From the NCBI GenBank assembly GCA_951406725.2, contig OX597825.1:51522001-51586000 (forward strand): a stretch of DNA of 64,000 bases, read 5' to 3'. The notes under the pieces were generated by a model that made no database searches, was not told the DNA's origin, and was given only the letters and a program-made list of their open reading frames with translations. The first letter of the stretch is position 1; each line of letters opens with the position of its first letter. Positions 1 through 64,000 of this stretch are shown here, piece by piece. The DNA comes from Octopus vulgaris (lineage: Eukaryota). The translations under genes were made by a program, and so were the position numbers.

Positions 1-958
1 ATATTCTGTCTTCACGTCTATCAGATATCTTCCCGTATCGCTGTTGTCATGGATCGAAATACATTTCAGTTGTTTCACTTTAAGTTCAAAGTGATACTAT
101 GGAGTCTTAAGAAGTGTAATGGAATGAAAAAAAAACACAGTTATTAAAATATTACGGTTGATTATGATGGATAGTGAAATATGGCCTTCATTTATCGACT
201 TTCTGTGAACGACAAACCTGGAAAAAGTCCGAAATTACGTCATAGTTTCTTTGTACAGAAACCTAATTCGCCTAAAATGACTGTGGTTATAACAACTTTA
301 TCTTAATACTGAAGTTTTGTAAAAATAGGGATTTCTGTAAACATCGTTTGACAGATGTTATTTTACGATAAAAAAATAGTAACTGTTTAACAATATCAAT
401 ATTAAAATACAATGATGAGGATCAATACCAATACTGATTAAATTGTGAAATGTTTCTTTATATTTTCTACGAATTAATTCAGTAATTCAGTTTTAAGTAT
501 TCTATATCAGTTTCACGAATATTGTTATCTCACCATTTTTTTTATCAATTATCTGTCTTTGAGTAATAATTGTGGAGTACACAATAAAATATTAGAGTAT
601 ATTATATACCTAACGAGTATAATCTATATTAGTACTGCAGGTTATATACCAGTAACTATAAAATATATCAGTAGTGTATACTGTATGCCAGCAGAGAATA
701 TACAGACCAGTAGACTATATTACATGCGAGCAGAGTGTAGAAAAAACTGTCGAGTATATAGCAAATACATACGAATGGGATAGAATATATAATAAATCCA
801 AATATTATAAATACAAAATATATATTTTCAATGTTTACAATATACTATTAGTGTAGTATAGACCGAATAGAAGTAAGATTATTAGTAGAGCGTAATACAC
901 CCGTATAACAGGCTGCAATCTGCCACAATCGTTAGCACGCACATGTTCAATTCAGACG

Positions 959-1427
959 TTAGGATTGCTTATACGGACCCACACGACAGACCAATAGCAT
1001 CATATCAGTAATTACGTTGATTGTCCTCCGACAATACTTATGCACAAGCTGATAGGTTTTCTCCACATTTCCTGTGCTGACACTCGTGGCAGGTTTTCCA
1101 GATATGTTTTTCGCTTTTGAAGTGCCCGTGCCACTCAAAGCTTGCCGAAGAAGGCTCAATGCCTCTGTAGTAAACTTCTCGAGTTTAACGCAACATTTCA
1201 CGTTGGCACTTTGTTCAAACTTCCTGTCCATGACAAAATCGCAGACTACAGTATACACGTGATCACAAAAATACATATTTCACAACTTGCGACGTAAACA
1301 CAGCAATGTCACTCGGCACACTACCTAATGAAGGTCACTGCTAGCTCTCACTGCGCACACAAGCGTATGCTGCAAACCGCTGGCGTGCTACAGAACTTGT
1401 ATGGGGACTATTTGATATCACCTCGTA
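959..1427 (-). mobile_element. Mariner transposon 5' fragment (one TIR plus decayed N-terminal HTH region)
   Basis: Minus ORF reads FEQSANVKCCVKLEKFTTEALSLLRQA...SGKPATS...RRTI, the mariner paired-like HTH pattern. The minus strand begins TA-CGAGGTGATATCAAATAGTCC, a mariner-type TIR with TA target site. Confidence 0.8.
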
Positions 1428-1534
1428 CGAGTGTAGTTAGATCATATGCCAGTTGAATTATATAATATATACCCGTAGAGTATATTATATATCAATAGAT
1501 ATATGAGTAGAATATATTGGTTTCAAATATATTG

Positions 1535-1697
1535 GTATCAAATTTTGGCAGAAGGCCAGCAATTTCGGAGTAAGGGATAAGTACATTGATACTTATTTTA
1601 TTGGACCTGAAATGATGAAAAGCAAAGTGTATCTCGGCGGAATTTGAACTCAAAATTTTGCTTGGCGTGCTAACGATTCTGCTAGTTTGCCGCCTTA
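1535..1697 (-). mobile_element. tRNA-derived SINE (Meta-domain-like family), degenerate
   Basis: Reverse complement reads aaggcggcaaactagcagaatcgttagcacgcc...gagttcaaattccgccgag...ctttgcttttcatc, matching the copies at 34520, 51222, 60150 and 60378. Confidence 0.75.
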
Positions 1698-2342
1698 TAG
1701 AAATATATTATATTTTGTATTAGTAGAATACATTATATACCAGTAGCATAGAAACTGGACAGTAATTTTGAGGTGTATCGAATATCTTCAACGCGGGATT
1801 CAGTTGCTATCTATTTGAAGATTGTGGTAGAGTAAACATCGGTGGTAGGCGTTTGAAGACAGGCATAAGTTGACAATATTTCTGGTAAAGAATATCATAT
1901 GCTAAGAATAGTTGCTGGAGTAGATGTAATAAGAAACTAACTTCTTATAGGTTGGGAGACGGAATATTTTGCTGGCATTTTGTTGTTCCATCTAAACACA
2001 TTTTATTTGTCATTTTCTCAGTTCCTTTTGCTGTCGTGAATAGGTAATAGACATTCTTACAGAGTAAAAAAAAAACAATAATTAAAGATTAAGAAGGTTG
2101 AAGCTGACAGCTAGGAGCATAAATATCTCGTTTTTCAACCACGTTTTATAATTCTATCGAGCTAAAGGGAAGGAAGGTAAATGGCTGAATACTAACATCA
2201 AATATCAGTTTGTGACGATAAGGTCGTCGCAAACGTTTGTCGTGTGTGGTGTACAACTGAAAAATTTATAGAACGCAATACTTTATTAATATTTTCTGCC
2301 ATGGTGCTGTTTGTTTTTCAGACAAATCCTGTGAGAACTTCG

Positions 2343-2428
2343 TATACCAGCTGTACACTGGCGTAATGTAATCGACTAGCCTTACATCATAGAATTTAAC
2401 GCTTTGTGCCTATAGTAGACAGAATTAT
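2343..2428 (+). mobile_element. SINE 3' fragment (same family)
   Basis: taccagctgtacactggcgtaatgtaatcgactag...ttgtgcctatagtagacagaatt resembles the 3' half of the copies at 60150-60595. Confidence 0.55.
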
Positions 2429-2469
2429 TTTTGTTATTATTATTGTTGTTACTGCTGTTGTTGTTATTA

Positions 2470-5400
2470 TTCATATACACGCAACAGATTACACTGTTGG
2501 AAAAAACATCGGGCTACAACATCTAACCTTAGATGCCAAAAACCATCTTAAGTGTCCTAACTGTCGCTAATAACACTGTTTTCTGGAGCTGTACTGAACT
2601 GGGTTTTATGCCTATTTCCTCTATCCCTCTGTTCAAATATTTAAGGATAATTACCAATGCACCTATAAACACAGGAATACATTTCAGCTGAATATTCCAT
2701 AGTCTCTGTAATTCAATGTCTAGTTCCTGGTACTTTGCTATTTTTTCTATACATCTCATGCTGATTTTTTCATCATTTGAGATTGTAAAGTCAATTATCT
2801 GACACTTTCACTTTCTTTTCCTTTTATCTACTACTACTAAATCAAGCATTCTAGCTTCTGTTATCTGTCAGTCTCAATGTAAAAGTCACACAACATTTTA
2901 TATTTCTTGATAGCACTTTACAAGTTTCCTGTTCATACCGTTTATCAGTATGTTCAAATCCTAGCTTTCTACATAACTCCCAGTGGATTACTCTCCTTCG
3001 GTTGTCATGTATTTTCTTGTATTCTTTCTGTGCAAGCATGCTACATTCACTTGCTGTATGAGTAACGCTTTCCTCTTTTGACTTGCATAACCTACATTGG
3101 AAAGCAACTTGGTATTTGTCTACCTTAGCTTTTATCCACTTAGTCCTTAATGCTTGACCTTGCGCAGCTACTAGCAGACATTCTGTCGCCGTTTTCAGTC
3201 TTTCTTTCGGCAAACATAGCCATGTCTCACTACTACTATTTGCTGCAACTATCTTTGGGAATCTACCAAGCAAAGTCTTCACTTACCAGTCAAATACCTT
3301 TTGTTCTTTTTTCTTTTTTCTGTTTTTAACTTTTTAATTTGGTTTCCTTATGTCTTGCTGTGACTCTAGCGGCTTTTAATAAACTTTCTTCACTATTACC
3401 TACATAGGAGTTTATATCTACTCTAGCTAACTCTGCACAAACTTCTGATATTATCTCTCGTCCACCTTCCTTTCTAAGTAGCTATAATCTTACTACTTCT
3501 GCTCTTGGGGAAGTCTTCCATTCATATTGAATTCCTTCCTAGATCTTCAGTTTAGCTTTCCTAATTCAGTTTTTGTCCAATCTACAAAAGCTGCTGAGTA
3601 TCGAAGTAATGATACTGCATTAGTATCTACTGCCTGCTCTAGATTCGGTACCTTTAGCATAGACTTCATTAGCTTCCTTTCCCTTCTGATCTATCCAGTT
3701 TTCGTTTTCATGTCTATAGTTAGTAGTCTGTCAGATTCCAATACTCCCTCTTTCAGTGATTTTAATGTCTGGACATCTGACAATAGGATGCCATCAATGT
3801 TGACTACCTCTGCTCTTACCATGACTAATATTGCACATTTAACTATGCCAAATCCATGCCTGTATCTTTGCTGAAGTGTCTTACAGTCTGTATTAAGGAA
3901 TCTGTCTCCTTCCCATGCTTACTAACTAAAAAGATTCAGATCATCCATGTAGAGCAAATGGTTAATTTTTCCATTACTATATCTGAACTGAAAACTTGAC
4001 TTTTCCTTAATGCTAAACTGAGGGAGGGGGTCAAATATAACACAAATAGTAAAGGGGACAACGAGTTCCCCAGGAAAATTCTCTCTTCCTATTAGCTTTC
4101 CCTAAGACTGTAACATGAGTAGAGATCTACTTTCCATTTCTTTATGTTAAAGCCACTTAATTCTCATATGTTGTTTGCTATACTGAATACTCTCACACAT
4201 TAACTTATCTATGAGTATGGGATCATGTCATAAGATTTCTTATAATCTATCCATGCTACGATTAGATTTTTCTTTCTTTTACTTACTTTATAACGGCTTT
4301 GTCTATGTATAATAGATCATGCTTTCCTTTAGTCTTCTTCCTGTAACCTCTCTGTTCGTCTGACAGTAAATTCTGGTTGTCAAGATGCTTTCTGAAAGCA
4401 TTCCTCTAAACAGCTTCCACACGAATGGTAAGCGAGTGATTGGTCTAAAATCGCTAACTGTATTACACTTGCTTTTATCTTTCATAAGTAGTGTTTTTCT
4501 CCTTCTAGCCATCCAAGCTGGTATTATTCCTCCATTAAAGTAATCCTGAAGTTGTTGCCTCCGTCTCCTATGTAGAATGCTAAATTTCTTTAATCAGTAC
4601 CCTTGCACTAAATCTGGTCCTGGGCCCTTCCAATTCGGCATTTTCCTTACACTTTACTCATTAATACCCAATATCTGGCTGCTTCTCACTATTTCTTCCC
4701 TCAGTTTCTTTAACCATACTGCATCTCCATTATAATTGACTGGGCTATCGCAAATATTTCTCCAGAACTTTCTAGCTTCTTCTGCATTAGGCTTCTCATC
4801 TTCAGTACTTCGTTCTCCACTATTTAATCTGTTATAAAGTATCCGCTGGTCTCTTTCAAATAATCTGTACTGTTGATACTGGTCTATTCTTTTCTGATAT
4901 CTGGAGAGCATCACTGCTACTGCTATGATACGCTGTTTCAACTCTTCTGTTATTGTCCCAAATCCTTTCTCTTTGACTATGTATCTTTTCTCAAGGGAAA
5001 ATTTACATCTTGTGATTCCTAACTTGTTCAGTCTGCAGGCTTCTATTCTACTTAGATGGTTCTTAAAGTCTTCACTTTATTTTGAAGTCTCCTTTTCCAC
5101 ATTTGCTCTTTTTTAATCTTTCTTCTAGTGACTGCAGCCCTCATGCATAGATCAATAAGTTAGTGTCTCCTATATTTTTAGGATCTATCCTACTGATAAC
5201 AGAATCTCCTTCCAAGTCATTTTTAGAAGCTTCCATCTGTTGGTGTCTTTTAATGCTGGCAATTTCTACTTTATTTTTTTTTACTTATTACTTGCTACAA
5301 CTCATCTAAAATCTTCTGATCAACCTCACTTAAACCATTTAAGTCGCTGGTGCCAGTTGCCCTTTCCTTATTGGTAGCGCTATTATTATTTTTTCATTAG

Positions 5401-5900
5401 CGCTCTTCTTTGGTTGGAGCTGTATCGCTTATGCTGTTGTTTGCCTTTCCTGCTGCCTTGTCTTTCTTTTTCAGTTCTCTTGTGATCTCTTCTACCTCAA
5501 ATTCTGTCATCCAGTTTCTTCTTATATTAGCGTGAGATTGATCTACTAATCTCTGATCAATCACTTTAAACATACCTTTCTCTACCCAAAGTACTAACAT
5601 CCGTTTTCTATAGCCCATTCTGTGAGGTTCACTTTCTAAGTAACACTGCATCATTATCCTGTTTTCTTTGTCGGTTCACTACCTCCTTCTTAATTAATTA
5701 TCTGCTGAATCTCTATTAGAATAACAGCTGTGGTCAGTCTGCATCTTTCCTAAATGGTCCAGCTTCCTTTTCACTGTTACAACCAGAGTTACTTCGCAAA
5801 CCCTCGACTCTCATAAACCGGGGTAAGGTAACATTCGTGACCAACGTCATCACCGCTTCAACGTCAACTTTCAAGCAACTTTCTGTTGCATCATGTGTTG
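2470..5900 (-). mobile_element. R4/Dong-clade non-LTR retrotransposon (RT + CCHC + RLE), near full length but heavily decayed
   Basis: Collinear minus ORF pieces: N-terminal MMQCYLESEP..GYRKRM..QRLVDQ; SRYQKRIDQYQQYRLFERDQ..KFW; DFRPITRL; HLLYMDDL (cat ttg ctc tac atg gat gat ctg near 3940-3960); CRLCKSKEESVTHTASEC; KIAKYQELDIELQRLW..IPVFIGAL..LQKTVLL. The 3' end abuts a degenerate TTA/TTG tract. Confidence 0.9.
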
Positions 5901-6320
5901 CACCTTTGTACTGGTAGGGTGGTGTGTTCTGCATTTTTTGGTGGTGGGAAAGATATTGTATTGTATATGTATGATTTGTTATGGGGTTTGGTTTAAACCT
6001 GGTGCATTAGTTTTTGCATTGTGTAATGTTTGTCCAGCGCAGGTTGTATTCTTCTGTCAACTATCGGTCTTCTATGGCACATGCTGTGAGATTTGTTCAT
6101 TTTATTGGATATTTGTGGCATGTGTTTAATCCTGTATGCTTTTAGAGGAGTATTGCATAGTAATGTGTGTAAAACATAAATCAACTATTTCATAGTATTT
6201 ATGGTTATATGTCCCCGTTCTTCCCCTTTTGGTTTTTGTTATGGGTTCTTTCCACAGCGTTTACCTTTTTAATTGAACACCGCCTATGGACTTGTGTTGC
6301 TTCTTTCGTAGTTATAATTA
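5900..6320 (-). mobile_element. Possible N-terminal fragment of another R4/Dong element
   Basis: Weak resemblance (KRGR...CF...IVDRRIQ) to the N-terminal block of the other two Dong elements. It lies between them in the same orientation. Confidence 0.3.
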
Positions 6321-6329
6321 TTATTTATG

Positions 6330-7320
6330 TATTGGCGAGAGACTGAGAAGACACTGGATCTTGCACGTCCCCGCCTTAGTTACTCTCTCTGGTTTGTGTT
6401 TATACGACGTCTTGCCTCACTCTGTCCCCACTTCCCCTCAGTTTTCAATGAAGCACTACACCATTGTGTCGCCTAAACTTATATCGGTTTTGGGCAAGCC
6501 GAAGGCATTCTCTCACAAAATGGGTGATGGATCAGTCGACTGTAATACCGATGCTGCATGGTGGTGGCACACATTCTTTCCTAGGTGGAGCCTCCAATTT
6601 GTAGCTAATGGTTGAACTTGCACTGTCAATATTTTGCTTTCAGTCTCTTTTGTCAATGTTCCTATCATCAACAGTCCCAACATTGTTCTCTGGCAACTTC
6701 AGTTGCGGCTGCATGGAATCGATTGAGTAATTCCTTGTTGCGTAGTGATTCTTCATGTCCTTCTTGTAATTCTTGCCTTTTTCCTTTCTTCTTTCCTGCA
6801 TTTAATATGATTTCATCTATAACTGCTACTAGCAAGATTTTCTCCCTTTGGGATAAATATCTCAGCTGTTTCAAAGTTCGATATGTACACAGTATTCACC
6901 ATTTATCAGTCCCCATTGTCCATTTACTCTCTTCATATGTAGGCGATCAGTGTCTGCACGTGGATGATGGGCTCAGTGCATTATCAGGAGCTCTCTTGTT
7001 TTCCTGTCCGACTCCTTTAGCTCATCCTCTGCCCACTTCAGAACTCTACCCTCATACCGAACCACTGCGACTGCGCATGATTTTATTGCAGAAATTATGT
7101 TTCTGGCATTCAAATTTTATTTCAATATCTTTCTCATTTACCGCAAGTACTCGATCGTTGTATTTTGTTTCACATCATTATGCTCAGTTCCATCTGCCTC
7201 AAGTATTACCAGGTATTTATATCCAAATCGACATAGATAATCCTTCTCTTCTGACAAACTTTCCTCCTCTCATTACCATCAGATCACATTTTGAAAGTCC
7301 ACACTCTCTTATGACATCGA
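6330..7320 (-). mobile_element. R4/Dong-clade retrotransposon internal fragment (post-RT thumb to zinc knuckle), a different subfamily
   Basis: Manual minus translation across stops: GLSKCDLMVMRGGK..YKYLVILEAD..MRKILK*NLNARNIISAI..KWAEDELKESDRKTRELL..HPRADTDRL..LTKETESKIL..SITHFVREC..RRHN..YKHKPERV. Confidence 0.85.
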
Positions 7321-7711
7321 GATAAAATGTGCATGATATTGCAGGTGGAGCCCAGTTAGGATTTTCTTCAGGTGAAGCAGCTGTAGCTCATCTCGCTCAA
7401 AAGGTCCCTGAATAAGGTATGATGAACAAAACAACAATTTTTCAAGACGTGAATTATTCAAATCCAAAGGATTCCTTTCAAAATATGGCTATAATACTCC
7501 CCCCTGCTCGTGATCAGAGATGCACATCTTGCCAGGCACTAAAGAAAATTCTCAGCAGATTAAGGTCAAGCAAGTGACAAGCAAATCTGCGAGATTGAGC
7601 AGAATATTTGTTGTAGCCCATCTTTTATGCCATGACTATTGTAGCAGTATTACTTGTCCACTATCTAGTATTTATCTACTGCTATTGTTCTGTTGTCTTT
7701 TACTATAAATG

Positions 7712-7713
<2 letters not shown>

Positions 7714-7790
<77 letters not shown>
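7714..7790. repeat. (TAC)n microsatellite
   Basis: Directly visible perfect trinucleotide run. Confidence 0.98.
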
Positions 7791-7791
<1 letters not shown>

Positions 7792-10700
7792 TTCAGACTT
7801 GTTTCTATGTCAAATTATTATTTAAATCCAGTTCTATATGGCTATTTCCATACCTCTAATGTTACTGACTCGATGAAGGTCATACGTTGTAATCTTATTT
7901 TTCTTATTTTCCTTCACTCATTGAATTACGTAGAAACCTAAATTCCTTATTGTGACTATCTAAATCTCTGCTATTTAGTCTTTGTCAACATGAAGCTTCA
8001 CTATAATATATCTTGTTTTATTTATTCCTGTCTATTTCCTTTCCAACTTTGATACATAAAATAAACTTGTTTCAGAGCTATCACCGCGAAATTCACAGTT
8101 CCAGATTAAGATCTGACAATCTAATCTTATGATTTAATAAAAAGCGATTTTGGATAGAAAACAAAATTATAAATTGGTAATTGAATTTGGGTTCTGTTGC
8201 TTAAACATTATGTCCAAGCAATGTTATCTTTATGATTGTTATTTACGCTTACTGCCAATGTCAGATCTGAGCCGCTGCACCTATTTTTGAATGTATTCGA
8301 AACGTGAGCATCCGGTTTTATATTCAAATATTATTTGGATATAAATTCGTCCCAGATAACTTTGTATAAGAAAATAGGGTATGACCTGAAGGTATTTAAC
8401 TCCTTAGATCTTCCAATGTTATACCTCTGTAGTTTAAATATTAGGATAGCTTTTAGACGTTGTAGACATTACATGCTTATCTCATCCTGATTGTTGTCCT
8501 CTCCGTTCAACTAACGCTACTTAACCTCCCACTGCACACACACACACATGTACACATGTACACACGTACACATGCACATGCGCGTGCACACACACAAAAC
8601 ATCATATGACATCATGCATTTGATTTTGTTAACTGGATTAAAATTTGTCGGATTGATTAACACAATTCTAGGTTTTAAAATGTCATCTGGTGCTCAAATG
8701 CCTTTCATAGATACAATTTACAAGTATTTAGACCAGGTTTCTCCCCCTGCTCCATCCCTAGTATCCACCATTTATTAAGCTGATATTCGAAATAGCCATC
8801 TTGGCTTTCCTAAGACGCAGCAAAGGCGACTTTCATACAGAGAAAATAAAAAGAAAATATTAAATATCTAACTTTTTTTCACTGAAAGAATGGTAAAATG
8901 GTGAAGATGAAAGAATGAAAGTCGAGAAGATACAAGTTACGAAAATTTGAAAATTCAGAGGAGAGCCGTGTAATTACATGGTTCAAAAAGATTAAATAAG
9001 AAATATAGGTTAACATCTTAGCCAACAGGGAAAAGTGGAATGCTTTTTAAGTATGTGATGTTATATCATTGTTGCTGTTGTTTATCTCCAGATTTACTCG
9101 AATGAAGCAGACCTATGACTGAAGGCACTCTAACGCAAACTTCTCGCTCTTGCTTCTATAGATTCAAATGATACTAATATTTTATGATATTTGCAATCAG
9201 CTCACCAGAAACAAAGCGTACTTTTTGTCTATAAAGAAATGTCTAAAATATTATTGAAGTTTCAGGTAATTTTGAAATATTTTAAATGTAAAGAGATTGG
9301 TAAATTTACTTTGTGATTTGTATCTTGAATAATCTAAGATATTTTTGTCTGATCAGACATATTGTACGTAAATATTCGTCTAAAAACCTTCATGTAATCA
9401 ACAGTTACACTATCATCTAAACAGCATTTGTTACTTCTACATGTTATTCTTTTGGAAAGTATAAGGTGTCTAATTGGGAAAACTGAGTCGGTTGGGGCAA
9501 GGCCGTTTCTGATTTCTGGTACTACTCAGCAATAATTAAATTATAGGTTTATAACATAAGCAGTATATTTCTGCTTTCTGAAGAAGTGCACTGATTGGCC
9601 TGTTGTGCTCCTATTCTGTTACTGATGCTATTATTATCGAGAATCTGCTATTGGAGCATTAGACCTTTTGGTCGATTGGTAAGGATGTATATTGAATAAT
9701 TATTTGAAAGGAAGACAAATGAAATGGGATATGAAAATTAAAATAGGAATTTTGGCTGCAAATGACTCTGAGATCATGAGTTTTGAAAATTAGGGGAGAT
9801 AAAACAAATACTATCTGATATCGGGCATATGAACTTCAACAAATCTAATCTATCTACGTAAACCATTATAGAGACAGTAACGTTGAAAAACTATTGAAGG
9901 AATGATTTAGTTGAATTATTGAGTATAGGTGAGTGGAGCAAGTGTAACTGTTGAACATCCAAACAATAACGTCCATTAGATTGTATTCAAGTTTCATAAA
10001 TAAGAACACATTTAATATTTAGTAATATGAAATAGAAGGTAGTTGGATCAGTCATGGCAAAATTTTGTAACGTATAAGAGTCCTTAAATATATTTGAAGA
10101 AAAGATTATGCTTTACTAATTGATTGTAGAGATTGAAATATGTTGTTGATGAGCTATAAATCTGTAAATTGAAATTCTGATGCCAACGAATTTTACTGCA
10201 TCAGAACTGCTTGAAAAATGGAGACATACAACAAAGAACAGAAATCCACCAAATCCCTCTACTCCCTTCTCTATTTAACAAATTCAATGCGTATATCTCA
10301 TATATGCAAGTTTTGTAGTTATTTGTCACGATGCATATTGATATAACCAACGAAACAAGAAAAGAAGTCAAGAAAAAATAAATTCGGAACTGAGGCTAAA
10401 TCAAGGAGGATGAACATCTCTTCGTTCTCGGTACATTTGTACCCTTATTCCAGTTTAAAGAATATCATAAATGTACATCAATACTTATAGTACTATATGA
10501 TTGTGATAATTTACTCCAGATGACAGCATCAATCTATTGTAGATTTTTGCTACAAAAGGATCAACAATGAGCTCACAAATTATATGATAAAAGGTTAAAT
10601 TTTTCTAATTCCTCTCTATTAGAACTTTCAACTCTTTATGACCTTTCTGATTAACTGCTTTTAGATCACAGAATCCAATATGGTATTGTATCGTCTGTAT

Positions 10701-11399
10701 TTTATGTAACGATAGCACATTTTCGAATATGTTTTCCTGTTATTGTGTATAGCGCGTGCTTTCTGCAAGAAAATAGAAAGACATTGTCTCTAAGGAATAT
10801 TTCTTGTGTTAAGGAATTTCTTGGTAATAATTTCTCTTGAGATGATTTAATTTATATGTTTCTTGGTTATATTCTATTCTAAAACTGCATGGCTTAAACA
10901 CTGACATTTTAAAGTGTCTTTCAGTATTGTCAGTGAAATAACTGGTCTTGTTACTTTTTGTGCTTTTTAAATATTACGCTAAATGTTTATTGATTTTCTA
11001 TTGAAGCTGTTGTTAATGTTTTGATATTTTAGTTGTGATCCTCGTCTGTACTATTCAGTTTTCAGTTGTGTTATCCATGTTTCCATTTTTAATTCCGTCT
11101 CTCCACCCTTCTCATTGCAATATCCACTTTTTGGCGTGCTTCCATTCAAAACCTTATTCTGGCATGGCGTCTTCATTTTCATTTCTCTCTTACACTAGCA
11201 GTCAGTGAACATCTTATACTGATACATTACATGTCTTGGTATTTTGATTTCAATTCGGTATGACCGTAACAGTTAATCTCATAAACAAGTCCTTGTGATG
11301 GTTGTCGACAACTTGATGAAACACTAAAACTCACATTCTCATAGAGATTTCAAAGAAATAAAAAAAATTAATACTGGTTTCTTTTTATGGCTTAATGAC

Positions 11400-11760
11400 A
11401 TATTTGCAGAGTCCTGGAGACCTCCTCCAATTAATTCTAAACATGTTGCCGAGGGAGTTATGGGTAGATCATAGGTTACTTCTATTAGAAATGTTTCTCT
11501 AAATATTGACTTGTTACAATCCACAATGTCTTGTCTCACAATAATGGTCCTTAAAGTATTCATATAATAATTCATTATTATTATTTTCAAATTTGACTCC
11601 CACATTTGATCTAGAGCTCGGCGTGCCAATTGCAAATTTATCCATTAAAACTCTTATTTTCTGAATTACGGCTTAAAATATGGCAGGGGTCGGTATATAT
11701 TATTAAGAGAACATTTCAGAAGAGTAGGGCCCATACACTGAATTCCACAGTTATTTAAAG
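11400..11760 (-). mobile_element. Possible CR1-type LINE 3' end remnant
   Basis: MGPTLL...IFRETFLIEVTYDLPITP loosely follows the GP.LFN.LP...FK..LD.FL..VPD.P C-terminal pattern of CR1-group ORF2. Confidence 0.3.
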
Positions 11761-12164
11761 TTAAAGCATATTATATTCAGCCGTTGATACTCTTTACAGT
11801 TGGCAGTCATTGAAATGTGTATGTACAAGCTACACACCTTTCAGAGGTTTTGAACTATCATATCGACCATAGTATTCTATTAATCGAGTCGCTAAGACAT
11901 GATTACACGCACATATACTACGTTTCACACACACACAAACATATTTATTTATTTCACAAAATTTGCCTTGTTGTGTACTGGGCTTTTATGAATTGCCTAC
12001 AGGATTATTCAGTAACCCGTTAAGTGAAATGTTAAGTCAGTGTTTTTGTACTAACTCCGTAATCACTAACTATTCTATGGTTGTTCTTGGACGTTCTTAA
12101 ACACTGTAACCTCAATTTACTTACATACAAACACGCATACATACAAACGCACATATGTATGTAT

Positions 12165-13092
12165 GTAAATAAATAAATATAAACTACACCAAGTACAGGG
12201 CATCACAAATGAGTGAAAAATACGTAAACACGTGCGATAAGTACATGAAAAAATACAAAAAAATACACAATGCAAACAGGACATCACCAACGCGTGATAA
12301 ATATGTAAACACATAATGAGAGACAAGTACTGGACAAAATACCAAAGGAAGTCTAACTCCACCTCAGTTGTTGATTGTTGATTACTCCCTATTTCGCATT
12401 TTCAACGACAAGATAGGAAAACCTCATAAAACAGCGGCATCCAGAAATTCTAAAAATATAAAAACTGTGGAGAGTTCGAGCTTCGAACGAGCAAATAACG
12501 ACAGAATGGACGTACGGAGTAAACAATCGACGAATACAAACATTAAGAACCGTTAGGTCAAGACACATTGTAATGGGAGAAATTTTGAAAGGATATAGAA
12601 TAAATAGAAGAAAATAGTAGAAGAGAGAAAAAGAGAAAAAATGTCGTGAGGCGAGCAAAATGACGTGCAGCCTAATGCACGTCGCGTTCAGAAAAGACAG
12701 AGGTAGAACAAAAAGGCCTGTGGAAGCAAACAGGCAGGGGAGAAGGGAGACAAGAGAGAGGATGAAGGAAAAACCAGAGGGGGGTGATTAGAAGGGAGAA
12801 AGAACGAAGGATTGTAAGGGGTGGAAGATAGACAGTGGACAGCAAAGAAGGGGAGAAACGGAAAATAAAGAGGATTGTAGAGGAATAGTGAGAAAGAAAC
12901 ACAGAAAGAAAGAAAGGGAAGAGAAAGTAGAGTCGCAGAAATTACAAATAGAAGGAAAATTTTACTGTGGACGAGGATTCGTGGTGTTCGATTATGAATA
13001 AATAGATATAAGATACAACAAGTACAGGTCATCACCAACGTGTGAAAAATACGTAAACACACGGGCGAGAAGTACAGGACGAAGTACCCCAA
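12165..13092 (-). mobile_element. Non-coding ~0.83 kb-period element with diverged terminal direct repeats, a structured RNA motif and a GA-rich interior (family C)
   Basis: About 12168-12250 is repeated at about 12996-13085 (aataaata.atataa..taca.caagtacagg.catcac.aa.g.gtgaaaaatacgtaaacac). Purine-rich interior at about 12600-12960. Motif at 12348-12484. Confidence 0.65.
12348..12484 (-). ncRNA. Putative permuted hammerhead-like structured RNA motif (family C copy)
   Basis: Minus: uuccua-UC-uugucguugaaaaugC-GAAA-uagggaguaaucaacaau-caacaa-CUGAGGU. The loop is 16 nt and the spacer 18 nt. uugucg/caacaa pair at 5 of 6 positions. Confidence 0.45.
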
Positions 13093-13269
13093 AAAATGTG
13101 TAACGTTTTCTCTTGTATTCTACTGTATATTTGTAGAATGATACATTTAGGAGCTTTCTTATGAGTACTACAAGATTACTTGAATCCATATATTGTGACT
13201 TAGATGTATATGTGTGTGTGCGCGCGTGCGTGCACGTGCGTTCGTGCGTGCGTGTATATATATATATAA

Positions 13270-14364
13270 TATTCCTTTCAACTGTGCGATACAATCGGAT
13301 ATACAGAACAAATTCAAAGTAATTCTGGAAAAAAATTTCCCTATCTCTCATAGATATCATAGAATTATTTTTAGGAAAACAGTTAGGATTTCTTATTCAA
13401 CCCTCCCAAATATGTCCACTTTAATAGCTAAGATTAATAATAACAACATTAAACTAGCCAGGAAAGATAGAAATAAAAATAATAATATCAGCATGAATAC
13501 CAATAGCAATTATAATAATACTACCAACAATAAAAACAGCAATAGTAACTATCAAAACATAGGTGAAATTAGTAACCACAGAATGACTAATAACATTAAC
13601 ATTAATAGTAATAATAACAATACCGATATTAATAGAAGTAATAATGTTAATAATAGAAATAATAGAAATAAGGCTAATGGAGAAAATAAGGAGAATGAAA
13701 ATATCAGTGATATCTATAACAACAATATACAGTCGGATAAAAAGACTAACAATAATAGTAACATTACCAATAATATAAGAAATCATGGTAGGACTTTAGA
13801 CCTAAATGATGAAATAGAAGGACCAATAAATAATAGCAATACTTTAGATACCAGCACCAACTATAGAAATGATAATCAAAATAATAGGAACCTAAGACAT
13901 CTACCCAGGAATAATCTAAAGCCTGAAGTTGTTCCTCCTGTGTGTAAGTGTAGAATAAAATCAAAATGCCCGGCACCTGGTCTATGTGGGGAAAATAATT
14001 AATCTATAAATGTACCATATCCACGGAGAATAACAAATATTATTACATTGGATGTACAATTAATTTTTTAGCCAGAGTTAGAAATCACATCTCGTCTTTT
14101 AAATTACGTCATAAAGCTGGTACCACCACACTTTCAAACAAAATCTGGGAACTCAAAAATAATAATAATAATTATAACCTTAATTGGGAAATAGTTAGGA
14201 GAGCAATTCCGTATAAAAATAGTAGGGTTGGTTGCCAACTATGCTCCATGGAGACGTATGAAATTCTAAAGCATAGAAAACATAGAAACTTATTGAATAA
14301 CCATATCGAACTAGGTCAAGTTTGTGTCCACGCTAAATTGAAGACTTTAAAATATTTTAAATGA
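13270..14364 (+). pseudogene. PLE ORF C-terminal part: RT thumb, Asn-rich linker, Cys motif, GIY-YIG endonuclease (one frameshift near 13999)
   Basis: IPFNCAIQSDIQNKFKVILEKNFP..H..I..KTVRISYSTLPNM...CKCRIKSKCPAPGLC. Then from 13999 in the -1 frame: LIYKCTISTENNKYYYIGCTINFLARVRNHISSFK..TTLSNKIWELK..NWEIVRRAIPY..CQLCSMETYEI..LLN..E...CVH, ending TGA at 14362-14364. The motif layout resembles Naiad/Neptune-type PLEs. Confidence 0.9.
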
Positions 14365-15404
14365 TTAGAATATTCGTAACTAGATAGATAGATATAACTT
14401 GATTTCTACTAGTATAGCACTGCTTTAAGTAGATAACTAAGAGTTCTCACACTACAGTTATCTTTTTCCTTATATCTGCATCAGTTGTTTGAGAACAGGG
14501 AAATGAATAGTACTTATACGCTGCTTAATTGAGACTTTATTTAATTTCAAACTCATAATTTTAAATTCTTAATTTTAAATCTTAATTGTGATTTTTAATT
14601 TTAATTCCTAACTTAATCTAATTTAAGTAGCATAACTCTAATAAAATAAAATGAGTTACTATAGCCCCATAATTCTATTTCAAAATTAAATAAATAAGGC
14701 TACTCCCTCGGTGATAATATGATTATCTTCATTATGATAGACAATCCCCTAACACCATGTAAATGATCTTCTAAGATTTGACCTGTAGTCCGTCATTGTA
14801 TGAATAATAAAGGCAACTCCTTAAGACAATATAATGAATAAATTAAATAAGTAAACTTTAATGACTTTTTGATAAGATTATACTTAGATTTTCCTAATGT
14901 ATTTTCTTTTGATTTTAGCATCTGACCCCTAAACCCCTGACTGTGTTATCTCTTTAGATTCTCTTTAAATTCATAGCTGATTTCAACAGCAATAAATTAG
15001 CTGTGTTACTGGTCAAAGAATAATATTCTCCTCTAGTTCCTAGATGCCTGTAAATTAAAACCAGACTTGCCGTCTACTAATTCTTCTGTATAACTAGAAC
15101 CCTCTTTTTTCTTTTTTTTCTTTTTCTTTTTTTCCCTTCTTTCCCTATTTCTTTCTCTTTCTCTTTTTTCTTTTTCTTCTTCCTATTCTCTTTTTCCTTT
15201 TCTCTTCTCTTTTAGTCCCCCTCCCCCCCTTTTTGCTCCCTCCTCCTTTATTTTCTCTCTTTTCTTCTATTCCCTTCCCTTTTCTATTCTTTGCCTCTCT
15301 AGAAAGCCCTTCAGCCTTTAAAAGTTAAATAGCTACAGCCTCTTGTGAGTAGCAGTAATGTGATTAATGTGGCAAATACCTAATCATATAACAAGAACTG
15401 ATAC

Positions 15405-15685
15405 CTACCTCATTGTGTTCAACCATTGATAAATTTATCGCCTGTGAATATGAAATTCCTCTTCATTTCTCTGGAAATTTACATCTACACCATTGGAAAT
15501 TGTGCATCTATACAAAGGATTAATTCACCCTCTCTGTAATGCTAATAAGCAGGAATTGAAACCCACCTTGTTGTGATTAACAATGGATAAATTTGTCGTC
15601 TGTGAGTATGTAATACCTCATCATATCTCTGGAAATTCATATGTGCACTATGGATTAGGTCACCTTCTCTGTGATGCTATTAAAA
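15405..15685 (+). repeat. Diverged tandem duplication (~160 bp period) in the PLE 3' UTR
   Basis: aac.at.gataaattt.tcg.ctgtga.tatg.aat.cctc.tcat.tctctggaaatt and cacc.tctctgt.atgcta.taa each occur twice. Confidence 0.8.
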
Positions 15686-15829
15686 CTTTTCTAAAATTCT
15701 GTGATAAGACTGTACATCATCTTTAAAGAACTTTAATGAACTTTGGAAATCTGTTTATGTTACTTAATTATCTACATTACTTCATGAGTATAGCCTCAAC
15801 CAATAGGATGTCTAGAGAACTCACATGTA

Positions 15830-15920
15830 TTTTAGCTGATGAGTACGGGACACGTTTATATGCTGTAATTTTTGCAACTTTTAATAAAGCCTGTCCTTGT
15901 ATGAAACGATTGTACTAAAA
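15830..15920 (+). ncRNA. Type I minimal hammerhead ribozyme (PLE-associated)
   Basis: ttttag-CTGATGA-[gtacgggaca...tgtccttgtat stem II]-GAAA-cgattg-TA-ctaaaa. Stem I is ttttag/ctaaaa, the triplet is GUA, and stem III is short and near-palindromic. Confidence 0.85.
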
Positions 15921-15950
15921 ACCTATCCATTCTTGTTGCTTCTTTCTCGC

Positions 15951-15997
<47 letters not shown>

Positions 15998-16039
15998 TGT
16001 GTGTGTATGTGTGCGTATATATATATATGTATATAAAAT

Positions 16040-17028
16040 ACAATAAATGGAAATCGTCAAACATAGCAAGCAGGAAAAGGACGATAGCAGCACAACGGCA
16101 AACAGAACAAAACAAATACACATCATTTGCAGCCAATTGCTTGTTGAGCCGGAGTCTGGAATGTCTACATAGTTTCGCCCATTCCTCTCCGATACTACAC
16201 GAAACCAGTTGGACCAATGGCATAAGCTGAAGGACAGTAAGCCCGTGAGCAAGGCAAAACGAAAGTACAATATACAAACACAAGGAAATAACAAACAGAA
16301 AGGGTCCTTCGACTATTGGACTATGTAACATGGGATATAGAACTACACATATATAATAGAAAAAAGCATTTCGGCTATACAGCAAGAATAAAACAAAACA
16401 GACAGTCTTTCGACTATCAGACAGTATCGTAAGCTAGTGCTAGGAAAAAGGAAATTGAAACATCTTAACTAACCGGGTGGCGAGACAGAACAGATGCAGC
16501 TGACCTCAAAGGCAGCCAGCTGAAAAAGGAAGACAATGTATAAACCGGACGGCAATCACTTAGTAGAGGAGTGGAGGAGTTGAAAAAGGCACAGGGACTA
16601 AGGAACAGGAGAGAGGGGAAAGAAATTAGAGGGACCTAATAATGAAAGGGAGGGCTACCAGGATGTGAAGGGGAGAGAGAAAGAGAGAAACAAGGTAAAA
16701 GGGAAGTGGGGAAGGAAAGCCAAATAGATTGAGAGGTAAGAGGGAGGGGAAAGGGATTAAAGAATACGAGAGAGGGAAAATGAAATCAGTGGGATAGAGG
16801 AACGATGGGGAGAGAGACAGGGAGGGAAAGGAGAGATAGAAGAGAAAGAGCTAAGGAAGAAAAACGAGAGGGTGAGAGAGACAGAGGGAAAGAGAAGGAT
16901 GGAAAAGGGGTAAAACCAGGAAAAGTGGGTGAGAGTCGTACATAATATTTAAGGGGTATCTTTTATTACAAAGTAAACACCCAAGTGTACGTAGCGCTGC
17001 ATGGATAAATCAATGGTAAATGGCAGAA

Positions 17029-17030
<2 letters not shown>
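16040..17030 (-). mobile_element. Non-coding ~1 kb element between (TA)n tracts with a structured RNA motif and GA-rich interior (family B)
   Basis: Bounded by TA microsatellites. Motif at 16132-16255, purine-rich stretch at about 16560-16935, no credible ORF. The layout matches 12165-13092 and 20205-21377. Confidence 0.6.
16132..16255 (-). ncRNA. Putative permuted hammerhead-like structured RNA motif (family B copy)
   Basis: Minus: gucca...uguag-UA-ucggagaggaaugggC-GAAA-cuauguagacauuccaga-cuccgg-CUCAACA. The loop is 16 nt and the spacer 18 nt. ucggag/cuccgg and gucca/ugggc pair. Confidence 0.45.
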
Positions 17031-17079
<49 letters not shown>

Positions 17080-17081
<2 letters not shown>

Positions 17082-17545
17082 ATTTTATTATGTTTAAATA
17101 TTGTTTGATAAATTTGTTCGAAATTTTTACCGGCATCCTCTCTGTCGCCGAGTATAATCTGCGTCTGCGCAGTGGTTTGAAAAGATAGGATTTACAAACC
17201 GTTAGTTCTACATGTGGATCTAGCGGTCTGTATGTCTGAAATCTAAAGGCTGTCCCACTGAAGAAAACTGGCCTTCAGCAAATATTTTTTTGCTGGAAAT
17301 AGTTAGAAACCGCGGTCTGGGAGATAGTTGAAATGGTAAACGTTTTTAATTTTCATTCCTTTCGTGAATTTATCCTTTATTGTGGTCTTGAGATTTCTAC
17401 TGATCTTTCTAGCAGAACGCTTTCCTATTTGGAAGCTTCTTATTGTATTTCTATAAGAATATTATATAGTCTAATTAATGACTAATTCGTTTATTGTGCT
17501 AGGCCACTGGTAATAATAATTTATTATTACCCTATTTTATTATGT
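17080..17545 (+). mobile_element. Short PLE terminal (pseudo-LTR-like) fragment between (TA)n tracts
   Basis: Contains a canonical hammerhead followed by a T-rich tail, with TA repeats on both sides. Confidence 0.65.
17253..17322 (+). ncRNA. Type I minimal hammerhead ribozyme
   Basis: tccca-CTGAAGA-[aaact..cagcaaa/tttgctg..agtta]-GAAA-CCGCGG-TC-tggga. Stem I is tccca/tggga, stem III is palindromic, and the triplet is GUC. Confidence 0.85.
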
Positions 17546-17574
17546 TTATATATATATTATGTTTATATATATAT

Positions 17575-17614
<40 letters not shown>

Positions 17615-17616
<2 letters not shown>

Positions 17617-17973
17617 CACCAACTAATACATACTAATACATACTAATACATACTAATACATACTAATACATACTAATACATACACCAACCCCATACATAC
17701 ACACGTCCAGACCTCTCATACGTACTAATACTCTCTCATACACACACACACACACACCCTTATACATACTAATACGTACTAATACATACTAATACATACT
17801 AATACACCAACCCTATACATACACACGTCCAGGCCTCTCATACGCACTAATACTCTTTCATACACACACACACACACACACCCTTATACATACTAATACA
17901 TACACCAACCCTATACATACACACGTCCAGACCTCTCATACGCACTAATACTCTCTCATACACACACACCCTT
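17615..17973. repeat. (CATACTAATA)n minisatellite within a three-copy compound tandem repeat
   Basis: 10-bp units plus a repeated block caccaaccc.atacatacacacgtccag.cctctcatacg.actaatactct...(CA)n-cccttat. Confidence 0.9.
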
Positions 17974-17974
17974 A

Positions 17975-18275
17975 TGTTGGAGCTGGTCACTCAACCCTAT
18001 TATCTCCCCTAATTTCGCTCTCGCGTCTCATATTTGATCTTTGACTTCTGGCCGAAATCAGATCGCCATGTTGGTTCGTTAGTTACTGCACGCATTTTTT
18101 TCTCTCCTTCTTTCCGTGTTTTTTTCTCTCTGTGTATCTTTCTGTTGAAGAGCGTAGGCTCGAAACGTTAAAGACTTGTTTTATTTATATTTCCTGAGCG
18201 CCATACTAATACAATTGTTTGTTTGTTTTCCACCTGCCTTCGTCTTTTGTCTATTTTCATAAAGCTTCCCGTTAA
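17975..18275 (+). mobile_element. PLE terminal fragment with variant hammerhead
   Basis: Pyrimidine-rich segment carrying the 18137-18174 motif and ending at a TA run. Confidence 0.55.
18137..18174 (+). ncRNA. Variant minimal hammerhead ribozyme
   Basis: tcttt-CTGTTGA-a-gagc(gtag)gctc-GAAA-cgtt-aaaga. Stems I and II are perfect, but the core deviates (A6 to U, plus one extra A). Confidence 0.6.
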
Positions 18276-18289
18276 ATATATATATATAC

Positions 18290-18546
18290 ACTTTATAATT
18301 AGGGTTCAGCAAAGATTTGCTTTATCACATACCGAAGTTTAGAAATAGCAGCCAAAGAACCTTAGCTATTTCCTCTACTTTAAAAAGAGACTTCCGGATT
18401 GTTTTCGAGTACTTTGTTTTTTTTTTTCTTCCGGGAGTCTCTTTTAAAATAGAGGAAATAGCTAAGATTCTTTGGCTGCTATTTCTAAACTTCGGTATGC
18501 TATTTCTATACTTCAGCAAATCTTTGCTGAACCCTAATTATAAAGT
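18290..18546. repeat. Long inverted repeat (foldback), arms ~110 bp, spacer ~30 bp
   Basis: actttataattagggttcagcaaagatttgc...gagacttccgga mirrors tccgggagtctc...gcaaatctttgctgaaccctaattataaagt. ORFs 18317+ and 18325- give near-identical peptides. Confidence 0.95.
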
Positions 18547-18667
18547 ATTACTTAAGTTTACCGTGAGATGGTCCTTTTTCATGCCGAATTCTACATGGTA
18601 AAATTATTGATTACTAATTAATTAATTAATTTTACCCTTTGTTATTATTTATATATATATATAAAGT

Positions 18668-18996
18668 GAGGGCGCGTGGCTTAGTGGTTAGGGCATTCGG
18701 CTCATGATCGTAAGGTTGTGAGTTCGATTCCCGGCGACGCGTTGTGTCCTTGAGCAAGACACTTTATTTCACGTTGCTCCAGTCCACTCAGCTGGCAAAA
18801 ATGAGTTGTACTTGTACTTGTACTTCAAAGGGTCAGCCTTGTCACTCTCTGTGTCACGCTGATTATCCCCGAGAACTACGTTAAGGGTACACGTGTCTGT
18901 GGAATGCTCAGCCATTTGCACGTTAATTTCACGAGCAAGCTGTTCCGTTGATCGTATCAGCTGTGACCCTCGTCGTCGTAACCGGCGGAGTCTTTT
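18668..18996 (+). mobile_element. tRNA-derived SINE with CORE/V-like central domain, apparently young and complete
   Basis: A box TGGCTTAGTGG, B box GTTCGATTCCC, then gtgtccttgagcaagacacttt...ccactcagctggcaaaaatgagt. TA runs lie on both sides. Confidence 0.85.
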
Positions 18997-19043
<47 letters not shown>

Positions 19044-19096
19044 GGTATCCGTATGTTCGTGCACCGACACGCCGCTGCCAATATTTCGAACTTCAA

Positions 19097-19317
19097 TACG
19101 AGGAGATGCTGAAAAGTTCCTCACTTTCAGGATGTCACGAAAGGCCTGATTGGAAGTCCAACCGTTTGAGTTCTTTAACGGGGCTTAGAAAATCTGAAGC
19201 GTCGCTGCAATCAGCGTGTGAAATTGAGAGGGGAATATGTTAAATAGAATTATAATTAACTGATCGTCCTGTATTTGTTTTTACCCAAAATCAGAAACTT
19301 TTCAGAACCCCTTCGTC
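19097..19317 (+). mobile_element. Mariner-derived MITE (~220 bp internal deletion derivative)
   Basis: TIRs tacgaggagatgctgaaaagttcct / agaaacttttcagaaccccttcg. The interior keeps the transposase C-terminus NLKRRCNQRVKLRGEYVK*. Confidence 0.75.
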
Positions 19318-19774
19318 TATGAGGTATAGTTTACATAAGTTGTGCAACGCAGTACACTGGCTATACTCAGATACCTCCTCGATTTTACATAACATCACTT
19401 CCGCTACGTTATTACATTTGTCTATATGGTTTCATGCTATGTACACATTTCTGTTTGAGATTTATTTTATACCATCAAGTTATCACCAATATTTACCAGT
19501 TTATCAATTTATTTTCCTTATTTTGTCTGATTTTCTTCTTTGCTTTTCATCATTTGTTATTATTTTTTTCTTTTTCATGAATTTACATCACCATTAGAAT
19601 TCACATTCCTTTTAACTAAATTTTTGCTGAATGATATTTTTGCATTTATATTTAGAATTATGCTGCATTTATAACGATAGACCAAGTGTATCCACTTTTA
19701 TGTCAAACAGTTTACGCAACCAACGAACAAGTATTTAAATGAAACTGAACATGGCTTTGAGTGAATCTATGCAT

Positions 19775-19874
<100 letters not shown>

Positions 19875-19977
19875 GTGTGTGTCTATGTGTACGCGCCCGC
19901 GTTTGTGTGTGCGTGTGTATATGTATGTATATATGTATGTATGTATATATATGTATATGTGTGTGTGTGTGTGTGTA

Positions 19978-20162
19978 GAAGGTTGAAAGGGAACACACGA
20001 GTTGAGATATATGGAACAAAAGTCAGGATAGAAAATGCTAAAATAATTTCTTTTAATTTTTCCAAAATTTAATTGTTTTCCATAATTACAGTTGAAATTA
20101 TGAATGAAATGTTTTTTTTTATAAAATTATTTTAGCATTTTCTATCTTGACTTTTTTTCCAT

Positions 20163-20165
<3 letters not shown>
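19978..20165. repeat. Inverted pair of PLE termini (same family as 63166-63340)
   Basis: 20008-20049 is the reverse complement of 20124-20165, and both match 63181-63240. Confidence 0.85.
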
Positions 20166-20211
<46 letters not shown>

Positions 20212-20283
20212 AAAGTAAAAAAATATACAAACTGGGACAAGAACGTGAAACATTTAGAAGACGACACAAAAAACACGGACGGG

Positions 20284-20429
20284 ACATTCGAAGCCTTCAA
20301 TCTTCAGTCAAGAACCGGATCATCTTCGCAATTTCGGCTGATTAATCTTGAGATTGCTCCGACCTGGGCAGCCCCAAAGGAAAATCTAAGCCAAGCGCAT
20401 TAGATTCCTTGGAAGAAAGCCTCGAATGT
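20284..20429 (-). ncRNA. Putative permuted hammerhead-like structured RNA motif (family A, copy 1)
   Basis: Minus: 15-bp outer stem acauucgaggcuuuc/gaaggcuucgaaugu, whose G-U pairs fix the strand. Inside: ggcug...gcaa-UC-ucaagauuaaucagcC-GAAA-uugcgaagaugauccggu-ucuuga-CUGAAGA. Confidence 0.55.
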
Positions 20430-21130
20430 ATACAAAACAAGGACGGAAAACGGACGATGTTACACGAATAAAAATACAAAAATGTGTAAAAACAATAATG
20501 ATAGCACGAATAAGAATACAAAATACGTAAAAACAATAATGATAATAATAATAACAAAACCAGGACGTCAAAGACAAGCGTCTTTTTGACAGGACGAGTA
20601 TAGTTTTGAGCTGGCTATAGAAGAGTCACTTAAGGCCACAGCGAGGCAAACAAGTGTGTCTTACCACAATGACTGCTGGACGCGAAAAGGCAGTAGTCGG
20701 TGGCTGGTCATGTGAGGAAAAAAGAGAGGAAAAAGAGGGACAGATGAGGAGAGAAAGAAGGGGAACAAGGAACAAAGGAGGAGAAGAAAGAGAGGGAAAG
20801 AGACAGATCAAGTGGAGTGTAAGGTGTGAGAGGCAGAGAAATGTAGGAGAGGGTGACATATGAAGAGAGAAAGAAGGGGAACAAGGGAGGAGAAGAAAGA
20901 GAGAGAAAGAGACAGATCAAGGGGAGTGCAAAGTGTGAAGGCAGAGAAATGTAGGAGAGGGGGGAGAGACAGTGTTGTAGAGTCGTACCATGTGTTAAAG
21001 AATATATACTTACGTATAGGGTTAAAAAGGGGTACGTAGTCGCTTATGTACATATGTAAAAGTAAAAAAATATACAAACTGGGACAAGAACGTGAAACAT
21101 TTAGAAAATGACACAAAAAACACGGATGGG

Positions 21131-21276
21131 ACATTCGAAGCCATCAATCTTCAGTCAAGAACCGGATCATCTTCGCAATTTCGGCTGATTAATCTTGAGA
21201 TTGCTCCGACCTGGGCAGCCCCAAAGGAAAATCTAAGCCAAGCGCATTAGATTCCTTGGAAGAAAGCCTTGAATGT
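21131..21276 (-). ncRNA. Putative permuted hammerhead-like structured RNA motif (family A, copy 2)
   Basis: Same motif 847 bp away. The core elements are unchanged and the differences fall in the outer stem. Confidence 0.55.
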
Positions 21277-21479
21277 AAACAAAACAAGGACGGAAAACGG
21301 ACGATGTTACACGAGTAAAAATACAAAAATGCGTAAAAACAATAATGATAGCACGAATAAGAATACAAAATACGTAATGATCTCTGGTTTTTATGTTGAT
21401 GATCAGCCGTTTGCCAATCGGGAGTTAAATTAGTAGCTCACAGTTGATACTAACGCTAACTTACTATTCTTCTAAGTTC

Positions 21480-22800
21480 GCCTTAAAAAAGCTCTGCACA
21501 AATCTTAAGAATTTTGACGTACTTTTGGCTGGAATTCTACGCGTGGCTACATCAAAACTGCATCGGTGATACATTCAGATTCTTCCTCCCTGAATAGTTT
21601 GATATACTGCCTCGACTTTTCATATCACTACCGATTACAAAACTGCATTCACATTGATGCTAACTTAATCCTTGCCTTAATCTCTGAAGGTTTTGCAAAG
21701 AGACAACTTTTAATTGGTTCTAGAAGCTGTGGATACAGTAAATATAGGGTCTACCGTGTAGTAATTCTTCTGAATATTTGCTTGCTCATTCAGCTGCTCG
21801 TCATCAAGATGTTTTGGTAACATAAGACATTTGTGAATATGTTATACGGGTGTGGTAAGAAAAACATGAAGCGATAATTACTCTGATTTTCTTTATCACT
21901 TCATAAATCAAGAAAGTATTCGGTTCCTTCCATAGCGAAGGGTTTTGACTTCTTTAATATATTAATTGTAACCAGAGTGAAGAATTTCTACAGCTGTTTG
22001 TTTTTCCCGGTTCTTTATATTTTCGTTGTTATATAATCATACATTGGCGCTTTATCTCCCTACGTCTACATTTAATCATTTTCTTTCTCCCAGGCCAGAA
22101 TAGGTAGCATTTCTTGTAATCTCAGTCTTTTTCAATCATGGCTGACACTCGATCATCCATCGCCACAAATACAGAAAATGTCCACAGACATCCTCCACTT
22201 CATTTTATCACTCACCATGATCCATATTTGCTCTCCAGTGCCGTCACCGCCGATATACCTAATGCTATCCCTCTTCTGACTACTTTTAGGCTTTTCTTCT
22301 CTACAGCAGACTGCATCAGCTTCTTCATGCCAAAAGTTCCGAAGTCTGTTTTTAGTTCTTGTCTTATCGTCTTTCACAGAATGAAATAGTGAAGGTGATC
22401 TTTCATTTTCTTATTCGTCCTTCGTTTCACTATATCCCCGCGATCCTCCGTTCTCTCCCGGAAGCTTTACAGTTTTTCATTTTAACATCAGGCTTTCATG
22501 TTTTGATTCCAGTTTTCCTTCTCAATAGAATTCGTCAGCTTCTTAATATTGAAGACCATGATGTGTCGGACATTCATCGAAATGAGATATGCATTTTCTC
22601 TCTAATCTCATCCATGACGAGCTTTACTCGTATCAAGTGATGTTTGCTGCCTGTGTTCAATGGCACAATGTCTGAGATATTCTGCAATATACGTCGTTTG
22701 TCTGTTAGAATGTCGTCAATATTACTTCGAGGCTGAGCAGATAATGTGAATAGTCAGGTCCTTCTCATTGAAGATCGTTTCTTGAATAGTCTCGTTCCGA
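21480..22800 (-). mobile_element. RTE-like LINE remnants (APE C-terminus and RT N-terminus), heavily decayed
   Basis: Manual minus translation: SNIDDILTDKRRILQNI..NTGSKHHLIRVKL (APE end) and WKEPNTFLI..DKENQSNYR..PYNIFTNVL..HLDDEQLNEQANIQKNYYTVDPIFTV (RT start). Confidence 0.7.
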
Positions 22801-23739
22801 TTTAAAGTATTTTGCCACTGTCATGTACACTAAATATTTTCTCTTATAGTTATTTTATTCAACTGAAATTTTAAAGATTATTTCGCGCCAAATTGCCCCT
22901 TTTCGACCTTTGCATTGAAATATTCCATGTCAATGACAAGATAATGGAAGAGGTGGACAACAAAATTTCAGCAATATGTATAAAAGTAAGCCAAAAAACA
23001 ACGAAATGTATGGTATTTGAAAACGCGGTTAACGCTAGACAGTAAACATATGCCAATGCATAAACGCTGAAATTTCTTCAGATTTCAAGTAGTGAGAATG
23101 AATTTCGCTTGGTTAAAATATTGCTCCATGCACAATTGGAGAAGGCCCATCGTACTATCTCGATTAACACTGTCCTACCTTATTTCTTATACACAACTAA
23201 GTGGTTGGTTGCTACTCAGGAAGGTTAACTGGCTGGAAATAACAGAGTGTTATGGAAAGAATGTGCCAAGAATATGATTGTTAGAACGTACCCAAAACGA
23301 TGTAATTTGAGAATATACTGGTGTGAAGAATATAACAGTGGAGTGTATATCACAACCGGCGTACGGGATATGTCGCAAAACACAGAGAACGGGTGAATGT
23401 TTGAAATAATCAAGAGATCAAATGAGACCAGTCGAAAGATTACCATGGGAGAATGACATACATAAAAAAATTCGGGTTCTAGTGGAAGAATAAAAGTGCA
23501 TTTTGACTAGCGATATATAAAAACATCCCACCCTCTGGTCGACTATACGTATGTATACAAGGGTTGGAAAACATTAAGGAGTGTTGTTACAGGCAAGTTT
23601 TATTATTTAACGCATAGTTACTTTAAGTTTCGCAAAATCACAGTTTTAATACATCGAGGAATTGGTTCGTACAAGTTATGAACGGTTGTTAGGGGAACGC
23701 TGGGCCATTTTTTAAGTAAAACATGTTTTAGATCTTTCA

Positions 23740-24530
23740 GTAATAATGGCGGAGTGAAAAAATGCAACATAGATGCTCGTTTTCACTGAGATCCATTGAT
23801 TATGGTATGTGGAAACCAATCCAAGTGTTTTACTCGAATTTTGTACTCTTCGTGCCAGTTTCGAAAACTTTAGCCTTTTGAACCGGTGCATTATCACTCA
23901 GGAAGATTACGCTGAGGTCATCTAAAAACGTTTGTGTCATAATATGGAAGTGATCAGACAAAATACTCAGATAATTCTTAGTGGTATTTCTACGATGTTG
24001 AACAATTGAAGGACCTTGAGAATTTCATGATATGGTTACTTAAATCAACGCAGAGTCAATTCCATGCTTTACTGTAGTGGCCAAACAGTCATGATTGAAG
24101 GCTGAGTTCTCTCTTGATATAAACACGTAGCAATGCGGGGAGAGAAGGTAAATGATGAATTATCAAAGATGATATTGTTCCAGTGAAATTTCGACTACTT
24201 CCGATAGTCTACACACCATTTCCCCAGCTATCTAATGTTGACAGAAGATAAAGTTCAGAAATTGCTGGCCTTCCATGATATTTGGCTTTATGGAGCTCAT
24301 AAAGAATGGTGTTGGTTGACACAACCTTGGAAGACTGTTATTAGCGTTGCTATCACTCGCCTCTCTGTGGTTTCTTTCAGTGAGCATTGTCTTCTGTTCA
24401 GAATTCATTTTATCTTGGTTATGGAGTGTCAATACAATTTTGAGGGTGTGCCTCTTCAAAATTAAACAATTAAGGGGTTTTAATGACTGAAGCTCCAGCC
24501 ATACACGTTCTAACAATTTTTCTTCCATGG
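23740..24530 (-). mobile_element. Tc1-like transposase fossil
   Basis: Manual minus translation: VSTNTILYELHKAKYHGRPAI..WNNIIF..CLATTVKHG..YLSILSDHFH..IFLSDNAPVQKAKV..WHEE..VKHLDWFP. Confidence 0.8.
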
Positions 24531-26346
24531 AAATCTGATAGATCGAGTATTGTAGCTTATTTAAATATAAGTGTATAGGGAAAAAGGGGAAACATCATGA
24601 AGTACAAGGTATACATAATGCTTATGAATATATATAATGACTAGAACATTTTTGAATTTGTCACATTGCCAATAGACAGATTTAGTTTAACGTAAAATAT
24701 TGTTTCCATTATTTTGCTCAACCCTTGTCAAAATGTATTCGTGTGCGTGTGTGTGTAGTGGGAATTTTATATTCGTAGCACCAGCACAATCACCTATAAA
24801 GAATACAAAACTCAAAGTAATGCTCCAGAAACGTTTCAGATTCCAATAAATTTAATAAAATCCATCATTTCGTATTGAGGTCACCCGCTTTTAGCTGCAT
24901 TTGTTTGTTTGGGTGGTGAATATCTTTTAGATATTTTACATATCCTTGGAACAAGTGTTATATTTTATTCATAATCGCTAGTATATTTTCAGCTGCCTTC
25001 AAGTAGGACATATTGTCGTCATGCTGGAGCACTATAAAACTTATTGTGTATTGTTGAACTTAATGTATATATTGTGTTCACATTCATTAAAATGTTTTCT
25101 GACGGAACTGTAACGCAACAGTTGAAGTAAAAGTGAGGACTTTCTCCATGTATCATTGCCTTGTTTATGATTTCTAAATTATAGAAAATCTGAATATGTT
25201 TCCATCTTAAACTTATGCTGCTTCTACTGCGCCTATTGACTTGCAATTGAATTTGAATATTTTCACTTCTGATGTACGTTGATGTAGAAACTCGTCAAGA
25301 AGACGTTTTGCAGAATAAAATCATATCAAGATCAAACTTAGTGCCGTAAACTGAGTGCGTCTTTCGGCATTTTATTCTCATACCGGTGAATATATCAAAT
25401 GCGATGTGTTGTTTTCCCATGGTGTGCAGTTTCCTGTACGTGAAAATAATTATGATGTGGAATGATAAATGTGTGAAATAATTCGTCTCAGGTGATTAGT
25501 TGTTTTCTAAACGTTTTTCCATGTTGTCTCAGTTTACCTAGTTGTCAGAAATAGTATCAGCTCACCTAATCTGGTGACCAAGCGGGAGATTAATATTTCC
25601 TTCATTTCTCTCCATGAGCTACACACTGACACTGAAACAACTCTGGGGACTTGAAAGACATTTTCATATACATACGTCAATATGTACACTAGACCAGACG
25701 TAATTTAATTATGTTGACTAGAAGAAAAAAGTACAGTGACATCGAAAGGATACGAACAAGATAGCCTTCAGTTGATAATATAACTTTGTATCGATTAAAA
25801 TAGTTTCAAATAAACAGAGAACATAAAATGAAGACATACACCGTCTTATCGTTATAGTTTAATGTCGGAATCGTAAAAGACGCACAGTATAATGTGGGTA
25901 TGTTCTAATAAAAAAAACATTAATTTACTTATCAAATATTTATGTATTGCACCTTGGTCAAGCTAGAAGCAGATCACGTCTGGGGTAAAATATAAATTTG
26001 AATAAACAAAAAACAACCAACAAAAACTCCTTATTAATACACAATATTATATGACAATACCAATAGCGCTATGAATAGAAGAAAACTTTTCTGATAGACA
26101 TTTTAATGGTTTTTAGTCAATTTTAGCGACTGTAACAGATGAAGTTGTTATAGGCTGTACTATCATTATCCCAGATGATTACTTAAACCATTATTTCCAC
26201 CCGAGTCAACATTTTCTTTCGATACGCCAACATTACCCACTTAGTCAAAACACAGCCATTTTTGTCAATCACGTCTTTGTTCTTGTATTTGTTTGTTTCT
26301 TGTGTTTTTACGGGTGTCCATCTTTGTTGCTGTTGTTGTTGGTTCT

Positions 26347-26358
26347 ATTATTATGATG

Positions 26359-26415
<57 letters not shown>

Positions 26416-26450
26416 GTTATTATTATTATTATCATTATTATTATTATTAT
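26347..26450. repeat. (TAT)n microsatellite
   Basis: Directly visible. Confidence 0.97.
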
Positions 26451-29400
26451 AACTGTTGTTGTTATAGTTATTGCATTAACCTATATCATTAAAATGTTTT
26501 ATTTTACTTTACTCTATACAAACAGTCTTTTTTTTCTCATATATATATATATATGTATATATATATATTTACATTACTGAATCTGAATAGGTTTTAACGT
26601 TGCTTTTCTACGAGATTTGCATCAATGTTCTCTTTAACTATTTCAGATTCTCTGAAATTATATTTTCTTATATTTTGCGTGACAGTCACTGGTTGAATGA
26701 TTTTATTCTCTTCAGCAAATGTAATGAACAGAAGCCATACGGTTGTTGTTTTATTTTATTATTATATGATTCTGTGGGTAAGAACTATATTAGAAACTCT
26801 ATAGAAATTATTTGAAGAGTGATTCTAGAAAAATAAGTGAAGTTTCTCTACAATATATTATTTTCCGTTTCAGTTGTTGATTTGTGGTTATTTAGTGAGA
26901 GAAACAAACTTGATGAAACAGATGAAGCGGAGGTGTAACCATACAACGTTTTGATTTGCCTTTCAACAATAAAGCAGTTGAATAACTATTATCTTCCTAT
27001 ATTTATGTGTAGCCATCCAGTTCACTCCTCTTTTTCTCTGCATATTGTATGTCCATTCTCCCCTGTCTCTCTTTCTCTATATGTGTATGTATGTATGTGC
27101 GCATCAGCATCTATCCATTGACATATGTATGTGTTTGTGTGTGTATGAAAGAATGTGTATAGCTTTTTCTATGAAATGAAGTTTGAAGTTTAAAAAATAT
27201 ATAAATAAACGAGCAATTAGTGACATAAAACGCACACACAAACAGATACAGTATTATATTTAGACACAGTTTATACCATTTTAAAATAGCCTATGACCAA
27301 ACATGTCTATAGAATCACGGAAGTGCTTTCAGTTGGAACATAAAAGATCATCTCTACAATTAGAAACAGCAAAGTTTGGTTTATCATCGTGATGTATTTC
27401 TATATTTCTTTTTATTTGTTTTTCTCTGAAAGATGAGTTCCAGTAGACATTACGTGATGCTGTCAAAGGTTAGCAAATACTCTTGACATCAAATTTACCA
27501 TATGCCATACGTTTCTCAGTTTTTCGGACATCAGACAGTTGTGTTTATAGGGTTTCAAATTATTTATCGAGATTAGATAAGGACAAAATCTATATATCCT
27601 GTAATTGTCAGTGCATTGCAAATCTAAGCAATACCATTAACTTTTCATGGCCCAATATTATTGGTAGATAATAGGTGTCATGAGTATGCACAAAGTACTA
27701 CTAGAACAAAGTAGAGCAGAACATTTCATTGAAAGCTAATGACGTTTTTGTAAATAATTCTGATATTGTTGTATTTGTTTTCATGCTTATAATGGAACAA
27801 ATTCAAGTAAAGATATATTATATAAAATGCATGCTTTTGTCTCCATATGTAAAAAAATGGAGCACGTTTTGAGTAACACGGAATGATTTTGCTATTGTTT
27901 ACCTGAACTTCCGTTTTTCTCGGTGGTAAGTTCTTTGTTTAGTCGACGTAATGCAACAAATTGTTAAAAGTTTAAAGTATACTTAACCCGACTGCTAGTC
28001 CTTTACAGTACTGATACATAGAAGAAAACGTTACTTTTTCAATGGGATTTAAGCTAATCCGCTAACAAATATGTAATCCTGTTTCAATTCAAAATATCAA
28101 TACGTGAAGTTTGGCGAGTCTATTTTTATTAGTTCCTTGTATAATATCCACATTACCGATACTTTTGACAAATATTGCAAAATAAATTTTGCATGAAAAT
28201 CCCTTTCAAGCCTACAGACTGAGCTCTACGGTTAATGACCTACTTTACCAATTTTAGAGAGCTGTGTTTTGTAGTGAGGAATTGTTTGTGGTTTTATGGT
28301 AACTATTTTCGTGTGGCGGGCTGAGAAACTGGTGATCTACAGTATTCTGGTCATGAATACGACACTCCACCGTTGATACGAACCACTGCACACACACAGA
28401 GTTGTTAGCGAGATAATTTATGACCAGTATCTTCTAACTACCCTTAACTGAATAGGTTTTTCATAAGTAGTGAATTACACATTTTTGTTAAAAATCATTT
28501 CCTCACATGACCCATTACATAATTAAAGCATGTGTAGACATATATCATGTGGCAAACCATTCAAAGGCAGTATCCGTCCATTGTATAGGGCTGCTACTGT
28601 TTCTACCACCATCTAAATCGATCTACAGCTAGCTAGACTAATACACTAAGTGTTGTATTTGAAGATGCCACCTAAATGGACATAAATCGCATCATACATC
28701 TTTACACGACGAACATTTACATAGGATAATACTTCAAGATATGATCTAAAAATATAACAGAGCTGCTATAGATGGAAAGCCTTTGTTAATACACCTGCAC
28801 AGCCAAATTTGATCTGCTTCCAAATGACAACAGCAATCATTGATTAGGTGATGCAAAGACGGAATATCTAAACGCAGCGGTCAAATTGTATCAAAATCGC
28901 ACTCCACCATCTTGAAAAGGATACATCTTTTCTAAATTGTATTAAATATAGTCACAAAAGGGAATGTCATATCGAATTCGTCTCTGTAGATCCTTATTAG
29001 TGGAAACATTTTGAAATTCTGTGGAGGACATTCTATCATTATTTTTCAGTCTTTGGTATATTGAGGGTATATGTTCTTCAGGAGAGACTCTCGGTGTCGG
29101 TGAGGTCAAGTATTACTCGTAACCTCGAACATTCTTTACCAATGCCATTCATGTGCATGAAGCATAAGTTAATGTGCCCTTGCTACTCTCACAGCGGTTT
29201 TACCTTTAGGATTTTCGAGACAGAAGAGAAAATGTATTTTTCCACTAGAAGTAAAGCAATCACGTGTTTAATTATAGCAGGAAATTGCAGTCGAATATAT
29301 ATTTGCTCAATAATTGTACTGTAATTATAAATAGAACGACACTCATTGCAAATTGTTTCTGATGATCTTAATTATGGAATTAATGTAGGTTTTGTATTGG

Positions 29401-29900
29401 TTTGTTTGATTGAAAACGGACGACGCTTCAATGTAGAATGTTAGAGAAAAAAGAACACCAAAGTTAAGAGTGTTGTTCAGTGACACCTTAGTCAGTGCAC
29501 CAAATGTTGATAGAATGTGAGTATAGGACATTCCTCCATCTAAACTTGATCACATGCCAGAATTGATACCATGATTCAAGACTAATGGCGTTTACGGAGC
29601 GCATTTATTACGGTACCCTATTTAATACTTTCGATCTTGTTTCGAACACATTTACAGGTAGGTCTACTCAGTCAGGGGTGATTGAGGACAAAATAACAAT
29701 AGAAGTCTTTGTTGCGGTACTATATTCATATAGATATCATATACATATGTGCATAATGTATGTGTGCGTGAGCGGATGCTCTTCATATAATCCTTCAACA
29801 TAATCGGTTGTTTGTAGTGACATAGACAATGCCAGCTGTTCTTACCATAAATTTCTGCAAGGCTAACAAAATTATCTATTTGTGCAAATACATCATATAC

Positions 29901-29948
<48 letters not shown>

Positions 29949-32074
29949 CGGTATGTATTCATGCATGCATGTATGTACGTATATGTTTAATTTTTTATAT
30001 CATAACCGCATATAAAACGGAACTAAAGATAAAAGACCATTTCGCTTCGTTGGTAGAATGTCATTATCCAAAAGAACGTTAATCGTTAATATATTTTGGT
30101 TAGTAAGGTAATGCTGGAGTCTGAATTACTACAATGCTCTATCCAGTTGGCAAATATTGCAAATATAATCATACTTAAGAATCCACTTCTGAAACAAATG
30201 TTGAATATGGCAAATGGCTGTCACAACATAAAATCCACGAATTGTTAAAAAAGAAATAGTACAATTATTCGGCAGATCTTTTTTTCTGTTTTTTTTTTTT
30301 TGCTGCAATTTACTGTTGTAATTAAGCACCAGATTGCTTTACATCTAATGACCAAAGACGTATTCTCTTCTTCATAATGGGCAATTAATTTTAAGCAATT
30401 GATAGTTATGACATCACTGTAAACAATAAATTCTCTTTCAAATGTTCGATGCAATTAATATATATTGACGTATCTATTTCTGTTTGATCTTTTCACTTTA
30501 TCTTCCATCTGAGTGAGTATAAAACGAAAAGAAAAACATTATTTCAGTAATATAACATAACAAATTAAACTAGTAAACTAGCCATCCTTCTCGACCAGAC
30601 AGCTTTACTTGATTGCACTATAAATTGTTTATGGAAAATATAAGTTTCCAGTAATCATTCGCTACTCTCAAGCATCGTCTCATCGTTTTATTTTTTCCAT
30701 CCTTGGACACTTAAAATATTCGAATATTCTATAGCATGTTTATATTGATAATTTTTGTTGTCAAGAAGCACAGAAATCGGTGGTTCTTATGTGCTGTTAG
30801 CAATGCTTCTTTTTTTGCTTATGGTCAAAACAATTACCTCTTAACCGGTCTTTTCATGGTCGTCAACGCACCCAATGAGATAATATGTGGCTTTCAGACC
30901 TACTAGAAATAGCTGTAGATCTCCAACTCAAATTGCAAAGTTCTATGAAATGTAAAGAAATAATAAATATTGCAGCCTGAAATAAACATTACAATAGACA
31001 CGATGATTATAACTTGACTATACTAGATTACAGACATGCCCAGCAAGGATGGATTTAGGCTTAAATAATACAAAGAATATTAAGGCAATGTACGCTGAAA
31101 TAGTGCACCACGAAAAGTAAAGACACAACAGGGAATGCGACTGGTGATTCAATGAGGGATAATAGTTGTTTCCTTCTCTGCAAGCAGTAAAGTTAACTTA
31201 TTGCAATAGATAAGAACTGACTAGTTCTATAGGGAAGCTGTCTCACTCGTTTCATTCGATAGGAAGTAGAAGTACTCCTTTCTTCACTGGGTGAGGAAGG
31301 AATTAATGTCGATTACTTAAAATACCTCAGTATGGAGACGGTTTTAGTTGATTGAAGTTTTAGGTGGTCTTCATTGCTTTACAGATTATTTATCGACTCC
31401 CGGAAACAGTGAAGCAACAAGTATACCTCAATCATGTTCATTAAATATCAGAATAGAATGGGCTTAATATAAAATATTGCTGAATAATTACTGTAGAATT
31501 ATGATTGTTTAAATGCTTTAATCTCAAACTATCAGGCAATTAGCCGAAAATAGGAAACTGGAATAGAACCTGTTTTATGTATTTTATTTAGAGAAAACTT
31601 CAACACCATCTTCTTACTCTTTTTTTTAAATGTAACTGCCAGTATTTAGTTCTGAATAAGGTAACTAAAAATAATAACAGAACGTGTGTATAGCTATGTA
31701 ATATAGAGCCACACTGTATATACGAGTTTCGTTCCTGCATCGCTTTAAATTCGGTAAATAAGACCTGACGTCAGTGAAACCACTAATGTATAAATATTCC
31801 TTAATATCCATTAACTAGAAACATATATATTGCCGGTTTCTGTTATCTTTTCTATGTCTGAGTATCCAGTTTGGAATATACATGATATATCTTTGAAATC
31901 AAGGGAACGCTACACAATATATCTCAGTAATTTATCAAAGATTCTGTGTTCGAAGAATGGTAAAGTTATTTACGATTAAATCTGTGGAATCTGAAATAAA
32001 CAGGATGAGACATTTCGGATATACATCTTTAGGTTCTGTATCTATATATAAGAACATTTGGATACATTTGATTT

Positions 32075-32733
32075 AACACACACACACACACACATACACA
32101 CATATGTATGTTTGAATGTATGTATATATGTGTGCATATATATATATATATGTATATATATATACACACACATATATATATATATATATATGATGTATGT
32201 GCGCATGTATATGTGTACATATACGTGTGCATACACATATATATGCACAAGTATACATGCATCATATATATATATATGTGTGTGTGTGTGTAATCACCAT
32301 TAAGTATAAATGATTGTGATTATGTTTCTACATACGCACGTATGCATGTGCGTGCGTGTGCGCGTGTGTGTGCGTGTGCGCGTGTGTGCGTGCGCAGGCT
32401 ACTGGTCGAATATAAAAACTCAAGTACATTTAGATTTTACAAACAACCACATAAGATACCCATTACAATTGTCATGTTTCATGATGACTGGAATGAAAAT
32501 CAAACGTGAATAATTCTTTCACATTTCCACAAACAAAATAAAGAACAGATATTACCTACACATACATACTACTGAACACATTGCTCAGCACACCTTCAAT
32601 AGAGCTTATTTGTAAGTTCATGTTTCGTTTATGCGCGTGTTAAATTTATCTGAAATTTGTATATACATTCATACACGTGTGTCTACGTCTGTGTGTTTCT
32701 ATCTATCTACCTGTCTATCTATCTATCTCTCTC

Positions 32734-32805
<72 letters not shown>

Positions 32806-32809
32806 CCTT

Positions 32810-32885
<76 letters not shown>

Positions 32886-32906
32886 ACTATCTATCTAACT
32901 ATCTAT

Positions 32907-32939
<33 letters not shown>

Positions 32940-33153
32940 CATCTGTACATGTATGCATGCATCCATCCATCCCTGCACCCATCCATCCATCTATCCATCT
33001 CCCCCTCGCTCTCTTTCTAAATATGTGTATATATATATATATATATAAAATATCTATATAATATATGCATATATATACATATATATATATATATATTTAC
33101 ATGTATATATGTATATAAACATATACATAAATATGTATATATGTATTTATGTA

Positions 33154-33206
<53 letters not shown>

Positions 33207-33260
33207 AATTATGCATGCATGTATGTATACATGTTCAAGCATATGCATATATATGTGTGT
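32075..33260. repeat. Compound microsatellite region: (CA)/(TA)/(GT) plus a long (TATC)n at about 32698-32940
   Basis: Directly visible. It is the source of the YLSI/IYIY ORFs. Confidence 0.95.
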
Positions 33261-34519
33261 ACGTGTACAAATACCCATATATACGCACGCATATTTGTAT
33301 ATATTATTTGCATTATGTATTGTTGGAAATGCCGGTACGTCAATATCTCTCAACATGTTTTAAAATGTGTGTGTGCGAACGTGTTTGTGCGTTCGTTGCG
33401 TATTTTAATGTCATTCAGCGTTGTCATGTGCGCATGCGAGTGTATTGGTGTAGACTGTTCGTGTGAGAACGGCAGATGATCACTTTGTGTAACTGATCTA
33501 TAAAATTGTATCCACAAGCCGTTTGTGAAAATGCAAAATCATTAGAGGTAGTTATTTACATGTATCTACACGAAAATTAACATGAAAATCTATATGAAAT
33601 CTATCGATGCTCAAAGAAAATATTCAAAATATTCTCCCTATGCAACTTTACAATTTCCCATATCATATCAGAAATGTAATCAAGATAGAATGAAAAAGCT
33701 CTTTCTATTTGATATTCGAAAAACGTGACATGGCCATTAAGAAGTGTATCATCAAGATGAAGAGCAAGAAGAACAACAATATTAAGAACGATAACTACGA
33801 CAGTTTAGCACACCAAGCAACGTTATATCGAAGGTGGTTTTGTGTGAGTGAATGTTTGAGAAGGTTTAGTGCAACTGAGCGTATTTCCGCAGAAATCTAA
33901 TGCTGTAAATCTTTCGTTTATCTGCATAAATTGTTGAATTTCAATGACTTCATTCGAATCTCCTTAACAGTTCTTGATTTTATTTACTGAGTAAATAAAA
34001 ATAGAAAAAGCAAACCAGGTCATTATTGAAAGTATATATACTCAAAGAACATTAATATATTATTAGGTTTGTGTAAAATATTGCAATCTAGTTTTAAAAT
34101 AATCGATCTTGGTGACTGAAAGAGGTCAAATTTGCTTCTTTATATCTTGGGCTATTTTCAAAGGGTTGCTTCCCCTTTTCTTCCCTCACAAGAAGAGTCA
34201 TTAACACTAATAACTCTTTTCACTTGAGCAAAATGTTTTTTTTATCACGCCAAATTAAGTGTGCTACTGAAATTATCTCTGTTTTTTCTTTTACCTGCGA
34301 CATTGTTCAGTGGGAGAAACTTTAGTCAAAACATGCCATTTTAAACTTCACTTATCCGTCTCACACTTTCTCTATTATGTCGATAATTCATAATTTTCTT
34401 TTTTTCTTAATAGTTGTAAAACAACATAAATTTCCTGCCATTTTTAATTCGATTTAACATTCTTTTCTAATTTGAATAACCTGTATTCTCGAATATTCCA
34501 CTTATTCAATATTTATTCT

Positions 34520-34733
34520 CTACGTAGCAGTGAAATTGCGGAATCGTTAGTACGCCGGGCAGAATGCTTAGCGGCACTTTCCTTACCTTCTGAATTCAAA
34601 TTCCGCCGAGGTAGGCTTTACGTTTCATCCTTTCTGGATCGATACAACAAATGCCTGTTGAAAACTGGAGTCGATGTAATCGACATAGACCCTCCACCGA
34701 AGTTACAGTCCTTGTACCAAAATTAGAAACCAA
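34520..34733 (+). mobile_element. tRNA-derived Meta-like SINE
   Basis: gcggaatcgttagtacgccgggcagaatgcttagcggc..ttctgaattcaaattccgccgagg..tttcatcctttc..gtcgatgtaatcgac..ccttgtaccaaaattagaaacc. Confidence 0.8.
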
Positions 34734-35739
34734 TATTTATTCCCTATTTAACAGTAGTATCGCCTTCATTCATTCCAGCAAAATTTGAATAAAACAAAAG
34801 GATTAATGAAACATATTTTAAAACTTCAAATTTAAGCAACTCATTCCTTGAATAATTCACTGACGAGGAGATATTAATCCGAAATATGCAACAATCATAC
34901 GCAGGGGAAGTAAATAGTAGAATGGAAATCTTAGTCATTTAATAAATCAAATGTGGAAGTGGACATAGGTGACCAACACAAACTTCACCTCCTTACCACA
35001 CACACACAAACACACAATAAAGACACAATGATAGTACTACAACCATGAAACTACCTAATCCTAAAAACGACGGCAGACAGATAGAGCAGAAATAAAGGGA
35101 GAGTGTAAAACACGATAGTTGAGTTATCCCAAGATTGCTTATGGCATCAAGATATGATTTCACCGAACTAATAACGTTACAGTTTCGGTCATACCCGAGC
35201 GATATAATAACGCTACAGTTTATAAATATCTGTTTTAATATATAATGACAAACAGTGATGATAGAAATACAAGTACATCGCAGTTTTTGTATAATTCAGT
35301 CACCGAAAACAGGATACAGCCATGATAGAACTGGCATTATATTTGAATGAATATATTTAAGTCGTTGTGGGAAGAAAAGTTGTTGGGATAATTTTGCAGA
35401 GACAGACTGTTCGGAAACGACGTTCACGATGCGCCTTACAATTTAGTGGGAGGTTATATTGAGTAGGCGACACGGGTAGACCTGGTGAAGAACGTATGTA
35501 ATAAACTAGTTGAAATGATGAGATATGTTGCATTATCGGATAAAATATGCAGTAAGAGTACACAGCAAAAGCGAGAATAGGAGGAGCAAACACACAACAA
35601 AACAGAAGTGGAAAAGGGAGGACGCAGCAAGCCCGTGATGATTATCTGTATTTTGAGTAGGAAAAGGTTTATTATCAGTCAAATACCCATAAATTAGATG
35701 GGACGTGGGATGTCTTTGTGAGCATATACGTTAATAGCA

Positions 35740-36990
35740 TATTGTACATGTGAGGAGCAACAGAATGCAGGGTGGTGTACGCTATCTGTATGGCTGCAGT
35801 AACGAACTTTAAATGTAAGCAGTAAAACTGTAGATTGGCACACACTCTCTGTATGAGTGCAGCGACAGGAACGAACTATAAATGTGAACAGCAAGTCTGT
35901 AGTGCAATGTAGTGTGTCTATATCGGCCTAATTTCAATAATGAGCCATAAATATGAGCCACTGAACTGCAGTGTTGCACACAGTGATTATATGAGTATAA
36001 CTTCTGTATGGACTCTAAGTGTAAGCTGCAGATGTGGGTGTGGTGCATAATGTTTGTATGGGTCGAGCTGCAGTACAGAGCAACAAATGTGAACATCAAG
36101 ACTGCAGTGTCAGTATGGCTCTAGATGCAGTAACGAACCATTAACACGAACAGCAAAACTGCAGTATGGTATATAATGTCTGTAAGAGTGTAGCTTCAAG
36201 CATAGATATAAGCAGTAGATATTAATTGGAGATATTAATTGGAACATCAAGAGTTCAGTGTGGTGCACAATATCTGTATGGCTCTAGCTAGAGTAACGAA
36301 CCATGAACATCAACAGTAGAGCTGCAGTGTTGTGTACAATGTTTGTAAGGGTGTAGCTTCGGTAACGAGCTATAAATGTGAGCGCAAGACTACAGAGTGG
36401 TGTACATTGTCTCTATTTACGCTATTATATTATACATGTAAGGAGCAGTGGTATGATATATTGTACACTGTCTGTCTATGAGTGTAGCATCAACATTATT
36501 TTCTACAATGAAACAGCAGTACTACTGTCTGGTGTAGCATATGACTTTAGCAGCAGTACCAAATTATGAAGGTAAAGAGTAGTACAATGTACTTTAGCTT
36601 ACCATACATGTGCAGCAAAAGCAGCATCAGGCTGCAACCCTTGCATAGGAGCAATATTCCCATCTGATGTATAGAATATGTAGTAGAAGTAGTAACAGTA
36701 GTTGCACCGGCGAACGCATGTGAGCTGTGGTACTCCATTGCAACTTGCTGTTTAAGTACCTTCGTGTGCAGTGAGCAGTGATTTTATCCGTGTGCATGTA
36801 ACAACACTGTCCTTCACATATGAGCAATGCTCTTTTATGGTGCAGCAGTATCACTGTGCAATCCTTGTTTGTCTATGTGGCTAGCAGTAACACAAATGTA
36901 CACATGTGAACCGCTCTCCAATGTTATGGAGTATATCCGTGTGTGCAGCACTGCACATGTAAGTAGAACTCCAGTACAATGTAAGGTAAA
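35740..36990. repeat. Diverged minisatellite, ~69-bp period, decaying to the right
   Basis: Recurrent ctgcagtgtggtg.acaatgtctgtatg.gtg.agctgcagtaacga.c.ataaatgtgaacagcaaga. Anchors at about 35811, 35880, 35949, 36017 and 36085. Confidence 0.85.
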
Positions 36991-37399
36991 TGGGTTTGTT
37001 AACAATTGCTTGTATTATATTTGTGATACTAGATTTTTGAGAAATAGAATGCTATGAGTTAGGGTATAACAGATATATCGGTGTTATGAGGAATGTGCTA
37101 TGTCTCCAAATATTTACATAGATTCGTGTTGAGACAGAGAAATGCAATAAAGTGTAAAGAGAAGATAGGAATGAATTTCAGGAAGTTTCGAAAAAAGAGA
37201 GATGGAAATGATAACAGTAGAAATGATGGTAGTGTAGTGGATGGCTGTGGAGGTGTTAAAGACGGTGTGGTAGTGTTGAGAATGCTGTGGGACATAATGG
37301 TGGTGATGATGATAGTGGTGGAACTAAAGATTGTGGTCTTGAAGATGGCGGTGACGATGGCTGCTTAGTAGTCCAGACGATGAAGACAGGAAACAGAGT

Positions 37400-38070
37400 C
37401 ATAAAACTTTCGATGTCTTCAAGTCGTTCTGTCGGTTCATAGAAGTTAATCATTTATGTGTATGACACTTTTGGATTGCTTCCAAATCAATAGTGAGATT
37501 GTCACTATGAGACGGCCATAGCTGGGAGCAATTCTCCAGACTATTAATACCAAGCGTTTTGCACAAAGTAGTCATCCTGAATGATCCTATGATCCATTTT
37601 GTGAATCGTTTCTTTATTTTTATTATTTTTGCCAATACTAATATACACACGGAATTATGCTCTATTACCATTAACAATCCCTAAATACCGCACGTATTTT
37701 TGTTTCTACTGTGATAGATTATTTTCCATTTTCCTACATTGAACCGCATAATGTTTTAATCAACCTACAATTATTTAACACGAAGGTCTTCGTTAATGAT
37801 TTTATCATTGGGAGTTAAGATTCCTATATTGATATCATTACAGTTAAGGAATAATAGTTCTGTGCTAACAATCGAGAACAGATCCAGGAACACTATTACT
37901 ATATCGAGGTAAATCCCTCTATTACTAGTAGACAATTACTCTGAAAGTTCAACATTGACGCCAAGAACAGTTTTCTGTAGCTTTGTTGCAGTTTGATAAG
38001 TGATATATGTTCTCATTTCTAAAGTTAACTTCGCTCCAATAGCAGCAGGTTATTGGTTCCTAATATTTAC
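37400..38070 (-). mobile_element. CR1-clade LINE RT remnant
   Basis: Minus: GIYLD..VPGSVL..LLFL..MRFNVGK..MTTLCKTLGINSLENCSQLWPSH..LEAIQK, following the CR1 pattern LEYCSQLWSP..LEAIQR. Confidence 0.7.
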
Positions 38071-38080
38071 AGAATATATA

Positions 38081-38957
38081 TACAAAGGAGTACCCAAAAG
38101 TAACCGGAAATGTTCTCTGTGGGACAAGCCTGTTGTAGTTCAAACTTCTGCCGCTAGCAGCCACTTGTTGTAACCCTCAGGCATCAGTCTCCCAACCGAC
38201 GTCGTACTTCCATATGGTGCGTCTTTGCCCACCCCCTGTTCGTTGATTTTTGCGTTGTCTGAAAGCACAGTGTGCTTTTGTGAAATTATGTTTTTGCCGG
38301 GGAAAATATCAGCCGAAATAGCTATCATGCAGCTTACAAGGACGCTGACATGAGAAAAACACAAGCTTATGAGTGGTTTCTACTCTTTAGAAATGGTCAA
38401 TTGTCGCTTGAAGACCAACTTCGTTCAGGATTACCTTCGAACACCCGAACGAATGAAAGCCTCATGAAAATTCATGAATCCATCTTAGAGGACCGTCAGC
38501 GAACAATTGACGAACTTATTGATATAACTGGTTTGTACTGGAGCTCCTGCCAATGAATTTGAGCGAGGGATTGCGAATGAAAAAAGTTGCAGCACAATTT
38601 GTTTTTCACTTGCTCACGGAAGTCAAAAGCAGTCACGACTGAATGCGTCTCATGAAATGAAAGAACAGTTGGAAGTTGATCCGGACCTATTTAGGTAGAC
38701 CATCACTGGAGACGAAAGCTGGTGCTATGGAATATGTAGATGTGGAAGAGGTGAAGAAAAAAACGACGGATCCGTTAAAGGGCACCACTTCGCAAGAGTT
38801 CCAGCACTTCTTCGAATAGTAGAAAAAGCGTCTGTACCGATGTGTTCCTTGAAATGCACAATACTTAGAAGGCGATACAAGTGTAAACATGTAAAACTAA
38901 ATGAATAAAATAACATTGCAAAATTCTGTTTTTTTGTTTTTCTGATTACCTTTCGTA
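38081..38957 (+). mobile_element. Mariner element, internally deleted
   Basis: Starts tacaaaggagtacccaaaagtaaccggaa and ends ...gattacctttcgta. ORF MRKTQAYEWFLLFRNGQLSLEDQLRSGLPS..EDRQRTIDEL, then ITGDESWCYG. The rest of the catalytic domain is missing. Confidence 0.85.
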
Positions 38958-39907
38958 TATATAATTCTCACCCACTCGACCAAATAAATACGGTACTAAA
39001 CTTATAGGTCTCGTCCCACATTACGTCACTCACGCTGGAGTGTATCTTTGCAGAAAGTACACTTAGATTCCAGAAATAGATATCTAAACTAAAGTGTTAG
39101 TATATTTATTGCCCTACTTTTTGCATGTCCGCTTCCAAGGCGTAATGGCAAAGAAATACATTTGGTGATAAATCATTTCCAAATATCTTTCATGGAAATT
39201 GTCTATTTCCTTTTATAGAAAACAGTATTTGTGGAGTATGGGAGTATGTATAATAGAGTATGGCCTGGCTGCTTTTAGTAGTGCTGCACTGATACAAACA
39301 TTGAGGCTAGATCCCTGGATAATCAGAGATGGTTATATCTTGTTTCGATATAAAATGTTTCAATCTCGTTGATATATAGTCTACAATGATCATAGACACT
39401 TCCTCTTACTAATATATATCTGTGCAATTGATTTCCGTTATTTAGGCAATTATTATATCACTCTATTTGTTCCCTCACTAGTTTGAAATAACATAACCAG
39501 TGACATGTAATGCCAGAAAAAACTTTGGTGGAAGCCTTTGCAACGCCGAGACTCGCTGTGTTTGATTAGTCGAACAATTTCTTTAGCACCCAATCGAAAT
39601 ATTGCAGTAGCTGTGTGAGCTTGTACCTAAGAGCTACCATCTTTCATTATCTTTCAGTCACATATCTAGAGCAGAAGTGTGAGGCAGCTTCTGCTCGGAG
39701 GAAATCATCTCTGGTATGGTTTAAAACTCGTCTACCCGCTTCTCGAAATTTTTTTTTCGTTCTTTTGTTTTTTGTTACATTATCACTTTCAAGGAAATTA
39801 TGAAAATGTATATGAATAAATTTAACACACATAGTTTTTTAATGTTTCCCTACAAGATGCATAAGTCGACAGTTATCTTTGTCTAATGATTACTATAAGT
39901 AATTATT

Positions 39908-40039
39908 GATTTGAAATTTTGGCAGAAGCCAAGCAATTTTGGGGGAGGGTGTAAGTCGATTACATCGACCCAAATACTCAACGGGCACTTATTTAATCGA
40001 CCCCGAAGGATAAAAGTTAAAATCGAACTTCGTGAAATC
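39908..40039 (-). mobile_element. 5'-truncated Meta-like SINE with 16-bp target-site duplication
   Basis: gtcgattacatcgacc..cttatttaatcgaccccgaagga, flanked by actataagtaattatt at 39892-39907 and 40040-40055. Confidence 0.8.
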
Positions 40040-40085
40040 ACTATAAGTAATTATTTACATGATAGCGTACTATAAGTAATTATTG

Positions 40086-40206
40086 CATGATGGCTGTTTC
40101 AGTTGATATTTTCCCTGGCAAAAAACATAATTTCACAGAAGCACACTATGCTTTCAGCTATCGCAAAAATGGACGAACAGTGGAGAGAAAGACGCACCAC
40201 ATGGAA
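40086..40206 (-). mobile_element. Mariner fragment related to 38210-38330, inverted
   Basis: Reverse complement aligns to ggtgcgtcttt..gaaagcacagtgtgcttttgtgaaattatgtttttgcc.gggaaaatatca..atcatgc. Confidence 0.75.
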
Positions 40207-40588
40207 AAGCTGGTCTGAAAATTTTGAAAAGCTTGTCTGACTCAACAGTCATTTACATGTATGCATGTATAATAATATAAACAATTCTCACCTTGCTATT
40301 CAATGTCCCATATATTTTGCGACTGTCTACAGTAAATAATGAGTTTCATTTTATGAGCAAGACATTGTTTCAGTGTACTATCACAGGGCCATCATTTCAA
40401 AGAAAGAACCTTATTTTACTCTCGATCTCTTATAAGTGCCGTGTATTCATTTTCTGTATGTCAACTTAAATAACATGAAATGTTTGGCCTTGTTTTTTTC
40501 GATTAGGGAACACATTCCCTTCAATTGCAGTGTTTTCAAAAGTTTGTAAGCTTTAGCTTGCCTTCTTGTTCCATATGTAATGCATATA

Positions 40589-41842
40589 TTGGGGCATCCC
40601 ATAGATAATGCGGTTTTTCAATTGTATGAACTAAAAGTCGTGGGGGGGAGGTAAACTGCCTGCATCAAAGTGCTATAAAAGCAGGTAGTAATTTTACCCT
40701 GTCCTTTTTCTTAGTGCAAGTCTTGAAGAGTGCAGTTCAATTTTGATAGTTAGTTTTTCAAAGCTATAATGGAAGTGACAAAGGAGCATATTCTGCATAT
40801 TTTGCTCTATGAATTCAATAAAGGCAACAACGCAACTGAAAGTAAACACGAGGAATGTTAATACAGTATATGGGAATCGAACAATAATCATAAGCTAGTG
40901 TTAACTGTAGTTCTCGAAATTCCGAGCTTGAAACTACAGCCTCGTCCTGGAAGATGTGTAGAGCTCGACAAGGACATCCTGCAAATGCTGGTGGAACAAA
41001 ATTCCATCGTAACTGTTGAGGAAGTAGCAAAGAAACTTGGATTTGGTTATTCAACCTTTCATCAGCACTTGCGTGCAATTGAAGATGTCAGCTAATTGGG
41101 TCAAAGGGTTCCTCACAAAGTTTCCGAGACTAATCGCGTACAGAGAGTGAATGTGTGCTCTTCTTTGCTGTCTTGTCTCATGAATGAACCTTTTTCGGAT
41201 TGAATAGTGACTGGTAACGGGAAATGGGTCCTCTATAAAAAAAGCGCCGAAGATAATGGGTATGGAAAGAAGAAACACCACCATGCCATGCTGAAGAAGG
41301 TTTTCACCCACGTAAGGTGTTGTTATTTGTTTGGTGGAATATGGCAGGTTTAGTCCGCTTAGAACCTTTAAACCAAACGATAACAGAGGAGATCTACTGC
41401 GAGCAGCTAGAGCGGTTTAAGTCAGAACTAGAAGTAAAATTACCCTCTTTGGTTTCAAGACAAAGGTGTTTTTTCATCAGGATAATGCTCATCCACATAC
41501 AGCGAGGATGGTATTCCAAAGGCTGGAGTAGTTTGAATGGGAAACCATGCTTCACCAACCGAACATTGCCCCATCTGATTATCATTTATTCTGCAATCTT
41601 CAAAATCATTTGGACGGGAAAAATACGAATTCTGTAGACGAGGTCAGAACTGTATTTGAGGAGTATCTTTCATCACGGACAAGTGAATTTTGGAAGAGGA
41701 GCCTTGCAAGTCTACTAGATAGAGGGAAAAGCATTGTAGAAAATGAAAGAGTGTATATTTCAGATTAAAAATTAACTTTGTTTATCTTAATTTTGAAAAT
41801 TGAAAGAAGTATAAAAAACGCATTATTTATGGAATTACCCTA
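40589..41842 (+). mobile_element. Full-length (~1.25 kb) decayed mariner transposon
   Basis: TA-flanked TIRs ttggggcatcccatagataatgcggttttt / aaaaaacgcattatttatggaattacccta. The transposase at 40769-41768 has stops and frameshifts: HILLYEFNKGNNATE..PRPGR..RVPHKVS..IVTGNGKWVLY..LLFVWWN..HQDNAHPH..NIAPSDYHLF. Confidence 0.93.
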
Positions 41843-42394
41843 TATTTAGAATTGTTGATAAGAATTATTTAATGGTATGTTGAAGTGTTACAAAGAAAGG
41901 AATAAGGGGTAATTTCCTCTTATTGAGTTTGGTAATTCTTAGAGAAATTTGGAAGTTGGAATTTTACGACAAACTGTTGCATTCTAAGTTTGACAGTTAA
42001 TTCTACAACGTTACAACTGCTGGAAAGTGTTAAATTTATGTTGTGGAGGACTATGTGTTGCTGTTGAAATGGAGTGTCTGTAACATTCATAAGTGTCGTG
42101 TACGCCAAAATTAAACCCTACTTGCTTACATGGTGATATTTATGAAATAGCTTTACACTCCTGCTATTTGACAATGTAGGTACCGGAGTTACCGAAAAAC
42201 CTAACATGGAAATGCTACTTTAATTTGGTTAATACTCTATTATTCTAAATTTATTCCTCAACATGTTTTTGCTACATGTGTGGCAGACTGCGAGCATATA
42301 TACATACATACATGCATACAATACATAATGGCGTATGCATCTCCATTTATGTAAGAACAAAACGAAAATGTTAAGTATAATATTTTCCCTTAAA

Positions 42395-42535
42395 GTAAGC
42401 ACAAGGTCCGAGCTTTGTTCAAGGGAGACAAGCGATGAAATCAGCCAGAGAATATGATGGGTACTTTATTTTATCGACCAGGTAAACAGATCTGGATTTG
42501 AACTGAATATGTAAAGAGCCAGAATAAATATTGCA
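42395..42535 (-). mobile_element. Meta-like SINE remnant
   Basis: gcacaagg...ggtactttattttatcgacc...ggatttgaact matches the reverse complement of the family. Confidence 0.55.
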
Positions 42536-43064
42536 AATTAACGTTAGAGAGATGCTTCACTTACATAAATTGGTTTCCTGATGATATATGAATATTTAAT
42601 ATAACCGAGTCACATGACAATATCAGCAACGGACTTACATATAAATGATGACTTGTTTTTATCTTAGAACCTTGAAGATCGTCTCAATATGACTTTATAA
42701 CCTCATTTATTTTAATGGCAAATAATATTTACTGCCAACACTTAGCGAATGCTAAAGACGATAATTATGTGAAAAATTAATATAACTTTTCATTACACAA
42801 CGCACTAATTAAGATTAATGAACTGCTTGAGGAAATATTACGGAACAATGTTAGTACACGAGAAACTGCAGAAGATGCTTAAAAGGTTACAACTCTGTAT
42901 CTGATAACGAGTAAAAGAGAGATATTGTCACTGATACATATGTATACACATTCACATATACTTCTGAGAGTACGATACCTAATGAATGGGAGTGTATATG
43001 TGAATGTGTAGGTGAATATGTTTCTGCGCAGCTGCTTAGATTAATCATACATCTCCATATCATT

Positions 43065-43255
43065 TATTCTTCACTTATTCAGTTATTGGACTACCGACAT
43101 GCTGGAGCAATGCCTTGAAGTGTTGAGTGGAAGAAATTAAACACTACATTGTTTAAAGACTATTACATATTCTGTTGTTCTCTTGCCGAACCGCCAATAT
43201 AACGGGGACGTAAACAAGCCAACATCGTTTGTCAAGTAGTGGTGCTGGACAAACA
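43065..43255. mobile_element. Second SINE-like interspersed repeat ending in (CA)n
   Basis: catgctggagcaatgccttgaag...tcttgccgaaccgccaatataacggggacgtaaacaagccaacatcgtttgtcaag. Recognised from memory as a common cephalopod repeat, not verified. Confidence 0.5.
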
Positions 43256-43499
43256 CACACGCGCACACGCGTGCATGAACACACACACACGCACACAAAC
43301 ACACACAATTCACACACACATTCGAGTGGACAAACGAAAGAAGGACACTCAACATATTTATTGGGATTTACATATATAGATCAAAACAGTTTGATTCAAG
43401 TTCCGTGTTGATAAAAGATTCAAAGAGTGATGCATATCTTCAGCCATTAGAAATTTGAATAATGTAGTTCTTTATTCAAATTTCTTATTCATATTTCCA

Positions 43500-44700
43500 G
43501 TGGCCGACGACAAGCATCACGCTTTGAAACCTTAAGTACGGCAGGAGGATAGTAGTGGGAATTACAGCAAAGAGTCTTCGTGCTGTCATAGTTTTCATTG
43601 ACTTTAGGAAGGCCTTCTATTCTGTGGACAGTCACTGCCTGATTACGATCTTACAGGATTATGGAATCCCCAAGAAGATAGTGGACCTGTTACCACTGCT
43701 CTAAACCAGCATCAGTGCCCAAGTCGTTACACCTAACAGGATGACAGAGTTCTTTGAGATACTGACTGGAGTGCGTCAAGGAGATATATTGGCTCTCTTA
43801 TAAATTTTTATCATAGTAGTTGACTATTGTATGCGTGTTGCGTTAGAGAAATACCAAGGACAGCTCAGAGCAGGGTCAAGGCTAAACAAATATCAGATGT
43901 TGAATTTGCTGACGACATAGTTGTTCTGGTGACAAACACAGTGAGGGAGGCGGAGAAGTTGATGCAGAAAGTGGAGACTGTCAATGAGTGTGAGGCTGAA
44001 ATTGAATGAAAGTATAGCGAATTATCTGGTAGAGAAAATAAAGAAACCTGAGAAAATGATGAATGTAGGCAGGAAGCCACTAGGGTTGGTTAAGCACTTC
44101 CTGTATCTGGGAGCAAAGACTGGGAACACAGAGGGTGATATAGTTGAGAGGAAAAGCAAAGCCTGGGTAGCATGCCACAGTTTGAGACAACTCCTTTCTA
44201 TTAGTCCGCCTTCCATATACACCTATCGTATAGACCTGAAAATCCGTCTCTTCGTTGCTGCTGTGGAGTCTGTACTATTTTACGGGTCTGAGACTTCGAC
44301 ACTGACCAAGAATCTCATTCAGATGTTGGATGGGTGCTACACGAAAATGCTGAGGATGGCTCTGAATATTAATCAGTATACACTGAGGATGAAGAACTCA
44401 CAGCTGTACGAGAGCCTCCCAATAGTTAGCTCCAAAATAACACAGAGGAGACTAAGATTAGCTGGACATGTCCACCGTAAACCAGAGTTGAAACTGCATT
44501 CAGTACTTCTGTAGGAGCCCCTATACGGACACACTAGAAGAGGGAGACCGCAGATGACATATGTTGATGCCCTAAGGACAGATACTGGTCTCTGTGAGAC
44601 ACAGGATATAGCAGTGATGATGAAGGACAAAAACCGTTGGAGTGAACTCATCCATGGATCTCGGGGATTTTACCCGCCTTAGATAGATAGATAGATGGAT
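43500..44700 (+). mobile_element. RTE-clade LINE, 5'-truncated (RT and C-terminus) with (TAGA)n tail
   Basis: VFIDFRKAFYSVD..GVRQGDIL..EFADDIVVL..FLYLGA..LKIRLFVAAVESVLFYGSET..LDGCYTKMLRMALN..RRLRLAGHVHR..RRGRPQMTYVD, followed by a tandem-repeat tail. Confidence 0.92.
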
Positions 44701-46489
44701 GGGCACAGGCTTTGTCTGGTGTAATAGTTTGCTCCTAGTAATGAGGACAGAATAGTTTCCATTTACCGTCTCACGAGTTGGCACCTCAGAAACAACACCC
44801 TCCATGATTTCTTATTTTTTCTCTCGTTCATTTAACGTTTCAGTGCATAAAGCCCTTAAATGTATTTTGATCCCACGTGTACATCGTCTTGATCATCTTC
44901 GGCATCAGAGTTTTAAGTTTTCCTCTTAGTATATATTCTACAACCCCAAGTTCTGTACTGTTCTGCCATCTTGTGAATTTATAAGGATTTATATGTTCCT
45001 TATGACCCCCACCAGAATCTGCACTGACCACTTGCCAACATTATGTCACAAATATGGCTACTACCAAGCAGTCGACACTGTCACCAATTATCCGCACGGC
45101 ATCCGTTGCAGCCGGCCTTCTAAAAGACCGGCACTAGCTAATAGGTAGATATGTCAATCGGGTGTGTGATTTGTCCCCGCCCTCTGTCTTAAAACTTTTA
45201 GTTATTTTTGTATTTGCTCCCGCTTCTAAAAAAGAAAATTTCTCTTAAAATATTCGCCAGTATTATCTCTAGCACTTGACTGAAGGGAAAGAAATTGAGA
45301 TGTGACTAACTCATCTTTTATCGAGCATTGATAAATAAAATGATTTACTACCGGCAGGATTTGAACTTCTTATATTAACAGATTAACATGGCTTAACGCC
45401 ACACAAATCAGTTCCTTTGCCTCTTCGTCAATTCTAACTATTCATATATCCTCTATAAATTCTAACAGGATCATACTCCCTATGAATAATATCCAACCAC
45501 ATATTCTTCTAATTCCTCGGAGCTACCCCACTTCTGCTTTCTGTACCGACACACCGTCTCCCTACTAATTCTACCCAACTACCAAAGCTTCCTCAAACCA
45601 TTGTTTTTCTACTGCTCTCTGTGTGCTTACTTTGACAATCACCCCATCCTCCATCACCACCGCTAATAGAAACTAAAATGTAATCATAATTTCCTTGTTG
45701 TTACCCAAAGAAATTTGAAATTAAATATCTGCAACGTTGATGAAAAACAACTTGCTACCACTTCACTCACCAGGATTTTAGACACTCACTTATTTCTTTT
45801 CTTAAGAAATTATTAATGTAAAGTTATCCTGTTTTCAAAACAAAGAGTTCTATGAACCGTTTCCACTATAAATTATTTTAGATTGAATACAGTATCCTCT
45901 TTTAGCCAATTGCCATAGCAATAATGGTAATTCAGTGCATTTTCGAAAATCACTTTGAAACTTCAAATGATGGATGTTTATTTTCGCTTTGAAAATCTTT
46001 TGTAGTATATATTTATATTGTTCATTTAGGAATTCAAATATTTCCAACTTAATTGCCACTGTCTCTTGTGATCTTTCATTGTAAATCATTGTTTCCACTA
46101 TACAATGCAGTTGCTTGCACCACAACTACCCTGAAGTACTGCCACCAACACAAACTGCACTAATATTGCCACTAAAATCGGTCATTAAGTCCAGAACTAC
46201 TACTACTAATATTACTACAACTACAACTATATGTGATGTTGTTCTGGTGTCTAGATTGGATGAAGCTGCAAGCATGTAAAAACGTGTTATAGTTTATTAG
46301 AAATAAAAAGAAGCAATTGTATATACCAGGTAGTATATGCACACTTAACAAAGGAGAATCATAATATTGTTGAAAGTCAATAAAATCAATGGAAATTGAA
46401 TTGAGAAAAGTAAATATTGTTAGACGTGTGATCTAATTGTGCAGAAATACGCTCCTTCGACAAACTTGACAACACCATTTATGGGTTCT

Positions 46490-46690
46490 CATTTAGGCAC
46501 AGAACCAGCAATTTTCAAGAGAAAGAGTTTACCGATATCATAAACTACCATATCTTACTGGTACTCTATTCTATCGACACTGAAAGGTTGAGAGGCGAAT
46601 TTGATCTCGATTGGAATTGAACTCGGAGAGAAATACCGTCAAATAATTTGTCCGATGCTCTGGTGATTCTGCTACCTTGCAGCCAACTGA
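46490..46690 (-). mobile_element. Meta-like SINE, degenerate
   Basis: ggcacagaaccagcaatttt..ctggtactctattctatcgacactgaaagg..ggaattgaactc..gattctgctaccttgc. Confidence 0.65.
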
Positions 46691-47199
46691 AACCACCATT
46701 AATAATTCTGACATTAGCACGTGACCACGTATTTTCGTACATAACAATTAAATCAAGCTTTGTATGTGAAATATATGCACATTTAATAAACATCTGAATA
46801 AATGAAATGTTTAATCGAGATCGGTGGGGTTTGAACTCTGAAAGCAAGGAGTCCTTGGTCAATTCTGCAAGATAGTAATTCCTAAGTTGTACCGACACAG
46901 CAATACATCCTACGTGATGATACCAATAATAAGAAATTTTGGGTGATACTATGTACATGCTTCAATAATGGCCGGTTTCTATTTACTGGGGATTTCGACA
47001 GTTCATTTTCTAAGATCGGATGACATAGCGCAACGCAACTGGATAGATACTAAGACGGACAGGAGTTTGGCAGGCAGGAATAGGCATATGGGGAAAAGAG
47101 ACCGAGGTGCGCGTATACATACATACACACGCACGTACACACTTCAATTCTTAAGTTCATATCTGAATAAACAAAATCTTGTCTTGTAGTCATTAACAA

Positions 47200-47780
47200 G
47201 AGACCGGTACAAGTTTGCTCCATCTTTGTCCAATCATTACAGATTTTAAGCTACCACAGAGAAGTGGAACACTTAGTTTAGAAACCAGTGCAGCTTATAG
47301 ACTAACTTGCTAATGTGGCGACACCTAAGTAGGAATTACCAAATAGCATCTTCGAGTTAGAATTAGTGAATTCCATTAAAAATACACACGATCCACACGA
47401 CATTCCAGGGTAAATATACATGCGAAAGAAATATTTTAAAAATCGGCTTTTTCGAGACACCAAAGACAGTGGTTGCTCAAAATAACAAAGATCTTTTTAT
47501 TAGGAAGTAAAAGTCAGCTTCAAATGATAGTTGACTGAGTGATACGTAGAGATACGTGTTCAAACTACATGTGCAACAAATATGTGTATGAACATCACAT
47601 TACGGAATACCATTCTATTCATAACAACACAGAAGAATCCTCTGAAGATGGATTATAACTCGAAATCGCTTATGGATTAGACAATAAAATTGATCCCATT
47701 AACAAGGTAGTTCACATTACCAATTATTTTATCGTTTACGAGATTCCTTTGCAAGTTTATCGTCGTATTCTTAAGTTCTA
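47200..47780 (+). mobile_element. Old Penelope-like element 3' end (GIY-YIG fossil plus hammerhead)
   Basis: From 47290: AAYRLTC*CGDT*VGITK*HLRVRISE, matching the VY...C.CG..YIG.T.R.L..RI.EH pattern. A hammerhead-like motif lies ~270 bp downstream. Confidence 0.7.
47636..47678 (+). ncRNA. Degenerate minimal hammerhead
   Basis: aatcct-CTGAAGA-tggattataactc-GAAA-tcgct-TA-tggatt. Stem I is aatcc/ggatt and stems II and III are damaged. Confidence 0.55.
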
Positions 47781-48173
47781 ATGCTATTAGGTTATTAGTG
47801 TATCCGTGTATCCGTTTATTCGCTGCATGTATCCCCCAAAACCGCTCCAACTTGCACTGACCTTACATGTTATACGTGCGCGCGAGCCCACACATTCACA
47901 CACATACACACAAATATACACAAACTGATACGCACACATTGGCACACACATAAACATAAAAGCAAACACAAAAGTATACATCTAGCATTAATGTATATTT
48001 AGCATTTATCTCACAATATATCAATGAGTATATTCATTTTAACATTAGCATAATTGCTTTTATTCTGTTTATAATCCTGATGATGAACAGACATCAGAAA
48101 ACACGTGTTGTATTGTATACTCACAGGTCCAAAACATATACATAGTTGCCCCTCCATAAATAACAGCGAATGT

Positions 48174-49495
<1,322 letters not shown>

Positions 49496-51221
49496 TATTT
49501 GTTTTACTTACTTTTTATCGAAAGCAACACAATCTAGTTAATCGAATAACAAATGCATTGAGAAAGCAGTTTTTCTCTTGACTTTAGAAAGGGTAGATCC
49601 ATGAAAGAGGTGTGAGTGTATAGCACACACACAGACCCTCACAGACACAAGCACACATACACACACGTAGAAACACGAGCGCGCACTCTCATACGAAATC
49701 ACACACAAGACGGGAGACAGAGTAATCAACTGAACACTTTTACTCTCACAAGTGTGTATATCTAATTCTTGTGTCTATACATGTATGTAGATGAATGTAT
49801 AAATGTGACTAAAAAAAAGAATTTCCTGCAATGCTTTTCTACTGAGAACAGTGGTAATTGTCTGAAGAAGTGTGTTGTTTGAGAGTGCGAGATATCAGAC
49901 ACAAAAATAAAGTGATGTATTTAGATGTAAGTTAAATAATACATCCATGTAGTCTTACAGACATAGATACAGACAGAAAAACAGGCAACCTGACGTAGAG
50001 TTAGACAGACAGGCAGCCAGGCAGCGTGTGATAGCAGACAGAACTAAGTGATGTACTTATTTGTGAAAATACATCACGTTGTTATGTGTACGTAAAGAGA
50101 TGCGTGACTATGGGCATTTAGACAAATGTATACACAAGCAGACATACATACAGCCGTACATACTTACATCATACTCAAGGATAGACGCTTGCTCGATATG
50201 GGTGAATATAGCTTAACTAAACTGTTATTTCTCCGATCACACCCACTGACTAGGAATATTTGTTCATATAATAAACTCACCACCATACCGACGATAGCAA
50301 AAATATTGCATTGGGATTCGAAACTATAAAATATATTTTTGTTATAGTTACAAAACACAGCTGAAACCACTACAATGGCCAGAAGTCTACAATGCAAATG
50401 CACACGAACGACCCTTCTAAACTGTTATTCAGTTTTATATCTAAAGCTAAATAACAAACTAAATAGGGGCAATAACTATAAGTTGGGCTTATTTAAATAC
50501 CAGTGATAAGAAACTCACAGAGCTGTAGTTTAGGAGGATAAACTAGATAAGCAAATCACTTTGAATAAAAAGCCTTTCCGTATTCCTTTTTCCATATCAG
50601 TAAAGTGATATCTTCAAAACATCGAAGATATTGATATAGGCAAGCTAAATTTACAAAAAACAAAATTCCACACACTATGTGTGTGTGTGTGAAGCAAAAA
50701 TATCATCTTAGTACGGAAGTCCATCAGTTATCTTGCGATATTTATTCAGAGAGAATACATAACTTTTTCCTCAATAAGATTAAAATATATTTAGAAACAG
50801 TAAAAAGAAAGGCAATGAATATACATTAATCGCCGTTAAACAGGGGTTAAATGTCAACCAGAAATTCTGTCATCCGTAACGTTGTAAAGTTGGCAAAGGT
50901 AAAAGTAATAAAGAAGTAATTCGATGGGCATCAATTAATAGTCTACAGAAGGTTGAGGAGACAGTCAATAAAAAATCACAGAACCTCATTTCCGAGATGA
51001 CGGCGTAAATTTTGAGATAAGTGCCGAGTGAAGAAAATGTTTAAACAAGAAGTAGTATGGCTAGAATATATCAAGGGAATATTGCCTTGTCATTACAGCT
51101 GAACAAAGGGGTAGTAGACTTCAGACAGAATTATAAAAATTCTATGATAAGAAAGTATTCGGACGATTTATTAGGCAGTGATAGATGCACTTGTCATTTT
51201 ATTGTCACTATCTAACAAACA

Positions 51222-51368
51222 GTGGCAAGGTGGCAGGAAGATTAGCATACTGGGGAAAATGCCTAGCGGCATGTCGTCCGCTTTTGCGTCTCGTGCTCAA
51301 ATTTCGATGACGCCGACTTTACCTTTCATCCTTTTGGGGTCGATAAAATAAGTACCAGTTGAAGACGG
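51222..51368 (+). mobile_element. Meta-like SINE, 5' part (3' part resumes at 52268-52340)
   Basis: ggcaaggtggcaggaagattagcatac..gactttacctttcatccttttggggtcgataaaataagtaccagttgaagacgg, continuing after the insert as gtcgatgtaatcgac..tgccaaaatttgaaacc. Confidence 0.85.
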
Positions 51369-52267
51369 GAATCTATTCCATCTCGATCACAGATTTTTTT
51401 TTAAATGATTGTTTTTAAACTAAACAGTTTGAAACTTCGAATACTGGTAGCATTTCTTACGTAGAACACGGTTTACTCAGAATGATTTTGACAAAATTTT
51501 GTATTCTAGAAGTTATTTCGTGTTAAAGTTGTCGTATATGGGTAATGTCAACCAATCAGCGACGTGTATTCGGTTGAAGAGGAACAACTTCCGGGTCATC
51601 TCTACTAAATTTCACCGCGACTCCGCAGCTAGCTTTTTTGTTGTTGACGGATATGTAGTTTGAAAATGCCTTATTTTACAGATATAAGATGTACTGTTAT
51701 TGCCATGATTTTATCTTACTATAATCAACAACAAGCACATTTCGTCAATATAAAAGTCTTTATTAGATTAAAAATAACATTATCAAAAACATGAAGGTAA
51801 AACAAAACAAATAGCGACTTATACACCAGAAAATACGGTAATTGTAGTGGCAGTGATAAGTTCACTCGCTGGTTGATAGTTGATAAGGTAGAAGGGAGGA
51901 AGGGATTAAGGAATGCACGGTGATGACTAGAGAGGAAGAAAGGATAATGGTAGCATCGACTTCGCTCGCCATACGAATAGAACAGAGGGGTGACATTTGG
52001 TACAGATGACCCAGAATTTGTTCCTCTTCGATTACTATTGCAAACAGCAGTAGCTTTCTTCATCCGAATACACGTCGTTGATTAGTTGAAATTACACAAA
52101 TACGACAAGTTTAACACGAAATAACTTCTAAAATGCGAAATTTTGTCAAAAGACGTTCAGAGTAAACAGTGTTCTACGTGAGATATTCTACCAGTATTCG
52201 AATTTTCAAACTATTTAGTTGAAATAAAAAATAATTTTAAAATCTGTTATTGAGATGGAATAGATCC
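51369..52267. mobile_element. Non-autonomous DNA transposon (899 bp) with ~215-bp TIRs and an 8(-9)-bp TSD; Merlin- or Mutator-like
   Basis: gaatctattccatctc...gtattcggttgaaga mirrors tcttcatccgaatac...gagatggaatagatcc. gaagacgg is duplicated at 51361-51368 and 52268-52275. Confidence 0.92.
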
Positions 52268-54810
52268 GAAGACGGGTCGATGTAATCGACTTTTGTCCTT
52301 ACTCGAATTTGGGGGACTTCTGCCAAAATTTGAAACCAATATCTTGCAAAACAGTGACAGCAAACTATCGCCGGGTTTACTACTATGGCAAGCTGGCAGA
52401 TGTCTGTTAATAGCAAAAACAATTCTAATACTAAAGAACGGAGCTACACATATGTTGATGAACCAGCAATCAATTGCATTTCATAGATTATTGTATTCTT
52501 TGTATTATTTATAGTTATATAACTTTTACTGTTATATCAACGATGAGGAATATCCAACCTTGAAGTACACAGACAACATTCAATACCATGTGTCGTCGCT
52601 ACACACTTCGATCCTCACATGTCATCAAAGTAAAACAGCCAAATGTGCTTTTGTTCAGAACATTTGTTAAACAAGAATAAAGAAGCCTATGGAACTATAT
52701 GGGGTTGCCGAATATAATTATAATTTACTTCATGCCATCTTGCATCAACACTTGTCAGTGATGTATTGAAACTGATTTAGTCAAACTGAGTATCTCATCT
52801 TTAGAATAAAACACTTAAATCTGTGGTTGTCACTCTGTTTTATTTCTAGGGCACCTAGAGTTATATAAAATTACCAGTATAAATTAAGTTTAAAAGGTAA
52901 ACTGTTTAAAAACATCTATAGTAATGTATTTCACATTTGGTTTTATGATATATGTGCATCAAGTTTCTAAAATATTATTTTATACTTTCTAAAACTCTGT
53001 GGCGCATTCATATACCCATTGGTTCTGAAACAATACTTTGTGCAACACTGGCTTTTATCAGCTGCAAAACGGAAAAAAATTGTTAGGTAACTGTTTCAAT
53101 TACTAGTAAACTTCTTTTCATTTCATCACTACTGCTAATATGCTTGGGAAAGGCATGAACATCACAATACACTGTTTCACATTCGTCTGAGCTGTAAAAC
53201 CTTTATTCAGCTCTGTGAAAAGAGAACCAGTAGTCTGGTGTGACACACAATAACCTTTGTATTTCCTCTCCAGCGAATTGGATTCTAATTGATTGGATAC
53301 AAAAACACCTGCCCACTTTGTTGGAAATTGTTGTCAGGGAGACGTTAAGAGATGCGATGCTCTTATAAAGCATCTAATACAGTTTAAACAAAGGCCTAAA
53401 TTACAACAAAAAACAACTGACACCAAAACTAAAGTAAAACAGTAGACTGTTCATTATAAACAACCTGTAAAAGCTTACCAATTTTACGTTCGTTGAATTG
53501 TCTTATAGTATACCCCGCTTCACCAATTTAGACCGTATTCTAAAGTATTGTAATGTCGTAAGAAAGATAATGTCTTAAATAATATAACCTTAAATCGATG
53601 TTATTGCTGATTTTAAACGAGGAAGACATTTCAAACTTCTCAATCGATAGTCAGATTTACCAGCTGAGCAGGTGTTGTTAAAGCCACCATTACAGTCAGT
53701 CTTCTGTCTCTTTCTTCCTGTATATCAATATAATGTGTTTAAGTGAAAAACACCTGGGTTCCAACATTTTAAAACAACGAATATATTCCGTGTCAGGAGG
53801 GAATGTCAACGAGAAATCTGCATTTTGGCGCCAACCTTCTTATAGCGAGCAATGCAGATATTAATCTATACTAAAATACATCATCATCACCGAGGCATTC
53901 AAGTGAAAATCACTTATAGTCGTCGTCGTCATCATCATCGCCGTAGGAGGACAGATAATTTGCTTTCACAGTCGTCAGCGTCATCAACAACATCATCACC
54001 ATTGTTAAGGGAGGAAAATTGAATATCTTTATCGTGATCATCTTTCCCTTTACAATTATCATTAGCACCATAATCGTTGCCATCGTCACCAACGCCATCG
54101 TTTTTCTCATAATAAAAGGTAAAATAAATCACCTTGTCAGCCATTTTGATTATCAACTGTAACTTCTAATTTAAAATTTCTTTCTTAGGAAAGTTATATG
54201 ACTTAAGTACCTCCTACCAGAGGCGAATGGGAACACCACTTGAGGTACGTGACATATCCGAATGTTTCTGTCTTAATAACATATCTGAATGTTTCTATCT
54301 AAATGAATGTAAACTATTGAGATCATCAGAACCCAAATATTTAAATTCAGACCATTTCAGGCGGTTCTGTCCCATAGTTGACAGGAGAAGAACTGAATGA
54401 CACTCTCTAACGCTGCTGTCATACCAATGACAATTGAGTCAACAATGCATCTACAACATATGTACTCAAAGAAGATCGTGAAAATTTGCCACCAAGAACA
54501 TGAATAAATTCCATAAAACATGGATATAGATTCAGTGTCGTTCAATACCGCCGACGATTTACAAGGCTGACCAGAAATCATCTGACAAATGGCGGAAGGG
54601 ATTGTGGTCGAAACGAGAGAGAGGAGGAGTTCTAAATGCGTCAAGACACAAAATATATATATATACAGCTTACATTCAAGCTATCCAACGGACTTGGAAT
54701 AGGGCAAATAAAAAATGTTACAATAACTTAATTCCTGGCGATAAATATCACGATATAAACTGCGCAACAACAATAGCAAAACGTAACTACAAAACAACAT
54801 TGAGATATAA

Positions 54811-54935
54811 CACCACCACCACCACCACCACCACTACCACCACTACTACCACCACCTACAACAGCAACAACTACTACTACTTTTAATACCACCTCCACTA
54901 CTGCTACTGCTGCAGCAGCAGTAGAAGCAGCAGCA
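54811..54935. repeat. (ACC)/(ACT)/(GCA) trinucleotide low-complexity tract
   Basis: Directly visible. Confidence 0.9.
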
Positions 54936-55371
54936 GCTGATGCAAGAGCGGATACAACTGCTGATATAATAACAGTATCGAAGGGGACTTTTCCACTACA
55001 TCCTTCTCCGATAGAGGATACAGGTCCTGATGAACGTTCTTCAAAGATGACTGTTTATTGTGACAAGGAAATGGTCTGATTCGTTCTCCGTACTATATTC
55101 ACAAAATGAATCTTAAATACACCTACACTAGTTTTGCTACTATAAACAAAAGATAAACAATTGAGAGAGGGCTTTCTCGCTACTACTACGTCAGAATAAT
55201 TCAACTATTTATAAGAGTGTCAGCCGAATTACATCGCTGTTGATAGTGTGTTGTTATCTAATGTCATTGTTGATTTCATCTTCGCTGTTTTCGATGGAAA
55301 ACCTCAGTTTTCTTTTTATATATCTTTTTACCAAGTCTAAAATCTCAGATGACTATGACCAAATACACACG

Positions 55372-59900
<4,529 letters not shown>

Positions 59901-60149
59901 TTTATCTATTTATGTATTTTATCAGTTCATTGTATGTAAATCTCAACACTCAATGCCTGTTTTGTATTATTCCCCCTCATCTGTCACCCTGGTTGCAAAT
60001 AAATGGCATTATTATTATTATTTTGATTTGGCTCAGTTTGGGTCTTATTGCTGGTGGGAATTATATGGATAGCGGGTTACTACTTGTAACCTTAAGTTCT
60101 CAGCACTGTTTCAAGTGCTTAAAGCCCTCCTGATAACCCTTGCTGCCCT

Positions 60150-60365
60150 TGGTGGAGAGCCGATAGAATTGTTAGCACGCCAGAGAAAATGATCTTCGGC
60201 ATTTCGTCCGTCTTTACGTTCTGAATTCAAATTCCGCTAAGGTCGACTTTGACTTTTATGTTTTCAGGGTTTATAAATCAAATACCGGTTGCGTTTTGGT
60301 GTTGATCTAATGGACGAGCTCCCCACTCTCCAAATATCAGGCCTTGTTCCCAGAGTAGAAAAGAT
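60150..60365 (+). mobile_element. Meta-like SINE
   Basis: ggtggagagccgatagaattgttagcacgcc..ttctgaattcaaattccgctaaggtcgactttgac..aggccttgttcccagagtagaaaagatt. Confidence 0.8.
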
Positions 60366-60377
60366 TGTTGTTGTTGT

Positions 60378-60595
60378 TAAGGCGTCAAGCTGATAGAATC
60401 GTTAGAATACCGGGAAAATTGCTTTACGGCATTTTGTTCATCCTTTCGTTCTTAGTTTAATTTCTGCCGAGGTCGATTTAACCTTTTATCCTTTGGGGTC
60501 GATAATATAAGTACCAGTTGTGCACTGGGGTCGATGTTATCGACTAACTCCTTCATCGGTAATTACTGGACATCTGCCAAATTTAGAAATTTTCA
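60378..60595 (+). mobile_element. Meta-like SINE, tandem to the previous copy
   Basis: aaggcgtcaagctgatagaatcgttag..gccgaggtcgatttaaccttttatcctttggggtcgataatataagtaccagttgtgcactggggtcgatg. Confidence 0.8.
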
Positions 60596-63046
60596 TCATC
60601 ATTATTATTTTTATGAAAATTCCAAACATTGTGCTTTCAGTAGAAAGGGTTTTTATTATTATTATTATTATTCTTGTTGCAGTGTGTCTTTTCGAAGCAC
60701 GTGAGTTATTTTTCCAAAAGCGTAATTTCTATTTTTACTGTACCATCATGTTAACAAGGAAACGAACATCTTGTGAGGTTGGCTAACTATGTTAAATTTT
60801 TGAACCTTCAAGGCGGAATTTGTGATCCGTCTTCTAAATTTCAGCCATTTGAAAAATGAAAAATAAAAATAAAACTGGCGTCGAAATTTTCGGTAAATAA
60901 TCAAGGGAATTAAACCAGAGATTTGAAGAGTTGTTCTGAAACTTACTTTGTCCCTTTATAGTAAATCACAACCATTTCCAGCACAATTAATACAGTCAAC
61001 ACCGGCCGAATGTGTAACAATCACAGCAACAAGCAAATTAAACGAACAGCAACAGGGAATATAAAATCAATGAGAGCAGAAAAAGCAAAATTCCTATAAC
61101 CATTCTTTTATCTTGGGAAAGCAAAATACATTTTATAAAGTTTGGCTGGAACGTCGCAACCAACATTCCGGAATACATCCAACAGTAAACAAACCCTATA
61201 TAAAACCTTAGCCAGAAGAGGTAGGAAAACAGAGCAAGCCACAGTGCGGCAGATTAAAAAGAAGTCTATTATATCACCCTGTCACAACATAACATACGTC
61301 TCCCAATATTTCTGGAAATATAAAGATTGCCTGTTTGCAACGCTATTTTCTACGCATTACAAGCATTAAAAGAACAATGACATTTCAAACTTCAAATAGA
61401 TGGTAAAGAAGCATATATTTCTACGAGCCAAAATAAACGAGGGCCTACCTTGCCCAGCATCATAAAACGGGGTGAAAAAAAAACAGAGCCACAACTTTCA
61501 TGAAAAAAAACTAATTAAACTTTTTGAGAAGTGGAAAGGCTTGGCCTTTGCAGAAAAAAAAAGTTTGCAACAAATTTTTGGCATTGAACATTACACACCA
61601 ATATCTCCTATAGGCATTCACAAGACATCATTTTACATATTTCTCTTCCGAAGTAAATTTTAGATATATAATACAACATTTACTACCTCAACAGCATAAG
61701 GATTTCTGATATAGTTTCGACTCTAAATCAAAGAGAAGGGAGGTATTCACAACTTGTTATACGGTGGAAACGACTGCAGTGGTTCATTTATGCACTATAC
61801 ATCGAACATACTAACTTAAGCTAAAGTGGCCTATTAATGACAATGTAATCTCTAATATAGCAACAGATGTAATGATGTAGAGCAAATGTTCCCAAACAAT
61901 GTTGGCCAAATTTTGACCCTTTGAGTCACCTACACAGAAAATATTTTTATTTTTCAATATACTACTTATTTTGATATCAGTAGATAATGATTAAAAATAT
62001 AATGGGCGTCGTTTTACATATGCACTTGTACCTAGTCGGGAGTACAGATGGACAAATTGAAATGCAAGAAAAACGAAATAATGAATTGAAAGACTGGTAA
62101 TTGCGTTTATTTCCACCATGCGACATTTATGAGATCAATGTGTTGTCTATTGAAAGAGTGGTCTTCAATGCAAGTAAATACAGATGAAATCATTTCAAAC
62201 CTTTCCGATTTTTCTTATCAAAACATTTAGAACTTGTGCAACAATCTGACATATAAGTTATTGTAACCCGGGAAGAGGAAATTTTTATGCCCAGGATGGT
62301 ATTCACTATGTCTGGATCTAGTTAGCTTGAGTCACAAAATCATCCCCCTTTTAAAATGACGTAAAAATTCTGAGAATTTGCCGTATTAAACATTCATTTC
62401 TTATTCAGGATCTAGTTTGTTTCATTCACAAAATCTGCACTTTTTAAAAGGAAGTAAAAAAAACTCTAAAAATTGGTTGACGTGTTGCAGTTTTCCACAC
62501 TTATTCCTATGAAGATATGAACTTCTGAAGTAAAAAATTTGGCACACGCAATTTGTTTTTAATATGTGGTTCTAAAATAGAGACAGTCCGAATCTACTGT
62601 TTGTTTCTCTTTATAATTTCCAAGTAAGTTTTTTAAATACTTTAAAATCAAAATTTCGTAAAAATATGTGCCAGAAACAGTAGTTAAAATTTAAGGAAAT
62701 AGATTTTTGAGAGATCACTTGTTATGACTGACTTTATTACGTTATTCTAATATCTCTTCCGAAATTTCTGCATATACATGTATAAAAGCATACTGAAACA
62801 AACAAATATATACACACATACATTTTTACAGAGTTAGTTTTATATACGTCCTTGTCTAGATATAAGTATTTCGGCATCTCTACAAAATTGTGCACCAAAT
62901 ATTTCCTTCTTCATAGCCTTGAGAAAGTAAAATATTTCTTTTCTACAAATGTTTCAGATCACGTAGATTCCGATTAAATTGGAATTCATTGTGAAAACTA
63001 TTTGTCCCTAAAGACGTTTTAGAAAATTCACACCATTAGGCTTTGT

Positions 63047-63091
<45 letters not shown>

Positions 63092-63100
63092 ATGTATATG

Positions 63101-63165
<65 letters not shown>

Positions 63166-63340
63166 AAGGGTGAAAAGGAACACACGAGTTGATATATATG
63201 AAAAAACAAGTCAAAATAGAAAATGCTAAAATAATTTTATAAAGAACATTTCAGTACCGGTTTCGGTCATTTTGTGACCTTTTCAACTGTAACGATTAAA
63301 TAATTAAATTTAGAAAAATTAAAAGAAAAGTTTTTTTAAA
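63166..63340 (-). mobile_element. PLE terminus abutting (TA)n, with hammerhead
   Basis: Same family as 19978-20165. It follows a long TA tract at about 63049-63160. Confidence 0.7.
63251..63290 (-). ncRNA. Type I minimal hammerhead with U3-A8 covariant core
   Basis: Minus: cag-UUGAAAA-gguca(caaaa)ugacc-GAAA-ccgg-UA-cug. Stem II is perfect, stem III is palindromic, and the triplet is GUA. Confidence 0.75.
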
Positions 63341-63644
63341 GGAATATTTGTATAGTGTTCAAATATAAGTGGCATTCTGCCTTTCTCTGTCTCCCTTGTT
63401 TGCACTTGTGTGTTCGAGGCCGTTGTGAATTCTTGGTACGGTAGAAGAAGAAGAAGGTTGATGATGAGAAGGGGTGGAAAACATTTTGGGGGAGTGCCTT
63501 GATGGTCGTATTTTGAATGGTTAGTGGCGGCTAGCAGTTGCAGTTCAATTCAGGAGAATATTTCTATTGAAAGGTTTGTTTATGGAATTTGCGTAGGTGT
63601 TATACTAAAAAGCATTAGTGATAAAGTTAAGAGGTAGAAGGTGG

Positions 63645-63960
63645 AGAAGAAGAAGAAGAAGAAGAAGAAGAAGAAGGAGAAGAAGAAGAAGAAGAAGAAG
63701 AAGAAGAAGAAGAAGAATATGACGATGTTGATGAGGATGATGATGAAGAAGAAGAAGAAGAAGAAGAAGGAGAAGGAGAAGAAAAGGAGAAGGAGAAGAA
63801 AAAGATGATGATGATGGTGATGATGATGACAACGATGATGATGATAATGATGATGATGAATAGGAAGAAGAAGAAGAAGAAGAAGAAGAAGAAGAAGAAG
63901 AAAAAGAAGAAGAAGAAGAAGAAGAAGAAGAAGAAGAAGAAGAAGAAGAAGAAGAAAGAG
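63645..63960. repeat. (GAA)n/(GAT)n microsatellite
   Basis: Directly visible. Confidence 0.97.
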
Positions 63961-64000
63961 AAGGGAGAATATGAATGGGTGAAAGTAGTGAGGTGTTGTA

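Follow-up and report, generated by a model that had tools for sequence, protein, structure and literature searches.

The unit that is duplicated in part beside a (TA)n microsatellite in this Octopus vulgaris contig raises the question of what kind of mobile element it is, and of whether the hammerhead words within its repeats belong to a ribozyme. The window, meaning the whole stretch of DNA that was analyzed, is 64,000 nt in length and all coordinates refer to it.

Repeat structure and setting of the element

The element is composed of two direct repeats of 326 bp each (20205–20530 and 21052–21377), which differ by 8 mismatches (97.5% identity) and are offset by 847 bp, giving a total of 1.38 units. 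A preliminary description of this locus had reported the near-identical repeats and their period, the absence of an ORF, a GA-rich interior and insertion beside (TA)n, and each of these observations was borne out. Read on the minus strand, the upstream pseudo-LTR is the 5'-truncated copy 2 (21052–21377) and the downstream pseudo-LTR is copy 1 (20205–20530). Between them lies a non-coding interior of 521 nt (20531–21051) that is pyrimidine-rich on the minus strand, which is also the ribozyme strand, with 382 of the 521 nt being C or T. Repeat comparison identified an internal duplication of approximately 115 bp within the interior (20734–20853 and 20848–20961, minus strand), and a 41-bp tandem duplication (20463–20544) spans the boundary between interior and repeat. 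The longest ATG ORFs of the doubled unit are 108 aa on the minus strand and 64 aa on the plus strand, and neither could be given a coding role.

The microsatellite (20161–20208) abuts the repeat at 20205–20530 and, upon inspection of the junction, is the insertion target at the 3' end of the element, with the final four minus-strand bases merging into the (TA)n run. No target duplication is visible at the element junctions, and ARAGORN did not identify a tRNA within 19000–23000. The single-copy right flank (21378–23100) resembles a decayed minus-strand ORF, but its six frames did not match any Pfam entry, and nothing therefore points to the upstream repeat being the UTR of a neighboring Penelope-like element (PLE) ORF.

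The hammerhead-type motif of the repeats

Each repeat carries a split-core permuted hammerhead motif on the minus strand, located at 20284–20429 in copy 1, where it was recognized from core words, stems, a descriptor and a covariance model, and at 21131–21276 in copy 2, where it was recognized with the descriptor and covariance model. The three hammerhead words of the preliminary description are found on this strand in the order that it gave, with C17 at 20352 and 21199. It regarded the core as scrambled, and although the words are indeed present, they form part of a coherent minus-strand fold whose stem II and two extra helices had been missed. The minus-strand order is cleavage site, GAAA and CUGAAGA, with the stem II partner upstream and with two helices, X and Y, replacing the link between A9 and G10.1. 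The complete wiring from 5' to 3' is X, hairpin Y, stem II', block S, block G, stem I'-CUGAAGA and X'.

In copy 1 all core bases are present, as are stems I, II and III of 6, 5 and 5 bp, a helix X of 15 bp and hairpin Y; copy 2 has two mismatches inside helix X. The 5' strand of helix X (20415–20429) pairs with its 3' strand (20284–20298), which begins 2 nt past A9 after two unpaired U residues. Hairpin Y (20374–20412) ends immediately before G10.1, from which the 5' strand of stem II (20369–20373) extends upstream of the cleavage site to form 5 bp with 20336–20340. Block S (20346–20357) contains a stem III strand (20357–20353), C17 at 20352 with the predicted cut on its 3' side, and a stem I strand (20351–20346). 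A linker of 5 nt separates this stem I strand of copy 1 from the stem II 3' strand, with which block G (20328–20340) begins; GAAA and the second stem III strand follow. The stem I partner of 6 bp and CUGAAGA (20307–20301) together occupy 20301–20313. A distal helix, formed by 20361–20367 and 20315–20321 with 6 of 7 possible pairs, bridges stems I and II at their far ends and is probably the counterpart of the I–II interaction stem. The features in this paragraph are all on the minus strand.

Together with X, Y and stem II, the core would make up a four-way junction, X being stacked on Y and stem II on the core. The continuous strands of this putative junction would be C11.1-G12 and X-to-Y, allowing stem II to remain stacked on the core, and stems I, II and III would cross as they do in non-circular permutations. 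Helix X is paired with a probability of 0.87–1.0 in a 176-nt fold; in folds of the whole element or of the circular unit the values drop to at most 0.07 for X and 0.08 for stems I and III, which speaks against easy folding; these models are pseudoknot-free and leave the pseudoknots unrepresented.

A loose core descriptor matched both repeats and one other site in the window, compared with 0.625 matches per shuffled window. When X and Y were also required, copy 1 alone passed in the window and 2 matches were obtained in 30 shuffles. The other loose match, at 29359, lacks X and Y and was rejected. CUGAnGA, GAAA, an NUH triplet and stems I–III of a hammerhead are all present in the element, but stem II does not directly follow A9 and an Rfam search of 15000–27000 up to E=1 returned no hammerhead match. 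At the canonical stem II position, 0–2 nt after A9, the downstream partner is just 1 bp in both copies. An alternative stem II partner of 4 bp is located 5 nt past A9 in copy 1 (20295–20292), and inserts of this kind fall outside the range of the descriptor. A type I reading that uses the bases following CUGAAGA was rejected by eye, with stem I being absent.

Six hammerhead permutations have been derived under the assumption that CUGAnGA stays with its adjacent stem strands (Eckert et al. 2023, PMC10085705). The types SGC and CSG are described in that paper from metatranscriptomes and metagenomes only, with no genome of a known organism, and CSG is represented there by just two sequences, both from metagenomes. 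The element resembles these types in its full core, S-G-C order, crossing stems I–III, short I–II linker and a helix that bridges the distal ends of these two stems. It differs from them in that the stem II strand is upstream and detached from CUGAnGA, with X and Y at that link. The element has the block order of type SGC without an uninterrupted block C and is not of that type strictly speaking; the strand passes from A9 into X and reaches G10.1 from Y, so that the assumption of an uninterrupted block C fails here. Hammerhead variants with additional helices have been credited to Weinberg 2015, Eckert 2023 and Forgia 2023 (PMC13725137); a comparable layout does not appear in the accessible text of Forgia 2023 (PMC10162972) or of the review PMC6765202. 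No description of the layout was found in the full-text literature, a search with subscription papers outside its scope, and a prior description is possible.

Minimal type I hammerheads are known from PLE pseudo-LTRs (PMC4209133), and the motif of the element occupies the same position within a pseudo-LTR. Stem III is vestigial in the minimal motifs, which work as dimers; that of the element has 5 bp, and its motif could act as a monomer.

The same layout at Naiad Penelope-like loci

The Naiad clade of PLEs is described as having no canonical hammerhead, a preference for (TA)n and, in some cases, unexplained 'core' or 'half-core' words (Craig et al. 2021, PMC8557442). Naiad loci were collected from metagenome contigs by the Naiad RT motif alone, with no use of a ribozyme motif, yielding at least 120 loci; the analysis drew on 80 of these that had flanks. 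Excluded from counting were L081–L120 (40 loci with too little flank) and L006, which repeats the family of L052; L025 was rejected as a motif.

Among the loci listed, the II'-S-G-C descriptor matched 10 of the 80 on the RT strand and none on the antisense strand, and 30 shuffled sets of the same loci gave a mean of 1.27 matches and a maximum of 5. Nine of these 10 listed matches are downstream of the RT motif and the remaining one, at L052, is upstream of the ORF in a pseudo-LTR-like position. The stem II partner is upstream in all 10 of the listed loci, where the canonical downstream partner does not exceed 3 bp. Helices X and Y, which the first descriptor does not require, accompany 9 of the 10 listed locus matches compared to 8 of 31 shuffle matches (p=0.0005). 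When the window is added to the 10 loci listed, all 11 sequences carry G10.1-C11.1 and 8 of them have an I-to-II linker of 5 nt. Core identity between the 10 listed loci and the window is 52–63%. A scan of viral contigs gave no matches.

When 7 of the 10 loci were aligned by sequence alone with MAFFT, 90.2% of cells paired, with two-sided change in 14 of 19 pairs, although the pairing of stems I–III in this set is partly circular because the descriptor selected those stems. None of 500 shuffles performed as well, and slid structures pair at 30–55%. Hairpin Y, absent from the first descriptor, is 98% paired with two-sided change in 4 of its 7 pairs; helix X was left unaligned by MAFFT and is not part of the covariation count. 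A covariance model built from the 7 loci, with the window excluded, ranks the two repeats of the window first in the 64 kb at 26.1 and 25.6 bits (rough E of ~1e-4), followed by the next match at 14.2, and also recovers L048. The third match of this model (35662–35747) lacks the core words and was rejected.

In four of the five long ORFs that were scanned, GIY-YIG lies on the N-terminal side of RT (E of 4e-6 to 0.017), which is the Naiad domain order, with scores below the curated cut-offs except for one GIY-YIG and two RT domains. Among published Naiad 3' ends, examined by eye with no motif selection, the layout is present in 6 of 23, namely Naiad-3_Chem, Naiad-2_Movir, Naiad_Plae, Naiad_Obim, Naiad_Ovul and Naiad_Esco (names by file order), the last with a decayed stem II. 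Three near-identical Acropora records retrieved by motif search also show it. Thirty-four of the listed loci contain the ORF end and at least 300 nt beyond it; 8 of these match the descriptor, L048 fits by eye, L033 and L035 (one family) are of type CSG, and 23 show neither layout, which counts against the layout being general.

The type-CSG hammerheads of L033 (3582–3686 region) and L035 are downstream of the Naiad RT, on the RT strand, and feature a long I–II interaction stem; the type-CSG descriptor gave 3 matches in 40 shuffled sets. Type CSG was also seen by eye in about six published Naiad ends, mostly from nematodes, and a further conserved 3' motif is common to bivalve Naiads (PMC8557442 File S5). 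Naiads may swap ribozyme classes. Several of the hammerhead-less 3' ends in File S5 have motifs that presumably resemble twister or HDV-like ribozymes.

We regard it as a real possibility, somewhat short of probable, that the motif is an active and undescribed hammerhead with a non-circular permutation and with a four-way junction that opens it between A9 and G10.1. This possibility extends to the motif being widespread in animal genomes as one of several missing ribozymes of Naiads, others of which use type CSG, in which the same pseudoknot is circularly permuted, and to its being carried by very large non-autonomous families such as this one. If this is correct, the layout falls outside the six hammerhead permutations thought possible, represents the first non-circular permutations in animal genomes and explains the 'half-core' words of Naiads. 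The argument that this very successful clade spreads without hammerheads would fall, and many genomic hammerheads would be escaping standard descriptors. A 146-nt construct with an exact predicted cut site would offer a handle on the role of ribozymes in PLE transposition.

The fold could instead be real and conserved and no longer cut, being retained as a hammerhead-derived handle for RT and endonuclease or as a 3'-end signal. The broken A9-G10.1 link, assumed impossible by Eckert et al. (PMC10085705), fits with such a loss, as does the frequently poor cutting of PLE hammerheads, of which 1 of 9 Xenopus dimers cleaved (10.64898/2026.07.22.740005) and for which minimal motifs are weak (PMC4209133). 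This explanation is nevertheless unlikely, as CUGAnGA, GAAA, U16.1-A15.1 and a non-G17, all required by the descriptor, co-occur far above shuffles with unrelated stems, which is hard to account for without catalysis.

Element class, copies and RNA template

The element is probably a non-autonomous PLE, most likely of the Naiad type, that entered the edge of a (TA)n run as a partial tandem of 1.38 units, with predicted cutting. It shares with Naiads (PMC8557442) the partial tandem with pseudo-LTRs, the (TA)n target, seen at this one locus at the 3' junction, and the 3' motif. Unlike Naiads, the unit does not have an ORF with N-terminal GIY-YIG, CxC and RT, and is therefore a derivative at most and not autonomous. 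The most likely clade assignment rests on the shared motif and the (TA)n target because no helper element was found and the stems of the element differ from those of published octopus Naiad ends. Compared with the listed Naiad loci, at least 120 in number, the unit gives one low-complexity BLAST match (E=4e-4). The earlier suggestion that a protein-less unit would be mobilized in trans is supported as a reading of the sequence.

The preliminary description had called the element retrozyme-like. Its reading of a protein-less PLE unit that is partially tandem, both repeats having a hammerhead-type core, is supported, and the element would work in the manner of a retrozyme or PLE pseudo-LTR. Retrozymes are defined by type I hammerheads in full tandem units (10.64898/2026.07.22.740005; PMC7229834), and this part of the comparison did not hold. 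Animal non-LTR retrozymes (PMC7229834) likewise are short, protein-less, PLE-derived units within the same size range with a hammerhead per repeat. In contrast to their type I hammerheads and two or more full tandem units, the element has 1.38 units with two complete motifs that are pseudoknotted and split-core. The type III hammerhead and 4-bp target duplication of plant LTR retrozymes are also absent, and the order of the motif is not that of type III. It is with Naiad PLEs, and not with type I retrozymes, that the upstream stem II and two extra helices link the element.

Parts of the window are present in twenty public sequencing runs from 10 studies with four organism labels, none of which covers half of it. 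Contigs of 4 of the 24 listed runs (X1, X2, X5 and X7) were compared, unphased, over 20531–22030. The head-to-tail junction at 21051 was recovered in 21, 20 and 14 contigs of X1, X2 and X5, respectively, which are DNA-type or unlabeled runs. In X7, guessed to be RNA, the element is covered and the flank is not, and record 27 spans 20964–21091. Recurrence of the junction in X1, X2 and X5 indicates that the unit is a family of its own. Summed contig depth relative to the flank is approximately 12,000–76,000x for the ribozyme, 25–550x for the interior and 72–277x for the head-to-tail junction, and, although depth does not equal copy number, this contrast suggests that the motif is common to a very large set of elements, most without the interior, with the unit as a smaller family.

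The right flank is represented by one contig per run in X1, X2 and X5, which enters the element at 21348 with 30 letters of element sequence, a single letter below the threshold of the bridging rule. Ten differences in 683 bases are common to these contigs, and the insertion accordingly seems to be shared and to predate this 1.5% split. At 7 of the 8 positions that distinguish the copies, the family majority has the letter of copy 1; the eighth is outside the listed rows. A loose-end variant swaps the bases past the core, which by eye pair with the X strand of the window at 15 of 16 positions, and it lacks the alternative 4-bp stem II partner.

The preliminary description had allowed that other copies might be single, unrepeated 3' UTRs of a long autonomous element, or the duplication an assembly artefact. 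The first proposal agrees in part with most related public sequence, which matches the repeat and not the interior, a depth pattern that favors a local duplication or misassembly of such a 3' UTR. It does not agree with the recurring head-to-tail junction. The second is opposed by the 8 differences between the copies, by the junction contigs of X1, X2 and X5, by record 27 of X7 and by the single-copy contig from 21348 into the right flank, and a duplicated or misassembled 3' UTR is very unlikely to be the origin of the element.

For the preferred partial-tandem PLE, the motif would cut after C17 (20352 and 21199), perhaps with the assistance of a protein, processing read-through transcripts. 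The predicted cut-to-cut RNA is 847 nt in length (20352–21198, minus strand). The AUC cut sites proposed earlier at about 20352 and 21199 do coincide with the predicted C17 positions, but the 847-nt monomer proposed with them, taken as a linear RNA, would not serve as the template. The insert reaches 179 nt beyond the upstream cut site and 147 nt beyond the downstream one; it spans both cut sites and a linear cut-to-cut monomer therefore cannot be its template. A helper RT/endonuclease would nick the (TA)n and initiate cDNA synthesis from a fixed position, 147 nt downstream of the cut, using a template of more than unit length, for which an uncut tandem transcript would be more likely than a circle. 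The 7:1 asymmetry between the copies (p=0.07) weakly favors a tandem source. In a Poseidon PLE, RT initiation is internal, unprocessed RNA is the main template, and hammerhead cleavage required protein, with insertion in vitro not depending on that cleavage (Frangieh et al., PMC11167929).

Circles have been proposed for PLEs (Cervera and de la Pena 2014, PMC4209133) and demonstrated for type I retrozymes (PMC7229834), and a retrozyme-style cycle would involve cleavage at both sites, ligation of the 847-nt RNA to a circle and 1.38 rounds of RT along it. The unit length is inside the 51–972 bp range of animal retrozymes (Li et al., 10.64898/2026.07.22.740005), and a circle would account for a partial tandem across both cut sites, as proposed in PMC4209133. 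This cycle is rather unlikely for the element: a circle predicts repeats that are identical at insertion, and 7 of the 8 differences seem private to copy 2 (p=0.07, weak evidence), no end-to-end pairs are predicted for the cut-to-cut RNA, and the main template in a Poseidon PLE is unprocessed. An "end clamp" joining the ends of the cut monomer was also considered and is unsupported by folding.

Remains of other mobile elements are found elsewhere in the window. A C-terminal GIY-YIG fragment of another PLE is located at 13999–14361 on the plus strand (Pfam E=0.0017), which we take to be Hydra-clade-like, and no CUGAnGA follows it within 1.4 kb. An inverted repeat at 18328–18499 with 58-nt arms (97% complementary, 56 nt spacing) resembles a MITE-like hairpin. 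Open frames at 38284–38553 and 41257–41634 on the plus strand presumably resemble fragments of mariner transposases. LINE remains are present on the minus strand at 2854–5675 and at 56884–57630, the latter with an RT domain (RVT_1, E=3e-30).
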